DNA from: an uncultured Acidobacteriota bacterium
GTDB taxonomy: Bacteria; Acidobacteriota; Vicinamibacteria; Vicinamibacterales; UBA8438
Assembly: GCA_913043225.1 (NCBI GenBank)
Contig: CAJWLU010000001.1
Coordinates: 64,001 to 128,000, forward strand
Reading direction: 5' to 3'
Length of the DNA: 64,000 nt
Made by a program: the position numbers and the translations under genes
Notes under the pieces: generated by a model
Seen by the model: only the letters and a program-made list of their open reading frames with translations
What the model was told of the DNA's origin: nothing
Databases searched by the model: none
Shown: one piece after another, positions 1 through 64,000 of the stretch
Numbering within the stretch: the first letter of the stretch is position 1
Layout of the letters: every line of letters begins with the position of its first letter

Positions 1-6
1 TCGCAT
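1..6 (-). CDS. Probable start of a gene running off the left edge (product unknown)
   Basis: Minus-strand ATG at 6-4 with a GGGAG SD-like element at 17-13, just downstream of the DASS stop codon. Confidence 0.35.
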
Positions 7-49
7 CAGGGTCTCCCTCGATTTAGGTGCTATTCACGGATTCAGTTTC

Positions 50-1480
50 TTACAGCAGTCCCACCAGCGGCCCCACCCACACCATTAGCAAGGTGATGAG
101 CACCACCCAGCAGACGCTCAGCAGTGCCCCCGGCAGCGCCATGTCGAGCATCCGGTAGTACCCCTTCGTATAGGTCACGAGCGGCACCGCGTCGAGGGGC
201 AACAAGAAGGCGCAGGACGCGGTGAAAGCCACCGGCAGCGCATAGAGCGCCGGATTCTGGCCGGTACTGAGTGCGAGAATCGCCAAAGGCGGAATCAGTA
301 CCGAGTTGATAACGGGCCCGATCGGGAGCGGTAGGTGCACCACGACCGTAAAAGCGCTTACCAGCGCCACGATGCCCAAAGCGCCCCAGCCTTCCAAGCC
401 ACCAAGAGACCCGTCAACCATCCACTGCGCCAGACCGGTCTCGACCGACGCCGCGCCCAACGCGGTTACTCCCCCCACCATCAACAGCGCTTCCCAACCG
501 ATGCCCCGCTCGACCTCTTTCCACCCGAAGATGTTCATGCCGGGCAGGAACATGAGGATGGCGCCGCCGAGGCTCACCATCACGACGTCGAGCTGGTCGA
601 TCCAGGTACTGCCGACCCAACACACAATCATCGCGCTCAGAATGATGAGCACGCGCCACTCGGGACCGCTGACTGGCCCCAGCGCCGCCCGCTCGCTCTC
701 GACGTCACCGACCGCGGTCACCTCGTCCATCTCTGGCGGGTAGAACCACACCAGCAGGCGCACCGAAATCGGGAGCAGCACCACCACCATCGGCACACCG
801 ATGACCATCCAGTCGAGGAATCGGACCGTGACATCGCCATACTCCTGGATGAAGAAGATCCCCAGGATGTTGATGGAGCTGCCCGCAGGAGTGGCCACAC
901 CGCCGATGAGCGCCGCGAACGGGATGCCAATCATCACCGCCTTGGCGAAGGACGACTCCCCAACCTTGAGTCCCATCTTGTCGAAGAGGCCGAGCGCCAG
1001 CGCCATGAAGATAGCCGTCGCCGGCACATCCGACATGATGGTCGAGATGAGGCAGGTCCCGACCATGAACACCCGCACGACCTGACGGCTATCAGTGCCG
1101 GCCCGCGCTAGGAGCCAGAGCGAAAACCGCCGGTCGAGGCCGGAGCTGATGAACGCCTGAGCGATAACGAACATCGCCAGGACGAAGAAGAACACCGGGC
1201 TGATGAAGGTGCGGAACGCGGTCGGCAAATCGGCCACCCCGAACACGGGGAGGAGAAGGATGGCCAGGAGCGAGGTGACGCCAACCGGCAGCGCCTCGGA
1301 CACCCAGAGAATCAGCACGACAACGAAGATCGCCGCCATGCGCTGCCCGGCCACCGGCAGGGCCTCGGGCGTCGGCAGCAGCAGCAGGAGCCCGGCGGCG
1401 AGCACGGCGGCCACCACCCCACCCTTCGCGGATGCGGACGACGTCGGAGCTGATGCGGCGCTGATGTTCATCGACAGCAT
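50..1480 (-). CDS. SLC13/DASS family sodium-coupled di/tricarboxylate or sulfate symporter
   Basis: 476 aa, highly hydrophobic; WVSEALP, IGGVATPAGSSIN and ASCAFLLP motifs typical of DASS. Confidence 0.9.
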   Translation of the reverse strand: MLSMNISAASAPTSSASAKGGVVAAVLAAGLLLLLPTPEALPVAGQRMAAIFVVVLILWVSEALPVGVTSLLAILLLPVFGVADLPTAFRTFISPVFFFVLAMFVIAQAFISSGLDRRFSLWLLARAGTDSRQVVRVFMVGTCLISTIMSDVPATAIFMALALGLFDKMGLKVGESSFAKAVMIGIPFAALIGGVATPAGSSINILGIFFIQEYGDVTVRFLDWMVIGVPMVVVLLPISVRLLVWFYPPEMDEVTAVGDVESERAALGPVSGPEWRVLIILSAMIVCWVGSTWIDQLDVVMVSLGGAILMFLPGMNIFGWKEVERGIGWEALLMVGGVTALGAASVETGLAQWMVDGSLGGLEGWGALGIVALVSAFTVVVHLPLPIGPVINSVLIPPLAILALSTGQNPALYALPVAFTASCAFLLPLDAVPLVTYTKGYYRMLDMALPGALLSVCWVVLITLLMVWVGPLVGLL

Positions 1481-1503
1481 GTAACAATAGCTGGCCTGCA
1501 GCC

Positions 1504-2691
1504 GTGGTCAAGACCAGACACCATTCCTCTTCGCCAGAAAACCATCTAGGCGGCGGCCCGCATCCGCTCGTCTACCCGGTCGATCGCACCTCAGTTCCCT
1601 CCGCGGTCGCCGCGCCACCAGGCGCCGGGCTTGGCGTCAGGGTGTGGGCACGCTCACTGTCGGGTATGCAGAAAGTGGCCCTTATCTCGACCGACGCCGA
1701 TCCGTCGATCTGGCGAGTGGCGAGCGACGAGGGCCCCTATCTGAACGGATTCGACGCCGCACCGTGCCCGCTCTCGTTTATGACGGTAGGCCTGGTGGCC
1801 AATGGGCTCGAGGCGATTGTGGCCGAACTCGAGACCGGTGGTCGCGCGGCGCCTGGGCTCGAGTTCACCATCGACAACCGCTACACGATGGAGGGATCGA
1901 CACTCCAGGGCACGATGCGGGGCGGCGCGTTACCGCTTGAGGTCGCCGTACGGACGGAATCGGGCAACGACGACGAGTCGCTTCATCAACTGGTGGCCGG
2001 AGCCCTGCGGCGAACGCCGCTCGGCGCCTTGGTGGGAGGCACGCACAGCTCCCGCTTTCGGCTCTCGGTGAACGGCCAGGCCGTCGCCATCGACGGTGTC
2101 TCCGAGATCGCCGGCACGATTGCGCCTCCTGAGTGGATGGCCACCCAGCCGTCACCCACCGTCGGCACCGAGCCGCTCATCGTCCGCTCGAAGGCGGTAG
2201 TGCCGAAGACCGGGGTGACTGGTGGGGCCGGCACCAGCCTCCGCGAGGAACAGCGGCGAGAGCTACATGTGCGAGGACATGGACGTTTTCGGTCGGACGG
2301 GCTTGTCGAGGTGACCCAGGAGCTGCACCAGCCGCTGGGCTCGACGTTCCGGTTCCTGGTTGAGGGTCGGCGGCGCGACGGCGCACCGCCGCGCGCGCCA
2401 AGCGGCGCCAGCTACATGGCGGCTGGTGTGGCGTTCTGCTTCATGACCCAGTTGGAACGCTACGCCACCATCGTGAAGGAACCGCTCGATCACTATGAGG
2501 TGATCCAGGACACGAGATTCAGCTGGGGAGCCAACTCCACGGCGGGCTCTGTCAGCCCAGTCGAGACGCACGCCTTTGTCGACACCCCCGCAGGTCCCGA
2601 CTTCGCTCGGCAGTGTCTGAGGATGGGCGAGCAAACCTGCTTCCTGCACGCGCTGTATCGAACACCGTTGACGATTCGGCTCACTGACTGA
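1504..2691 (+). CDS. Tandem OsmC/Ohr-like domain protein
   Basis: Two OsmC-like halves (DEGPYLNGFDAAPCPL...; APSGASYMAAGVAFCFMTQ...QTCFLH); start codon uncertain. Confidence 0.7.
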   Translation: MVKTRHHSSSPENHLGGGPHPLVYPVDRTSVPSAVAAPPGAGLGVRVWARSLSGMQKVALISTDADPSIWRVASDEGPYLNGFDAAPCPLSFMTVGLVANGLEAIVAELETGGRAAPGLEFTIDNRYTMEGSTLQGTMRGGALPLEVAVRTESGNDDESLHQLVAGALRRTPLGALVGGTHSSRFRLSVNGQAVAIDGVSEIAGTIAPPEWMATQPSPTVGTEPLIVRSKAVVPKTGVTGGAGTSLREEQRRELHVRGHGRFRSDGLVEVTQELHQPLGSTFRFLVEGRRRDGAPPRAPSGASYMAAGVAFCFMTQLERYATIVKEPLDHYEVIQDTRFSWGANSTAGSVSPVETHAFVDTPAGPDFARQCLRMGEQTCFLHALYRTPLTIRLTD

Positions 2692-3460
2692 GAAAACGCT
2701 CGACCGCGCCGGTGAAGGCTGACGCCTGTTCGACGTTGGAGAGGTGCGCGGCATCGAGTTCGACCAGGTGTCCGTTCGGCACGCCGTCGGCGATCGCCTC
2801 GCCGAGCGCCGGGGGAGTCGCGGCGTCGTGCGTACCTGTCACGACCAGCGTCTGCGCCGCGATCTGGCCCAACTCGGGTCGCAAATCACCATCCCTTAGC
2901 ACGGCGCACGCGCCTGCATACCCTTCGACCGAACAACGGCGCAGCATCTGGCGGAATCGCTCAGTCGTCTGCGGATCGGTAGTGCGAAAGCGGGGCGTGA
3001 ACCAACGCGTGAGGCCGCCTTCAACTACCGCCTCGATACCTCCCTCGCGTACCTCCGCAATCCGGGCAGACCAGCCCTCGGCACTGCCGAGGCGAGCACC
3101 TGTGTTGGCCGCCACCAGCCGATCGACCCGATCCGGCGCGTGGCGTCCGAGCCATTGGGCGGTAAGTCCACCCAGCGACACCCCGCAGACGTGGGCCTGT
3201 TCGGCACCGGCGGCGTCGAGGACAGCCAACGCGTCGCGGCCCAGCTGCTCAAGCGTGTAGGGTCCCACCGGAGGCTGCGATCCACCGTGGCCACGCACGT
3301 CATAACGCATCACGCGATACCGCTTGACCAGCACCGACCACTGCGGCTCCCATAGCTCCCGCGTCGTGCCGAGCGAGTGGAGTAGAAGACAGGCGGGCGC
3401 GTCGGCCGGGCCGGCAGCCTCGTATTCCAGGCTCGCGGCGCCTGACGTCACGATCGGCAT
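2681..3460 (-). CDS. pcaD: 3-oxoadipate enol-lactonase
   Basis: HSLG, YDVRGHG, GVSLGG nucleophile motif, AAHLSNVE; start moved to ATG 3460, 4 nt after the pcaB stop. Confidence 0.9.
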   Translation of the reverse strand: MPIVTSGAASLEYEAAGPADAPACLLLHSLGTTRELWEPQWSVLVKRYRVMRYDVRGHGGSQPPVGPYTLEQLGRDALAVLDAAGAEQAHVCGVSLGGLTAQWLGRHAPDRVDRLVAANTGARLGSAEGWSARIAEVREGGIEAVVEGGLTRWFTPRFRTTDPQTTERFRQMLRRCSVEGYAGACAVLRDGDLRPELGQIAAQTLVVTGTHDAATPPALGEAIADGVPNGHLVELDAAHLSNVEQASAFTGAVERFLSQ

Positions 3461-3464
3461 CGGG

Positions 3465-4838
3465 TCAGCGCTTCGTTTCCCAACGGGCCAGCACCCGGTC
3501 GATAAATGCTTGCGACTGACCCAGATAGCGGCACGGGTCCAGCCGACGGCGAATCTCGTCCTCATCGAGGTGGGCCGCCACCGTCTCGTCGTCTGTCAGT
3601 ACCTCGGCCAGCGAACGCCCCTCTTCGGCAACCCGGCGACACGCCCTCGCGACGAGATGATGGGCCTCTTCCTTCCCGACAGACGCCGCCAGTGCCATCG
3701 ACACCGACTCAGCGAGCGGCAGACCGCGACTGGCCTCGAGATTCGCAAGCATCCGGTCCGGATCGATCTCGAGGCGCGTGAGGCTATCGGCCACGCCGCC
3801 CGCGCCGGACGCGGCGACGATCACGAGATCAGGAACCAGATCCCACTCGGCCTGCCAGCCACCCAGGCCTCGCTCGTGCTCCTGCGGCAAGGCGTGGAGC
3901 AACGACGCGACCAGGCCAGGCACCCTCACCGCCGCCGCCAGCGCCACCGAGGCACCCATCGGATTCCGTTTCTGCGGCATCGTGGATGAGCGCCCACGTC
4001 CGGCAGCCCCTTGCTCCCACGCCTCGCCCACCTCGGACTGGGCGAGCAAGGCAACGTCCCGCGCTACCTTGCCCGCGATGCCGACAGCCACCCCCAGGGC
4101 AGATCCGAGGTGCCCAAGACGGTCTCGCTGGGCATGCCACGGGGTGTCGGCCACCGAGAGATTGAGCCTCGAGGCCAGCTCCGCCTCAACCAGGAGCGCG
4201 GACGGCCCCATCGAGGCCAGAGTGCCCGTGGCACCACCGAACTGCAGCACCAGCAGGTCGTCGAGCGCGACACGCAGTGTAGCGGTGACCCGGGCGAGGC
4301 CATCCAGCCAACCGGCAGCCTTGAGCCCAAACGAGACCGGGGTCGCCTGCTGAAGCCAGGTCCGGCCCGCCATCGGCACGTCGGCGTGGCGGCGAGCCAA
4401 CGCCGCCGCGGCGGCGGCGGCCTCGTCCAGCCGTCCGATGACCATGGGAACAGCCTGTCTCAGTTGGAGCACCAGCGCGGTATCGGTGACGTCCTGGGTC
4501 GTCCCTCCCCAGTGGACGAACTTCGCCGCCTTCGGATCGTTACGCGCCACCTCTGCGGTCAGCGCCTTCACCACCGGTACGGCCGGGGCACCTGCGTTGG
4601 CCAGTTCGTCAATCAGGGCATCACAGTCGTAGAGATCAACCTCGGCGGCGGCGCGAATGGGTGCAACGCATTCGTTCGGAACCATCCCGCACGCCGCCTG
4701 GCTCTCGGCTAGCGCCGCTTCCACGTCCAGCATCGCCTGTACCTGAGCCCTTACCGAAAAGTGTGCCGCCACCTCGGGGGCCCCCAGATAGCGGTCGTGC
4801 AAGCGCACCGTCACGGCGGAGGACGAAGATTCAGACAT
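3465..4838 (-). CDS. pcaB: 3-carboxy-cis,cis-muconate cycloisomerase
   Basis: Fumarase/lyase family SSTMPQKRNP, VHWGGTTQD, GRTWLQ, QEHERGLGGWQAEW; ATG 4838 overlaps the pcaG stop. Confidence 0.93.
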   Translation of the reverse strand: MSESSSSAVTVRLHDRYLGAPEVAAHFSVRAQVQAMLDVEAALAESQAACGMVPNECVAPIRAAAEVDLYDCDALIDELANAGAPAVPVVKALTAEVARNDPKAAKFVHWGGTTQDVTDTALVLQLRQAVPMVIGRLDEAAAAAAALARRHADVPMAGRTWLQQATPVSFGLKAAGWLDGLARVTATLRVALDDLLVLQFGGATGTLASMGPSALLVEAELASRLNLSVADTPWHAQRDRLGHLGSALGVAVGIAGKVARDVALLAQSEVGEAWEQGAAGRGRSSTMPQKRNPMGASVALAAAVRVPGLVASLLHALPQEHERGLGGWQAEWDLVPDLVIVAASGAGGVADSLTRLEIDPDRMLANLEASRGLPLAESVSMALAASVGKEEAHHLVARACRRVAEEGRSLAEVLTDDETVAAHLDEDEIRRRLDPCRYLGQSQAFIDRVLARWETKR

Positions 4839-5385
4839 CGAAAAATACCGTTTCCATCGGTCCCTGAAGACATAGGTCGTGGACATACACCCCGTCACCG
4901 TCCGAGGTGGCGATCAAGGTCGCGCGTCGTCCGGCTGGCACACGCCTCAGAACCGGATCGGCCTCCAAGCCAGGGCCATCTCCCAGATAGATCCGGGTCA
5001 CCAGCCGCGTGAAGAGCCCCCGGGCGAACAGCCCGACCAGTAGATGCGCCGCCTGCGTCGTACCATCCGGGCCTGGCGTCTCGCCAGGACGGATGGTGTC
5101 GAGGCTGAAACAGCCCTCGGCATCAGTGGCGCCCCGACTGTAACCGCCAAAACCGTCGGCCGGCTTTCGAGGGTCGTCAGGGTGGGCCCAGTGGCCGGTG
5201 GCGTCCGGCTGCCAGAACTCGAGCATGGCGTCAGGCACCGGCGCCCCGGCGCCATCGCGCACCACCCCGCGAATCCCAATCCTGGGGCCAGGAGCTTCTA
5301 GCGCCGCCGGCACCACACGGTCGTGCCGGAGCAAGACACCAAAGAACGGACCTACCGTCTGCCAGGGCGTGATCGGCTTAGACAT
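4831..5385 (-). CDS. pcaG: Protocatechuate 3,4-dioxygenase alpha subunit
   Basis: TPWQTVGPFF, QAAHL, FARGL...TRIY, LQGPMETVFFD. Confidence 0.93.
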   Translation of the reverse strand: MSKPITPWQTVGPFFGVLLRHDRVVPAALEAPGPRIGIRGVVRDGAGAPVPDAMLEFWQPDATGHWAHPDDPRKPADGFGGYSRGATDAEGCFSLDTIRPGETPGPDGTTQAAHLLVGLFARGLFTRLVTRIYLGDGPGLEADPVLRRVPAGRRATLIATSDGDGVYVHDLCLQGPMETVFFDV

Positions 5386-5392
5386 ACGGGCA

Positions 5393-6088
5393 CTAAGCCT
5401 CCATCGGCGTCGCGTGAGGCCCCCGCAGTACTATGTCGAAGCGATAGCCCAGTGCGAGACCAGGCTCGGTCAGCTCCAGGTCGAACCCGGCCACGAGCCG
5501 CTGTCGCGCGCCAGCATCCGGCACCGCTTTGAAGATCGGGTCGAAGGCCAGCAGTGGGTCACCGGGAAAGTACATCTGGGTCACAAGCCGGGTCAGAAAC
5601 GACGGCCCGAACACCGAAAAGTGGATGTGCGCCGGCCGCCAGGCGTTCTCATGGTTATGCCAGGGGTAGGCGCCCGGCTTGATGGTGACGAAGCGAAACC
5701 AGCCCGCGCCGTCGGTGCGCACTCGGCCCGCGCCCGAAAAGTTCGGGTCCACGGGAGCATCGTGGGTATCGGAGTAATGCGCATAGCGTCCCGCCGCGTT
5801 CGCCTGCCAGATTTCGACCACGGTGTCGGAGACCGGTCGTTCACTATCGTCGAGCACCCGACCAGCAACCACGATCCGTTCACCTAGCGGCGTCCCGGGG
5901 TGCTGCCGGGTCAGGTCGTGGTCGAGCGGTCCCGGTGCCTGATGTTCGTACACCGGCCCGGTGAGTTCGGAAAGCGTCTGCGGGACGACCACGAGCGGCT
6001 CGCGCGGGTGTCGCAACGCGGTCGAGCGATAGGGTGGATGGTTGTTGGGCGGCAGGGTGGCCGGATCAGGCCGGCGGTAGGTAAACAT
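5393..6088 (-). CDS. pcaH: Protocatechuate 3,4-dioxygenase beta subunit
   Basis: YRSTALRHP, WQANAAGRY, PGAYPW, WRPAHIH (two Tyr and two His iron ligands). Confidence 0.96.
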   Translation of the reverse strand: MFTYRRPDPATLPPNNHPPYRSTALRHPREPLVVVPQTLSELTGPVYEHQAPGPLDHDLTRQHPGTPLGERIVVAGRVLDDSERPVSDTVVEIWQANAAGRYAHYSDTHDAPVDPNFSGAGRVRTDGAGWFRFVTIKPGAYPWHNHENAWRPAHIHFSVFGPSFLTRLVTQMYFPGDPLLAFDPIFKAVPDAGARQRLVAGFDLELTEPGLALGYRFDIVLRGPHATPMEA

Positions 6089-6150
6089 CCGTGAACCGTG
6101 AGCCGGTTAAGGATACCCCTAGTATGATCGGGCGTATTCAAGGAGTCGTC

Positions 6151-8085
6151 ATGCGCTGTTTCCACTTCTCCGCTCGAGTAGCGCTTGCTGGTCTCGTCGC
6201 CTTCAGTGCGTCCGACGCCGCAGCGCAGATCACGGAATTCGACCTCGAGGTCGTGGCTTCGCCCGCCCTCGACGGGCGCGAGTTCGGCGGCATCGGCACC
6301 TACGAACGGCTCAGGGGAATTGTGCGAGGGGCGGTCGATCCGGAAGACAGACGCAACCGCGACATCGTGAACATCGACCGCGCCTCCAGAAATGCCGATG
6401 GACTCGTCGAGTACCGGGCCACGGTGGAGATCTACCGGCCGGTCAACATGTCGAAGTGGAACGGCGCGATCTTCCACACGGTCTCAAACCGTGGTGGAGC
6501 GGGCGCAGCTGAACCGGCACTTCTCGCACGCGGGTTCGCCTTCGTCCGGATCGGCTGGCAGGGCGACCTCGAGCCGACCGAGTCCAATATCGTGGCGTAT
6601 CTGCCGATTGCCACCAACGGCGAGCGCCCGGTCACGGCTCCGGCGCTGGAGGAGTTCATCTTCAACGACGCCGAATCTACGTCACGTGGCCGGCTCACCT
6701 ACCCGGCCGCCATGCCAGAGCCTTCCGGCGGGATGCTCTCGGTCCGGGCGCACCAGACCGCCCCCCGCTCCGCGCCCTCGGACCTTAATTGGCGCTACGT
6801 CACTAACCGCGAGATCGAGATCGACCGACCGAACGGATACGACAGCGGCGCCATCTACGAGTTCATCTACGAAGCGCGCGATCCGATCGTGCTCGGCCTC
6901 GGCTTCGCGGCGATGCGGGACGCCATTGCCTTCCTGCGCTACGAACGACAGGACGCCAGCGGCAACGCGAACCCGCTCGAGAAGGACGGTTTGACCCGCA
7001 CCGCCATCTCGCTGGGCATCTCTCAAAGCGGCCGGATGCTGCGTGACTTCGTCTACCAGGGCTTCAACGAGGACACCCAAGGCCGCATCGTGTTCGACGG
7101 CGTCCACCCCAACATCGCCGGCTCACGCAAGACATTCACCAACTACCAGTTCGGTCAGCCTGGCCGCTGGCAGAAGCAACACGAAGATCACGTGTATCCG
7201 GGCGACCAGTTCCCGTTCACGTACACCACGTTGACCGACTCGCTGAGTGGTCGGACCGACGGCCTGCTCGCCCGCTGCGCTGACACCGGCACCTGCCCCA
7301 AGGTGATCCACAGTGATGGCGAAGCCGAGCTGTGGCAAGCGCGTGCGTCGCTGGTCGTCACCGATCCGGCCGGCAAACACATCGAACTGCCAGACTCGGT
7401 GCGAGTCTTCTTGTTGTCAGGCACCCAGCACGGAGGCGGGCCGGGCGTCCACACCGGCACGCCACGGGCCGGCATCTGCCAGCATCCGAACAACCCACTC
7501 GACCTGGGTCAAATCCGGACCGCACTCAGCGTGGCGCTGCACGAGTGGGTGGCCGACGGCACGCCGCCTCCAGCCAGCCGGTTTCCGACGGTGGCCAACG
7601 GTGGCCTCGTCGCCGCCAGAGGACTCAAGTTTCCGGCCATTCCCGGTTCAACCTACAACGGCTCGGTCAATCCTCTCCACCTGAACGACCATCGGTCTAT
7701 TCCGCCCATGCGGGGAGCTGCCTATCCGGTCCTGGTCGGTCGCATCGACAACGACGGGAACATGACCAATGGTGTCAGACACCCCAATCTAGCAGCGCCG
7801 GTGGGGACTCATACTGGATGGAATCTGCGTCGAGACGGATACGCGCCGAACCAGCAGTGCGGCGGAACCGGCTCCTTCTTCCCGTTCGAACCGACCGCCA
7901 GCGAGCGCGCAAGCTCGGGCGACCCCCGCCTGTCGTTCGAGGAACGCTACGCCGACCACGCGACCTACGTAACCGCTGTGCAGCGGGCGGCGGAACAACT
8001 CGTGGCCAAGCGGCTTCTACTCGCCGAACATGTTGAGGTCATCGTTGAGCGTGCCGCGACCAGCCGGATCAGTAGTCAGAACTAA
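6151..8085 (+). CDS. Secreted alpha/beta hydrolase domain protein
   Basis: AGGAG SD at 6141-6145; signal peptide ending AAA-Q; GISQSGR nucleophile elbow; TGWNLR and DPRLSFEERY C-terminal motifs. Confidence 0.75.
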   Translation: MRCFHFSARVALAGLVAFSASDAAAQITEFDLEVVASPALDGREFGGIGTYERLRGIVRGAVDPEDRRNRDIVNIDRASRNADGLVEYRATVEIYRPVNMSKWNGAIFHTVSNRGGAGAAEPALLARGFAFVRIGWQGDLEPTESNIVAYLPIATNGERPVTAPALEEFIFNDAESTSRGRLTYPAAMPEPSGGMLSVRAHQTAPRSAPSDLNWRYVTNREIEIDRPNGYDSGAIYEFIYEARDPIVLGLGFAAMRDAIAFLRYERQDASGNANPLEKDGLTRTAISLGISQSGRMLRDFVYQGFNEDTQGRIVFDGVHPNIAGSRKTFTNYQFGQPGRWQKQHEDHVYPGDQFPFTYTTLTDSLSGRTDGLLARCADTGTCPKVIHSDGEAELWQARASLVVTDPAGKHIELPDSVRVFLLSGTQHGGGPGVHTGTPRAGICQHPNNPLDLGQIRTALSVALHEWVADGTPPPASRFPTVANGGLVAARGLKFPAIPGSTYNGSVNPLHLNDHRSIPPMRGAAYPVLVGRIDNDGNMTNGVRHPNLAAPVGTHTGWNLRRDGYAPNQQCGGTGSFFPFEPTASERASSGDPRLSFEERYADHATYVTAVQRAAEQLVAKRLLLAEHVEVIVERAATSRISSQN

Positions 8086-8091
8086 GCTGGC

Positions 8092-9450
8092 TCAGTCGGC
8101 CCACCGGAAGGCACTGATCGCCTCGAGCTCGCGGACGAACACGCCGTCGCCGCTGACCGCTAGATGCCCCCAAGTGGTCTGCTTGGCCACCTCCAGCTCA
8201 TCGATCAGGTCGAACCGCTCGGGCGAAGCCCGAATGAGCCTGAGCGTTCCCTCAGAATCCAGCGTCAACATCCGATCCCCCTGATAGACCATGCTCCAGT
8301 AGTCGGCCATCGGACGCGTGCGCCAGTTCTCCTCACCCGTGCGCAGGTCAATGCTCGTCAGCCGGCCGTTCCCAAGGTGCTGGTAGACGTGGTCTCCGAT
8401 CACAAGGGGAGACGACATGTAGCCAGATCCCTTATTCGTCCAGACCGTCTCAACGTCGAAGTTCACGTCTTCGGTATCGACCGATAACGGATCAACCCGC
8501 GGCGGCCGTAAAAAAAAGGAACCGTTGCGATACTGGCTAATGAAGATACCGCCGTCGTAGACGGTCGGGGTGACGATGTTCATGCCACGGAAGTTCGGCA
8601 CCGACTGTCGCCACAACACATCGCCAGAGTCCGGGTCGACTCCGGCAAGCTCTGACCGGGTAAACACGACGATCTGCCGGACCCCGTCGAGCTCTGCGAC
8701 GATCGGCGACGAGAAGGCGCCATCGTTCATCACCGAGCTGCCGCTGACCATCGACCGCCACAGTACCGTGCCGGTCGAGGGGTCAACCTTGATCAGCCCG
8801 TTCGACGCCTGGGCAAAAAGCGCCCCCTCGAACAGCATCGGCGAAGAAGCAAACCCGAAGGACGGCGTATCTTCCCCAAACTTGTCCGGCACGTCGAGCA
8901 CCCAGCGGTCCTGCCCCGTCTCGGCGTCGAGAGCTCGAAGTACCTCTTTCATATCGCCGAGATAGAGCAACTTCCCATCGAACGCCGGCGTGGACCGCTC
9001 CCAATCCCCGCTGCGGGCCGCATAGAACGGCACGCGCCCTTCGGCCAACCACTCCCGGCGCCATACCTCAGTACCGGTCTCCCGGTCGAACGCTCTGACA
9101 CGGGCCAGCGTCTTATCAAATGGCCATGAACCGGTCACAACCGTCTCGGTAACAAAGACGCGATGCTCGGTCACAATCGGCCCGCCGTAACCCTTGCCGA
9201 GTTCGACTCGCCAAGTTTGCTCGAGCCCGCCCAGCGTCTCAGGCCAGAGCGGCCCATCGACCCTTCCATCCCTGTCTGGCCCGCGCCACTGCGACCACAC
9301 CGGCACGACCGCACTGTCTGACTCGCTCGTCTCTGGCCGAGTAGTCATTTCAGCCGACACGAGATAACCAGCCGTAGCCGACATCTGGACGGCGACTACC
9401 GTGGCGAGGGCGGCCCGAATTGTGTTGCGGACGACTAGAAATGTCTTCAC
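8092..9450 (-). CDS. PQQ-binding-like beta-propeller repeat protein (BamB-like), probably exported
   Basis: WSQWRGPDRDG N-terminal motif; repeated D-x-x-T-G-x-x-x-W blades; SSP motifs; GTG start with upstream AAGG. Confidence 0.8.
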   Translation of the reverse strand: MKTFLVVRNTIRAALATVVAVQMSATAGYLVSAEMTTRPETSESDSAVVPVWSQWRGPDRDGRVDGPLWPETLGGLEQTWRVELGKGYGGPIVTEHRVFVTETVVTGSWPFDKTLARVRAFDRETGTEVWRREWLAEGRVPFYAARSGDWERSTPAFDGKLLYLGDMKEVLRALDAETGQDRWVLDVPDKFGEDTPSFGFASSPMLFEGALFAQASNGLIKVDPSTGTVLWRSMVSGSSVMNDGAFSSPIVAELDGVRQIVVFTRSELAGVDPDSGDVLWRQSVPNFRGMNIVTPTVYDGGIFISQYRNGSFFLRPPRVDPLSVDTEDVNFDVETVWTNKGSGYMSSPLVIGDHVYQHLGNGRLTSIDLRTGEENWRTRPMADYWSMVYQGDRMLTLDSEGTLRLIRASPERFDLIDELEVAKQTTWGHLAVSGDGVFVRELEAISAFRWAD

Positions 9451-9500
9451 GTCGTTTGATCCTTATCTTTTCCTGTGGCGTCCAAGCTCAATTAATCAGA

Positions 9501-9529
9501 AGCATAGCCAGGCGTTTATATGTTGTCAA
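9501..9529 (-). promoter_or_regulatory. Sigma70-type promoter TTGACA-N17-TATGCT facing the beta-propeller gene
   Basis: Minus strand: TTGACA at 9529-9524, 17-nt spacer, TATGCT at 9506-9501, inside an AT-rich island. Confidence 0.75.
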
Positions 9530-9540
9530 TATATTGTTCA
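9513..9540 (-). promoter_or_regulatory. Putative CarH/LitR operator: three TnnACA-type repeats at 11-bp period
   Basis: Minus strand TGAACA-atata-TTGACA-acata-TAAACG; the central repeat is the -35 box. Confidence 0.65.
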
Positions 9541-9549
9541 TATAAATAC

Positions 9550-9578
9550 TTGATTTTTCGCTGTTTACTCAGTAAATT
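9550..9578 (+). promoter_or_regulatory. Putative promoter of the carH-like gene (TTGATT-N17-TAAATT), probably leaderless
   Basis: TTGATT 9550-9555, TAAATT 9573-9578, ATG at 9587 without an SD. Confidence 0.5.
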
Positions 9579-9586
9579 CACAGCTA

Positions 9587-10516
9587 ATGTCAGATCAAAA
9601 GCTGTACAAGATGAGGACTGTAACCAGCGCGACAGGGTTCTCACCCGCTGTCCTCAGGGCCTGGGAGCGCCGCCATGGCCTCCTGCACCCCAGACGGGGC
9701 CCAGGTGGGCACCGCCTGTTCACCAAGGATGATCTGACACTGCTCAAGCTGGTGCGCCGCCGGATGCGTGAGGGTCGAAGCATCGGGGAACTCGCCCTCA
9801 CGGGCCGAGACGAACTGCTCGCTGAGGCACGCGCACTCACGCCGGTGGGGACCCCACCGGCATCGACCACCGAGGGACCGACCACCATGGCAGCGCTCCA
9901 GGCACGTACCATCGACGCAGCGCTGGCGCTAAATGGCCCTGGAATCGAGCAAGCGCTCGACGAGGCCTTCGCTCTGGTAGCGCCCACCCAGGTCATCGCC
10001 CAGCTGATCGAACCCGTCACCCGCAAGATCGGCGATCACTGGGCCCAGGGAACCTGCGGCGTGGCCCATGAACACCTATTGAGCGGCGTCTTTAAGCACA
10101 GGCTACGAAAACTCGTCGAAACCGCGTCTCAGCGGTCGACCAGTCGTCCACCCGTGCTATTCGCATGCTTACCTGACGAGCAGCACGATCTCGGGTTGCT
10201 GACGCTGGCATATCGGTGCGCACAGCACGGCGTGCAACCCTGTTATCTCGGTCCGAGTCTCCCGTTCGAAGACCTGGAAACGGCCTGCAATCAGGTACAG
10301 CCCAGTGCCGTTGTACTCTCGGTGACTAGGCGGGCGCTCTACGACAGCCACCGAAGCCACCTTGTCGACTTCACTCGCCGGCAAGGCACCGGCACGCGGA
10401 TCCTAATAGGCGGACAGGGCACGCCACTCGAAGATACAGGACTCACGAACCAGGGGGGACTGCTACTTGGAGGCGAGCTTTCGATTGAGAATCTGCTCAG
10501 TGAGCTCGTCGGTTGA
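9587..10516 (+). CDS. carH: MerR-family regulator with cobalamin-binding domain (CarH/LitR-type photoreceptor)
   Basis: LRAWERRHG HTH motif; W-x9-EH (WAQGTCGVAHEH); E-x-H-x-x-G (EQHDLG); LSVT...IGG Rossmann tail. Confidence 0.85.
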   Translation: MSDQKLYKMRTVTSATGFSPAVLRAWERRHGLLHPRRGPGGHRLFTKDDLTLLKLVRRRMREGRSIGELALTGRDELLAEARALTPVGTPPASTTEGPTTMAALQARTIDAALALNGPGIEQALDEAFALVAPTQVIAQLIEPVTRKIGDHWAQGTCGVAHEHLLSGVFKHRLRKLVETASQRSTSRPPVLFACLPDEQHDLGLLTLAYRCAQHGVQPCYLGPSLPFEDLETACNQVQPSAVVLSVTRRALYDSHRSHLVDFTRRQGTGTRILIGGQGTPLEDTGLTNQGGLLLGGELSIENLLSELVG

Positions 10517-10563
10517 CGCCGCTGTCACGCTGAGCGCAGACGCCTCTGGTATCCTCGCCTACG

Positions 10564-11385
10564 ATGCCACCCGCCGACCAAGATCCAGACTCGGGAAATC
10601 AGTACGACCGTTTCGCTGACATCTACGGCGTCTGGACCGACACTGCACCGGCAGCGCGAGCCAATCTTCCGTTCTACAGCGAGCTATATGTCGCAGCCGA
10701 AGGCCCCGTCGTCGAGCTGGGTGTGGGCGATGGCCGGATTGCGGTCGAAGCGGCGCGACGAGGCGCTCGACTGGTCGGCGTCGACGCCTCGGCCCGGATG
10801 CTGGAGCGATGCCAGGCGCGAGCCACAGCCGCGGGAGTTGCCGACCGATTGACCCTAGTGCAGGCCGACTTCCGCACGTTCGAGCTCGACACGCCAGCCG
10901 CGCTCATCGCCCTGCCCTATCACAGCCTGGGGCATCTCACCGCCATCGACGATAAGCGGGAGGCCTTGGCACGTGTGTTCGAGCAGTTGCGGCCAGGTGG
11001 ACGGTTCGTCTTCGACGACTTCGTGGTGACCGATCGGGCACGTGCGCACATGCGACAGGCCCAGCTGCGGTCCATCTTTAAGGCGCCCGATGGCACGGAC
11101 CGGCTGCTGTGGGTCACCTCACTGCTCGACGACCCGGATCAGCGCATCACCGTGATCACCTGGGAGGACATGCTGGACGATAACGGTCGGCAGATCGATC
11201 GGCAGTACCGCAAGCTGGAACTCAGCTGGCTAACTCCGGAACAGGCCCAGACGCTACTGGAGGAGGTCGGATTCAAGATCGATTCCTGCTGGGGCGACTT
11301 CGAGCGGACAACATTCGATCCCACCAGGGCGAACGAACAGATCTGGGTGGTCCGCCGGCCCAACAGCGGGAGCCGGGCCGCATGA
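10564..11385 (+). CDS. Class I SAM-dependent methyltransferase
   Basis: VVELGVGDGR motif I, GVDAS, ADFR, LRPGGRFVFD. Confidence 0.9.
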   Translation: MPPADQDPDSGNQYDRFADIYGVWTDTAPAARANLPFYSELYVAAEGPVVELGVGDGRIAVEAARRGARLVGVDASARMLERCQARATAAGVADRLTLVQADFRTFELDTPAALIALPYHSLGHLTAIDDKREALARVFEQLRPGGRFVFDDFVVTDRARAHMRQAQLRSIFKAPDGTDRLLWVTSLLDDPDQRITVITWEDMLDDNGRQIDRQYRKLELSWLTPEQAQTLLEEVGFKIDSCWGDFERTTFDPTRANEQIWVVRRPNSGSRAA

Positions 11386-11741
11386 AGGGCACCGCCGGTC
11401 TCCGGGACCTGGAGGTCCAATGCGTGATTGGGGTGTACGACCATGAGCGCACCGGCCCTCAGCCGCTACACATCGACATCGAACTGGACTACGACTTCGC
11501 CGCCGCGGCTGCGTCTGACCAGCTCGCGGATGCCGTCGACTACGACTGTGTCACCCGCACCATCACGAGGCTCGCCGAGCAGCGGGGATACCAGCTGCTC
11601 GAAACGCTAGCCGAAGAGGCCGTGTCTCGACTGTTCCACGAACTGCCCATGGTCCAGACGATTCGCATGGAGATCCGCAAACCGCGCGCCGTCGCGGCGG
11701 CCGCCGCCTCGTTCGTCCGGGTGGAGCGCGAGCGCCCGTGA
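11382..11741 (+). CDS. folB: Dihydroneopterin aldolase
   Basis: IGVYDHER, AVDY, LLETLAE, IRKP motifs; ATGA overlap with the upstream gene. Confidence 0.92.
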   Translation: MKGTAGLRDLEVQCVIGVYDHERTGPQPLHIDIELDYDFAAAAASDQLADAVDYDCVTRTITRLAEQRGYQLLETLAEEAVSRLFHELPMVQTIRMEIRKPRAVAAAAASFVRVERERP

Positions 11742-12466
11742 CCGCTACCGAGACCCCCGTCGCCGTCGTAACTGGCGGAGCCCGACGACTCGGTCGCCGA
11801 CTGGCGCTGCGGGTAGCGGCCCGCGGCTACGACCTAGTCGTGCTCTACCGTCGATCCGCAGAAGACGCCGCGTCGCTTGCACAGGAGGTGCGCGCACTGG
11901 GCCGGTCCGCGCGCGCCCTGCAAGCGGACATCTCCCGTAGGGAGGAAGTGGCGTCGGCCTTCACCGACATTGGAGAGACCGAGGGTCACGTCGATCTCCT
12001 GATCAACAACGTGGGTAACTACAACCCGCAGCATGTCACCGCGCTCGACCCGACAGTCTGGGACGCCACCCTGGCCGCGAACCTGTCGGGTGCCTACTAC
12101 TGCTGCTACCACGCGCTCCAGCGTATGCCCGACGGCGGCAGCATGGTGAACATCGGCATGGCCGGGCTCGAGGGAATCCGGGCGAACACCCGCGGCGCAG
12201 ACTACTTCGTGAGCAAGACCGGCCTCCTCGTGCTAACCCGCGCGCTGGCGAAAGGCTATGCCGACCGGCGTATCCGGGTGAACATGGTCTCGCCCGGTCA
12301 ACTGGAGAACTCCATCGACCTTCCTCCGCCTGACGAGATCGGCCAGTCGGTGCCGCTGGGACGTGCCGGCACGCTCGACGAAGTGGCGGAGGCCGTCGAG
12401 TATTTGCTCGACGCCTCTTACGTGACCGGCGCCAACATCGACATCGCCGGGGGATACCGCCTCTAG
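11738..12466 (+). CDS. SDR oxidoreductase, pteridine reductase (FolM/PTR1)-like
   Basis: TGGARRLG (Arg-containing nucleotide loop typical of pteridine reductases), YFVSK; GTGA overlap with folB. Confidence 0.75.
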   Translation: MTATETPVAVVTGGARRLGRRLALRVAARGYDLVVLYRRSAEDAASLAQEVRALGRSARALQADISRREEVASAFTDIGETEGHVDLLINNVGNYNPQHVTALDPTVWDATLAANLSGAYYCCYHALQRMPDGGSMVNIGMAGLEGIRANTRGADYFVSKTGLLVLTRALAKGYADRRIRVNMVSPGQLENSIDLPPPDEIGQSVPLGRAGTLDEVAEAVEYLLDASYVTGANIDIAGGYRL

Positions 12467-12480
12467 TGTCCTAGCAGCCC

Positions 12481-13635
12481 GTGCGGACCACGCGAGCCAC
12501 GAGGCTTGTCCCACTGTGGGACCGGAACGACGAGTGGCGCCGACGGCTGGAGATGGTCGCCGCGGCCCGGGACTTCCTCTACGCCTCGACCTACTACCTT
12601 GAGTACGACCGCTACGGCATCGAGTTTCTCGACGCGCTGGACGAAGCATGCCGACGCGGCGTGGCGGTGCACCTGCTCCTCGACGGCTTCGGCCAAACCC
12701 TGGGTGGAGTACTCATGGCCGACGAGGCGAAACGGGCACTCTCGTCTCGTCTAGACACCCTTCGACAGGCAGGCGCTACCGTCACCGTCTATCGCCCTAG
12801 GTTCCCGATCCAGCGGCGGCTCGGAGGAGGACAGCACGTCAAGATCCAGGTCTCGGAGGCAGGGGAAGCCATCTTTGGCAGTAGCAACCTGACCGCCAGC
12901 TCATTCGAGCACTGGCACGAGTTCTCCGTGGCCCTGCGAGGCCCCGTGGTTCCGGTCCTCCTTGAGAGTTATTGCGACCTCGGCGGCGCGGTCGACGACA
13001 ACCACGTCGCCTACCTCCGAACGACGGTATCTCCCGACCCCGGACTCGACTTGGACTACTGGTTCTGTAATCCCAATCTCGCCCAGGGCCGGCTGGGCCC
13101 ACTGGGCTGGCGGGGTCCCAACGAGGTAACCGATCGGATGGTGGCGCTGATAAATGGCGCGCGAACGTCAGTACAGCTAACCGCCTTCTATTTCAAACCG
13201 ATCCCCTCACTACTGACGGCGGTGGAGGCGGCCGCCCGGCGCGGGGTCCGAGTCGAGGTGTACCATTCTCACCGGGACGCACTCGACGCAACCGACCTGG
13301 CCTGGATCGCCGCCGCCGCGTCCTACGACCGGCTCCTTGATGCGGGCATTCAGATCTGGGAGCACCGGGGCGGCGAACATTCGAAGATCGTCCTCGTGGA
13401 TAACGAACGGGTCTCGTTCGGCAGCTACAACTTCGAGGACGCCGCCCATGACCGACTCGCCGAGGCGATGCTCGAAACAACCGACGGAGCCATGGTGGAG
13501 GAAGCGCGCGAGATCTTTCAGCGACTAGCTGCGGACCCGGCTCAAGTGCGGGTAACACCGAGGTTCCGCACCTCACTGCCCGCGGTACTACGGCTTCGGC
13601 TGTCGGTGATGCGACACTTCAAGCGCTGGATGTGA
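12481..13635 (+). CDS. Phospholipase D superfamily protein (two HKD-like motifs)
   Basis: HVKIQVSE...GSSN and HSKIVLVD...GSYN; no N-terminal membrane anchor evident. Confidence 0.85.
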   Translation: MRTTRATRLVPLWDRNDEWRRRLEMVAAARDFLYASTYYLEYDRYGIEFLDALDEACRRGVAVHLLLDGFGQTLGGVLMADEAKRALSSRLDTLRQAGATVTVYRPRFPIQRRLGGGQHVKIQVSEAGEAIFGSSNLTASSFEHWHEFSVALRGPVVPVLLESYCDLGGAVDDNHVAYLRTTVSPDPGLDLDYWFCNPNLAQGRLGPLGWRGPNEVTDRMVALINGARTSVQLTAFYFKPIPSLLTAVEAAARRGVRVEVYHSHRDALDATDLAWIAAAASYDRLLDAGIQIWEHRGGEHSKIVLVDNERVSFGSYNFEDAAHDRLAEAMLETTDGAMVEEAREIFQRLAADPAQVRVTPRFRTSLPAVLRLRLSVMRHFKRWM

Positions 13636-13636
13636 C

Positions 13637-14224
13637 GTGACCGAGTCCGATCTGCGATTCACCGAGATCGAGCACAAGTACGTGGTCGAGGCCAGGTTCG
13701 ACCTGGCGGCCTTCGACCAGGCTCTGACGTCGCTGGGCCCCACCCGGCGCGCGACGCTCCAAGTGCGCGACCGCTACTTCCTCACCGGAGCCGGTAAGAA
13801 GCACCGATTTCTCATCCGCCACCGCTTCGACCCAGAGCTCCACCACCTTACGCTCAAGACCCTCGAGGACGATCCGCAGATCCGCACCGAGGTCAACCTC
13901 GACCTCGGCCACCACGCAGGTGACCAGACTGACGCCGTGGATGCGTTTCTCGCGCCGTTCGAGGTGGAGTGGCAGGACAGCCTGCTTAAGGATCTGGATG
14001 TGTGGTACTTCCACGACGCCGAGGTAGTGCACTACCGGGCGGAGGGTGGAGGACGCGTGGTGCGCTGTGTCGAGTTCGAAGCGACGCGAAAAGAGGACGT
14101 CGCCTCGGCGTTGGCCGTACTTGAGCGGTATGAGAACGCCAGCGGACTCGGCGATCGCGACCGGGAGCGGCGGTCCCTGCCGGAACTGCTGTTCCCAGAG
14201 GTGGCGGCCGTGTTTCGCCGCTGA
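13637..14224 (+). CDS. CYTH/triphosphate tunnel metalloenzyme-like protein
   Basis: N-terminal EIEHK (ExExK), DRYF, LTLK, RTEV, VEFE. Confidence 0.65.
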   Translation: MTESDLRFTEIEHKYVVEARFDLAAFDQALTSLGPTRRATLQVRDRYFLTGAGKKHRFLIRHRFDPELHHLTLKTLEDDPQIRTEVNLDLGHHAGDQTDAVDAFLAPFEVEWQDSLLKDLDVWYFHDAEVVHYRAEGGGRVVRCVEFEATRKEDVASALAVLERYENASGLGDRDRERRSLPELLFPEVAAVFRR

Positions 14225-14480
14225 AGGCGACCTAGTTTAATGGCCGACCCGTCGCTGGCGGCTTCCATCGACGTGAACTGTCTGATCTGCTTGAGCCTTT
14301 CTGGAAACCGCTTCTTCGTATCGTCCTCAGACAGACCTTCCACGACCGCCCTGAACTACGCTTCGTCGCCCTCTTCGAACAGCGCGATGGGGACCTGGCA
14401 ACACTGATCGTCATCCAGGCGTTTGGCGCGCCAGGCCCAGACGCTAGCCAGAGACGGCGACCGGACGGTAGCATACGGGC

Positions 14481-15950
14481 ATGCACGCCACAGTTCGAGC
14501 ATCGGTCACAGTTGCCCTCGTGCTCCTCGGCTCGGCCTCCGGCCTCGCCCAGCCTGTCTCTGCGCTGATTGATGCGGCTCGACTCGATGACACCGAACGC
14601 CTGGAAGCGCTGCTGGCCATCGGCGCCGACCCGGACGCACGACAGGGCGATGGAGCGACCGCGCTCCACTGGGCGACGCACCGGAACAACCTCGCCGCCA
14701 TGCATGCGCTGCTCGATGCAAGCGCCTCGGTGAACATCGCCAACGACCTCGGCGCCACCCCGCTGTGGCTTGCGGCCGGGAACGGCAGCGCCGATGCTGT
14801 CGCGCATCTGCTCGACGCGGGCGCCGACCCCAACGTCACACTCAACATGGGTGAGACGCCTCTCATGGCGGCGGCGCGGGCCGGCGCGCCGGCGGCGGTC
14901 GACCGGCTGCTTCAGGCGGGCGTCGATCCGAACCTCGCGGAGCTCGAACGCGGTCAGACCGCGCTGATGTGGGCCGCCGCCCAGAGTCACGTGGGCATCG
15001 TGCGTCGCCTCGTCGACGCCGGGGCGGACCTACACGCGCGCAGCCGGGTATGGCATCAGCTCGAGAACACGGCGGGCAACACCAACCCCAGCGGCAACTT
15101 CAAGATGGCCCACGGAGGCTCGACGGCGCTGATCTTCGCCGCCCGAAACGGCGACGTGGACACGGCGCGCGCTCTCGTCAACGCCGGGGCCGACGTCAAT
15201 GACACTGCAGCCGCCGGTATGTCAGCGCTCGTAATCGCTGCCCACAGTGGGCACGGGGCGGTGGGCGTGTATCTGTTGGATTCGGGCGCAGATCCGAACC
15301 TCGACGAAGCCGGCTACACGGCGCTACACGCCGCGGTCCTGCGCGGCCAGACCTCGTTGGTGGGCGCGCTCCTCAAACACGGCGCCGACGCCGATGCGCT
15401 GGTCGAGCACGGCACACCGGGTCGACGATTCAGCGCCGACTTCAGCATCCGTCATCAGTATGTGGGAGCCAATGCCCTCTGGCTGGCGGCGCGCTACGGC
15501 GAACTGGAGAGCGCGCGCGAACTCGTCGCCGCCGGCGCCGACGCCTTCAACGTGCCCGGCATTGGGATGACCAGCGTGCAGGCCGCCATGGGTATGCCGG
15601 GCAACACGGCCGAGGACCGCCGCAACCAAGTGGACGTTCCGCCCGCCATGGACCTGGACGACGAAGAAGCGATGGTGGTACAGCTGACGACCTTGCTACT
15701 CGACCAGGGGGTCGACGTGAATCTTCCGGGCGGGAACGGCAACACGGCGCTCCACGACGCCGTTCGCCGAGGTTTTGGTGATGTGGTCCGACACCTGGTC
15801 GAGCGAGGCGCCGACGTCAACGCCCCAAACGGTCGTGATCAGACACCCCTGCACCTGGCCGAAACGCCGCAGACCATCCCCGGCACCAACGGGGCTCGCG
15901 GCACCCTGCCTGAGATCGCCGAGATTCTGCGCAGCCTAGGCGCAGAGTAG
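14481..15950 (+). CDS. Secreted ankyrin repeat protein
   Basis: Signal peptide; many G-x-T-A/P-L-H/M-x-A-A repeats. Confidence 0.92.
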   Translation: MHATVRASVTVALVLLGSASGLAQPVSALIDAARLDDTERLEALLAIGADPDARQGDGATALHWATHRNNLAAMHALLDASASVNIANDLGATPLWLAAGNGSADAVAHLLDAGADPNVTLNMGETPLMAAARAGAPAAVDRLLQAGVDPNLAELERGQTALMWAAAQSHVGIVRRLVDAGADLHARSRVWHQLENTAGNTNPSGNFKMAHGGSTALIFAARNGDVDTARALVNAGADVNDTAAAGMSALVIAAHSGHGAVGVYLLDSGADPNLDEAGYTALHAAVLRGQTSLVGALLKHGADADALVEHGTPGRRFSADFSIRHQYVGANALWLAARYGELESARELVAAGADAFNVPGIGMTSVQAAMGMPGNTAEDRRNQVDVPPAMDLDDEEAMVVQLTTLLLDQGVDVNLPGGNGNTALHDAVRRGFGDVVRHLVERGADVNAPNGRDQTPLHLAETPQTIPGTNGARGTLPEIAEILRSLGAE

Positions 15951-15962
15951 CGCCGTCAGACT

Positions 15963-18227
15963 CTACCGCAACAGGTCGAACAGATAGCTGTACTTGAGGG
16001 TCAGGGTGCGCCCGGCCCCTGGCGACAGAGTCGGGCCAATCCCCTGAATGTCGTTGTAGACGACGAACAGGCCGGTGTTGGCGTCTGACAGCAAGCCGAA
16101 CCGCAGATTCGACGACCAGAGATTCGCTCGATCGTTGTACTGGACCAGCGCCTGGAAGAACATCCGGGTAGTAAATGAATACGACGTCCGCAGCCGGAGC
16201 AAGTTGGTCACGAACTCGCCGCCAGGCAGCCGTAAGTCGTTGTAGCTCCAGGCGAAGCTCGCGTTGAAGGTTTCGCCCGCCCGCACCGTCACCTCGGGCT
16301 GGATTGTAGTGCGCTCTCCGCCAAAGAGACCCCCTTCGATCCACCGCAGCTCGCCGCTGACGGGCGCCCCCAGATTCGTGTTTCCGACGATCTGCGCCTC
16401 CTGGTGGTCGTAGACCCCGGGAGGAACAATCACTCCGGGGAAAATCTCGAACGCCTCGAAAATGCCCTCCCGGGTGATGTTCATCCCGGTGTGGATCTCG
16501 TACCCGTTCCGCCACTCGAGGTGATTGTCGATGTGGGTGAACTGGGTCTCGTGTAGTCCGGTGTCGTAGTTCCAGTAGGTGTTGTGGTACGTGTGTGGAC
16601 GAATCTCGTGCAAACCGAGGAAAGCGTCCGGACGAAATGTGGTGAAAACCGTGGCGTAGGCCCGACGATAACCCTCACGCGCCAGGAACCCCACCTCGGG
16701 ATTGAAGTCTGGCGCGACCTCGGTATAGATGAGCGACACCCGCGACCACGACGACTCGTGTTGCCCAGAGACCGAGTAGGCGTGGGTGTCTCCCCCTTCG
16801 GACCCGCCCGTGCGTGCCCCTGCGCCAGTGTCGGTCTGGGCCACAAACCCCGAGATCGTCCCCCCTTGTCCGATGCCCCATCGACCGTCGACCGCAAATG
16901 TCCGGTTGTAGTCAGCGTCCGTTGACAGGTCGCCCGCGGCTTGACGGTTCACCACAATCGCACCGACATTCGACCGATTCGCGAGATCCTGCCGGACGCG
17001 GGCCACCGTGAAGTTCTGCTGTGGCGACCCGGCGCTCGTCACCGAGTCCTGCTGCATGTTCAGGAACCCTATGTTGGTGTTCCGACCCACCTTGCCCGAG
17101 AGGCGTCCGCCACCCAGGATGGGGATTTGCGAGCCACCGGCACCCAACCCAATCCGACGGCTAAAGAAGATGTCTACGGCGCCCTGCTGTCCGACAGAAA
17201 ACAGCCCGGCATTCTCCAGAAAGAACGGCCGCTTCTCGGGAAAGAAGAGGTTGAACCGATCAAGGTTCACCTGCTGGTCGTCCACCTCCACCTGCGCAAA
17301 ATCAGTGTTGTAGGTGCCATCCAGTGTGAGGCTCGGGGTGACGCTGTACTTCAGATCGACACCGACATCACCGGTCGTGGTGTCGCTTCCGCCGGCGCTC
17401 CGGTGCACCGCCTTACCCAGCGCGTAGGGCATGAGCTGGAGGTTGCGCTGGGCCGGTACGGTCAGCCCCTGGAGCTCGCCGGCGAGCGAGATCCGGTTCA
17501 GGTTGAATTGGCGCGGGAGAGGGGCCCAGAACACCTGTTCGTTCTGGGCACGGATATTCCGCTGGAAGTTCATACCCCAGGTCTGATCGTCCGAGGACGG
17601 GTAGCGCAACGTGCGAAACGGGATAGCGATCTCGGCGGTCCAGCCCTGGTCGTTAACCTGGGTACTCACCTGCCAGACTCCGTCCCAGTTCAGGTTGAAG
17701 CCGCCCCCCGAGCCACGGCTGCCCTGCCCCTCGTTGGTGAGCTGCCCGTCGTACTCGACCCCAGCGGGATTGGTACCGAACACGAAACCGTTCAGACCGT
17801 CATGGTAGGTGTCGAGAATGATCCGAAAGCTATCGGTCTCGGTCAGGTCCGAGTCCCGGCGACTATCGGCGACAATAATCGACGCTGGATCGTCTGTGTA
17901 GCAGACTACCCCGAAGTACAGCGTGTCAGCCGTGTAGACGATGCGTACCTCGGTGCGCTCGGACGCCGGCAAGCCCTCGAATGGCCGGCTTTGAACGAAT
18001 CCAGTCGCCAACACCGCCGCATCGTAAGCGGGATCGCCGAGGATCTGACCGTCGATGATCGGCGCAGTGTCGACGGGAGTCGCCCGAACCAGCGGGACTC
18101 CGCCGGAGGTTAACTGCCCCTCGGTAGCGGACGAGGTTGGCACATTCACGCCCTGGGCCCAGACCGTAGCAGCCAAAGCCAGACAGAACGCGACGAACGG
18201 CAACGTAGCGAAGAAACGTGTCGGCAC
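15963..18227 (-). CDS. DUF5916 protein with N-terminal CBM9-like domain (probable outer-membrane protein)
   Basis: Signal peptide; WTAEIAIPFRTLRY; NTDFAQVEVD...NLDRFNLFFPEKRPFFLE; C-terminal KYSYLF. Confidence 0.85.
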   Translation of the reverse strand: MPTRFFATLPFVAFCLALAATVWAQGVNVPTSSATEGQLTSGGVPLVRATPVDTAPIIDGQILGDPAYDAAVLATGFVQSRPFEGLPASERTEVRIVYTADTLYFGVVCYTDDPASIIVADSRRDSDLTETDSFRIILDTYHDGLNGFVFGTNPAGVEYDGQLTNEGQGSRGSGGGFNLNWDGVWQVSTQVNDQGWTAEIAIPFRTLRYPSSDDQTWGMNFQRNIRAQNEQVFWAPLPRQFNLNRISLAGELQGLTVPAQRNLQLMPYALGKAVHRSAGGSDTTTGDVGVDLKYSVTPSLTLDGTYNTDFAQVEVDDQQVNLDRFNLFFPEKRPFFLENAGLFSVGQQGAVDIFFSRRIGLGAGGSQIPILGGGRLSGKVGRNTNIGFLNMQQDSVTSAGSPQQNFTVARVRQDLANRSNVGAIVVNRQAAGDLSTDADYNRTFAVDGRWGIGQGGTISGFVAQTDTGAGARTGGSEGGDTHAYSVSGQHESSWSRVSLIYTEVAPDFNPEVGFLAREGYRRAYATVFTTFRPDAFLGLHEIRPHTYHNTYWNYDTGLHETQFTHIDNHLEWRNGYEIHTGMNITREGIFEAFEIFPGVIVPPGVYDHQEAQIVGNTNLGAPVSGELRWIEGGLFGGERTTIQPEVTVRAGETFNASFAWSYNDLRLPGGEFVTNLLRLRTSYSFTTRMFFQALVQYNDRANLWSSNLRFGLLSDANTGLFVVYNDIQGIGPTLSPGAGRTLTLKYSYLFDLLR

Positions 18228-18287
18228 TACTCGGTAAGAACGACGGCTTGCGACCAGACGTTACGAGCGTCCGACCTCCACCATCCG

Positions 18288-20012
18288 CTAGTCAGGTAGG
18301 GCGAAGACAAAGATTCCGTTTCCACCGACCGGACGCTTCGCCTCCGGGGTCAGATCGGCCGGCAGCATGCCTCCCCAGCTCGCGCCGCCCGCTCCGGTTG
18401 GCACCGCCAGATACTGCTTGCCGTCGACGGCGTAGGTAATCGGAAAGCCCTGGATCGACGTGGGCAGACGCGTCTCCCACAGCGTCTCGCCGGTCTCGGC
18501 GGAGAAGGCGTACATCTGCCGGTCCCAACTGCCCGCGAACGCGAGCCCACCGTCGGTAGTCAAGGCGGCACTGTTGATCGGCGTGCGAAATCGACGGCGC
18601 CACTGCACCTCTCCGGTCCGCATGTTCATCGCCAGAAACTCGCCCAGCTGCTCGTCGCTGTCGGGGTGGTGGTGGTTCGTTCGACGAACCGGACCAGTGC
18701 CTCCGCCGCCAGCGACCCGGTCTACCGGGCCGAAGATGGCTGTCTCGCAGTTGAGGTTGATCGGGATAAAGAAGGTCTCCATCTCCGGGTAGTAGGACAT
18801 GGCGCGCCAGCTCTTGAAGCCGGCAGTGCTCGGGCACCAGTAGATTTCCTCACCGATGACCGGAATGGTGCCGTTGCGGTAGGTCACCTCACCGGAGGTC
18901 TGATCGATGTCGGCCACCGTCTGGTAGCCCAGATCGTGGGCACTCCTGAACCGTCCGGTGTTGAGTCCCATCTCCCAGAGCACGCCGATCTTGCCCATGG
19001 TGAATACCGACCGGCGATCGTCATACTCGACGATGATCCGCTCAAAGACCTCGTCCATGTCCAGCGTCTCACCAGGCAAATGCTGGTAGTACCACTTCAT
19101 CTCGCCGGTATCGGGATCGAGCGCTAGGGTCGAGTTCGTGTAGAGGGCATCGCCATCGGTGCCGCGAACCGCGCGCGCCCAGGGCTTGGCCTGCGAGGTG
19201 CCGTGGAACAGCGTCCTGGTCACCGGGTCGTAGCTGCCCGGAATCCAGGAATCGCTGCCGGCTCTGAACATCGGCGGCAGGTCGCCCCAGGTGTCGCCAC
19301 CGCGCTGACCAGGTAGCGCAACAGTGGAGGTCCGCCACAGCTCCTCTCCGGTCGCCGCGTCGAGCCCGACGATGAAGCAACTCTCCTCCCGGTAGCGGCC
19401 GCAACCGGTTAACCCTGCTACGACTCGGCCGTCGGCGATGATCGACCCGCTAGAAAACTGATAGCCGACGTCCTGATTGATGTCCGAGTCCCAGACTTCC
19501 TCGCCGGTCCTGGCATCAATCGCAACGATATGGGCATCCGCGGTGTTGAGGTAGATCTTGTCCTCCCACATCGCGATGTTCCGGGTCATCCGCCCGGCTG
19601 GCGGCCCGCCGAAGCTGCTCCCGGGCGCCTCGGCGCCTCGCTCGTACTCCCAGATAAGCTCCCCAGTGACAGCGTCGAGCGCATGCACGATTTCGCCCGG
19701 ATTGGCGACGAACATCACGCCGTCCCTCACGAGCGGCGTCGTCTGCTGCGGGCCGGGCCTGAGCGCCCAGCTCCACTCGAGCCGCAGGTCACCCACATTG
19801 TCCGTGGTGATCTCGTCGAGCGGGCTGTGGGCCTGACCATTGAGCGTCCGGCGCCAGTTAAGCCAGTCCTCGGCCGGCGGATCTTGGAGAACGGCGTCGG
19901 TGACCGGCGTCCAGTTCTCGACCTGGGCAGCGGCGGGCGACACCAGGATGGTAAAGATGGCAAGGGTCGACACGGCGATACGGCTAGTCATCTGGTGCTC
20001 CTGCGACGTCAT
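18288..20012 (-). CDS. PQQ-dependent dehydrogenase (alcohol dehydrogenase-like)
   Basis: DWLNWRR, SPLDEITTDNVGDL, TTPLVRDGVMF, PITYAVDGKQYLAV; signal peptide. Confidence 0.85.
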   Translation of the reverse strand: MTSQEHQMTSRIAVSTLAIFTILVSPAAAQVENWTPVTDAVLQDPPAEDWLNWRRTLNGQAHSPLDEITTDNVGDLRLEWSWALRPGPQQTTPLVRDGVMFVANPGEIVHALDAVTGELIWEYERGAEAPGSSFGGPPAGRMTRNIAMWEDKIYLNTADAHIVAIDARTGEEVWDSDINQDVGYQFSSGSIIADGRVVAGLTGCGRYREESCFIVGLDAATGEELWRTSTVALPGQRGGDTWGDLPPMFRAGSDSWIPGSYDPVTRTLFHGTSQAKPWARAVRGTDGDALYTNSTLALDPDTGEMKWYYQHLPGETLDMDEVFERIIVEYDDRRSVFTMGKIGVLWEMGLNTGRFRSAHDLGYQTVADIDQTSGEVTYRNGTIPVIGEEIYWCPSTAGFKSWRAMSYYPEMETFFIPINLNCETAIFGPVDRVAGGGGTGPVRRTNHHHPDSDEQLGEFLAMNMRTGEVQWRRRFRTPINSAALTTDGGLAFAGSWDRQMYAFSAETGETLWETRLPTSIQGFPITYAVDGKQYLAVPTGAGGASWGGMLPADLTPEAKRPVGGNGIFVFALPD

Positions 20013-20127
20013 ATGCGCGACAACTGTAGTTCAGCAATCGCCGGGACGCCAGTGTTCGGACGTTCGCGGTCCGGCTGGGGGGCTTGTCAGCAACCCGCCC
20101 TCGGCCTACCATCTCTTGGGATATTCC

Positions 20128-23100
20128 ATGCAGATGTGCCTACTTCGCTCGATGTGCATCGGGCTCGTGTTTGGCCTGCCCGCGCTCGCGCTGGCGCAGA
20201 CGGCCAACCGGGTCGAATTCAACAAGGACGTTCGGCCCATCCTGTCGGAGGGCTGTTTCAACTGCCACGGACCGAACGAGGCCTCCCGCCAGGCAGGGCT
20301 CCGGTTCGACGTGCCAGAGGGTCCGACGAGCGACCGAGGACGCTACGGCGGACCGGTAATCATTCCAGGCGACGCGGACGAGAGCCTGCTCCTCCACCGA
20401 GTCACCGAAGAGAACGAGCGAGCTCGGATGCCCCGAGGCCGCGCCGCCCTCCGTCCTGAACAGATCGACACGCTACGACGCTGGATCGACCAGGGCGCCG
20501 AGTACCAGGACCACTGGGCCTTCATTCCGCCCGAGCGCTCACCAGCACCGAGCGTGGGAGCCGCTGAATGGCCGCGCAACCCGATCGACCGGTTCATCCT
20601 GGCGAGACTCGAAGACGAGGGCCTCACCCCCTCAGACGAGGCCGACCGCGCCACGCTGCTCAGACGCGTGACGCTGGATCTGACCGGCGTACCGCCCACC
20701 CCGACCGAGCTGGCCGACTTCCTGAACGATGACTCCGCCGACGCCTACGAGTCGGTCGTCGACCGGCTACTGGCCTCACCCCGCTACGGGGAACGAATGG
20801 CCACCGAATGGCTGGATGCGTCCCGCTACGCTGACACCAACGGGTATCAGACCGACGGCGAACGGGATATGTGGCGATGGCGAGACTGGGTGATCGGCGC
20901 CTACAACGAGAACATGCCGTTCGATCAGTTCACGATCGAGCAGCTGGCCGGCGACATGCTGCCCGACGCCACCATCGACCAGCGGGTAGCGACCGCCTTC
21001 AACCGCAATCACAGCCTGAACAGTGAGGGCGGCATCGTTCCCGAGGAGTTCCTAGCCGAGTACGCGGTGGACCGGGTCTCGACCACCGGCACCGTCTGGA
21101 TGGGGCTAACGCTCGGGTGTGCCCGATGCCACGACCACAAGTTCGACCCAATCAGCCAGAAGGAGTTCTACGAGGTCCTGGCCAACTTCAACAACATCCC
21201 CGAGCGCGGCAAGGGCTTCAAGTACCAGAACTCGCCGCCGCTGGTCACCGCTCCAACCCACGAACAGCAGGCGGAGATCGACGTGCTCGACGATCAGCTC
21301 GCTGACGCGCGGTCCACCCTCGCGGCGCTCGACGACCAGGCGGCCACCGCCCAGGAAGCGTGGGAAGCCGCGCTGGCCGAGGCTGGTGGGGTCGACTGGA
21401 CTCTACGCGACGGCCTGGTCGTGCACCACGGGTTCGAAGGGGACGTTGCCGGTACCCAGACGACCGATCAGGTGCCCGCGATCCTCGAGGATGGCCTGCC
21501 GAGTTTCGTGGAGGGACGGCTTGGTCGAGCGCTAGCCTTCGACGGCGCCCGCTTCGTGAACGCCGGGCTCAGCCCTGACCTCACCTATACCGACGCCTTC
21601 AGCTTCGCGGCCTGGATCAAGCCGGACGCCGCCGACGGTGTGGTGCTCTCCCGCGCCGGTAGCGGCGATCAGGGGGAGGTCGGCTGGGGCCTTTACCTCG
21701 AAGAGGGCAAACTGCGGTTCAACATGTCCACCCGGGTGCTCGACGACGGCGTCGCCGCCGAAACCGTCGAGCCGGTACGGCTAGGCGAATGGCAACACGT
21801 CGTGGTGGCCTACGATGCTTCGCTGACGCCCGAGGGCGTCAGGATCTACATCGACGGACAGGTACAGGCGCAGACCGGGCTGAACGATCTGGTTGGGAAC
21901 CGACTGCGGGTCCGCGGATTCCCGCTGCGCATCGGTGCCAGCGGCTCGGACAAGCCGCGGTTCCGTGGCGTTATCGACGAGGTCCGCATCTATCGAGGCG
22001 CGCTGAGTCCGGCCGAAGCGGCGGTGGCGGCGGAGGTCACCTCCCTGAGTGCCATCGTCGCCATCCCGACCGCACAACGTTCCGAGGCTCAGGCCGACAA
22101 GCTCCGGATGGCCTTCCTGGACCAGTATGCGCCGGCCGAGATCCAGGACGCGATGCGCGAGGTTAGGAACCTTGAACGGCAGCGAAACGAGCTCTGGGCC
22201 AGCTTCCCCACCGTGATGGTGATGGAGGAGAACGCGGTCCGCACGCCCACCTACCTGCTCAACCGTGGCGCCTACGACCTGCCGGGTGAGGAAGTCTTCC
22301 CCGGCGTCCCGAGCGTACTGCCGCCACTGCCCGATGGCGCCGACGCCAACCGGCTGTCGTTCGCCCGCTGGCTGGTTGATCCGGCCCACCCGCTAACCGC
22401 CCGGGTCACCGTAAACCGGTTCTGGCAGATGTACTTCGGCAGCGGACTGGTCAAGACGGCCGAAAACTTTGGGACCCAGGGCGAGTATCCCAGTCATCCC
22501 GAGCTGCTCGACTGGCTGGCGACCCAGTTCGTCGACTCGGGCTGGAACGTGAAGTCGCTCCAGCGCGCCATCGTGACCAGCGCCGCCTACCGCCAGTCAT
22601 CGAAGATGAGCGCGGAGGAGTTCGAACGCGACCCCGAGAACCGTCTCGTATCCCGCGGCCCCAGACTGCGCCTTCAGGCTCAGATGATCCGGGACCAAGC
22701 GCTGGCCATCTCCGGCCTCCTGATGGAGCGGGTCGGCGGCCCTTCGGTGAAACCGTATCAGCCGGAGGGACTCTGGGCCGACATGGTCGAGGGCGGCTAC
22801 GGCGACTATGAGCTGTCTGAAGGCGACGACATCTACCGCCGGAGCCTCTACACCTTCTGGAAACGCACGCTCGGTCCTCCGACGATGATGACGTTCGATT
22901 CATCGACGCGCGAGACGTGTATCGTGCGCACCGGGCGCACGAACACGCCGCTCCAAGCGCTGAACCTGATGAACGACGTGACCTACGTGGAGGCGGCGCG
23001 GCGGCTGGCCGAACGGATAATGCTGGAGGGAGGCGACTCGCCCGAGGATCGGATCGCCTACGCGTACCTGCTGGCCACCGCCCACCGTCCGCCGGCGCGC

Positions 23101-23292
23101 GCCCACGAGATCCTCGTGGCCGGCTTCCAGGAGCATTTCGCCGAATATGCGGCGAACAGAGAGGCAGCCCTGGCGCTGGTGACGCAGGGAGAGTCGACGC
23201 GGAACGAGACACTCGATGTCGCGGAGCTAGCCTCCTACACGATGGTCGCCAACCTGATCCTGAACTTCGACGGCACGATCACAAAGGAATAG
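20128..23292 (+). CDS. Planctomycete-type cytochrome c / DUF1549 / DUF1553 (PSD1) protein with LamG-like insert
   Basis: CFNCHG and CARCHDHKFDP heme motifs; NPIDRFI; HPLTARVTVNRFW; NTPLQAL; central LamG-like domain; start moved to ATG 20128. Confidence 0.88.
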   Translation: MQMCLLRSMCIGLVFGLPALALAQTANRVEFNKDVRPILSEGCFNCHGPNEASRQAGLRFDVPEGPTSDRGRYGGPVIIPGDADESLLLHRVTEENERARMPRGRAALRPEQIDTLRRWIDQGAEYQDHWAFIPPERSPAPSVGAAEWPRNPIDRFILARLEDEGLTPSDEADRATLLRRVTLDLTGVPPTPTELADFLNDDSADAYESVVDRLLASPRYGERMATEWLDASRYADTNGYQTDGERDMWRWRDWVIGAYNENMPFDQFTIEQLAGDMLPDATIDQRVATAFNRNHSLNSEGGIVPEEFLAEYAVDRVSTTGTVWMGLTLGCARCHDHKFDPISQKEFYEVLANFNNIPERGKGFKYQNSPPLVTAPTHEQQAEIDVLDDQLADARSTLAALDDQAATAQEAWEAALAEAGGVDWTLRDGLVVHHGFEGDVAGTQTTDQVPAILEDGLPSFVEGRLGRALAFDGARFVNAGLSPDLTYTDAFSFAAWIKPDAADGVVLSRAGSGDQGEVGWGLYLEEGKLRFNMSTRVLDDGVAAETVEPVRLGEWQHVVVAYDASLTPEGVRIYIDGQVQAQTGLNDLVGNRLRVRGFPLRIGASGSDKPRFRGVIDEVRIYRGALSPAEAAVAAEVTSLSAIVAIPTAQRSEAQADKLRMAFLDQYAPAEIQDAMREVRNLERQRNELWASFPTVMVMEENAVRTPTYLLNRGAYDLPGEEVFPGVPSVLPPLPDGADANRLSFARWLVDPAHPLTARVTVNRFWQMYFGSGLVKTAENFGTQGEYPSHPELLDWLATQFVDSGWNVKSLQRAIVTSAAYRQSSKMSAEEFERDPENRLVSRGPRLRLQAQMIRDQALAISGLLMERVGGPSVKPYQPEGLWADMVEGGYGDYELSEGDDIYRRSLYTFWKRTLGPPTMMTFDSSTRETCIVRTGRTNTPLQALNLMNDVTYVEAARRLAERIMLEGGDSPEDRIAYAYLLATAHRPPARAHEILVAGFQEHFAEYAANREAALALVTQGESTRNETLDVAELASYTMVANLILNFDGTITKE

Positions 23293-23295
23293 CTG

Positions 23296-24747
23296 ATGGA
23301 ATGGCCCTTTGAGCGCCTCCTGGCGCGTCGTCGTTTCCTCGAACTCGCGGGCACGGGTATCGGGTCAGCTGCGCTAGCGACCCTGTTCGGACAGGACCTG
23401 CTCGCGCGGCCGAGCGCACCGGCCGGCCTTGGCGCCTTGCCAGGCCTGCCGCACCATGCGCCCAAGGCGAAGCGGATCATCTATCTGTTCATGTCGGGCG
23501 CCCCGTCGCAACACGAGCTGTTTGACTACAAGCCGGCACTCACCGACATGGCGGGACAGGATCTGCCCCCGTCCGTTCGCGGCGACCAGCGCGTCACCGC
23601 CATGACCGCCGGACAGGACAGCTTTCCACTCGTGCCATCGAAGTTCCCGTTCGCCCGTCACGGACAGTCCGGGGCCTGGGTAAGCGAGCTGCTGCCCCAC
23701 ACGGCGAAGATCGCGGACGAGCTCTGCTTCATCAAGTCACTGCATACCGAGGCGATCAACCACGACCCCGGGATCACCTTTTTCCAGACCGGGGCACAAC
23801 TGGCCGGCCGACCGAGCATGGGGGCTTGGCTTTCCTACGGGCTCGGGTCGATGAACTCCGACCTGCCGACCTTCGTAGCCATTGTCTCGAAGGGCTCAGC
23901 CCAGACCGGGCAGCCGCTCTACGACCGATTGTGGGGCAGCGGATTCCTGCCGACGCGCTACCAAGGAGTGAAGTTCCTTTCGACGGGCGATCCGGTGCTG
24001 TATCTGTCCAACCCGCCCGGCGTCGACCAGGACACCAGACGCCGATTCCTGGATGACCTTGGCGCCCTCAACGAGTTAAAAGAAGAGGAGTTCGGCGATC
24101 CGGAGACAAGCACGCGCATCGCGCAATACGAGATGGCGTATCGGATGCAATCGTCGGTACCGGAGTTAACCGACCTGTCGGACGAACCGGACAGCACCTT
24201 CGAGCTCTACGGTGAAGACTCGCGGACGCCTGGGACCTTCGCTAGAAACTGCCTGCTCGCCCGTCGCTTGGCGGAGCGGGATGTACGCTTCGTGCAGTGT
24301 TTCCACCGCGGCTGGGACCAGCATACCCGCCTACCGCAAGGGATCTCCAGACAGGCCAAGGATGTCGACCAGGCGCAGGCAGCGCTCGTGATGGACCTCA
24401 AACAGCGCGGGCTACTGGACGACACCCTCGTGGTCTGGGGCGGCGAGTTCGGGCGGAGCGCCTATAGCCAGGGCATCATCACCGAAGAGACCTACGGCCG
24501 CGACCACCATCCGCGTGCATTCACCATCTGGATGGCCGGCGGAGGCGTGAAACCTGGTGTCACGCACGGAGAGACGGACGAGTTCTCTTACAACATCGTC
24601 CGGGACCCAGTGCACATCCACGACCTGCACGCAACGATGCTGCACCTGCTTGGTGTTGATCACACCAGGTTGACTTACCCGTTCCAGGGCCGGAATTTCC
24701 GGCTAACTGACGTTTCTGGCCGGGTAGTGCAGGACGTCCTGGCGTAA
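23296..24747 (+). CDS. DUF1501 domain protein (Tat-type signal)
   Basis: [34 protein letters not shown]; 3 nt after the PSD1 gene. Confidence 0.9.
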
Positions 24748-24966
24748 CCTTCACTGCCCCCCTAGCCGCACGGACTCGCATACCGCGTCAGAGGTATGGC
24801 GTGAGCGGCCTGCACTCGGCAAGAGCGACTCGTCTTGGGCACGCCTGGAACTCCTCCAGGAATCGCATCGCCAACTCTGGCGGAGCGTCGGCACCTCCAC
24901 CAACCCATCCTCCTCGGTGCTTTCGTGAACCCTACGATCGCGGGACTGAACCGCCTCGGGCAGTAT

Positions 24967-25158
24967 TCAGGCCGCGCGATGCGCGATCCGCGAGGCGCAG
25001 GTGGACCCATTGCCTACGATCATCAACACACGCAGATACAGCCGGCGGTAACTCTCCGGCGAACACGGTCGTTCAACGGCCAACGCCTGGGCCACCGCAC
25101 GACGGAGGGCAGCGTCATCAATCTCAGCGATGCGGGTGAGAAACTCGTGCACGGTCAT
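24967..25158 (-). CDS. Small hypothetical protein (63 aa)
   Basis: GGAGG SD shortly before ATG 25158; helical-looking sequence in an otherwise empty gap. Confidence 0.45.
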   Translation of the reverse strand: MTVHEFLTRIAEIDDAALRRAVAQALAVERPCSPESYRRLYLRVLMIVGNGSTCASRIAHRAA

Positions 25159-25390
25159 AGCTTCCTCCGGTGGCGTAGGCCTCGTTCTTGTAGACCAGTA
25201 CCGGGCCCCGGATCTTCCCGGGACCTCCAGTGACAACGCAACCGTGTGACGGAACCGTCGCGGATGTATTGCGTGCAGGTGAAACGAGGTCGAGTGGGGC
25301 CGCGACTACCGCTGTCCGGCCGTAAGTTCCTCGGTCATGCGGGCGTCCAGGCCGCCAGCATCAGGACGACCCCTCCCGTTGACGCTCGCG

Positions 25391-27454
25391 TCACCGCCGG
25401 TCTCCTGGCAAGGCCAGCGCGATGAGCGACGGGGCCGCTCCCCCACCCACAGTGAGAGCGATGTATTGCGTGCCGTCCAGCATGTAAGTCATCGGGGTGC
25501 CGATAGCGCCCCCCGGCAGGTCGATCGAACTGACCGGCTCGCCGGTGGTCTTGTCATAAGCCACCAGCCGTGGCCCGTCGTCGGTACCACCCGCTGTCAA
25601 GGCGTGAACCAGCAGCGTCCGGGTCAACACCGGTCCGCTCCGACTGTCATCGCCTCCGAGTGGCGGCAGATTCAGATCACGGAGCCTTGGATGGTTACGG
25701 ATGCGATCGCCGTTGCCGAGCGGCGTCATCCACAAGTGATTTCCGCTATTCATGTCGATGGCCGTCATCCGCGAGTAGGGCGGCTTCCACAGCGGCAACC
25801 CCTGCGGCATAGTCGGCCGACGGTTAGGGTTCCCCGCCTGGATGAACGACGCCCGGCCGCGGGTCAAGATGTAGTCCAGGGTCGACGGCTCGCCAGGCTC
25901 GGGACGGCGAAACCGCATCACCGAATGCACGTTCCTCGACGGGACGTAAAGCACGCCCGTCTCCGGGTCCACCGCCGCGCCCGACCAGTTGGCGCCGCCG
26001 CCCGCGCTGGGCCGAAAGATGGTGCCCCGAAGTGAGAGCGGCGTATAGAGCGGCCCCAACCTGAACCCGTCGACCGCGTCGAGAGCCATCTGTCTTATCT
26101 CAGGTGTGAAGTCCACGAGATCATCGACGGTGGCACCCTGAGTGTCGAACGCCGCGGGACGGGTCGGGAACGGCTGTGTCGGAGACAGCACCTCCCCCTC
26201 GAGATCGGTCTCGGTGTTGACCTCGCGCTCCGTGATCGGCCAGACCGGCTCGCCGGTCACCCGATCGAACGCATAGATGAACGCCTGCTTGGTGACCTGA
26301 GCCACCATCTTTACGCGGCGGCCATCCACCGTGACATCGAGCATATTCGGAGCGGTTGGATTGTCGTAGTCCCAGACGCCGTGATGCACCATCTGGAAGT
26401 GCCACAACCGCTGCCCGGTCTCGATGTCGACCGCCACCAGACTCTCGGCAAACAGATTGTCGCCCGGCCGGTGCCCCCCGTAGTAATCGGAGGTTGGGGT
26501 GCTGGTCGGTAGGTACACGATCCCCAGCTCGGGGTCGGCGCTCATATTCGACCAAGTGTTGGCGTTACCCGAGTAGCGCCAGGATTCGTTGCCCCAGGTG
26601 TCGCTACCGAACTCGTCACCACTCTGCGGGATGTTGTGGAAATCCCAACGGTGGGCTCCGGTCCGCGCGTCGTAGGCACGCGAGAACCCGGGCGGCATTT
26701 CCTTGGTGATGCTGAAGTCGTTGATCGACGATCCGACGATGATGGTGTCACCAACTACCAATGGCGCCGACTGTGACGACAGAGGCAACAGGTTTAAGTT
26801 GTCCCGCTCTCCCCGCGTCGCGCGAGGCAACCCGTCGGTTAGATCCACTCGGCCATTGTCGCCGAAGTCTGCCGCGGGTAACCCGGTGGCAGCATCGACC
26901 GCCATGAGGAACCCGTCGCCGGTACCCCACACAATGCGCGCGTCTCCACCGTTTTCCCAGTACCCGACGCCGCGGTGCGCCCAAGGGGCCGGGGCCGGGG
27001 TCCCCGCCTCGTAGATGCGCGGGTCGTGTACCCAAAGCGTGCGACCAGTACGGGCATCGATAGCGGCCGCCTGATAGAGCGGGGTACTCAGATAGAGGAT
27101 GCCGTCGACCATCAGCGGAGTGGCCACGAAGCGCCCCGGACCTGGCCGCGTCACCCACAGATCCGGGTCGTCCGCCTCGAGCATCTCAAAGAGCGTGTCG
27201 GCGGACACGACGGTCGCACCGTGCGGACCTTCGTAGACTAGATGGGTGTCTGCGGTCTCCCAGCGCCAAGCCACTTCAAGGTCGGCAAAGTTGTCGGCCG
27301 TGATCTGGTCGAGGGGCGAGTACTTGCTGGCGTAGGTATCGGCAGCGTAGAACCGCCACTCACCGTCAGTGGCGCCAGGCTGGGCGGAAACGGTCGCCGA
27401 CAGGCACGTCACGAAGACACTGAAAGCCAGCCAGAATGACCTCGCGCACATCAC
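25391..27454 (-). CDS. PQQ-dependent dehydrogenase, glucose/quinate-type, without membrane domain
   Basis: KYSPLDQIT, YYGGHRPGDNLFAES, HHGVWDYD, GGANWSG, KPPYSR; signal peptide. Confidence 0.9.
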   Translation of the reverse strand: MMCARSFWLAFSVFVTCLSATVSAQPGATDGEWRFYAADTYASKYSPLDQITADNFADLEVAWRWETADTHLVYEGPHGATVVSADTLFEMLEADDPDLWVTRPGPGRFVATPLMVDGILYLSTPLYQAAAIDARTGRTLWVHDPRIYEAGTPAPAPWAHRGVGYWENGGDARIVWGTGDGFLMAVDAATGLPAADFGDNGRVDLTDGLPRATRGERDNLNLLPLSSQSAPLVVGDTIIVGSSINDFSITKEMPPGFSRAYDARTGAHRWDFHNIPQSGDEFGSDTWGNESWRYSGNANTWSNMSADPELGIVYLPTSTPTSDYYGGHRPGDNLFAESLVAVDIETGQRLWHFQMVHHGVWDYDNPTAPNMLDVTVDGRRVKMVAQVTKQAFIYAFDRVTGEPVWPITEREVNTETDLEGEVLSPTQPFPTRPAAFDTQGATVDDLVDFTPEIRQMALDAVDGFRLGPLYTPLSLRGTIFRPSAGGGANWSGAAVDPETGVLYVPSRNVHSVMRFRRPEPGEPSTLDYILTRGRASFIQAGNPNRRPTMPQGLPLWKPPYSRMTAIDMNSGNHLWMTPLGNGDRIRNHPRLRDLNLPPLGGDDSRSGPVLTRTLLVHALTAGGTDDGPRLVAYDKTTGEPVSSIDLPGGAIGTPMTYMLDGTQYIALTVGGGAAPSLIALALPGDRR

Positions 27455-27548
27455 CAGTATTTACGCTCCCGTGGAACTTGTTCGATCAGTCAAGTCTACG
27501 ACTTCGGTGGTCATCATGCCAGAATGACAGTCCTTCCAAGGAGGACAA

Positions 27549-29522
27549 ATGCCCGTGCTGAAGGTCCCGTGTCAGGCTGGAAGATTTGCGGCCTTCGCAG
27601 TGGCTGCCGGGCTACTGGCGGCCGCGTCGGCCCATGCCCAAGACCTGGTCGGCGACTGGCGGTCATTCGCAGCCGACCCGGCCAGCACGAAATACTCGGG
27701 GCTCGACCAGATCACGCCCGACAACATCGACCGCCTCGAGCCAGTGTGGACCTGGGACGCCGCCGCGCTTGACGCCACGACCGGCCAGTCACCCCGCGGC
27801 TTCCGGGCCACGCCGATCAAGGTGGACGACCGGCTCTACGTGAGCACCACCTTAAACCTGGTGGCAGCCCTTGACCCGGCGAGTGGCGCCTTGCTCTGGT
27901 CCTTCGACCCAAAAGCCTATGACTTCGAGACGCCAACTCACGGAGGTCTCGGTAGCCGCGGGGTCGCCTACTGGAGCGACGGGGCCAGGGAGGAGCGGAT
28001 TGTGTTCGCCACCGGCGGCATGCAGTTGCTCACGCTCGACCCGGCCACTGGGGCCCTGGTGACCGGCTTCGGCGACGCCGGCTACGTGGACCTTACCCAG
28101 GGGCTCGGGCGAGAGATCCCGCGCGAGCACTACAACCAGAAGTCGCCCCCCACGATGTGTGGGGACACAATCGTCGTCGGATCCATTGTCAACGACCTGG
28201 GCCTGACGCGCCAGATGCCGCCCGGACACGTCCGGGGCTACGACGTTCAGACCGGCGCGATGAAGTGGGTCTTCCATACCATTCCGCAGGACGGCGAGTT
28301 CGGCGTCGAGACCTGGGAAGACGGCTCGTGGCGCTATACCGGAAACACGAACGTCTGGTCATGGATGAGCTGCGACGAAGAGCTCGGCTATGTCTATCTA
28401 CCGCTGGGCACTCCAAGCGACGACTGGTATGGTGGCCACCGGCTAGGTGACAACCTATTCGCCGAGAGCGTGGTTGCCCTCGACGCCGAGACGGGTCAGC
28501 GAGTGTGGCACTTCCAGGCGGTGCATCACGGCGTCTGGGACTACGACTTCCCGAGCGCCCCGAACCTGGTTGACATCGTGGTCGATGGCGTGCCGATCAA
28601 GGCACTGGCGCAGACCAGCAAGCAAGCCTTCACCTACGTCTTTGACCGGGTGACCGGCGAGCCGGTCTGGCCAATCGAAGAGCGACCGGTGCCCGCCTCG
28701 ATCGTGCCAGGAGAACGACTCTCCCCGACCCAGCCGTTCCCCACCAAACCGCCTCCGTTCGATCGTCAGGGCATTACCATCGACGATCTGATCGACTTCA
28801 CCCCCGAGTTGCGACAGGAAGCGCTCGACATCGTCGAGGACTTCATCATCGGCCCGCTCTTCACTCCACCGATCGTGGCGGGACATAACGGCAAAGAGGG
28901 CGTCATCCAGCTGCCCGGAATCGTGGGCGGCGTGAACTGGCCGGGCGGCTCGGTCGACCCGGAAACCGGGTATCTCTTCGTCCAGTCGTCCACCTACCCG
29001 TGGGTGACCGCACTCGAAGCGCCGAACCCGGACGAGTCTGACTTGGCCTATCGATTTGAAACCTGGTCACGGTCGCCGCCAGGCCCCCGAGGGCTTCCCC
29101 TGATCAAGCCGCCCTATGCCCGATTGACCGCGATCGACCTTAACCGGGGCGACATCGCCTGGCAGGTGCCGTTGGGAGACGGGCCGCGTGAGAAAGTAAA
29201 CGCCATCGTCGGTAACGGCACCGACGTCGGCCCCCTCGGCTGGGAGTCGATGTCGGCAGTCAACGGTAACGCCCCCTTGGTCACCAAGACGTTGCTCTTC
29301 GTAAACCAGGGCTTCACGCCGGATGATCCCGAGAACCCGCAACTGGGAATCATGCGAGCGTTCGACAAGTCGACTGGCGAACTCGTGTCTGAGCGCCCGC
29401 TCGAGACCTCTCCCCGCGGCGCGCCGATCACCTACCTTCACGGCGGCCGACAGTATCTGGTGTTCGCCGTGGGCGGCGGCGACAGCCCGCCCGGACTCAG
29501 GTCGTACGCTGTCGCGGAGTAA
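27549..29522 (+). CDS. PQQ-dependent dehydrogenase, glucose/quinate-type, without membrane domain
   Basis: KYSGLDQIT, WYGGHRLGDNLFAES, HHGVWDYD, GGVNWPG, KPPYAR; paralog of the divergent neighbour. Confidence 0.9.
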   Translation: MPVLKVPCQAGRFAAFAVAAGLLAAASAHAQDLVGDWRSFAADPASTKYSGLDQITPDNIDRLEPVWTWDAAALDATTGQSPRGFRATPIKVDDRLYVSTTLNLVAALDPASGALLWSFDPKAYDFETPTHGGLGSRGVAYWSDGAREERIVFATGGMQLLTLDPATGALVTGFGDAGYVDLTQGLGREIPREHYNQKSPPTMCGDTIVVGSIVNDLGLTRQMPPGHVRGYDVQTGAMKWVFHTIPQDGEFGVETWEDGSWRYTGNTNVWSWMSCDEELGYVYLPLGTPSDDWYGGHRLGDNLFAESVVALDAETGQRVWHFQAVHHGVWDYDFPSAPNLVDIVVDGVPIKALAQTSKQAFTYVFDRVTGEPVWPIEERPVPASIVPGERLSPTQPFPTKPPPFDRQGITIDDLIDFTPELRQEALDIVEDFIIGPLFTPPIVAGHNGKEGVIQLPGIVGGVNWPGGSVDPETGYLFVQSSTYPWVTALEAPNPDESDLAYRFETWSRSPPGPRGLPLIKPPYARLTAIDLNRGDIAWQVPLGDGPREKVNAIVGNGTDVGPLGWESMSAVNGNAPLVTKTLLFVNQGFTPDDPENPQLGIMRAFDKSTGELVSERPLETSPRGAPITYLHGGRQYLVFAVGGGDSPPGLRSYAVAE

Positions 29523-29549
29523 GCCGGGACGAGAGCTACCTGCTCTACG

Positions 29550-31808
29550 TCACCGCAAGACGTCGAACAGGTAGCTGTACTTAAGGATGAAGCTACGGCC
29601 CGCACTGGTGTGCGGAGCAGCGCCAAGCCCATCGGTCTCGTTGTAGACCAGGAACAACCCGGTGTTGGCATCCTGCAGCCAGCCGAACCGGAAGTTAACC
29701 GACCAGGTGTCGGAACTGTCGTTGTACTGCAGCAGGCTCTGCGCGAAGACGCGCGGCGAGAAGTTGTAGGCGATGGTGGTCGACACCAGGTTGGTGATGA
29801 CCGAGCCCAGCGGTAGGTCGATATCGTTCCGGTTCCAATTGAGTTGCACGTTGAGCACCTCCCCCCGGCGGAACCCGAGCGACGGCCCGTAGGAGCGGAG
29901 GGTACCGCCGAAGAACCCGCTATGCGAGAAGGCGGCCCCGACGTTGACTGGGGCCGAGCGATCGGACGTGTAGCGCAGGGTAAGCTCGTCCCACTCGTAG
30001 GCACCCAGTTGCACCGGCACCCCCGAGACCGAGAACGGTCTCACCACTCCCTCCTTCCTGACGTTCCACCAACTAGAGAGGGTAGAGCTATCGTCGAATT
30101 CCCATGTCACATCCATGTGGAGCAGCGAGCTCTCAATGAACCCCTGATCCCGGTTCCAGAACCGATTGAAGGTAACGTGCGGCTGGATCTCCTGGATCTT
30201 GAGGAAGCTCTCTGGACGGTAGGTGTAGAAAATGCCCCCATCTACCTTCCGGAACCCACGCCGTCGGACGAAACCGACCTCTGGGTTGAAGTTGTCACCC
30301 ATCTCCATATAACCGAGGCGCAGCCGCCAGGCCTGGGCGTTGTAGTCAACAGCGGTGTCCCAGGCGTGGTCTTCGTCGATCAGCCCGGGGGTCTCGGTCT
30401 TCGCCGCGAACCCGGTGATGGTGCCGTTCTGGCCGAATCCCAGACGACCGTCGACCGCATAGGTCCGGTTGAGGTCGTTGTTCGCCGCCAAGTCGCCAGT
30501 GGCCTGCCGGTTGACGAACAGGGCGCCAATACTGGAGCGGTTCGGCAGGTCCTGACGCAGCCGCGCCACCCCGACGTTGTTGCCCGCCGCGCCACCCGCC
30601 TCGTCGGTCTGCATGTTAAGGAGACCAATCGTCGTGGAGTCGGTGACCTTTCCCGACAGCCGGGCTCCACCCAGGATTGGGATCGCCTGCCCCCCGTCAC
30701 CAATGCCTATCCGGCGGCTAAAGAAGAGCTCGGTCTGGCTGGGATCATTAAAGGCGGCCCCTCCGCTGTTGGCCACCGTAAAAGCGCCCGCGTTCTCCAG
30801 AAAGAACGGCCGCTTCTCTGGAAAGAACAGATTGAACCGGTCAAGATTGATCTGCTGCTGGTCAACCTCAACCTGCGCGAAGTCGGTGTTATAGGTGGCA
30901 TCGAAGGTCAGCCCCGACGTCACCCCGTACTTGAGGTCGGCTCCCCAATCGCCGGTGGTCCGGATGGCGTTGTCCAGTGACTCGGTGCGCTGCACACCCT
31001 CGCCGACGACATAGGGCGTGATCTGCAGCGTGCGCCAGAGATCCTCCGGCGCCTGAATGTTGGTGAGCTGTCCGGCCATCGACACCCGAAACAGATCAAA
31101 TTGCCTCGGAAGCGGCGACCAGTAGGCGAGCTCGTTCCGACGACGGATGCTCCGCTGGACGTTGAAGCCCCACACCTGCTCCTGGCCAGCAGGGAACCGT
31201 ATGGTGCGGAACGGAATGGCGAACTCCGCCGTCCATCCCACGTCGGAGATTGCCGTCCGAACCTGCCACGCCCCGTCCCAGTTCAGGTTGAAGCCGCCTC
31301 CGGCACCGGACGAGGTGCCTCCGCGGCCCATCCCGCTCCCCCCGGCGCCCTCATTGATCAGCTGACCGTCATACTCCTGCCCGCCCGGGCTAGTGCCGAA
31401 CACGAAGCCGTTCTGCTGGTCGAGAAATGTGTCGAGGATTAGCTGGATGCTGTCGCTGCTCGTGAGCGTGGAGTCGCGACGGCTGTCGCTGATGATGATA
31501 GAAGCCGGGTCGTCGTCATAGCAGACGATGGCGAAGTAGATCGTGTCGTCGGTGAAGACGACGCGGACCTCGGTCTTCTCCGAGGCCGGCTGCCCCTCGT
31601 CGGGCGCGGTCTGCACGAACCCACTCGCGGCCGGCACTCCCATCCACGCCGGGTCGCCAAGAACGTCCCCGTCAATCGTTGGCGCCACGGCCGCCGGTGC
31701 GGCTGCTGTTCGACGGACCTCGGAGGCCAGCGGGAACTCCTGAGCGGCCAAAGGCGCCGAGGCAAGCAGGAGCGAAACGAGCGTGAACTGGATCCGCGTG
31801 AACGTCAT
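29550..31808 (-). CDS. DUF5916 protein with CBM9-like domain (second paralog)
   Basis: Same motifs as 15963-18227; start moved to ATG 31808, which gives a signal peptide. Confidence 0.85.
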   Translation of the reverse strand: MTFTRIQFTLVSLLLASAPLAAQEFPLASEVRRTAAAPAAVAPTIDGDVLGDPAWMGVPAASGFVQTAPDEGQPASEKTEVRVVFTDDTIYFAIVCYDDDPASIIISDSRRDSTLTSSDSIQLILDTFLDQQNGFVFGTSPGGQEYDGQLINEGAGGSGMGRGGTSSGAGGGFNLNWDGAWQVRTAISDVGWTAEFAIPFRTIRFPAGQEQVWGFNVQRSIRRRNELAYWSPLPRQFDLFRVSMAGQLTNIQAPEDLWRTLQITPYVVGEGVQRTESLDNAIRTTGDWGADLKYGVTSGLTFDATYNTDFAQVEVDQQQINLDRFNLFFPEKRPFFLENAGAFTVANSGGAAFNDPSQTELFFSRRIGIGDGGQAIPILGGARLSGKVTDSTTIGLLNMQTDEAGGAAGNNVGVARLRQDLPNRSSIGALFVNRQATGDLAANNDLNRTYAVDGRLGFGQNGTITGFAAKTETPGLIDEDHAWDTAVDYNAQAWRLRLGYMEMGDNFNPEVGFVRRRGFRKVDGGIFYTYRPESFLKIQEIQPHVTFNRFWNRDQGFIESSLLHMDVTWEFDDSSTLSSWWNVRKEGVVRPFSVSGVPVQLGAYEWDELTLRYTSDRSAPVNVGAAFSHSGFFGGTLRSYGPSLGFRRGEVLNVQLNWNRNDIDLPLGSVITNLVSTTIAYNFSPRVFAQSLLQYNDSSDTWSVNFRFGWLQDANTGLFLVYNETDGLGAAPHTSAGRSFILKYSYLFDVLR

Positions 31809-32144
31809 CACCTTCGCCGACGTGGCCAAGCAACTGCGGCATTCTACGCGGTATGGGGCGAGTCTGGAGACCCGGGCCCAGCCAGGCGTCCCCTTGGCGA
31901 AGACGTTTGAGAACACTCGCTGAGTCTCGTTGTTGAGTAAGACGGCAACGGCTCAGACCCCGAACGGGAAGCTCGATGGAAGCCTAGAGCGGCCGGTGAT
32001 GGGAGCCGTCCCAGAACCAGGCGCGTCTACTGCGTTCGTCGTCGCCCTCACGGCAAGCCGCTCGCCATCCCCAACATCAGAATTGAGGTGCACCGCACTG
32101 CCGCTCGCCGTAGACTGATATGCACTGAACGGCGAGGTCGACGT

Positions 32145-32711
32145 ATGAACACGCTGCTCCGCCGACCGACGTCCTGGGCCCTCTTTCTTGGACTGCTCGC
32201 GACGCCGGTGCTGGCGCAACCCCAGACCCACGAGATCATCGTGGAAAGCCCGGCCATGACCACCGGAAAAACGATGCCGTCGGTCTACACGCCAGACGGG
32301 CGGAACCTGTCGCCACCGATCACCTGGCGCAATCTTCCCGCCGGCACCCGCGAGATCGCCGTGGTCTGTTCCGACTTCGGCGCCGGCAATCCGCCGCCGT
32401 GGGTGCACTGGATCATCTACAGCATCCCGGGCAGCGCGACCGGGCTTCCCCAGGGCCTTCCGATCATGGAGGAGACGCCGATGCCGGCCGCGCTCGAAGG
32501 CGCGATCCAGGGGCTCAACGGATGGCGTCGGCCGTACTACCGCGGGCCAGCGCCTCCCGCCGGTACCCCGCATCTCTATCATTTCAAGGTCTACGCACTC
32601 GATACCGAGCTCGGCCTCCAACCAGGCCTCGATCGGGAAGATCTCCTGCGCGCGATGGAAGGCCACATCATCGGCCAAGGTGAGCTGGTGCCGGTGTACG
32701 AACGGTTCTAA
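32145..32711 (+). CDS. YbhB/YbcL family (PEBP/RKIP-like) protein, exported
   Basis: NLSPPITW, WVHW, YRGPAPP, HLYHFKVYALD; GAGG before ATG 32145. Confidence 0.9.
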   Translation: MNTLLRRPTSWALFLGLLATPVLAQPQTHEIIVESPAMTTGKTMPSVYTPDGRNLSPPITWRNLPAGTREIAVVCSDFGAGNPPPWVHWIIYSIPGSATGLPQGLPIMEETPMPAALEGAIQGLNGWRRPYYRGPAPPAGTPHLYHFKVYALDTELGLQPGLDREDLLRAMEGHIIGQGELVPVYERF

Positions 32712-32722
32712 GGACACAGGTC

Positions 32723-33472
32723 ATGACAGACGAACGACGGACGCTCTCACGACGGGCGCTACTCCGTGGCGCCGGCGTGGCTGGCGCCGCCGCTGCGGTG
32801 ACGGCAGTGGGTGTGCCAACCGCGGCCGCGCCTCCTACGCCCGAGGCTCCCCGGCAGGGACTGGCGCCTGAGCAACCGTCCGGAATCGCACCCGCGCCGG
32901 CGATCTATGAGCAGCTGACGGCTGACGAGGCAGAACTCCTCGAGGCGATCGCCGACCATCTGATTCCCGAGGACGAGCTTGGGCCAGGGGCGGTGGCTGC
33001 CGGCGCGGTGGTCTACATCGACCGTGCACTTAGCGGCGCGCTGTCCGATTCCCGCAATGCCTATCGAGGTGGTCTGGCGGCGTTTGACCGCTACTGTCGC
33101 GCATCACGCGGAGCGCCGTTCCGCGAACTCTCACACCTGGATCAGGTCTCGGCCTTGATCGACGTCGAGACCGGCGGCGCCACCGGAGCTAAAACCGGCT
33201 TCAGCGGCAGCTCGGCCAGCTTCTTCGGAATGGTGCGTAACCACGTGCTGCAGGGCACGTTCGGCGACCCGTACTATGGCGGTAATCGAGAGTACATCGG
33301 GTGGGACCTACTGCGGTATCCGGGAGTGCGCACCGCGGTCTCCCCGGCGCTCCAGGAAGCCCTGGAAGCCGGAGCGCTGGAGCCGAACCACCGCTCCGCC
33401 TACGACTCACCAAACTTCGAGAAGGCCGTCGTAGACCACCGGCGCGAGGGAGGCACTCACCATGGCGACTAG
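32723..33472 (+). CDS. Gluconate 2-dehydrogenase subunit 3 (gamma) family protein
   Basis: Tat motif SRRALL; LIPED..GPGA; YIDRAL; GTFGDPYYGGN...GW. Confidence 0.88.
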   Translation: MTDERRTLSRRALLRGAGVAGAAAAVTAVGVPTAAAPPTPEAPRQGLAPEQPSGIAPAPAIYEQLTADEAELLEAIADHLIPEDELGPGAVAAGAVVYIDRALSGALSDSRNAYRGGLAAFDRYCRASRGAPFRELSHLDQVSALIDVETGGATGAKTGFSGSSASFFGMVRNHVLQGTFGDPYYGGNREYIGWDLLRYPGVRTAVSPALQEALEAGALEPNHRSAYDSPNFEKAVVDHRREGGTHHGD

Positions 33473-35168
33473 GCTCCCTGGCACCGACGTGGTCATCATC
33501 GGTCTCGGCGCCGCCGGCGGCGTCGCGGCGCTCCCACTGGCCGAGGCCGGACTCGACATCGTGGGTCTCGAGGCAGGCAGCCGTCTAACCAAGCGCGATT
33601 TCGCCCCGGACGAGATCCGGAACAACGTGCGTGACTGGCCTTTCTCTGTGCGGAAGTGCGACAGTGAAATTCCAACCCTCAGACGCACGAGCGGCGGCGC
33701 CGCTGTCCAGGGTGGCGGACACCCGATGATGAACGGGGTCGGAGGCACCACGCTGCACTACTGGGCCCAGAGCTGGCGTCTGAACCCATGGGACTTCAAG
33801 GTGGTGTCGGAAACCACCAATCGTTACGGACACTCCCGAATCCCCGAAGACTCCACCGTCGAAGACTGGCCGATCGGTTATGAGGACCTCGAGTCGTACT
33901 ACGACCGGGTCGAGCACGAGATCGGCGTGTCCGGTCAGGCGGGCAACGTCCAGGGACGGATGGATGCGCGCGGCAACCCGTTCGAAGGCGCACGCGAGCG
34001 CGAATACCCTATGCCGGCGCTCAGGTGGACCAAGCACCTGAATGGTATGGCCGACGCGGCGCGCTCGCTCGGCTGGAAACCGTTCCCGGGACCAGCCGCC
34101 GTGAACTCGGAGGTGTATCAAGGGCGCTCCGGCTGCATGTATCACGGCCACTGTAATAAGGGCGGTTGCCACGTCGACGCCAAAAACTCCCCTGCCGTCA
34201 CCACCATCCCCAGGGCGGAAACCACCGGACGGCTCTCCGTCGTCACCCACGCCACGGTGACCAAGATCGAGACCGACAACAACGGTCGCGTGACGGGGGT
34301 CACCTATCTGCAGGATCGTGAGGAGTACTTTCAACCGGCCAGGTTCGTCTTCCTGTCGACCTACACCTACGAGAACGTGCGCCTTCTGCTCCTCTCAAAG
34401 TCCCGCGCGTTTCCGCTGGGACTCTCGAACAACCGGTCCCAGGTCGGCCGGCACTATCTCAGCCACCATCAGGGAGCCGGCGTCACGGCGCTATTTCCCT
34501 ACGACACCCACGCGTGGTACGGACTCCCGGCCCAAGGTGTCGCCATCGACGACTTCGCCGACGACAACTTCGACCACAGCGGCCTAGACTTTATCGGGGG
34601 CGGTAACCTCTGGGTCTACTCGGACCGGCGGCCGATCTCGGCAGCCAATATGAGCACCTTCGGCCTCGCGCCAACCTGGGGCTCGACGTGGAAGCGGTTC
34701 ATTCGGGCAAATGCCGACCGGACCAACAGCGCCTACATCCAGAAGACCACGCTGCCCTACGAATCGAACTACCTCGACCTCGACCCCGGGGTAACGGACC
34801 CGCTCGGGTTCCCCGTGATCCGGATCACGGCCGAGTACAAAGAGAACGAGCTCCGTATCGCCGACTTTCTGCAGGAAAAGATGGAGGGTTGGTATCGGGA
34901 GGCGGGCGCGATCGATGTGGTGCGCAGCCCGCTCGGTGGGCAGATGGAGGTGTCGACCCACGCCTATGGTGGCACCAGGATGGGCGACAACCCGGAGACC
35001 AACGTGGTCGACCGATACGGCATCTCGCACGAAGTCCCGAACCTAGGGGTCCTCGGGGCATCGGTCATGGGCACCAGCGGCGCTCGTAACCCAACGCTGA
35101 CCGTGCAGGCACTGGCCTGGCGCACGGCCGAACACGTCGTCAACAACTGGAGCGCGCTGGCCGAATAG
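33462..35168 (+). CDS. GMC oxidoreductase, gluconate 2-dehydrogenase flavoprotein-like
   Basis: GLGAAG FAD motif, GVGGTTLHY, CMYHGHCNKGGC Cys cluster, THAYGGTRMG, NPTLT. Confidence 0.88.
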   Translation: MATRLPGTDVVIIGLGAAGGVAALPLAEAGLDIVGLEAGSRLTKRDFAPDEIRNNVRDWPFSVRKCDSEIPTLRRTSGGAAVQGGGHPMMNGVGGTTLHYWAQSWRLNPWDFKVVSETTNRYGHSRIPEDSTVEDWPIGYEDLESYYDRVEHEIGVSGQAGNVQGRMDARGNPFEGAREREYPMPALRWTKHLNGMADAARSLGWKPFPGPAAVNSEVYQGRSGCMYHGHCNKGGCHVDAKNSPAVTTIPRAETTGRLSVVTHATVTKIETDNNGRVTGVTYLQDREEYFQPARFVFLSTYTYENVRLLLLSKSRAFPLGLSNNRSQVGRHYLSHHQGAGVTALFPYDTHAWYGLPAQGVAIDDFADDNFDHSGLDFIGGGNLWVYSDRRPISAANMSTFGLAPTWGSTWKRFIRANADRTNSAYIQKTTLPYESNYLDLDPGVTDPLGFPVIRITAEYKENELRIADFLQEKMEGWYREAGAIDVVRSPLGGQMEVSTHAYGGTRMGDNPETNVVDRYGISHEVPNLGVLGASVMGTSGARNPTLTVQALAWRTAEHVVNNWSALAE

Positions 35169-35185
35169 GCACGACGGGAAGCACG

Positions 35186-36943
35186 ATGAAGTACTGGTCA
35201 ACACTTCTGCTCTTGCTCGTTACCCTCCCAGCCGAGGCGCAGGACCGGCGGGCGCCGGACCCACGCTCGATGGGCGGAGGCGACTGCCGGGACAACGTCT
35301 ACAACTGCGCCGACACCCCCAACCCGCTCCCCGCGCCGGATACGGTCTGGATCGAGGAAATGACCTGGATGGACGTCCGGGATGCTCTAGCCGACGGCAA
35401 GACCACTGCCATCGTGCCAACGGGCGGAATCGAGCCGAACGGACCCTGGCTGGTAACGGGCAAGCACAATTACGTGCTCAAAGCCAACTGCGACGCCATC
35501 GCGCGGCGACTGGGCGACGCTCTCTGCGCGCCGGTCATCAAGCTGGTTCCGGAAGGTCAGATCGAGCCGCAAACCGGACATATGCGGAGCCCGGGCACGC
35601 TCTCGGTGAGGCAGGACACCTTCGAAGCGATGCTGACCGACGTGGCTCGCAGCCTGAAGACGCACGGATTCCGGAACATCGTGTTCATCGGCGACAGCGG
35701 CGGCAACCAGCAGGGGCAACGCGCGGTCGCAGAGCGACTGAATGCCGAGTGGAACAGCGGGCCGATCGTCGCGCACGTGCCGGAATACTACGACTACGAC
35801 AGCGTCCGCCGCTACATGGCCTACCGCGGCCTCGAAACCGGTGAGAGCGACGGCCTCCACGACGATCCGCTGATCACGCTGAATATGTTCTACGCCGACC
35901 CGTCATCGATCCGGTACGACGAACGGGTGGCTCGCGATCTGGCGTCTATCGACGGCGTGTCTCTGGCCGACCGCATTCGCACCCTGGAGCTAGCGCGCAA
36001 AGTGGTGGCATTCCGTGCCGCGCACACGGCTGAGGCCATCCATCGAGCGCTGGCAAACCGAGGGACGCTGCCCGCACCGCCTCGCCAGACACGACCGGCT
36101 CGTGCCTCCAACTCGACACCCAGCCCCGCTCCCGATCCTCGGAGCCTGGGCGGTGGCAGCTGCAAGGCTAACGATTACAACTGTGCCGGGACCCCCAATC
36201 CGCTTCCGACGGCCGACACGGTGTGGCTCGAGGCGATGACCTGGATAGACGTCCGGGACGCGCTGGCTTCGGGCACGACGACCGCCATCATCTCAACCGG
36301 CGGGGTAGAACCGAATGGCCCTTGGCTGGCGACCGGCAAGCACAACTTCGTGCTTCGGGCTAACTGTGAACGGATCGCCAGACGGCTGGGTGACGCCCTG
36401 TGCGCACCGGTCATCGAACTGGTGCCGGAGGGTCAGACCGACCCTCCGACCGGCCATATGCGAAGCCCTGGCACCCTCAGCCTGCAACAGGGAACGTTCG
36501 AAGCGCTCCTCACCGACGTAGCACACAGCCTGAAGATGCACGGCTTTACCAATATCGTGCTGATCGGCGATAGCGGAGGCAATCAGAGCGGCATGGCCAA
36601 TGTGGCGACCGCCCTGTCCGAACGCTGGGAGGGCGAGGTGCGAGTCGTGCACGTTCCGGAATATTACCGTGCCCCGGACGCCAGAGATGTGCTCGGCGAG
36701 CTGGGCGTTACCACCGACGCGCAGCCGAGTGACGGCCTGCACGACAACCCCACGATCACACTCAATATGATGCTGGACGATCCAGAGTCGGTGCGGTGGT
36801 CGGCCCGGGTCACGGCCCGTCAAGCCACGATCGACGGGGTGTCGATCGCGAATCTGGCCCGCTCGCTCGAGCTCGCCGAGCAAATCGCAAGCGTGAGAGC
36901 CCAACGCACCGTCGCGCGCATTCGCGAGCGACTCGGGCAGTAA
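35186..36943 (+). CDS. Secreted protein with two tandem creatininase-family domains
   Basis: Signal peptide; EEMTW, GGIEPNGP, GTLS, HGF.NIV.IGDSGGN each occur twice. Confidence 0.8.
   Translation: MKYWSTLLLLLVTLPAEAQDRRAPDPRSMGGGDCRDNVYNCADTPNPLPAPDTVWIEEMTWMDVRDALADGKTTAIVPTGGIEPNGPWLVTGKHNYVLKANCDAIARRLGDALCAPVIKLVPEGQIEPQTGHMRSPGTLSVRQDTFEAMLTDVARSLKTHGFRNIVFIGDSGGNQQGQRAVAERLNAEWNSGPIVAHVPEYYDYDSVRRYMAYRGLETGESDGLHDDPLITLNMFYADPSSIRYDERVARDLASIDGVSLADRIRTLELARKVVAFRAAHTAEAIHRALANRGTLPAPPRQTRPARASNSTPSPAPDPRSLGGGSCKANDYNCAGTPNPLPTADTVWLEAMTWIDVRDALASGTTTAIISTGGVEPNGPWLATGKHNFVLRANCERIARRLGDALCAPVIELVPEGQTDPPTGHMRSPGTLSLQQGTFEALLTDVAHSLKMHGFTNIVLIGDSGGNQSGMANVATALSERWEGEVRVVHVPEYYRAPDARDVLGELGVTTDAQPSDGLHDNPTITLNMMLDDPESVRWSARVTARQATIDGVSIANLARSLELAEQIASVRAQRTVARIRERLGQ
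35252..36940 (+). repeat. Intragenic diverged tandem duplication (units start near 35252 and 36128, 876-nt offset)
   Basis: APDPRSMGGGDC...NCADTPNPLP versus APDPRSLGGGSC...NCAGTPNPLP, with colinear downstream motifs. Confidence 0.85.
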
Positions 36944-36964
36944 GCTGACCCACGCGGAGCGGGC

Positions 36965-39109
36965 GTGTCGAGACCTGCGTACTTCGCCATCGCCGCCCGA
37001 GGCACCGAGTCGGTGCTTGCCGACGAGTTCAACGCCCTGGGCATCGCGCCGGTCGCCATCGAGCGGGGTGGCGTCCGATTCGGGACCAACCTGGAAGACG
37101 GCTACCGTGCCTGCCTCTGGTCCCGTATAGCGAGCCGCATCCTGCACCCACTCGCGACCTTTGACGCACCCGACGCCGGCACGCTGTACGACGGCATCCG
37201 CGACATCTCATGGGCCGACCATCTCGAACCACGACGAACGCTGGCCGTTGATGTCGCCGGTAAGGACGCGCCGGCTGGCCCTGGACATTTCCTAGCCCTG
37301 AAGGCCAAGGACGCCATCGTCGACCGAATTCGTGAATCCTGCGGCCAACGACCAAACGTCGATACGAAGACCCCAAATCTTCGGATCAACCTCCATGTGG
37401 CTGGTCCCCGGGTCACCGTGAGCCTCGATCTCTCAGGACGGGGCCTGCACCGACGGGGCCGGGAACGGAGCGGGGCCGATGCGCCACTGAAAGAGAACCT
37501 GGCGGCCGCCATCCTGCGCCTGGCGTGCTGGCCCGACGCCGCACCGGATATCCCGCTGTTCGATCCACTCTGCGGCTCCGGGACGCTGTTGCTCGAAGCT
37601 GCGGCCATGCGCCTCGACCGCGCCCCAGGCCTGGGACGTCCACTCCCTGGAGGCGGCGGGTGGAAGGGCCACAATGCGACCTTGTGGCAACGGTTGCAGG
37701 ATGAGGCCGAGGAACGACGTCACGCATCGGAGTCACAACCAGTCCGGCTGGCTGGCGCCGACGCTGCGGCGAAGGCGGTCGCGGCGGCTCGGCGTACCCT
37801 CCAGGCAGCGCGGCTGACCGGGAAGATCACCATCGTCCAGGGCGAGTTGCGGGATGCGCAGCCGCCCTGGTCCACGCCGGGCCTCGTCGTCACCAACCCG
37901 CCCTACGGCGTTCGACTAGGCGAAGAGGGAGAGCTGGGACCGTTCTACGGACTGCTGGGCGACGTGCTCAAGCGGAGGTTCGCCGGCTGGACGGCCTGGG
38001 TTTTCACCGGGAACATCCGGCTGGGCAAGCAGATCGGTCTCCGCCCTGCCTCGCGGCACGTTCTGTTCAACGGCCCGATCGAATCACGTCTGCTCGAGCT
38101 GCCAATCGCGACTCAGCCGGTGGCAGGCACGGCCGGACCGGGATGGCGCCGGGCAAGTCCCGAAGCGAAGGCGCTGACTACCAGGCTCACCAAGAACCTA
38201 GCGCAGATCCGACCATGGGCGAAGCGGTTCGGTACCTCCTGCTACCGGATCTACGACGCCGACGTGCCTGTCTACAACCTGGCCATCGACTGGTATGAGG
38301 GCGCGGTGCGCATAGAGGAATACGCCCGCCCACGCAAAGTTCGCGTGGCAGATGCCGAGCGGCGTCTCCGCGACGCGCTGCACGTGGTGCCAGACCTTCT
38401 GGGGGTGACGGCCGAACAGGTCACGCTACGGGTACGTCAGCGCCGCGGCGCCAACCAACAACACGATCGCCGAGAAAACGCCGGACGCACCCGCGTAGTA
38501 CGGGAGGGCGGTCTCAGATTCGAAGTTAATCTCGAGGACTACCTGGACACCGGTCTCTTTCTGGACGACCGCCTGCTCCGCCACCGCATCCAGCAACGCG
38601 CGCACCGCCGGCAATTCCTGAATCTGTTTGCCTACACGTGCACGGCGTCCGTCGCGGCGGCGGCTGGCGGCGCTCTCGCCACGACGAGTATCGATCTGTC
38701 GAAGCGCCATCTCGAATGGGGGCGCCGCAACTTTCGCCTGAACGGCATCGACCCGAAAGCCCACCAACTCGTTCGAGCCGAGGCCAGTCAGTGGCTATCC
38801 TGCAGTCGAGATCGGTACGACCTGGTGCTTGTCTCACCGCCGACCCACTCGGGCTCGCGAGCGATGCAGACCGAGTTCGACATCCAGCGCGACCATGTCA
38901 CGCTCTTCGAACGTGTCTGCGACCGGCTCGCTCCAGGCGGTGAGCTCCTCTTTGCCACAAACCTGCGCAGTTTCGAGCTCGACACGGTCGTCGGGACACG
39001 GTGCCGCATAGAGGAGATCACCTCGGAAGTGACACCTCCCGACTTCGAACGCCGGCCCCGGCTCCGCGCCTGGTCCCTGAAGCTTCGAGGCGGCCGGCCC
39101 TTACAATAG
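36965..39109 (+). CDS. rlmKL: Bifunctional 23S rRNA methyltransferase RlmKL
   Basis: CLWSRIASR, THUMP region, APLKENLAAAIL, DPLCGSGT, NPPYG, YRIYDAD, DYLDTGLFLD, FLNLFAYT. Confidence 0.93.
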   Translation: MSRPAYFAIAARGTESVLADEFNALGIAPVAIERGGVRFGTNLEDGYRACLWSRIASRILHPLATFDAPDAGTLYDGIRDISWADHLEPRRTLAVDVAGKDAPAGPGHFLALKAKDAIVDRIRESCGQRPNVDTKTPNLRINLHVAGPRVTVSLDLSGRGLHRRGRERSGADAPLKENLAAAILRLACWPDAAPDIPLFDPLCGSGTLLLEAAAMRLDRAPGLGRPLPGGGGWKGHNATLWQRLQDEAEERRHASESQPVRLAGADAAAKAVAAARRTLQAARLTGKITIVQGELRDAQPPWSTPGLVVTNPPYGVRLGEEGELGPFYGLLGDVLKRRFAGWTAWVFTGNIRLGKQIGLRPASRHVLFNGPIESRLLELPIATQPVAGTAGPGWRRASPEAKALTTRLTKNLAQIRPWAKRFGTSCYRIYDADVPVYNLAIDWYEGAVRIEEYARPRKVRVADAERRLRDALHVVPDLLGVTAEQVTLRVRQRRGANQQHDRRENAGRTRVVREGGLRFEVNLEDYLDTGLFLDDRLLRHRIQQRAHRRQFLNLFAYTCTASVAAAAGGALATTSIDLSKRHLEWGRRNFRLNGIDPKAHQLVRAEASQWLSCSRDRYDLVLVSPPTHSGSRAMQTEFDIQRDHVTLFERVCDRLAPGGELLFATNLRSFELDTVVGTRCRIEEITSEVTPPDFERRPRLRAWSLKLRGGRPLQ

Positions 39110-39113
39110 CGAC

Positions 39114-39596
39114 ATGGCAAAGCGGTACTGGTTGATGAAATGCGAACCGAGCGCCTACAGCATCGGCGACCTCGAGCGCGATGGGGAAACCTGCTGGGAA
39201 GGCGTCCGCAACTTTCAGGCACGCAACTTCATGCGGGACGACATGCAGATTGGCGACGGCGTCCTCTTCTACGCTTCGAACGCGGATCCGTCTGGTGTCT
39301 CAGGCCTGGCGACGATCGCCAAGACCGGCTATCCGGATCACTTCGCGTGGAAGAAAAACCACAAGTACTTCGATGTCCGAAGCACCAAGGAAAAGCCGAT
39401 CTGGTTCATGGTGGACCTAGCCTTTCAGGAGCGATTCTCGGACACCGTACCACTGTCCGCCTTGAAAGGGACCAAGGGCCTAGAAGAGATGAAGGTGGTG
39501 CAGAAAGGGAGTCGCCTGTCGGTGCAGCCGGTCACCAAGAAGGAATACGACATCGTCGTCAGGCTCAATCGCAAGACGAAAACAGCCGCAGGCTAG
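39114..39596 (+). CDS. EVE domain-containing protein
   Basis: YWLMKCEP, WEGVRNFQARNFMR, RLSVQPV. Confidence 0.93.
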   Translation: MAKRYWLMKCEPSAYSIGDLERDGETCWEGVRNFQARNFMRDDMQIGDGVLFYASNADPSGVSGLATIAKTGYPDHFAWKKNHKYFDVRSTKEKPIWFMVDLAFQERFSDTVPLSALKGTKGLEEMKVVQKGSRLSVQPVTKKEYDIVVRLNRKTKTAAG

Positions 39597-39635
39597 GTCA
39601 GCCTGCGGCCCTGGCCATCTCCCGTTCGGGACGCG

Positions 39636-41063
39636 TCAGTTGTTCGTGGGTTCAACCACGGCCTTGATCATTTCCCGCAGCAGCCCCCAGCGATCGAAAC
39701 CCTGGCGGCCGTAGTCGAGTCCCCGCCGGACGATCACCAGATCGTGCGACGGCGCGATCACGACGAACTGGCCGCGGTTACCAGACGTCGAATAGGCGTC
39801 CCTCGGGACGTCGTCGCGCCCTTCCGGAACCAGCCAGAACTGGCCGCCGTAATGCCCCCCGCGCCCAACGGTGGCCGGGGCCGGCGTGCGAATGAAGTCG
39901 ATCCACGACTCCGAGACGAGCCGCTCGCCGTTCCAAACCCCGCCGTTCAGATACAGGAGTCCGAACCGCGCGAGGTCTCTGGCGTTGGTGTAGATCTGGC
40001 TGCTGAGGATGAAGTCGCCGAAGCGATCGGTGCTGAGCAGGGTGTTCCGCATCCCGATCTTGTCGAGCAGCCTGTGACGAGGGAACTCCAGATAGGCCTG
40101 ATCGTCCCCGATCACCTGCTTCATCTTGTAGACCGCCAGCAGGGTGTCGTAGTTCTCGTAGTCCCAGTTCGTCCCGGGCTTGCGAATCAGCGCCTGCCTG
40201 AGCGCGCCGGTCACCGAGCTGGCGCCGGCCCAGTAGGACATGCCGGAGCCGGTGGCATACTCCCGACCGGCGTTGTCGATGGTGTCGAGCCCGCTCGACA
40301 TGTTCAGCACGTGCCGCAGCGTGACCTCGCTCCGCGGGTCCTCTCCAGGCACACGGGTGCGCGGCAGCCACTCGAACCCCAACGACTCGTCGAGCTGCAT
40401 CTTTCCCTCGTCGACCAGCATGCCGATGAGTGTCGACGCGATGCTCTTCGCCGTGGACCAGGTGCGAGTTCGGGTGGTCATGTCCACCCCTGGCGCGTAG
40501 CGCTCGTGGATGATGTGCCCGTCGTGTACGACCAGGAGACTCAGCGTGTCCTGTTCCGGGGTGTCTCGCTCGAACGCCCAGTCCGAAGCGGCCTGGAGCG
40601 CGCCCGCGTCGATCCCCGGAGGCAGCGACATGTCCGCCACCAGGTCACCATCGGGCCAGGCGATAGTCGCCGGATCACCCTCCGGATACTGCAGCGTGAG
40701 CTCAGGCAGCGCCTCGATATCGGTGAGGGTTTGGTCCGGCGGCAGGATGACGCACCCTATCCCTTCCCGAAACGCCGCCCGCATGACCGGTACTGCGCCC
40801 TCGGTCCCGATGATGACGGCCCGGCGGGCCTGGTCGATCTCGTAGGGGTGTACCTCTGGTAGAAACGCCAGTTCCTGCGCCACCACACTCTCGAGACTGC
40901 GGTTCGAGGTAAACAGGCCGTTGCACATGAAGATAGCCTGCTGCCCCCGCCGGATCATGTCCCGCTGCGGCTGCCAGTAGTCGTAGCGCTCTTCCTGCTG
41001 TGCAACAGCCGACAGCGGCGCGAGCAGCGCCAACCCGACGAGCACGGTCAACGTGCGCTTCAT
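39636..41063 (-). CDS. Exported serine hydrolase (beta-lactamase class C / NylB-like)
   Basis: Signal peptide; WSTAKS (SxxK), LNMSSGL, YEN, ARDLARFG, GNRGQ. Confidence 0.88.
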   Translation of the reverse strand: MKRTLTVLVGLALLAPLSAVAQQEERYDYWQPQRDMIRRGQQAIFMCNGLFTSNRSLESVVAQELAFLPEVHPYEIDQARRAVIIGTEGAVPVMRAAFREGIGCVILPPDQTLTDIEALPELTLQYPEGDPATIAWPDGDLVADMSLPPGIDAGALQAASDWAFERDTPEQDTLSLLVVHDGHIIHERYAPGVDMTTRTRTWSTAKSIASTLIGMLVDEGKMQLDESLGFEWLPRTRVPGEDPRSEVTLRHVLNMSSGLDTIDNAGREYATGSGMSYWAGASSVTGALRQALIRKPGTNWDYENYDTLLAVYKMKQVIGDDQAYLEFPRHRLLDKIGMRNTLLSTDRFGDFILSSQIYTNARDLARFGLLYLNGGVWNGERLVSESWIDFIRTPAPATVGRGGHYGGQFWLVPEGRDDVPRDAYSTSGNRGQFVVIAPSHDLVIVRRGLDYGRQGFDRWGLLREMIKAVVEPTNN

Positions 41064-41160
41064 CTGCCCCTCCTCAGAGGTACTCTTACCTCAAACTGAA
41101 TCCCCAAATTATATCGACCGGAAGCCTGAAGCCGCAGGCCGACAGCAACCGTCGGACTGC

Positions 41161-42402
41161 TCACAACACCATCAGCGCCGGCTGTTCGAGATAACGCTTC
41201 ACAGCAGCAAGCAGCTCGGCACCGGTCGCGCCATCGATGGCGCGATGATCCGCCGAGAGCGTGCAACTCATCATCGTCCCGATCCGAACATCGTTGCCTA
41301 CCGCGATCGGCCGCCTCGTCGCCGACCCCACCCCGAGCACACAGCTCTGCGGAGGGTTGACGATGGCGAACAGGCTATCGACACCGTACATCCCCAGGTT
41401 GGAGATAGTGAACGTGCCGCCCGTGTAGTCATCCGGCCGAAGGGAGCCCTCCCGGGCCCGCGCAACCAGCGCCCGGCTATCGCGAGCGATGTCGCCCAGA
41501 TCCTTCGTGTCGGCCGCCCGGATGATCGGCGTGATCAGCCCGTCAGCGGTGTTCACGGCCAGGGCGATGTCGACGGCATCATAGAGGCGGAGTGCGCCAC
41601 CCGCCCAGGCCGAGTTAGCGCGCGGCACGTGTCGGAGCGCGAGCGCCGCAGCTCGGATCACCAGGTCGGTCAACGTTGGCGCCTGGTCACGTCCGAGTGT
41701 CTTCGCCTGGGCGATAACGACCATGGCGGCATCGACGTCGCACTCGGCCCTCAGGTAGAAGTGCGGTACCGTCTGCTTCGCCTGCTCCATCCGCGTCGCC
41801 GTCACGCGACGCATGGCGGTCAGCGGTTCGTCACGGAAGCCCCCGCCCTCGCTCGCGGCAGCCGAGGCCAACGACGTCTCCGCTCCCAGGGCGCCAGGAA
41901 GCAATCGGTCGATGTCGGCCTTCATGATCCGTCCGTCGCGTCCGGTGCCGGCCACCTTCGAGAGATCGATCCCGGCGGCGGACGCCATCCTCCTGGCCAT
42001 CGGTGTAACTGCAACCGCAGCGCCCTCAGTCGACGCCGCGTCAACGGTCTCCTCTTCGGCTTGCGACAGGGTCGTGGACGCGGCCGTCTTCTCGAGCGGC
42101 GCCGTGGGTGCCGTCGACACGGCCGCCAGGGTCGGCCCGCTCGTCTCCGCATGCGGCCGGATGAGCGCCAGCAGTGCCCCGGTCTCGATCCCCTCGGTCC
42201 CCTCGGCGACCTGGATCGCGCTCAGTACCCCCGCGACCGGCGCCTCGAGCTCGACCGTCGTCTTGTCTGTTTCGACTTCGACGATCGGCTCACCAGCCTC
42301 GACACGATCGCCTTCACGCTTGAGCCAGGCGCCCACGATCACCTCAGTGACCGAATCGGCCAGCTGCGGCAGACGCACCTCGGTCGGTAACTCCCCACTC
42401 AT
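41161..42402 (-). CDS. 2-oxoacid dehydrogenase E2 (dihydrolipoamide acyltransferase), one lipoyl domain
   Basis: ETDKTTVE lipoyl site, GTGRDGRI binding domain, FTISNLG, DHRAIDG. Confidence 0.93.
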   Translation of the reverse strand: MSGELPTEVRLPQLADSVTEVIVGAWLKREGDRVEAGEPIVEVETDKTTVELEAPVAGVLSAIQVAEGTEGIETGALLALIRPHAETSGPTLAAVSTAPTAPLEKTAASTTLSQAEEETVDAASTEGAAVAVTPMARRMASAAGIDLSKVAGTGRDGRIMKADIDRLLPGALGAETSLASAAASEGGGFRDEPLTAMRRVTATRMEQAKQTVPHFYLRAECDVDAAMVVIAQAKTLGRDQAPTLTDLVIRAAALALRHVPRANSAWAGGALRLYDAVDIALAVNTADGLITPIIRAADTKDLGDIARDSRALVARAREGSLRPDDYTGGTFTISNLGMYGVDSLFAIVNPPQSCVLGVGSATRRPIAVGNDVRIGTMMSCTLSADHRAIDGATGAELLAAVKRYLEQPALMVL

Positions 42403-44753
42403 CTAACACACAACCTCGCCGCCGCCTCCACGATAGCGTCGGCATCCAACTGATATGCCGCATACAGGTCCGGCACATCACCGGACTGGCCAAAACTAGT
42501 AACCCCAAGCGGGAGCACCCGATGCGATCCCACCGCCCCCAACCAGGACAGGGTCGCGGGATGGCCGTCGAGCACCGTCACCAGCCCCGCGTCGGTCGCC
42601 AGCGGCTCCAGCAGTCGCCGGACCGGCGCCTTGCTTGGCCTCCCTGCGATCACCGCCCGCATCCACTGCTGGTGCAGTCGGCCCGGACAGGTCACCACGA
42701 GCAGCCCGACGCCCGGAATATCCTCGACGATCTGCGCATGAGCATCCAACGCCTGGTCCACAATGGCACCGCTCGCCACGATGGCCAGTTCAGCCCCCTC
42801 AGCCGGAGGCCGCAGCCAATAACCACCATCAACGATCTGGCGGTGGTCTGCAAGCGTCAACTCCCGATCGGGCTGCGCCAGCGGGCGGGTTGAGAGGCGT
42901 AAATAGACGGCTCCCCCCTCGTCCGCCTGCATATGCTCGAAACTCCACCGGAGCACGACCGCAAGCTCGTCCACGTAGGCCGGTTCGAACGCGGTGAGTC
43001 CCGGCTGCCCCATCCCGATGAGCGGCGTCACGACAGATTGGTGCGCACCGCCCTCTGGGGCTAAGCTAACTCCGGACGGCGTTGCAACGACGAGGAACCG
43101 CGCGTCCTGGTAGCAGGCGTAATTCAGCGCATCAAGCCCACGGCTAATGAATGGGTCATAGAGCGTTCCGATGGGGAGCAGCCGGGTCCCGAACAGCGGC
43201 CCCGTCAACCCGAGCGCAGCGAGCAGCAAGAACAGGTTGTTCTCAGCAATCCCCAGCTCAAGATGCTGTCCCTCGGGCCCCATCGTCCAGTCTTGAGCCG
43301 ACAACGGCTGGTCGCCGCGAAAGACATCCGCCTGCGCCGACTTATTGAAGACGCCCCGGCGATTGACCCAGCCTCCGAGATTAGTGGACACCGTAACGTC
43401 GGGCGACGTGGTCACGATGCGATCCGCTAGCTCGGGGTGACGTCGCGCGATGTCGGCCAGCACCCGTCCGAAGCCAGCCTGAGTGGAAAGCCGGTCGCCA
43501 GGAGGCGGTGTCAGCGACTCTGGCACCGGCACCAGCGCCGCCACGTGACGCCGCTCGGCCGACTGACTGAACGGCACGGTGTTGAGGAACGCGCGAAGCC
43601 GCACTGGGGAAACATCCAGTCCCGCGAACGGGTCCCACTCGGCTCCCGCCTCGATGCCCATCTGGTCACGCAGGGTAGCTATCTGGTCAGGTGTGGTCAG
43701 ACCCGAGTGGTTGTCCTTATGGCCCTCGAACGGGAGACCGTGCCCCTTGATGGTGTAGGCGATAAAGCAGACTGGCGTCTCCTCGGTAGCGGCCTCGTGA
43801 AATGCCTCCCGCACCGCCTCCAGATCGTGGCCGGCCAGATTGGTCATCAGCGTGTGCAACCCGACATCGTCATGCTCGTCGAGCAGCTCCGCGATACCCG
43901 AGGTATCCCCGAGGTCGCGGACCAGCCGCTCCCGCCAGGCGGCGCCACCCTGATAGGCCAGCGCGGAATACTCGGAGTTCGGGCAATCATCAATCCACCG
44001 CCGGAGCGACTCGCCACCACGGCGGGCGAACGCCGTCTCGAGTCGCTTGCCATACTTGAGGGTGACCACCCGCCACTCCATCGACGCAAACAGCGTGTCG
44101 AGCCGATGGAAGAAACGGTCGGCCACGATCGCATCAAGGCTCTGGCGGTTATAGTCGACGATCCACCAGGTGTTGGTGATTTGGTGCTTCCAGGACTCGA
44201 GCAGCGCCTCGAAGACGTTGCCCTCGTCGAACTCGGCGTCGCCAGCCACCGCGATCATGCGACCAGGAGGGGCGTCGCCGTCGATGAGCTTCCGGTGCCG
44301 GAGATAGTCTTGCGCTAGCGCGGTGAAGCTGGTCATGGCCACCCCCAGACCAACCGACCCGGTGGAGAGGTCGACGTCGTCGAGGTCCTTCGTCCGCGAG
44401 GGATACGACTGCGCGCCCCCGAAGGCCCGGAAGCGCTCCAGCTGCTCACGGCTCTGGTTGCCAAGCAGGTACTGGATCGCGTGAAACACCGGGCTACCGT
44501 GCGGCTTGACTGCCACCCGATCGAACGGCCGCAGCACGTCGAAATACAGGGCAGTCATCAGCGTCACCATCGACGCACATGACGCCTGGTGCCCCCCAAC
44601 CTTAAGCCCGTCCCGGCTGGGGCGCACATGATTGGCGTGGTGGATCATCCAGGCGCTAAGCCAGAGCACCTTCTGTTCAAGTGCGGCCAGGCACTCCTCA
44701 GAGGTCGTGTTCGCGACCGAGGCCGACACGCCAGAGAGAGAGGGAACTGTCAT
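42399..44753 (-). CDS. Single-chain transketolase-like 2-oxoacid dehydrogenase E1 (AceE/MdeB-like)
   Basis: KVGGHQAS, QSYPS, STGSVGLG, GDAEFDEG...NRQ ThDP motif, GIAE, EGGAHQS. Confidence 0.88.
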   Translation of the reverse strand: MTVPSLSGVSASVANTTSEECLAALEQKVLWLSAWMIHHANHVRPSRDGLKVGGHQASCASMVTLMTALYFDVLRPFDRVAVKPHGSPVFHAIQYLLGNQSREQLERFRAFGGAQSYPSRTKDLDDVDLSTGSVGLGVAMTSFTALAQDYLRHRKLIDGDAPPGRMIAVAGDAEFDEGNVFEALLESWKHQITNTWWIVDYNRQSLDAIVADRFFHRLDTLFASMEWRVVTLKYGKRLETAFARRGGESLRRWIDDCPNSEYSALAYQGGAAWRERLVRDLGDTSGIAELLDEHDDVGLHTLMTNLAGHDLEAVREAFHEAATEETPVCFIAYTIKGHGLPFEGHKDNHSGLTTPDQIATLRDQMGIEAGAEWDPFAGLDVSPVRLRAFLNTVPFSQSAERRHVAALVPVPESLTPPPGDRLSTQAGFGRVLADIARRHPELADRIVTTSPDVTVSTNLGGWVNRRGVFNKSAQADVFRGDQPLSAQDWTMGPEGQHLELGIAENNLFLLLAALGLTGPLFGTRLLPIGTLYDPFISRGLDALNYACYQDARFLVVATPSGVSLAPEGGAHQSVVTPLIGMGQPGLTAFEPAYVDELAVVLRWSFEHMQADEGGAVYLRLSTRPLAQPDRELTLADHRQIVDGGYWLRPPAEGAELAIVASGAIVDQALDAHAQIVEDIPGVGLLVVTCPGRLHQQWMRAVIAGRPSKAPVRRLLEPLATDAGLVTVLDGHPATLSWLGAVGSHRVLPLGVTSFGQSGDVPDLYAAYQLDADAIVEAAARLCVR

Positions 44754-44808
44754 AACACCGTCACCGATCGTATCCGGACCGGGCCCGAAGGCGCACGGGG
44801 GGTCTCGC

Positions 44809-45849
44809 TCAGCGGTCCGGCGGTTCGTACTTGAGCAGGGCGCCGCCGTAGGCCACTACGGCGCCATAGACCGTCCCGTCCGGGGCTACGGCCACGCCTT
44901 CGGGGTTCGAGCCGTCGATGAAGGCCGTCAGCGAACCGTCCCGCAAATTGCCGATCCGAATGCCGTACTCCCAACCCGAGTGCTGCCCGTTCCGTGACGA
45001 GGCGGAATCGGCCACGTACACCGTGTCGTCGGCGGCAATGTGTAACCCGCTCGGCCGGCTGTATTGATAGAACTCCTCGATGAACTCGCCCCCGGTGTCG
45101 AACACCTGCAGCCGGTCATTGCCGCGGTCGGCCACAACCACCCGCCCCCGGGAATCGAGGTCGATCGCGTGAGGGGTCCGGAATTGCCCCGGCCCGCTGC
45201 CATGCGACCCCCACTCGCCTATGTAGGCACCGTCGGAGGCGAACTTGACGACCCTGGCGGTAGTGTGCGGACCTGCATCGGCCGCCTGCCCCCCATGTCC
45301 ATCGGCCACGAAGATGGTGCCGTCGGCCGCAGTCACGACGTCACAGGGTTGATCCAGCGTATCGCGGCCAGCCGCTCCCACGCCGGGCGTGCCGAGCGTT
45401 AGGAGCAGGTCGCCGTCTGGACTGAACTTCATCACGACGTGCCCCTTACCTTCGCGGGCAGGGTCTCGTCCGTCAGGACCCAACGAGTCAGTCACCCAGA
45501 CTGCACCGGCCTGATCGACGTGGAGTCCGTGCGGCTGCACCATCATGCCCCGACCGAAACTCGCAACCAAAGTCCCGTCCAGTCTGAACTTCAGGATCGG
45601 ATCAAGATCGGACCGCGCGCAGTCGTTGGCACCGCAGCGCTCGGCTACCCAGAGATGGCGTCCGTCGGGATCCACGTCAACCCCGCCGGTTGATCCCCAC
45701 TCACGACCGGCCGGCAATCCCGCCCAGTCCTCGGCCGTCACATACGGATTGGGAGCGTCGTTCTGGGGAAGGATATCTGGCTGGGCACTAGCCGAGGAGG
45801 CGGCCACGGCCACGAACATGAACGTCTGCACGCGTGACGCGAAGAACAC
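44809..45849 (-). CDS. NHL-repeat protein, peptidyl-alpha-hydroxyglycine alpha-amidating lyase (PAL)-like, exported
   Basis: Signal peptide; PHGLHVD, FVADGH, FRTPHAI, VADRGNDRLQVF. Confidence 0.8.
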   Translation of the reverse strand: MFFASRVQTFMFVAVAASSASAQPDILPQNDAPNPYVTAEDWAGLPAGREWGSTGGVDVDPDGRHLWVAERCGANDCARSDLDPILKFRLDGTLVASFGRGMMVQPHGLHVDQAGAVWVTDSLGPDGRDPAREGKGHVVMKFSPDGDLLLTLGTPGVGAAGRDTLDQPCDVVTAADGTIFVADGHGGQAADAGPHTTARVVKFASDGAYIGEWGSHGSGPGQFRTPHAIDLDSRGRVVVADRGNDRLQVFDTGGEFIEEFYQYSRPSGLHIAADDTVYVADSASSRNGQHSGWEYGIRIGNLRDGSLTAFIDGSNPEGVAVAPDGTVYGAVVAYGGALLKYEPPDR

Positions 45850-45855
45850 GGGTTC

Positions 45856-47427
45856 CTACTGGGCAACGATGGCGGCTCGTCCCTGACGCAGGACATACTT
45901 CTGGATCTTCCCGGTGGCCGTCTTCGGGAGCTCGTCGACGAAGTGCACCTTGCGCGGAGTCTTGAAGTTGGCCATGTGCTCTCGCGCGTAGGCAACGAGC
46001 TGGTCGGCTGTCATCATCGCCTCCGGAGCCAACACGATGAACGCATGTGGGGTCTCGCCCCATTTCTCGTCGGGCATGCCCACAACCGCCACCTCCTGGA
46101 TTGATGGATGCCGCATCAGCACTCCCTCGACTTCAACCGACGAGATGTTCTCGCCGCCACTGATGATGACGTCCTTGAAGCGGTCGCGGATCTCCACGTA
46201 GCCATCGGGATGGACCACAGCGGCGTCGCCGCTGTGGAACCAGCCGCCCCGCATGGCGTGAGCCGTTGCATCGGGGTCGTTGTAGTACCCCTCCATCACC
46301 ACATTGCCACGCACCACGATCTCACCGAGCGTCTCGGCATCACGTGGCACCGGGACGCCGTCCTCGTCCACCACCTGCAGTTCGCCCGAGGTGATGAGCT
46401 CAACGCCCTGGCGCGCCTTGACTACGGCGCGCTCATGGAGCGCCAGTTCGACATGCTCTGGGCGGGCCTCACAAACGGTTATGAACGGTGCGGTCTCGGT
46501 CAATCCGTAGACGTGTGTCAAATCCCACCCGAACTCGCCCTCGACCCGCTCGATAGTCGCCGCCGCCGGTGGAGCCCCCGCGGTGAGCACCCGCACGCCG
46601 GACGGCACGTCGCCCCGCTGGTCGGCGGAACAGCTCGCCAGTCCGATCAATACGGTGGGCGCGGCGCACAGCATGCTGACCCGTTCATCGCGCATTAACT
46701 GGAAAGCCTGCACGGGATCCACCTTCCGCAAACAGATGTGGACCCCACCCACGGCGGTCACGATCCAGGTGAACGTCCAGCCGTTGGCGTGGAACATCGG
46801 CAACGTCCATAAGTAGCGATCGACACAACTCATCGGGATGTGGACGAGCGTGCCCACCGCGTTCATGTAGGCGTTGCGGTGCGTGATCATCACGCCCTTC
46901 GGGCGTGAGGTGGTACCGCTGGTGTAGTTGATGGTCAGCAGATCCTGCTCCGAGATGTCCGGGCGGCTGAACTCGCCGGACTCAGTCGTACACAGCGCCT
47001 CGTAGTCGAGCCAACCTCCTCGCTCGCCTTCGAGTGCGACGTAGTGCTCGACCGACGGACAGTTAGCACGTATGCCGTCTACCGTCTCGAGGAAGTCGGC
47101 ATGGGCGCACACCACCCGGGCTCCCGAGTGCTGGACGATGTATTCGATCTCCTGCGGCTTGAGGCGGAAGTTGATCGGCACCAGAACAGCGCCGGCCTGA
47201 GGCACAGCGTAGAACGACTCAAGGTGCGCCGCGGTATTCAGCGAGATGTAGGCGACCCGGTCACCCTTGCCGACTCCCAGGCGCTGTAGCGCCGCCGACC
47301 ATCGGTCGGCGTGCTGGAAAAACGCCTCGTAGGTGAGCCTCCGCCCCTCGTCGACAACGCACTCTCGCTCGGGATACAGCGCCCGGGCCCGACGCTGAAA
47401 CTCGAGCGGGGTGAGCGGGGTCTCCAC
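45856..47427 (-). CDS. Acyl-CoA synthetase (AMP-forming)
   Basis: YTSGTTSRPKG, YLWTLPMFHANGW, YGLTE, WFHSGD, IISGGENI, PKTATGKIQK. Confidence 0.93.
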   Translation of the reverse strand: METPLTPLEFQRRARALYPERECVVDEGRRLTYEAFFQHADRWSAALQRLGVGKGDRVAYISLNTAAHLESFYAVPQAGAVLVPINFRLKPQEIEYIVQHSGARVVCAHADFLETVDGIRANCPSVEHYVALEGERGGWLDYEALCTTESGEFSRPDISEQDLLTINYTSGTTSRPKGVMITHRNAYMNAVGTLVHIPMSCVDRYLWTLPMFHANGWTFTWIVTAVGGVHICLRKVDPVQAFQLMRDERVSMLCAAPTVLIGLASCSADQRGDVPSGVRVLTAGAPPAAATIERVEGEFGWDLTHVYGLTETAPFITVCEARPEHVELALHERAVVKARQGVELITSGELQVVDEDGVPVPRDAETLGEIVVRGNVVMEGYYNDPDATAHAMRGGWFHSGDAAVVHPDGYVEIRDRFKDVIISGGENISSVEVEGVLMRHPSIQEVAVVGMPDEKWGETPHAFIVLAPEAMMTADQLVAYAREHMANFKTPRKVHFVDELPKTATGKIQKYVLRQGRAAIVAQ

Positions 47428-47428
47428 G

Positions 47429-48751
47429 TCAGTCGTCGTCGCTCGTCCGGCGCGCGCGCCGGTCGGCGACGATGGCGTCGTAGTCCTCTTCGGTCAGATA
47501 CGTCATGTTCACATGCGCGTGATACATGTCGTCGTAGCTCCGCTGCCCCCACCCGACCCACTGGGTCGGATCCGGGTTCGCACGATTGGCCGCCGTGTTG
47601 TCATGTACCGCGGTCAAGTGAATGATCGTACCGGCGGGCAGGACGGGCGCAGAATCGTCCGTGTAGACGTAGTTCACGTGCCAGTTGAAGTCGAAGTTTC
47701 CGACGTGGTTCAGCATCTCGACGCGGCCATCTGGATAGATCGCTTCCATTGACATCGACTTGCCCCGTACGTGCATGTGCGGCTGGTAGTTCTCGAGACG
47801 CGCCGGCAGGGTCAGCGGCACATAGGCATGGTGCGTCGTCACCTTCCCGGGCGGGATGTCCAGCGTCGCCATCGACTGCTGCACGCCGAGCGCGCGCCCG
47901 AAGACGCGATACTTCGGCACATAGCCTTTTTCGTGTAGCCAGATTCCCACCTCGGTGTAGCTTGTGAGCTCCTCGCCCACCGAATGGTAGTGGTTGTCGA
48001 ACGCGATGCGGGAATCCGCCTTCAGCAGCTTACCGGTGTTCTCGCGGAACACGTCCCCGATCTTGCCGACTGCGAACTCGGTCAGATAGCTGCCACGTCC
48101 CGGCACGTCCACGGCCGGCGTGTGATCACCGGCCTGCTCCTCCTGCTGGAGATACACCACCGAGTGATGGGTGACCCGTCGTCCGCCACCCATCGACGGT
48201 CGCACCTCCATCCCCGTGATCCAGCGGTCTTCAGTCAACCCAGTCGGTACGACCGGCTGCCACCACTGGTCCTGGCCTTCGGCTGCCTGGGTCCAAGGGT
48301 CGGAGGCCACGACCAAATCCGGCTCCCGGCCATACCGCTCCGCGAGCCGCCACACATCCTCAGCCGGCCAATTCACCGGCGGGGGAGCGTCGGCCGCGTT
48401 TCCCCGGGGCGCGCCGGCGTCGACCCAGCGCGCGACGATGTCGATCTCGGCGTCGCTCAGCGACGTGTCGTTCTCGAATTGCCGGATGCCGACGGTCTTG
48501 TCGAGGTGCCAGGGAGGCATCACCCGCCCGACCACCTTCTCCCGGACTGCGCGCGCCCAGGGCCTGACGTCCTCATAGGTCACCAGCGACATCGGCCCCA
48601 TCTGCCCGGGCCGGTGACAGCCCTGACAGCTGCGCTGCAGTATGGACTCGACATCGCGCGTGAAGGTGACCTCGGTCTGCGCAGACACACTTACCGCTCC
48701 GAAGAGGGCAAGGGCGGCCGTCATGGCCCCGATTCGTCCGTTGGTCATCAT
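47429..48751 (-). CDS. Cytochrome c-fused copper type II (PHM/DBM-like) monooxygenase
   Basis: AGGAG SD before ATG 48751; signal peptide; CQGCH...MPPW; THH, NHYH, PHMH, DDM copper ligand pattern. Confidence 0.8.
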   Translation of the reverse strand: MMTNGRIGAMTAALALFGAVSVSAQTEVTFTRDVESILQRSCQGCHRPGQMGPMSLVTYEDVRPWARAVREKVVGRVMPPWHLDKTVGIRQFENDTSLSDAEIDIVARWVDAGAPRGNAADAPPPVNWPAEDVWRLAERYGREPDLVVASDPWTQAAEGQDQWWQPVVPTGLTEDRWITGMEVRPSMGGGRRVTHHSVVYLQQEEQAGDHTPAVDVPGRGSYLTEFAVGKIGDVFRENTGKLLKADSRIAFDNHYHSVGEELTSYTEVGIWLHEKGYVPKYRVFGRALGVQQSMATLDIPPGKVTTHHAYVPLTLPARLENYQPHMHVRGKSMSMEAIYPDGRVEMLNHVGNFDFNWHVNYVYTDDSAPVLPAGTIIHLTAVHDNTAANRANPDPTQWVGWGQRSYDDMYHAHVNMTYLTEEDYDAIVADRRARRTSDDD

Positions 48752-48791
48752 CGTCTCCTGGTCTTCTGGCGCCATTTCCGGCGGCAGGTCC

Positions 48792-49634
48792 CTACTGTAC
48801 CGTGACCGGCACGAACCCATTCGTCCAGCAGCAGAAAAATCCTCCGGCCATGATGGCGGCCTGGCCACCCGAATCGTCCCAGGCGAGCACGCGCAGCACA
48901 TACTCTCCAGGCGCATCGAACGTCACCATCGTCTCCGCGCGGGCGTCGGCGCCGACCTCTGGAGTGGTCGACGAGAACGCCACCCCGCCGGGCCCACGGT
49001 ACTTGCTCCACACTAGGCCGAACCGGGGCGGGCGGTCCGCCGAGCGCGCCTTGCGCACCCCATCATCGGAGGCCCAGACGCGAATCGGCGTCGGCACCCC
49101 GGTCTCGGCGGTCACGCGGTCAGCGCGCACGCCGAACGGTCCCTGTCCAGCGGCACCGTCGGCACCCTGGAACCGGACGACCGGGGGCGTATTCCCGCTC
49201 GTTACCTCTTCGAGCGCCGTGATCTCCCAGCCGGGCTCCAAGTGCCCGGGAATCACGATTGTCTCACCGTACGACGTCAAGCTCCAGATCAGCCGGGCCT
49301 CACCGAAATCGGCCGGCACCGTCACCCCAAAGACCCCGGTATGGCGGCGCGGCAGGAAGTGCGTCGGCTGCCCCCGATCCGTCGGACCCGGCTCAAACCG
49401 GTTCTCCGGACCGACCGGAATCGTCAACTCTTCTTGGTAGTTCCGATTGAAGTAGCCGAAAACCAGCGTTCGTGTCCCATCGGTATTGCGGTACCACCCT
49501 TCGTACGAGGCGGTGACGCTCTGACCGCGCTCATGCGGTATCGGTGCGCCCAGACGGATGTCCTGTCCCAGACTCGGCTGGACGACCAGGAGCGACAGAC
49601 ACAGTCCGACGCCTCCACAAAATACTCGCTGCAC
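48792..49634 (-). CDS. Exported hypothetical protein with Ig/PKD-like C-terminus and vicinal Cys-Cys
   Basis: YEGWYRN..G...LVFGYFNRN; WSKYRGPG; FFCCWTN; start moved to GTG 49634, which gives a signal peptide. Confidence 0.7.
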   Translation of the reverse strand: MQRVFCGGVGLCLSLLVVQPSLGQDIRLGAPIPHERGQSVTASYEGWYRNTDGTRTLVFGYFNRNYQEELTIPVGPENRFEPGPTDRGQPTHFLPRRHTGVFGVTVPADFGEARLIWSLTSYGETIVIPGHLEPGWEITALEEVTSGNTPPVVRFQGADGAAGQGPFGVRADRVTAETGVPTPIRVWASDDGVRKARSADRPPRFGLVWSKYRGPGGVAFSSTTPEVGADARAETMVTFDAPGEYVLRVLAWDDSGGQAAIMAGGFFCCWTNGFVPVTVQ

Positions 49635-49763
49635 GATGCCGTGATCATGAAGAACCCACCTGCAGGTGTCAACGGCCCCAACCACACAACCGTACAGAGA
49701 AAGAGGGCCGGAGTGCGTCGAGCACTCCTGCCCTCTGCGTACTAAGTGGTCCAGCAAGGAGAC

Positions 49764-50093
49764 CTAGACCATATCCTTCAGCTTCTTCAGTGGAAGGACC
49801 TTAACTCGCGTCGACGCGGGCTTGGCAGCCACGTCCATGAGTTCGCCTGGACGGAACGGGTTCGGGACATTCTTCCGCGCCTTCTGTGCCGGCTTTCGGA
49901 CGGTCTTGATCTTCATCAGGCCAGGCACGGTGCAGATCCCGACCGCTCCCTTAGCCACATGACGACCGATGACCCCTTCGAGCGCCTCGAATACCGAGGC
50001 CACCTGCTTCTTCGACAGATCGGTAGACTCGGCGATGTTCGCCAGCATCTGGGTCTTCGTCATCGCCGCCTTAAGCTTCGTGCTTCTCGCCAA
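49764..50093 (-). CDS. HU-family DNA-binding protein
   Basis: MTKTQMLANIAE, LSKKQV, NPFRPGE arm, LKKLKDMV; TTG start. Confidence 0.9.
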   Translation of the reverse strand: MARSTKLKAAMTKTQMLANIAESTDLSKKQVASVFEALEGVIGRHVAKGAVGICTVPGLMKIKTVRKPAQKARKNVPNPFRPGELMDVAAKPASTRVKVLPLKKLKDMV

Positions 50094-50297
50094 TCTCGCC
50101 TCCCGGGTAATGCGTGAACGAACCGATAACGTCCGAGTATGTTACCTGTATTACACAGTTTTTCCACGCGCAGATTGAATATCTCCGGCTGTACCGCCTA
50201 GACCGGTCCCTGTCGAGGTTGGCCACCACCCCAGAGGTTCTCGCCTGGGGGCGTCTTGATCAACACTGTTGGGCGCAACGACAATCACCGACGACCC

Positions 50298-51902
50298 ATG
50301 CCCAAGACCCAGTCTCCGACCGACACCGCTCCAGCCCGCACCACGATCTCGGGTCACCCGATCGAAGAACGCTATACGGCCCAGGACGTCGCCGACACGC
50401 CACCCCCCTCCCCACCAGGCACGTTCCCCTACACGCGCGGTATCCACGCTAGCGGGTATGGCGGAAAACTCTGGACCATGCGTCAGTTCTCGGGATTCGG
50501 CTCTCCGGCCGACACCAACGCGCGCTACAAGCAGCTTCTAGCCGCAGGGGGGACCGGGCTGAGCGTCGCCTTCGATCTGCCGACGCTGATGGGTCGCGAT
50601 CCGGACCACCCGCTGTCGCGAGGCGAAGTCGGGAAGTGCGGGGTCAGCGTCGCGTCGCTCGCCGACATGGAGCGGCTGTTCGCCGACATCCGGCTGGACG
50701 AGGTCACCACTTCGATGACCATCAACTCGCCGGCCGCCATGATCTTCGCGATGTATCTGGTCGTGGCCGAGCGGCAAGGCGCCGGCTGGGCGACGCTTTC
50801 GGGCACGCTCCAGAACGACATCCTCAAGGAGTACATAGCGCAAAAGGAGTTCATCTATCCGCCCAAACCGTCGATGCGCCTGGTCACCGACACGTTCGCC
50901 TTCTGCGCCGACGAAACTCCCCAGTGGAACACGATCTCGGTGAGCGGCTATCACATTCGCGAAGCGGGAGCCACGGCGCTCCAGGAGCTGGCTTTCACGT
51001 TGCGCGACGGCGTCGAATATGTGCAGTACGCGATTGACGCCGGATTGGAGGTGGACCGCATTGTTCCCCGGATGTCGTTCTTCTTCAACGCACACAGTGA
51101 CTTCTTTGAGGAAATCGCCAAGTATCGCGCCGCGCGCACGCTCTGGGCGACGACCATGCGCGATCGTTTCGGCGCGACACGCGAACGGACCTGGAAGCTA
51201 CGCTTCCACACGCAAACGGCAGGCGTCTCGCTGACGGCGCAGCAGCCCTACAACAACGTCATCCGGACCGCGATCCAGGCACTGGGTGCGGTGCTCGGCG
51301 GAACGAACTCGCTCCACACCAACTCCCTCGACGAAGCGCTCTCGCTCCCGACGAGCGAGGCGGCGTTGCTCGCCCTCCGGACCCAGCAGGTCATCGCGTA
51401 CGAGAGCGGCGTTGCCGACCACGTCGACCCGTTCGCCGGCTCGTACTTCCTCGAGAGTATGACTCGCGATCTCACGCAGGGCGCTCGAGACTACTTCCAG
51501 CAAATCGACGACATGGGAGGAATGGTCTCCGCGATCGAGCAAGGATTCCCGCAACGCGAGATCGCCGAAAGTGCGTATCGGTTTCAGCAAGAAGTAGAGA
51601 CGGGCGCTCGTTGGATGGTCGGCGTGAATCAGCATCTCGACGAGGCACGCCCCGAGGTTGAGACGCTGTACATCGACGAGGCGATCTCGGACCGACAGTG
51701 CACGCAGTTGGACGAGCTACGTGCCCAACGCGACACCACCGAGGTGACCCGCACCCTCGATCGGCTCCGAGACACCGCCCGTGGAACCGACAACCTCATG
51801 CCGTCGCTCCTCGACGCCGTGCGAGCGTACGCCACCCTGGGAGAGATGTGCGACGCCTTGCGGGACGTGTGGGGAGAGTACGAAGAACCAGCGTCGCTGT
51901 AG
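50298..51902 (+). CDS. icmA: Acyl-CoA mutase large subunit with isobutyryl-CoA mutase signature
   Basis: [44 protein letters not shown]; no B12-binding domain; start moved to ATG 50298. Confidence 0.75.
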
Positions 51903-51915
51903 GACTCATCCCACC

Positions 51916-53088
51916 ATGACCAACCCCGGCTCCCTAGCTCGCCCGCTGACCACTCTCTCCGACGAAGAGCAGCTCTTTCGCGACAGCGTGCGTGACTTCG
52001 CCCGCGCGGAGATCGGTCCGCTGGTCCGCGAGATGGACGACCGGGCCGAGATTCCCGAGGCGCTCATCTCCCAGCTGTTCGAGCTCGGCGTGATGGCCAT
52101 CGAGATCCCCGAGCGATTCGGAGGTGCGGGCGCCGGTTTCTTTCTCTCTATCCTCGCCGTCGAAGAGCTATCGCGCGTCGACCCTTCGATCGCGGTGCTG
52201 GTTGACGTCCAGAACACGCTGGTCGTAAACGCGGTCCTGAAGTGGGGCTCCCCTGGCGTTCAGCAACGGTTCCTCCCCGCACTCGCAAGCGATACGGTCG
52301 GTGCCTACGCGCTCTCCGAAGCCGGGTCTGGCAGCGATGCGTTCGCGCTAACGACCCGCGCCGTGCAGGACGGTGATGACTACGTGCTCACGGGCCGGAA
52401 GCTCTGGATCACCAATGGACGCGAGGCTGGCCTGTTCATCGTAATGGCCACCGTGGACCCAAGCGCCGGACACCGCGGCATCACAGCATTCGTGGTGGAA
52501 GGCGACCGGCCCGGACTGACCATCGGCAAGAAGGAGGATAAGCTCGGCATCCGGGCATCGAGCACCTGTGAGGTGCTCCTCGACGAGTGCCGGATCCCGG
52601 GCGCCAACCTTCTCGGAGAAATCGGACGTGGCTACAAGGTGGCGATCGAGACGTTGAACGAAGGACGCATCGGCATCGGCGCCCAGATGGTCGGGCTGGC
52701 ACAGGGCGCGCTGGACCACGCAACGGCGTACGTGCGGGAACGGGAGCAATTCGGACAACCAATCGCCGCGTTCCAGGGAGTGCAGTTCCAGCTGGCGCAA
52801 GCTGCAACCGACCTCGAGATGGCCCGTCTGGGGGTGTACAACGCAGCGCGGTTGCGGGACGCCGGTCAGCCGTTCCTTACCGAGGCGGCGATGGCCAAGC
52901 TCTTCACGTCCCAGATCGCCGAAAGGGTCACCTCACTGGCCGTCCAGCTCTTTGGCGGAGCCGGGTATACCAAGGACTATCCCGTGGAAAAGCTGTATCG
53001 GGACGCGAAGATCGGTCAGATCTACGAGGGCACGTCCAACATGCAGCTACAAACAATCGCGAACCAGGTCATCCGCTCCGGCGGCTGA
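51916..53088 (+). CDS. Short/branched-chain acyl-CoA dehydrogenase
   Basis: ALSEAGSGSD, GRKLWITN, KLGIRAS, REQFGQPI, IYEGTS. Confidence 0.92.
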   Translation: MTNPGSLARPLTTLSDEEQLFRDSVRDFARAEIGPLVREMDDRAEIPEALISQLFELGVMAIEIPERFGGAGAGFFLSILAVEELSRVDPSIAVLVDVQNTLVVNAVLKWGSPGVQQRFLPALASDTVGAYALSEAGSGSDAFALTTRAVQDGDDYVLTGRKLWITNGREAGLFIVMATVDPSAGHRGITAFVVEGDRPGLTIGKKEDKLGIRASSTCEVLLDECRIPGANLLGEIGRGYKVAIETLNEGRIGIGAQMVGLAQGALDHATAYVREREQFGQPIAAFQGVQFQLAQAATDLEMARLGVYNAARLRDAGQPFLTEAAMAKLFTSQIAERVTSLAVQLFGGAGYTKDYPVEKLYRDAKIGQIYEGTSNMQLQTIANQVIRSGG

Positions 53089-53112
53089 TTTGCGCCACCC
53101 GCGCTCGCCTCC

Positions 53113-53709
53113 TCAGGCAGGGGCCTCGTTCCTCCCTCGGCCCCACCGGCGCAATGCGGCGCGCGAGATGACCCCAAAGAAGACGACCATCAGAATAATG
53201 ATCGCGCTGGCCACGGCAAAGGCGGCCGCCGGGAAAGTCAGCGTCAGCACGCCCAGTCCGATCACGAATCCGTCTTCGGCCAAGCTAAGTGCCCAGTTGG
53301 ACACCGGTTCCGGGCTGGCATTAGCGACAGCGCGCGTACCCATCTTGGTTAAATGTGCGCCAGCTGCCACCGACCCTCCGAGCAGACCGATGATCGCTTC
53401 GATGGTCGGGCTGACGTCTTCAAGCGCCGCTACCGCGAGAAAGGCTCCGCCCACGGGCCGGATCACGGTGTGGACCGCGTCCCACGCCGAGTCGACCCAC
53501 GGCACCTTGTCAGCCACGAACTCGACGAGATATAGCGCCAGCGCAAGACCAATCACCAGGTTGTTATCAAAGACGGCAAACTGAGGCGGCAGCTCCATCC
53601 ACCCAAAGCGTGACACCAGACCCAGGATGGCCACGGTGGCGTAGAGATTGACACCCGCCGCCAGCGAGAACCCAAGAGCATGGCCTAGAGTGGCGACCGC
53701 CTGCATCAT
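53113..53709 (-). CDS. DUF4126 membrane protein
   Basis: AGVNLY, EFVADKVPWVDSAWDAVHTVIRP, SPEPVSN..LSLAED. Confidence 0.88.
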   Translation of the reverse strand: MMQAVATLGHALGFSLAAGVNLYATVAILGLVSRFGWMELPPQFAVFDNNLVIGLALALYLVEFVADKVPWVDSAWDAVHTVIRPVGGAFLAVAALEDVSPTIEAIIGLLGGSVAAGAHLTKMGTRAVANASPEPVSNWALSLAEDGFVIGLGVLTLTFPAAAFAVASAIIILMVVFFGVISRAALRRWGRGRNEAPA

Positions 53710-53783
53710 TCGACTGTGTCTATCTTTATGGAGAGTTACGCGCCGAGCAGAACACAGGTTCCGTGAAGACGACGTACGGAATC

Positions 53784-55169
53784 CTACGGGCTGGCCGCTG
53801 AGTGCGACTCGAGGAAGGCAACCACGGCGTCAAATCCGACCGAGCGCGCCTGATCAATTACCGTCAGGCCGAAGAGGTCGGTCGCATCTACGTCGGCCCC
53901 GAGCTCGACCGCGACGCGCACCGTGTCGAGTCGAAGCGACTCCAGCTCCAACCGGTTCGGCGGCTTCCAGGAGCGGAGGCGGCCGCCGCCCATCCCGATC
54001 GCTGCCATGACGGCGGTGGTGGCCTCCTGGCGCGGCTGCGCGTAGCCCGGGTCCTTGTAGTCGGCGTGATGGATCACCCGAGGGTCGGCGCCATGGTCTG
54101 CGAGCAGAAGCATGACATCGGGCGCATTGAACCGGGCGGCCAGCCAGAACGGTGTGGCTCCCACCAGCGGCGGAGCAAAGTGGAGATCACGCGACGAGCG
54201 GCGGGTCGGCGTCCACGTGTTCAGCGTGGCATTCGGATCGGCGCCGTGCTCGAGCAAAGTCCGAACCATCAGTGGATCACGGCGCATGACCGCGGCGTGC
54301 AGGGCAGCAAACCCAGCCTCGGACGCTCCAGCATCAGCGCCAGCCTCCAGCAACAGCGTCACCAGCTCACCGAATCCGGCATGGGCAGCCAGCGTCGTCG
54401 CGCTCACACCCCAGGCATTGGTGTCGTCCGCGTTGGCGCCCGCCGCTAGTAGCAGACGTGCCGAGGCGACATCGCCCCCCCGTGCCGCGAACATCAGCGC
54501 GGTGTTGCCGCCGTGCGGGATCTCGCGGTTGTACTCCGGCTGGCCGTGCGGCGGCACCGCCATCACCTGGCTCCAGACCTCGGACCGCGCATGGAGGTCA
54601 ACGCCGCTGTCGATCAGGACCTGGACGACAGAAGGATGCTGCTGGGCCACCGCCCACATCAGGGCTGTCTGCCCGCGGGTCCCCCGTGCCTCGGGGTTGG
54701 CTCCGGCTCGAAGGAGGAGCTCGACCACCTTGGCCGCACCGCTTCTGGCCGCTACCATGACCGGCGTTTCGCCTGCTAGGAGCGCCAGGTTGGGATCGGC
54801 GCCCGCTTCCAGCAGACGACTCACGGCGTCCGTGCTACCGTTCTCCGACGCCGTCCACAGCGCCGACACGCCGAGATCATTGACGGCATTCGCATCGGCG
54901 CCGCCAGCCAGCAACCGGTCGAGGGTCTCGATCTCGTCGTGATAGCTGACCCAGTGCAGAGCGGTCGCCCCATCAGGTTCGGCCGCGTTGACGTCGGCGC
55001 CAGCGGCGAGGAACGCCCACACCTGCGCCATATCGCCCCCTCGGGCCGCGGCGACCAGCGGTAGCTCTTCGGCGACCAGGCTGACTAACGGCGACATCGC
55101 GCACACGACCCCAATGACAATTCGCGTCGGCCACCGTCGAGTAATCTGCCAGCTCTGACGTACAGACAT
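53784..55169 (-). CDS. Secreted ankyrin repeat protein (paralog of 14481-15950)
   Basis: GATALHW, GETPVMVAA, GQTALMWAV, GNTALMFAA repeats. Confidence 0.92.
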   Translation of the reverse strand: MSVRQSWQITRRWPTRIVIGVVCAMSPLVSLVAEELPLVAAARGGDMAQVWAFLAAGADVNAAEPDGATALHWVSYHDEIETLDRLLAGGADANAVNDLGVSALWTASENGSTDAVSRLLEAGADPNLALLAGETPVMVAARSGAAKVVELLLRAGANPEARGTRGQTALMWAVAQQHPSVVQVLIDSGVDLHARSEVWSQVMAVPPHGQPEYNREIPHGGNTALMFAARGGDVASARLLLAAGANADDTNAWGVSATTLAAHAGFGELVTLLLEAGADAGASEAGFAALHAAVMRRDPLMVRTLLEHGADPNATLNTWTPTRRSSRDLHFAPPLVGATPFWLAARFNAPDVMLLLADHGADPRVIHHADYKDPGYAQPRQEATTAVMAAIGMGGGRLRSWKPPNRLELESLRLDTVRVAVELGADVDATDLFGLTVIDQARSVGFDAVVAFLESHSAASP

Positions 55170-55174
55170 GTCGG

Positions 55175-56515
55175 CTACAGCAGGCCGTCAAGGGTCGAGA
55201 TCGGCAACCGCCCAGTGCTGCCGCCGATCCGCTCCACGGGCACCCGCATCTTGTCCATGAGCGTGACCAGCAGGTTCGCCATCGACGGCTGATCGGTATA
55301 GCGAAGATGGCGCCCGCTCGGCAGCGTGCCGGCTCCGCCGCCGGCCAGCAACAGCGGGAGATCTACTCCCGAGTGCCGGGTGCTGTTCGAAAGGCCTGAA
55401 CCATAGAGGATGGTGATGTGGTCGAGCAGCGACCCGTCACCGTCGGGCGTCGCACGGAGCTTGGTGAGATAGTTCGAAAACAAAGTCGTGTGGTAGCGGT
55501 TGATCTTCGACATGTGCTCGACGAGCTCGGGCACGTCGTTGTGATGCGAGAGCGGATGGTGCGCCTCGGGCACGCCGATCTGCGGATAGGGCCGAGCACT
55601 CTGCTCCTTGCCGACCATGAACGAGATAACTCGGGTCAGATCCGCCCGCATGCCCAGGATCTGCAGGTCAAGCATCAGCTCCAGGTGATCCTCGAACTCG
55701 GGCGGCGCCCCCTGAGGCTGGTCGACGGCCGGGAGCTCCAATCCGGACTGCTCCTCAGCCTTCTGAATCCGACGCTCCACGTCGCGGATGGCCTCAGTGT
55801 ATTCCTCGACCTTCAGCACGTCGCCTGGGCCGAGCTCGCGGCGCAGGGTGGCCAGTTTGTCGGTCACCGAATCGAGCAGGCTCCGCTGCTGGCGTAGCCG
55901 AGCTTCGCGCGCCTCGCGGTCGGTGCTCCCGCTATCGCCGAACAGTGTCTCGAACACGGCGCGTGGATTCCACTCGGTGGGAAGGGGCTGGGTCGGGCTG
56001 CGCCACGACAACGTATGGGTGTAGACGCAGCTCAGATTGCCGGTACAGGCGCCGGCGTTGTTCGGTGGATCGAGCGACAGCTCCAGAGATGGCACCTGGG
56101 TTTCGCCAGCAAAGTGACGCGCTAGAAGCTGGTCCATCGAGACATCGGCCAGGATCTCGATCTCGTTCCGTCCGCCGCGGGTGGTACCGGTGAGGAACGA
56201 CCCGGACGCGCCCGCGTGGATGTAGTTCCAGCTGGCGTTGAGCCCAGACAGCACGACCATCTGGTCCTTGAAGTCGGCCAGTGGCTCGAGGATGGGCGAC
56301 AGCGCGTAGGCGGTCCCCTCCTGCTCGGGTGTCCAGTAATCCATCGCCATGCCGTTGGGGACGTAGAACGCCTGGAAGCGATGCGCGGTCGCCGGCGCAG
56401 CCAGGCCCCGAAGGCCAAAGGCCGGGTGCATGGCGTCGAGTGCCGGCAGGGCGAGACTGGCTCCCAGGCCGCGAAGTACCGTGCGGCGCGGCAACGACTT
56501 GGTCAGGAACGTCAT
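55175..56515 (-). CDS. DUF1552 domain protein
   Basis: RRTVLRGLGASLALP, YVPNG, NPRAVFETLFG, HHPLSHH, DGSLLD. Confidence 0.9.
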   Translation of the reverse strand: MTFLTKSLPRRTVLRGLGASLALPALDAMHPAFGLRGLAAPATAHRFQAFYVPNGMAMDYWTPEQEGTAYALSPILEPLADFKDQMVVLSGLNASWNYIHAGASGSFLTGTTRGGRNEIEILADVSMDQLLARHFAGETQVPSLELSLDPPNNAGACTGNLSCVYTHTLSWRSPTQPLPTEWNPRAVFETLFGDSGSTDREAREARLRQQRSLLDSVTDKLATLRRELGPGDVLKVEEYTEAIRDVERRIQKAEEQSGLELPAVDQPQGAPPEFEDHLELMLDLQILGMRADLTRVISFMVGKEQSARPYPQIGVPEAHHPLSHHNDVPELVEHMSKINRYHTTLFSNYLTKLRATPDGDGSLLDHITILYGSGLSNSTRHSGVDLPLLLAGGGAGTLPSGRHLRYTDQPSMANLLVTLMDKMRVPVERIGGSTGRLPISTLDGLL

Positions 56516-56543
56516 CTAGATCTTCTCCTGTGTCCGTGGGTCG

Positions 56544-59057
56544 TCAGTTCGTTGGAGATCCGGCCACCGACCGGCTCCTGAACGTCGGGCTCTTGACGAT
56601 ACCGAGAATCAGCGACGACCAGCGGTAGTCATCGGCGGCTGCGGCCCGGACAATTTCCCGGACGGCGGGTCGGTCGTAGTACTCGAGGCGTCGGCCCAAT
56701 GCGTAGGCCAGCAGCTTCTCAGTTACGGTCCGGGGAAACGCCTCAGGATCGGCGAGCAGCAAGGCGCGAAGGCCTGCCAAGCCAGCCACGCTCCCACCGG
56801 CCGCCGTCGTCCCACGCGCATCGACTGGCTGGCCCGCCTCGTCCACCGTGCGCCAGCCGCCAATCGCGTCGAAGTTCTCGAGCGCGAAGCCCAAGGGGTC
56901 GATGACGGCGTGACAGCTGGCACAGGTCGGACTCCGCCGGTGCTGGGCCAGTCGTTCTCTAATCGTCGCCGCGACGAGTCCGGGCTGCTCCTCAAGCGTG
57001 GTATCGACGCCAGGCGGTGGCGGCGGAACGGGCAGCCCGAAGATGTTATCGAGCAGCCACTTCCCTCGCAGGACCGGGGAGGTCCGATCGGGATAGGAGG
57101 TGGTAGCCAGCAGTGCCCCATGCGCCAGCAGCCCACCGCGCCGCGAGCGATCCGGTAGGGAGATGCGGCGGAACCGGGCTCCGTACACACCTGGCAGGCC
57201 GTAGTGCCTGGCCAGCCGCTCGTTCACAAACGTGTAGTTGGCATCGAGCAGCCGCCGGACGCTCTGGTCTTCGACAAGCGTGCTCGCCACAAACCGTTGC
57301 GTCTCTTCCTTGAACGCGGCGAGCAAGGTTTCGTCGTAGTGCGGATACTGACCCGGGTCCACCACGACCTCGCCGACCCGCCGCAGATTCAGCCACTGCG
57401 CGGTGAAGTCGTCTACCAGTGCCGATATCGCCCGTGGCTCTGCGAGTAGACGGCGCGTTTGGGCCTCGATTACGGCAAGATCTGACAATCGGCCCGCCTC
57501 GGCCGCCGCCAGCAGCTCATCGTCCGGGACACTGCTCCACAAGAAGAACGACAGCCGGGACGCCAGTTCGAGGTCGCTCACCTGGAACGTCGAGGTATCG
57601 GCCGACAAACCGTCTGGGTCACGCTCGACGCGCAGCAGGAAGTCTGGGTCGACCAGCATCCGCTCGAGCGCGAACTGGATCCCATGCTCGAACCCGCCGC
57701 CCTCGCGCCGCCCCTCATCGAAGAAGGTCATGAGTACGGAGAGGTCATCCGGCTGCACCGGACGGCGATAGGCACGCCTCGCCAACCGGCTGAGGATCTC
57801 GCGCGCGCAGCCGGCCTCGGCCTCGAAGGCCTCCGGGCGGCAGGAGAAAATGGTCCGCCGGCTCGGGGTGTCAACGTCGACTGACTTCGTCTCGTAGGGC
57901 CCACCGATCTCCACCGCCCCCACAGCGGCATTGCCCATGTAGATCTGGTCGTTCGTCAACACCCGTCCACGTTGCAGCGGTTGCGGAAGCCCCTCTGGCT
58001 CCCACAGCTGGCGCACGAACGACACACCCACCGTCCGTGGGCCCGCCGCCACCGGCACCCTTACCTCAAGACCAGCGTCGCCGGTCAGCTGCATGTAGGT
58101 TTCCCAGTCGGGGTCGCCCGCAAACCCGGGCTCGCCGTCACCCGCATAGCTAGCTGCGGCCGGCGTCCCCGGTGCGGCACCGCCCAGCTCGAACCGCTCG
58201 AGGAGACGGTCGTCCAGTCGCACCTCCAGCTGCTGCGGCCACCCCATGCCCATCAGATAGGCCTGATACTGCCGGCGCAGCTGCACCTTGATGACGTAGT
58301 CGCCATCGACCGGAAAGTTGTAGTCGATGGCCATGCCGCCACGCGACCCGAGTGGAAGAGCTTCGCTCTGGCGCTCGTCCTGCACCACGTGGAGCGGAAT
58401 CTCGAAGGTGTCCACCTCCGCCACAGACGGCACCAGCCCGACGGCCAGGCGGGTGACCTGACGCGCGACCGAGAAATAGCGGTCGAGGTGCGCCCGCGAG
58501 ATCGTGAGCACGTCGGCAAAATTGTCGAAGCTGCCGTCTGCGGTCTCGTCGCCTAGCAGTAACTCGGCAGCGTCGACCTCGAGGTGAAAGAGGTCGCGTA
58601 CCGCATTAGCGTACTCGGTCCGGTTGAGCCGGTGGACCGGGCTCTCACGCCCCGGGTCGGGTGAGGCCAGCCATGCGGTGTCGAGTGACGTCTCCAACCG
58701 ATCGGCGACCAGATCGTAGGTCGCAGCGTCAGGACGAGGGCGGGCCGGGGGTGGCATAGAACCAGCGCGGATTTTGGCCACGACACGCTCCCACAACGCC
58801 GGGTCACCAGCCGGGTTGCTAGAATCGACAGCCGTGGCATCGAGCGACAGTCCCGCAGTGCGGAGCCGGTCGTTGTGGCAAGAGACGCAATAGCGATCGA
58901 GCACGGTACGTAGTTCCGCACCGTGCGCGGCGGAGCTGTCCCTGGAGACCTCCTGCCCTCCGGCCAACCCGACCGCGGCCGGCGCCACAAGGAGCGAGAC
59001 CAGCGCCACCGCGGTCACACGCCGTCCAGGCGACATCCCCCCACCGGGTCGATCCAT
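56544..59057 (-). CDS. DUF1592/DUF1588-type planctomycete cytochrome c (PSD2-5) protein
   Basis: YCVSCH, HRLNRTEY, ELASRLSFFLWSS, TSPVLRGKW, CASCH...DPLGFALENFD. Confidence 0.9.
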   Translation of the reverse strand: MDRPGGGMSPGRRVTAVALVSLLVAPAAVGLAGGQEVSRDSSAAHGAELRTVLDRYCVSCHNDRLRTAGLSLDATAVDSSNPAGDPALWERVVAKIRAGSMPPPARPRPDAATYDLVADRLETSLDTAWLASPDPGRESPVHRLNRTEYANAVRDLFHLEVDAAELLLGDETADGSFDNFADVLTISRAHLDRYFSVARQVTRLAVGLVPSVAEVDTFEIPLHVVQDERQSEALPLGSRGGMAIDYNFPVDGDYVIKVQLRRQYQAYLMGMGWPQQLEVRLDDRLLERFELGGAAPGTPAAASYAGDGEPGFAGDPDWETYMQLTGDAGLEVRVPVAAGPRTVGVSFVRQLWEPEGLPQPLQRGRVLTNDQIYMGNAAVGAVEIGGPYETKSVDVDTPSRRTIFSCRPEAFEAEAGCAREILSRLARRAYRRPVQPDDLSVLMTFFDEGRREGGGFEHGIQFALERMLVDPDFLLRVERDPDGLSADTSTFQVSDLELASRLSFFLWSSVPDDELLAAAEAGRLSDLAVIEAQTRRLLAEPRAISALVDDFTAQWLNLRRVGEVVVDPGQYPHYDETLLAAFKEETQRFVASTLVEDQSVRRLLDANYTFVNERLARHYGLPGVYGARFRRISLPDRSRRGGLLAHGALLATTSYPDRTSPVLRGKWLLDNIFGLPVPPPPPGVDTTLEEQPGLVAATIRERLAQHRRSPTCASCHAVIDPLGFALENFDAIGGWRTVDEAGQPVDARGTTAAGGSVAGLAGLRALLLADPEAFPRTVTEKLLAYALGRRLEYYDRPAVREIVRAAAADDYRWSSLILGIVKSPTFRSRSVAGSPTN

Positions 59058-59388
59058 GTCTGAGGCTGGCTCCTCGTTCCTTCGCGCGCACGGACACCTG
59101 CCCCGAACGCATTGGAACGGCTCAATTGTCGCTGATCGTGGGAGCCGGGTAAAGGCGCGTTGGCTCTGCGCGCCACGACCGGTCTGTGTGATGATCGCGG
59201 GGTAATTCGCCGCTAGTTCTTCATTGACCCCGTCGTCGTTCCCACCGCCACGGCTGCTCCCGGCTACGCCTCCGCCACTCTCCGGGTGCTGCTAGTAGTC
59301 GCTCCGCTCGGCCGCGCCGTCCCATCGTCGACGAACGGCTCGTCTCAGAAGCCGTCAGTCGTACTGCCATCCAGCTTCATCGAATCTG

Positions 59389-60498
59389 CTACCGGGTCGG
59401 GTTGACGACGCCTCCCGTTTCCTCGCCTCGGGCTTCGGCTTCGAGCAGACGAGCACCCTTCATGATCCCCTCGAGGGCGTAGTTGGCCTCGTGGCAGGCG
59501 TACTCGTAGACCTTGGTGTCGCTTGCCGGCCAGATGTACTCGCCGGTCCAGGGCGCGGTCCAGACCGTCGGATCGTTGACCGTGAAGTTGTAGAGCAGTG
59601 TGTCATTGTCGAGCCGGGTGAAGCGCTCGACCACGTGGAGGTTTCGCGAGGCGCCAGAGAGCGCCGGGCTGTCACTGAAGTTCGTGGTATCCACGACGAG
59701 GGTATCGCCTTCCCAGCGTCCGACCGAATCACCCAGCCAGCTGCTGATCTCAGGCGGAGCGTGCTCGTCGTTCATCCGCACGATGCGCGCTTCGTGCACC
59801 ATCTCGACCTGGATCAGAATGGTGTCTTCGGTCTGCACGATCCGCTTTAGGTTGTTGTAGAGCACGGGCAACATCGGCGGCCCCGCCGTCGACCCGAAGC
59901 CGAGCAGGCACCGCTCGGCGGCCGGACGGGTCTCCATGTCGTCGTAGGGACCAGGCGCGTTGAGACTGTCTTCAAGCCACCAGGCGGTCCCGGTGTTCGG
60001 ACGGAAGAAGGCGGCGAGACCAGCGAGGGCCGCCTGCGCTTCGGCGGTCCTGGGCGGCTGCCGGCCGTTGGGCGGGTCGATGATGATCGACGTGCGCCAC
60101 TCGCCGTCGATCTGGAAACCAGTGCTGCCCCGATCCATCCAGAACGTGTTGTAGCCCCCGACGTTGCCTGCGGCGCCGGTCGAGCCGTCTCCGCCTACTG
60201 GCGGCGCCTCACGAGGAGCCGACGCATCTTCGGCGTTGCGCTCGTCGGGGATATTGAACGCGCGCTGGTAGGAATCGGCACCGGCGGAAAGCTCCGCCGC
60301 TTCCTCCTCAGTCAGCGACATCCGGTCACCGAGCTCGGTGGGGCGTTGCAGCGGGGTCAGAGTGGCCACGTCATAGGTCCCCGACAGGTCGGGACGACCG
60401 GACGGCGTCCTCGGGATACTGCTCGACTGGGCCAGGGCCGTCATCGGTGCCGCGATCACGAGCACCAAGAATACGAATCGGGCTACCACGCGCTGCAT
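59389..60498 (-). CDS. Exported hypothetical protein
   Basis: GGAGG SD; signal peptide; RTPSGRPDLSG, GDSVGRWEGDTLVV, YEYACHEAN. Confidence 0.75.
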   Translation of the reverse strand: MQRVVARFVFLVLVIAAPMTALAQSSSIPRTPSGRPDLSGTYDVATLTPLQRPTELGDRMSLTEEEAAELSAGADSYQRAFNIPDERNAEDASAPREAPPVGGDGSTGAAGNVGGYNTFWMDRGSTGFQIDGEWRTSIIIDPPNGRQPPRTAEAQAALAGLAAFFRPNTGTAWWLEDSLNAPGPYDDMETRPAAERCLLGFGSTAGPPMLPVLYNNLKRIVQTEDTILIQVEMVHEARIVRMNDEHAPPEISSWLGDSVGRWEGDTLVVDTTNFSDSPALSGASRNLHVVERFTRLDNDTLLYNFTVNDPTVWTAPWTGEYIWPASDTKVYEYACHEANYALEGIMKGARLLEAEARGEETGGVVNPTR

Positions 60499-60667
60499 AC
60501 CTACCTCCGCAAAGAAAGAGAAGGACGAACCCCGCCCGAGTGTATCCCGGACCTATCGACCGCGTCACGACTACCTATATGCCGCGATGCCGTCGCTCTT
60601 CGTCGCCCGCCTCAGCACGGGGGCACCTTGCCATAGAATTGGAGGCGCATAAGGAGACGTACTCGCC

Positions 60668-61039
60668 ATGACCACCAACTGCACCCGCGCACTGATCGCT
60701 GCCCTAGCCACCGTTGTGGCGACCACCGCCATGGTGTCGGCTCACATGGCCTACTCGAAGAGCCTGCCCGAAAAAGACGCGACCATCAGCGAGTCGCCCA
60801 GCGAGGTGCAGATCTGGTTCACGCAGGATCCGGAGCCAGCCATCAGCCAGCTTAGTCTCGAAGGTTCCTCGGGCGAGATCGCGCTCGGCGACACCGAGGT
60901 CGGTGCCGAGAAGTCGATCGTCGCGTCGGTCCCGACCACGCTCGGTCCAGGCAGCTATACCGTGAAGTGGCGATCAGCTGGCGACGACGGACACGTCCAG
61001 CGGGGCGAGTTCGGCTTCACCATCCGGACCGCGGACTGA
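60668..61039 (+). CDS. copC: Copper resistance protein CopC (canonical Cu(II) site)
   Basis: Signal peptide ending VSA-H (His1); DDGH motif; AAGGAG SD. Confidence 0.88.
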   Translation: MTTNCTRALIAALATVVATTAMVSAHMAYSKSLPEKDATISESPSEVQIWFTQDPEPAISQLSLEGSSGEIALGDTEVGAEKSIVASVPTTLGPGSYTVKWRSAGDDGHVQRGEFGFTIRTAD

Positions 61040-61074
61040 CGCCCCCTCTCAGCGGCCGCGAGTCACCAGCCGGC

Positions 61075-61446
61075 TCAGCGATTCCGGTCGACAGTAAATG
61101 TGACGCTCCCGGTCTGGGTCTTCCCATCGGGACCGACAGCGGTCCAACTCATCTCCCAATCGCCGTTCGGCATCGGCCCGGTCACCCGGCCCATCAGGTC
61201 GTTCTCACCCATCGTGTGAAGCCCCTCGATCTTGGCCCGGTTGCCTGGTCCAGACAGCTCGAGAGTACTCTCGGCCACCACCGGCGCCTTATCGAACCAG
61301 ACGCGCACGGTCCGCACCGGACCGTCGAGCTCGGCTCCGTCTTCTGGCGTGCTCCCCGAGATCTTGATCTGCGCGCTGGCCGGCAGCAGCGCCAACCCGA
61401 CCAGCAGCGCCCCCAGCAACACGATATGAGACAACCTCACCATCAT
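61075..61446 (-). CDS. CopC-like protein lacking the canonical Cu(II) histidines
   Basis: STPEDGA, VWF, W.AVGPDGK..G..TFTV fold motifs; mature N-terminus is Gln; AAGGAG SD. Confidence 0.75.
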   Translation of the reverse strand: MMVRLSHIVLLGALLVGLALLPASAQIKISGSTPEDGAELDGPVRTVRVWFDKAPVVAESTLELSGPGNRAKIEGLHTMGENDLMGRVTGPMPNGDWEMSWTAVGPDGKTQTGSVTFTVDRNR

Positions 61447-61615
61447 CAGCTTCGACTCCTTCGGTTCTTCTACAACGGGGCTGCCTACGCTTCCTGCATG
61501 TGGGAATAGCAGGAGTCGCGGACCGGTTCGTTACGATCAACGGAGAGGGTTCCGCGGGCGTTCTGCATCGGCGAGGCTCCTCCTCTGTCCATTGTCCCAT
61601 ACGGGCCCGGCCGCC

Positions 61616-61645
61616 TTGACCAGCTGCGAATCTCGGCGATACACT
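61616..61645 (+). promoter_or_regulatory. Putative feo promoter TTGACC-N18-TACACT
   Basis: TTGACC 61616-61621 and TACACT 61640-61645. Confidence 0.5.
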
Positions 61646-61658
61646 GGCCGCTCGAAAC

Positions 61659-61673
61659 TGAGATCCAGTCTCA
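61659..61673. promoter_or_regulatory. Putative Fur-type 7-1-7 box
   Basis: TGAGATC-C-AGTCTCA (TGAGA-N5-TCTCA palindrome) between the -10 box and the feoAB start. Confidence 0.55.
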
Positions 61674-61691
61674 ACTCCGACAACCTCCCTG

Positions 61692-64000
61692 GTGCACCAG
61701 GCCCTCCGCACACTCGATCAGCTGCCCCTCGGCGCTACAGCCGTGGTGCACCACGTGGGGTGCGACCGGGTTGTGGCGCGCCGGTTGATGGAGATGGGTC
61801 TGCTGCCCGGAACCGAGATCCAGACCATCAGACGGGCTCCCCTGGGCGACCCGCTCAAGATCCGGCTGCGCGGCTACCTGCTGTCGCTCCGTCTGGCCGA
61901 CGCAGCCCAGATTCAGATCTTACCGGAGGGAGAGCAGGCTTCCGGCCAGGACGACTCGACATCGGATCCGTATCGCTTCGTCGCCCACCCGACGACCGAG
62001 ATGATCGCGCCAGGGATATCCCGGGTGCTGGTGGCCGGTAACGCCAACTCGGGTAAGACTACGATTTTCAACGCCCTGACCGGCGCCCGAGCGCAGGTCA
62101 GCAATTACCCTGGCGTCACGGTGACCCGATCGTCCAGGCAGGTGACGCTGGGAGACTCCGAGGTCGAGATCATCGATCTGCCGGGGACCTACAGCCTCAG
62201 CGCCAACTCGCCAGACGAACAGGTGGCGGTCGACGAGGTCCTCGGGCGACGCGGCACCCCGCCTGACGCCGTCGTGGTCGTGGTCGATGCCGGCGCGATA
62301 GAGCGCGGGCTCTACCTGGTGCTCCAGGTCGCCGAGACCGGCGTGCCGGTTATCGTCGCGCTGAACATGGTCGACGAGGCGGGCGTCGCCGGACTCGAGT
62401 TCGATACCGAGCGTCTGGGGCGATGGCTGGGCGCGACCGTGGTTCCGACGGTTGCCTCCCAGCGAAAAGGCCTCGACCGGCTCCAGACCGCCATCGCCGA
62501 CATGCTCGCGCTCGCACCGAGGCCGAACGCGCACTGGACCGGTCTTCCGGACCACCTCGAGGCGGAGGTCGCGGCGGTCAGCGAGAGCTTGCAGACAGCG
62601 AAATTCGGTGCCACGCCGGCGGCCCGCCGCTCCTGGGCGTTATGGTCGTTGCTCTCGCTCGATGGAAGCGACGAGGACGAGACCGGCATCCCGGAATCGG
62701 TACGGTCGACGGTCACCTCGATCCGGCAAGACGCCAAGGCTGCCGACCGCAACCTCGACCAAGAAATCATCGCCTCGCGCTACCAGTGGATCGAGACGGT
62801 CGCCTCGGACGTCCGCTCGCAGCCACGGGAAGACCAGCGCAAGTGGACCGACAGGATCGACGGCATCCTGACCCACCGGGTCTACGGGATGGCGGTGTTT
62901 GCGGTGCTAATGGCGGTACTGTTCGAGGTACTGTTCACCTGGTCGGAACCGTTCATTGGTACCATCGAAGGAGCCACGGCATGGCTACAGGGTCTGGTCG
63001 TGCAGGTGTTCCCCGAGGGGATGCTGACGGACCTGCTGATTGACGGCGTCATCGCCGGCGTTGGCAACGTCGTGGTGTTCGTCCCGCAGATAGCGATGCT
63101 GTTCTTTGCGATCGCACTGCTCGAAGATTTGGGCTACCTCGCCCGGGTGGCGTTCGTGATCGACCGGCTGATGGGCCGGGTCGGCCTGCACGGTAAGGCG
63201 TTCGTGCCGATGCTGTCAGGCTTTGCCTGCGCTATTCCGGCCGTCATGGCGACCCGCACCATCGAGAGTCGCCGCGACCGACTGATCACCATGCTGACGC
63301 TGCCGATGGTGTCCTGCAGCGCCCGGCTCCCGGTCTACGCGCTGGTCACGGCCGTGATCTTCGCCGCCGACGAGCGGGTGTTCGGCGTACTGAGCATGGG
63401 CGCAATGGTGCTCTTCGCCATGTACGCACTGTCGGTCGTGGCCACGCTGGGCGCCGCGGCCGTGCTCAGACGGACGGTCCTGGCCGGACCGCGGCTACCG
63501 TTGCTCCTCGAGCTGCCGCCCTATCGGATACCGGTGTGGCGCAGTGTCTTCCTCGCCACCTGGCGCCGGGTCCGCAAGTTCCTTGAGGATGCGGGCACCA
63601 TCATCCTCACGATGACCATCATTCTGTGGGCGCTGCTATCGTTCCCACGGAGCGGCGAGATCGACACCCGTTTCGAGCAGGCGCGCGCCGACGTGCTGGC
63701 AACAACCTCTGCGCCCCAGCAGGAGGAGGCGCTCGCGGAGCTCGACGGACAACTGGCCGGAGAACAGCTCCGCTACAGCGCGGGCGGCCGGGTGGGCCAG
63801 TTCATCGAGCCGGTGCTCGAACCGCTCGGCTTCGACTGGCGTATCGGCGTCGGGATTCTGGGAGCATTCGCGGCCCGGGAGGTCTTCGTCTCGACGCTGG
63901 GGATCGTCTTCGGCATCGAGGAAGCCGACGAGAGCAGCGTCAGCCTAAGGAGCTCGCTCCAGAACGCGACCCGGGCCGACGGCTCACCGCTGATGACGCC
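61692..64000 (+). CDS. feoB: FeoA-FeoB fusion ferrous iron transporter (cut by window end; absent from the ORF track)
   Basis: Manual translation from GTG 61692: RRLMEMGLLPG...APLGDP (FeoA), linker, GNANSGKT, NYPGVTV, DLPG, NMVD, LEDLGYLAR, GFACAIP, SCSARLP, all in one frame. Confidence 0.92.
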   Translation, partial: MHQALRTLDQLPLGATAVVHHVGCDRVVARRLMEMGLLPGTEIQTIRRAPLGDPLKIRLRGYLLSLRLADAAQIQILPEGEQASGQDDSTSDPYRFVAHPTTEMIAPGISRVLVAGNANSGKTTIFNALTGARAQVSNYPGVTVTRSSRQVTLGDSEVEIIDLPGTYSLSANSPDEQVAVDEVLGRRGTPPDAVVVVVDAGAIERGLYLVLQVAETGVPVIVALNMVDEAGVAGLEFDTERLGRWLGATVVPTVASQRKGLDRLQTAIADMLALAPRPNAHWTGLPDHLEAEVAAVSESLQTAKFGATPAARRSWALWSLLSLDGSDEDETGIPESVRSTVTSIRQDAKAADRNLDQEIIASRYQWIETVASDVRSQPREDQRKWTDRIDGILTHRVYGMAVFAVLMAVLFEVLFTWSEPFIGTIEGATAWLQGLVVQVFPEGMLTDLLIDGVIAGVGNVVVFVPQIAMLFFAIALLEDLGYLARVAFVIDRLMGRVGLHGKAFVPMLSGFACAIPAVMATRTIESRRDRLITMLTLPMVSCSARLPVYALVTAVIFAADERVFGVLSMGAMVLFAMYALSVVATLGAAAVLRRTVLAGPRLPLLLELPPYRIPVWRSVFLATWRRVRKFLEDAGTIILTMTIILWALLSFPRSGEIDTRFEQARADVLATTSAPQQEEALAELDGQLAGEQLRYSAGGRVGQFIEPVLEPLGFDWRIGVGILGAFAAREVFVSTLGIVFGIEEADESSVSLRSSLQNATRADGSPLMT

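Follow-up and report, generated by a model that had tools for sequence, protein, structure and literature searches.

A predicted cytochrome c-PHM-like oxygenase module in a conserved catabolic-type gene cluster of marine Vicinamibacterales, and the apparent insertion of a PAL-like gene in one species

The window analyzed here, a stretch of 64,000 nucleotides from an uncultured Acidobacteriota bacterium, contains a run of seven minus-strand genes that we interpret as a catabolic-type cluster shared by members of a single marine Vicinamibacterales family. The cluster would be organized around a module of two proteins, an oxygenase and its Ig-like partner, and a gene for a PAL-like NHL propeller would have been inserted into it in this species only. 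We assign this reading a probability of about 0.6. The first-pass annotation had proposed that the oxygenase and the propeller form a split PHM + PAL system. The likeness of each protein to its animal counterpart holds, but the linkage between them does not extend to related genomes.

Organization of the Gene Run

The ORF listing and the Pfam and NCBIfam assignments bear out the gene content, order, and tight packing described for this run in the first-pass annotation, including the gaps between its genes (Table 1). Consensus scans find a sigma-70-like promoter site upstream of the first gene and a terminator-like hairpin downstream of the last; two sigma-70-like sites occur in the region, against 1.6 expected. 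No comparable terminator was found inside the run by the same type of scan. The NHL gene is probably cotranscribed with the oxygenase gene, because it lies 6 nt from the ligase stop codon and no terminator-like site is internal to the run.

Table 1. Genes and candidate transcription signals of the run and its divergent neighbors (window positions)
Feature	Position	Strand	Remarks
Terminator-like hairpin	39584..39610	-	12-bp stem and T-run, 3' of the hydrolase gene; consensus scan
Serine hydrolase	39636..41063	-	97-nt gap after E2
E2	41161..42402	-	4-nt overlap with E1
E1	42399..44753	-	55-nt gap after the NHL gene
NHL propeller, PAL-like	44809..45849	-	6-nt gap after the ligase
Acyl-CoA ligase	45856..47427	-	1 nt after the oxygenase stop
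Cytochrome c/PHM-like oxygenase	47429..48751	-	Start is the Met before the signal peptide
Partner gene	48792..49634	-	GTG start at 49634
Sigma-70-like promoter site	49644..49672	-	TTGACA, 17 nt, CATGAT; directly upstream of the partner gene; consensus match only
Acyl-CoA mutase large-subunit-type gene	50256..51902	+	Divergent; kept beside the cluster in relatives
Acyl-CoA dehydrogenase gene	51781..53088	+	ORF as listed; true start probably after 51902

The Oxygenase and Its Partner

The oxygenase combines an exported cytochrome c domain (CxxCH) with a two-copper monooxygenase core of the PHM/DBH fold, as judged from its sequence and an AlphaFold2 model (pLDDT 72), and the N-terminus of its translation is signal-peptide-like. 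About the first 30 Foldseek matches to the model are all PHM or DBH (best E = 6.5e-12). In VIA comparisons, Z scores of 17-18 are reached with 26 PHM entries and DBH, and 240-247 residues align with PHM at an rmsd of 3.0-3.5 A. The next fold, PNGase F, has a Z score of about 9. At the level of fold, the earlier PHM assignment therefore stands, and the modeled protein has the two-domain catalytic core of PHM, a member of the copper type II monooxygenases (PHM/DBH/TBH), with a haem c domain fused to it.

Residues C42, C45, H46, H195, H196, H254, H256, H325, H327, and M409 are invariant in all 25 sequences of the oxygenase family, which gives a copper motif pattern of HH..H..HxH..M. When positions are matched by structural ranges (model 131-423 and PHM 45-327) rather than by residue-level superposition, HH195/196, H254, H325-x-H327, and M409 map to PHM 107/108, 172, 242/244, and 314. 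We take these PHM residues to be the ligands of CuH (His-His ... His) and CuM (His-x-His ... Met), and the motif spacing is compatible with candidate CuH and CuM sites in the oxygenase. Pfam and NCBIfam return a weak cytochrome c match alone for the oxygenase. Pfam gives no Cu2_monooxygen match (PF01082 / PF03712) at E <= 0.01, the precomputed Pfam annotations of 120 relatives name cytochrome c families or none, and neither phmmer nor the family profile finds a match in the PDB. The family has 19 matches in this genome and 21-33 in its relatives. The fused CxxCH domain suggests that electrons are supplied to the core through haem.

The partner is an exported protein of about 280 aa with a signal-peptide-like N-terminus, two Ig-like beta-sandwich domains (model pLDDT 84.6), and a C-terminal CCWTN motif. 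The residues of this motif (C268, C269, W270, T271, and N272) are nearly invariant in alignment A3. The protein matches no known family in Pfam or NCBIfam, and its Foldseek matches are limited to generic Ig tandems (best E = 4e-5, TM <= 0.34). Of the 80 loci compared, 78 have the partner gene directly upstream of the oxygenase gene and two begin at the oxygenase itself; all 13 partner matches in this genome adjoin one of the 19 oxygenase matches.

Conservation of the Run in Related Genomes

One Vicinamibacterales family keeps the partner, oxygenase, ligase, E1, E2, and hydrolase genes together with the divergent mutase and acyl-CoA dehydrogenase genes. The ligase gene adjoins the oxygenase gene in 31 of the 80 loci, and 29 of these 31 extend to E1. 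None of the 29 related loci that cover both genes has an NHL gene between ligase and E1, according to tblastn and a family HMM. The ligase-E1 gap is at most 342 nt in 28 of them and 2,055 nt in the other, where it holds AAA_21 and DUF3226. In the five relatives with an E1 that is 78-81% identical, the ligase gene stands directly before E1 every time. Over all 80 loci (1.455 Mb), the family HMM detects five NHL ORFs in four loci, none of them in the operon group.

The orthologues of the NHL gene tell the same story from the other side. All seven informative orthologues (77-82% identity; in G006, G004, and metagenome loci L108-L112) lie elsewhere, with no operon genes beside them, and their contexts differ: the gene follows a Pyr_redox_2 gene in G006 and stands between PQQ-propeller and amidohydrolase genes in G004. 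The placement seen in the window is repeated only in metagenome contig L107, which is 94-99% identical. Judged by these comparisons, the NHL gene is a species-specific insertion between ligase and E1 that lies outside the conserved unit. It may parallel the insertion of unrelated genes at other junctions in relatives, where a 502-aa K+ channel gene occurs between E2 and hydrolase, and AAA_21 plus DUF3226 occur between ligase and E1 (L006) or between E1 and E2 (L005). The proposal of a PHM + PAL system is not supported here because the NHL linkage is not conserved in relatives, an outcome that the first-pass annotation had itself named as refuting. As far as gene order indicates, the two proteins at this locus are neither fused nor consistently linked in the manner of a PAM-like two-step system.

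Likeness of the NHL Propeller to PAL

The NHL protein is an exported six-bladed propeller of the 'DGH' type with a signal-peptide-like N-terminus, and Pfam classifies it as NHL. Its resemblance to PAL, which had been noticed earlier, is confirmed at the sequence level. It matches PAL (3FVZ) with E = 1.3e-17, collinearly over residues 93-261 (PAM 571-726), and the NHL family profile A2 matches PAL with E = 2.3e-31. TRIM-NHL proteins score higher than PAL, but only through repeated matches to single blades. The protein is thus related in sequence to PAL and is predicted to share its six-bladed propeller, although its C-terminal third has no PAL match.

Residues were mapped onto PAL from alignment ranges and blade register, not from a residue-by-residue alignment. 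By this mapping, His107 and His227 fall at the inferred positions of His585 and His690, and Arg242 falls near that of Arg706. His185 would occupy the position of Tyr654 (the alignment ends at 186, PAM 655), and Glu317 in blade 6 would occupy, by blade register, that of the third zinc ligand, His786. We take His585, His690, and His786 to form the zinc site of PAL and Tyr654 to be catalytic. The NHL protein would accordingly differ from PAL at two catalytic-set positions, one of them that of the catalytic tyrosine. His185 and Glu317 are invariant in 12 of 12 NHL sequences, and in an NHL sequence from a gammaproteobacterium the His185 column is occupied by Tyr ('DGY').

These features could fit the model of the first-pass annotation if it is confined to this species. 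The oxygenase would hydroxylate the carbon next to the amide nitrogen of an N-acylglycine or similar compound, the inserted propeller would split the resulting carbinolamide, and the hydrolase, ligase, and E1/E2 would consume the pieces, so that the insertion would amount to a functional recruitment. The PHM fold and ligand motifs of the oxygenase, the two E values against PAL, the histidines and arginine at or near PAL positions, the signal-peptide-like N-termini of both proteins, and the 6-nt spacing without an internal terminator are all compatible with this model. We consider it rather unlikely, however, since the linkage is missing from all 29 related operons and recurs only in a near-identical contig, the orthologues in G006 and G004 have other and mutually different neighbors, the putative His and Glu replacements and the unaligned C-terminal third depart from PAL, and the related operons operate in the absence of an NHL gene.

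Proximity of NHL and Oxygenase Genes across Genomes

This genome has about 13 paralogues of the exported propeller. Three of 13 NHL genes have an oxygenase gene within 6 kb (null 0.83, P = 0.036), and similar enrichments are found for control families: 3 of 10 ACAD genes within 6 kb (null 0.70), and 13 of 71 PQQ dehydrogenases (null 7.0) and 7 of 25 DUF1552 genes (null 2.4) within 10 kb. In five complete relatives, 6 of 54 NHL genes have an oxygenase gene within 10 kb, compared to 4.2 expected (P = 0.24); at 6 kb, 6 of 54 give P = 0.045, uncorrected for the four distances tested. The closeness of the two families genome-wide thus matches that of the control families, which may themselves be functionally tied to oxygenases and are not clean negatives, and it is nominally above random at 6 kb. 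This equivalence with the controls is a further argument against a recruited PAL function.

Two observations point the other way. A paralogous pair, partner2-cytPHM2 ... NHL548, sits 6-14 kb before the window, and cytPHM2 and NHL548 are linked in five of nine informative genomes, across four genera. In two gammaproteobacterial loci, a 'DGY'-type NHL gene is about 0.1-0.5 kb from an oxygenase orthologue. The caveat attached to the original proposal, that two expanded families may be adjacent by chance, is a better reading of this locus than a PHM + PAL partnership, though the paralogous pair keeps it from being a full account. A bolder extension is conceivable in which haem-c-fed PHM-fold oxygenases and NHL propellers constitute a periplasmic bacterial counterpart of PAM that serves breakdown and is driven by the respiratory chain independently of ascorbate. 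On substrates from dissolved organic matter, either N-acyl amino acids or peptide ends, the oxygenases would hydroxylate the carbon next to the amide nitrogen. The carbinolamide would be split by 'DGH'-type propellers, in which the metal site would be His-His-Glu and a His would replace the catalytic Tyr. The pairing would be old at cytPHM2/NHL548 and would have been re-created in this species when a paralogue was placed in another oxygenase operon. We regard this extension as quite doubtful.

The propeller might also serve something other than the oxygenase, as a lactonase- or lyase-type protein tied to ligase or PQQ-dehydrogenase pathways that landed with or next to a ligase function. A ligase gene and an NHL gene are neighbors again at G000:C5, in the order PQQ dehydrogenase - ligase - NHL, and NHL genes adjoin PQQ-propeller genes at three places (G000:C23, G004, and L039). 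The NHL protein has weak Pfam matches to SGL, lactonase, and Vgb-lyase, and sources label its relatives as YvrE lactonase, streptogramin lyase, YncE, or hypothetical, with PAL never appearing among the 120 listed. These counts are small, however, and the orthologous ligase has no NHL neighbor in any of the 29 related operons. The ligase, for which no signal peptide was noted, is taken to be cytoplasmic and the propeller is exported, which means that any link could exist only through a shared pathway. We judge this explanation improbable.

Predicted Ligase, Dehydrogenase, and Hydrolase Functions

The catabolic look ascribed to the cluster is supported by its remaining genes, which encode the ligase, E1/E2, mutase, acyl-CoA dehydrogenase, and hydrolase. 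The ligase matches AMP-binding (PF00501) at 2.5e-83 and NF004837 with 532 bits (cut-off 476). E1 contains transketolase/PDH-E1 domains in Pfam, with the ThDP-binding, pyrimidine-binding, and C-terminal domains all present, and it aligns nearly end to end with TIGR00759 at 154 bits compared to a cut-off of 860. By these matches it is a divergent homodimeric (AceE-type) 2-oxoacid dehydrogenase E1. It is single-copy and was detected in 11 of the 12 family genomes, as opposed to 0 of 8 genomes from eight other families of the order. A canonical E1/E2 set is located on another contig, which makes the E1 of the run a second, family-restricted copy. E2 has lipoyl, E3-binding, and catalytic (2-oxoacid_dh) domains. 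Neither E1 nor E2 reaches an NCBIfam equivalog cut-off, and the run contains no E3 gene. The hydrolase matches PF00144 Beta-lactamase (E = 2.6e-30, 106 bits, cut-off 27), and its translation begins with a signal-peptide-like segment and contains S-T-A-K (SxxK), which together identify it as a predicted serine hydrolase of the beta-lactamase fold. Two gammaproteobacterial loci carry a 73-74% identical copy in the vicinity of oxygenase modules.

In the conserved catabolic cluster that we favor, the core would be a periplasmic module of the Ig-like CCWTN partner and the cytochrome c-PHM/DBH-fold oxygenase. The haem domain may draw electrons from periplasmic respiratory carriers instead of ascorbate and hand them to the copper sites, which could then hydroxylate a C-H bond of a small organic substrate. 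The exported hydrolase would cleave an ester or amide bond. After import, the freed acid would be activated by the ligase and then pass to the mutase, acyl-CoA dehydrogenase, and E1/E2. A biosynthetic role, with amidated metabolites or peptides as the products, draws on the analogy with animal PAM and seems scarcely credible. Pfam finds no precursor-peptide, NRPS, RiPP-maturase, or export genes in the run and its flanks, the neighbors are the catabolic-type genes named above, and 19-33 oxygenase-family matches per genome fit diversified substrate use.

If the core of this reading is true, then a marine Acidobacteria family carries at least 19 copies per genome of a predicted periplasmic copper oxygenase, with a PHM/DBH-type core that is wired to cytochrome c rather than ascorbate and is nearly always accompanied by an Ig-like partner. 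Its tie to acyl-CoA metabolism at this locus would suggest that dissolved organic compounds which are hard to degrade are attacked oxidatively. The adjacency that resembles a split PAM, as a species-specific insertion, is no argument for a bacterial amidating system; the locus for that idea is the cytPHM2/NHL548 pair beyond the window, where linkage is partly conserved.

Comparison with Known Systems

The hydrolase shares PF00144 and the SxxK motif with family VIII esterases, NylB-type amidases, and D-aminopeptidases, but it differs from these groups in that it is extended at the N-terminus by about 170 aa and reaches no curated NCBIfam cut-off. E1 and E2 have the homodimeric-type E1 and the E2 domain set in common with AceE/AceF of the E. 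coli type. Unlike that pair, they include a low-scoring E1, are a second copy, and are encoded in a run without E3.

The NHL protein has a six-bladed NHL propeller in common with rat PAL (PDB 3FVZ and 3FW0). In contrast to the PAL of rat PAM, it is separate from the oxygenase, and its adjacency to the oxygenase gene is not conserved. The oxygenase model shares a two-domain beta-sandwich fold with the PHM core of rat PAM (PDB 1PHM, 1OPM, 3MLL, and 5WJA) and with human DBH (4ZEL), with 240-287 residues aligned by VIA at an rmsd of 3.0-4.0 A. A sequence-level match to PHM or DBH is absent, and structural identity is 15-17%. The oxygenase further differs from rat PHM and human DBH in that its core is preceded by a fused haem c (CxxCH) domain, and in that it is a bacterial, exported, multi-copy protein whose partner gene is nearly always adjacent.

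Gene Run and Flanking Genes

The source genome (3.85 Mb, 55 contigs) carries a compact minus-strand run of seven genes. Its open reading frames and their spacing (49634-39636) agree with the first-pass annotation, and Pfam and NCBIfam bear out the families of the ligase, NHL propeller, E1, E2 and hydrolase. A consensus scan places a sigma-70-like site before the run and a hairpin with a T-run after it, and the same scan finds no terminator inside the run comparable to the end hairpin. Divergently oriented genes for a large-subunit-type acyl-CoA mutase and an acyl-CoA dehydrogenase (ACAD) lie upstream.

Gene run and neighboring features in the window (the promoter-like site and hairpin come from a consensus scan only)
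Feature	Position	Strand	Spacing or context
Partner (Ig-like CCWTN protein)	48792-49634	-	First gene of run
Cytochrome c/PHM-like oxygenase	47429-48751	-	~40 nt after partner
Acyl-CoA ligase	45856-47427	-	1 nt after oxygenase
NHL propeller	44809-45849	-	6 nt after ligase
E1	42399-44753	-	55 nt after NHL propeller
E2	41161-42402	-	4-nt overlap with E1
Beta-lactamase-fold hydrolase	39636-41063	-	97 nt after E2
Sigma-70-like site	49672-49644	-
12-bp hairpin and T-run	39610-39584	-
109-aa ORF	49764-50093	-	Just upstream of run
PSD/DUF1552/ankyrin trio	53784-59057	-
PQQ-dehydrogenase-like genes	25391-29522

The 109-aa ORF has by eye the look of an HU/IHF-type DNA-binding protein; NCBIfam returns nothing for it at E <= 1e-10. 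A GC-rich inverted repeat comes after this ORF. Farther upstream is a trio encoding a PSD/PSCyt cytochrome (DUF1592 and related domains), a DUF1552 (HXXSHH) protein and an ankyrin-repeat protein. The trio also follows a partner-oxygenase-PQQ dehydrogenase arrangement in a second orthologue group, made up of 18-22 of the 45 loci without the ligase/E1 context, gammaproteobacterial ones among them. Its haem-bearing PSD protein could pass electrons to or from the oxygenases as a candidate redox partner. Genes resembling PQQ dehydrogenases have undergone a huge expansion, here and throughout the genome (71 tblastn matches). Complete relatives have 49-66 matches each, many of them with one in-frame stop.

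Parts of all seven genes are represented in marine RNA libraries, although such libraries may contain DNA. Five runs each cover a small share (0.07-0.10) of the cluster, and four runs from three studies yield contigs of 151-576 nt that are 93-99% alike, with the NHL gene covered at 44978-45273 and 45251-45469. None of the contigs listed from these four runs bridges a gene junction by at least 31 nt on both sides.

Linkage of the NHL Gene to the Run

The first-pass annotation proposed that the oxygenase and the NHL propeller form a split system equivalent to the two halves of animal PAM (PHM and PAL), within an operon of catabolic appearance. The conserved linkage that this proposal calls for is absent at the locus. 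Among 80 loci surveyed around oxygenase orthologues (56-94% identical), the ligase lies next to the oxygenase in 31 and E1 is reached in 29, and none of these 29 has an NHL gene. The gap from ligase to E1 is at most 342 nt in 28 of them; in the other (L006) it measures 2,055 nt and holds AAA_21 and DUF3226 genes. A family HMM run over all 80 loci (1.455 Mb) detects five NHL ORFs in four loci, none of which belongs to the operon group. The ligase also abuts E1 in all five relatives whose E1 is 78-81% identical, some of which may be among the 80 loci.

Orthologues of the NHL gene itself (77-82% identical) are found elsewhere, in two related genomes (G004 and G006) and six metagenome loci (L108-L113). 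Operon genes adjoin none of the seven with usable flanks (L113 is too short), and the neighbors in G006 differ from those in G004. The gene occupies the same place in a single case, L107, a 100-kb metagenome contig sharing 94-99% identity with the window; this second occurrence shows that the arrangement is genuine and does not stem from misassembly. As far as searched, the insertion is confined to this species. A same-genus genome (G001, 77% complete) cannot date it because its E1 contig stops within E1 and no ligase orthologue was found there. Between the window and L107 (6001-7041), the NHL gene is 94-95% identical and its six neighbors 97-100%, so that of the seven genes it varies most.

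In relatives, the run accommodates foreign genes as well. A gene for a 502-aa K+ channel (Ion_trans and RCK domains) separates E2 from the hydrolase in at least six loci (L004, L008, L009, L014, L022, L024, L074), and cassettes containing AAA_21 (AbiEii-like), with or without DUF3226, occupy other junctions in L005 and L006.

We favor, with a probability of about 0.6, a conserved unit of one Vicinamibacterales family that comprises the partner, oxygenase, ligase, E1, E2 and hydrolase together with the divergent mutase and ACAD, and to which the PAL-like gene is a recent addition. E1 is present in 11 of 12 genomes of this family and in none of eight genomes from eight other families. Judging from what is known of the protein families, such a unit might combine hydroxylation in the periplasm, hydrolysis of an ester or amide, CoA activation, rearrangement of the carbon skeleton, dehydrogenation and oxidation of a 2-oxoacid.

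Oxygenase and Partner Protein

Pfam gives only a weak cytochrome c signal for the oxygenase and no copper-monooxygenase family, and PHM is not found among PDB sequences with either the oxygenase sequence or its family profile (A1). The relationship becomes visible at the level of fold, where the cytochrome c-PHM assignment of the first-pass annotation holds. PHM and DBH entries make up the first ~30 Foldseek matches of an AlphaFold2 model (pLDDT 72; best E = 6.5e-12). By VIA, residues 131-423 of the model align with PHM 45-327 at Z = 17-18 (240-247 residues aligned, rmsd 3.0-3.5 A), and the next fold is PNGase F (Z ~9). An alignment of 25 oxygenases has invariant CxxCH, HH195/196, H254/H256, H325-x-H327 and M409. 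According to the VIA alignment ranges, the invariant His and Met residues would fall at the places of the CuH and CuM ligands of PHM. We conclude that a haem c domain and a PHM/DBH-type core are fused in one exported protein. Its family is very large: of 8,000 candidates scored, 4,613 reach E <= 0.001. The source genome has 19 such genes, and each of five complete relatives gives 21-33 matches.

The partner and oxygenase constitute a real conserved module. In 78 of the 80 loci the partner gene immediately precedes that of the oxygenase; the remaining two loci start at the oxygenase, and in the source genome all 13 partner matches adjoin an oxygenase match. The partner has a nearly invariant C-terminal CCWTN motif and is modeled as two Ig-like sandwiches (pLDDT 84.6). 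Its function is not readable from the fold because the structural matches are only generic Ig tandems.

NHL-Oxygenase Associations Elsewhere

Genome-wide, NHL genes are about as near to oxygenases as other families of the same gene islands. The statistics for the control families come from the source genome.

Genes close to an oxygenase gene (P values are uncorrected, and the related genomes are non-independent)
Family	Distance	Genomes	Observed	Random	P
NHL	6 kb	Five complete relatives	6/54	2.5	0.045
NHL	10 kb	Five complete relatives	6/54	4.2	0.24
NHL	6 kb	Source genome	3/13	0.83	0.036
ACAD	6 kb	Source genome	3/10	0.70	0.034
PQQ dehydrogenases	10 kb	Source genome	13/71	7.0	0.021
DUF1552	10 kb	Source genome	7/25	2.4	0.009

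A second minus-strand run lies 4-14 kb before the first base of the window (G000:C1:50074-59658, equivalent to L128:4072-13658). It encodes PepSY_TM, a partner paralogue (partner2), an oxygenase paralogue (cytPHM2), a 2Fe-2S protein, a molybdopterin-binding dehydrogenase, an ACAD and NHL548, a 548-aa propeller of the 'DGH' type (His in the His185 column) with a helical tail of ~200 aa. Orthologues of NHL548 are on the strand of partner2-cytPHM2, ~0.1 to 4.3 kb away, in the source genome and in G006, G010, G011 and G145, and no oxygenase is present within 5.5-9 kb of them in G005, G013, G022 and G112. With contigs of G001, G004 and G082 too short to be informative, the linkage is seen in five of nine informative genomes, with genus g10 divided two to one.

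Two gammaproteobacterial loci (L037:1376-8362 and L039:3524-12844) have a 'DGY'-type NHL gene (Tyr in that column) convergent to an oxygenase orthologue 74-75% identical to the acidobacterial one. The adjoining operon carries a further oxygenase pair along with genes for a TPR protein, a 2OG-Fe(II) oxygenase and a hydrolase that shares 73-74% identity with that of the window. Because these identities are very high across phyla, they suggest that the oxygenase and hydrolase may be shared by gene transfer. Elsewhere in the source genome (G000:C5:3290-8130, equivalent to L131), genes for a PQQ dehydrogenase, an acyl-CoA ligase sharing 34% identity with that of the window, and an NHL paralogue are consecutive; a ligase gene and an NHL gene are therefore neighbors at two places in this genome.

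On the strength of the NHL548 and gammaproteobacterial loci, certain NHL propellers may still be functionally tied to certain oxygenases, but these loci do not rescue the claim for the window operon. We consider it unlikely that the oxygenase and NHL propeller carry out a joint step in this species. The cytPHM2/NHL548 run is a better place than the window operon to test a PHM-like/PAL-like partnership.

Comparison of the NHL Propeller with PAL

The N terminus of the NHL protein resembles a signal peptide. Its family is large, and of 8,000 proteins scored, 5,255 reach E <= 1e-30. Names given by the sources to the best 120 relatives of the protein are hypothetical, YncE, YvrE lactonase or streptogramin lyase, and never PAL. 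The full texts searched, a body to which most subscription journals do not belong, include the reviews PMC12164859 and PMC6529398 and yielded nothing on bacterial cytochrome-c-fused PHM-like enzymes or on bacterial PAL-like lyases.

Rat PAL matches the protein over one collinear stretch (residues 93-261 to PAM 571-726, E = 1.3e-17) and the 12-sequence family profile more strongly (E = 2.3e-31). PAL ranks 5 to 18 in six PDB sequence searches (the whole protein, three sub-ranges, the family profile and a gammaproteobacterial relative), and TRIM-type NHL proteins outscore it solely through one blade that is matched many times. Residues were mapped from alignment ranges and blade register only. 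On the ranges, His107 and His227 would correspond to PAL His585 and His690, and Arg242 would lie near Arg706. His185 would take the place of Tyr654 (alignment end 186 = 655), and Glu317 the blade-6 position of His786 by register; a cross-blade match also puts Pro168-Cys169 on PAM 785-786. The 12 family members aligned all share these five residues (His107, His185, His227, Arg242 and Glu317), and the His185 column is Tyr in the gammaproteobacterial protein. The sequence relationship behind the original PAL assignment is thus retained, but the predicted His for Tyr654 and Glu for His786 argue for a variant relative of PAL whose active site is probably not a copy of the animal one.
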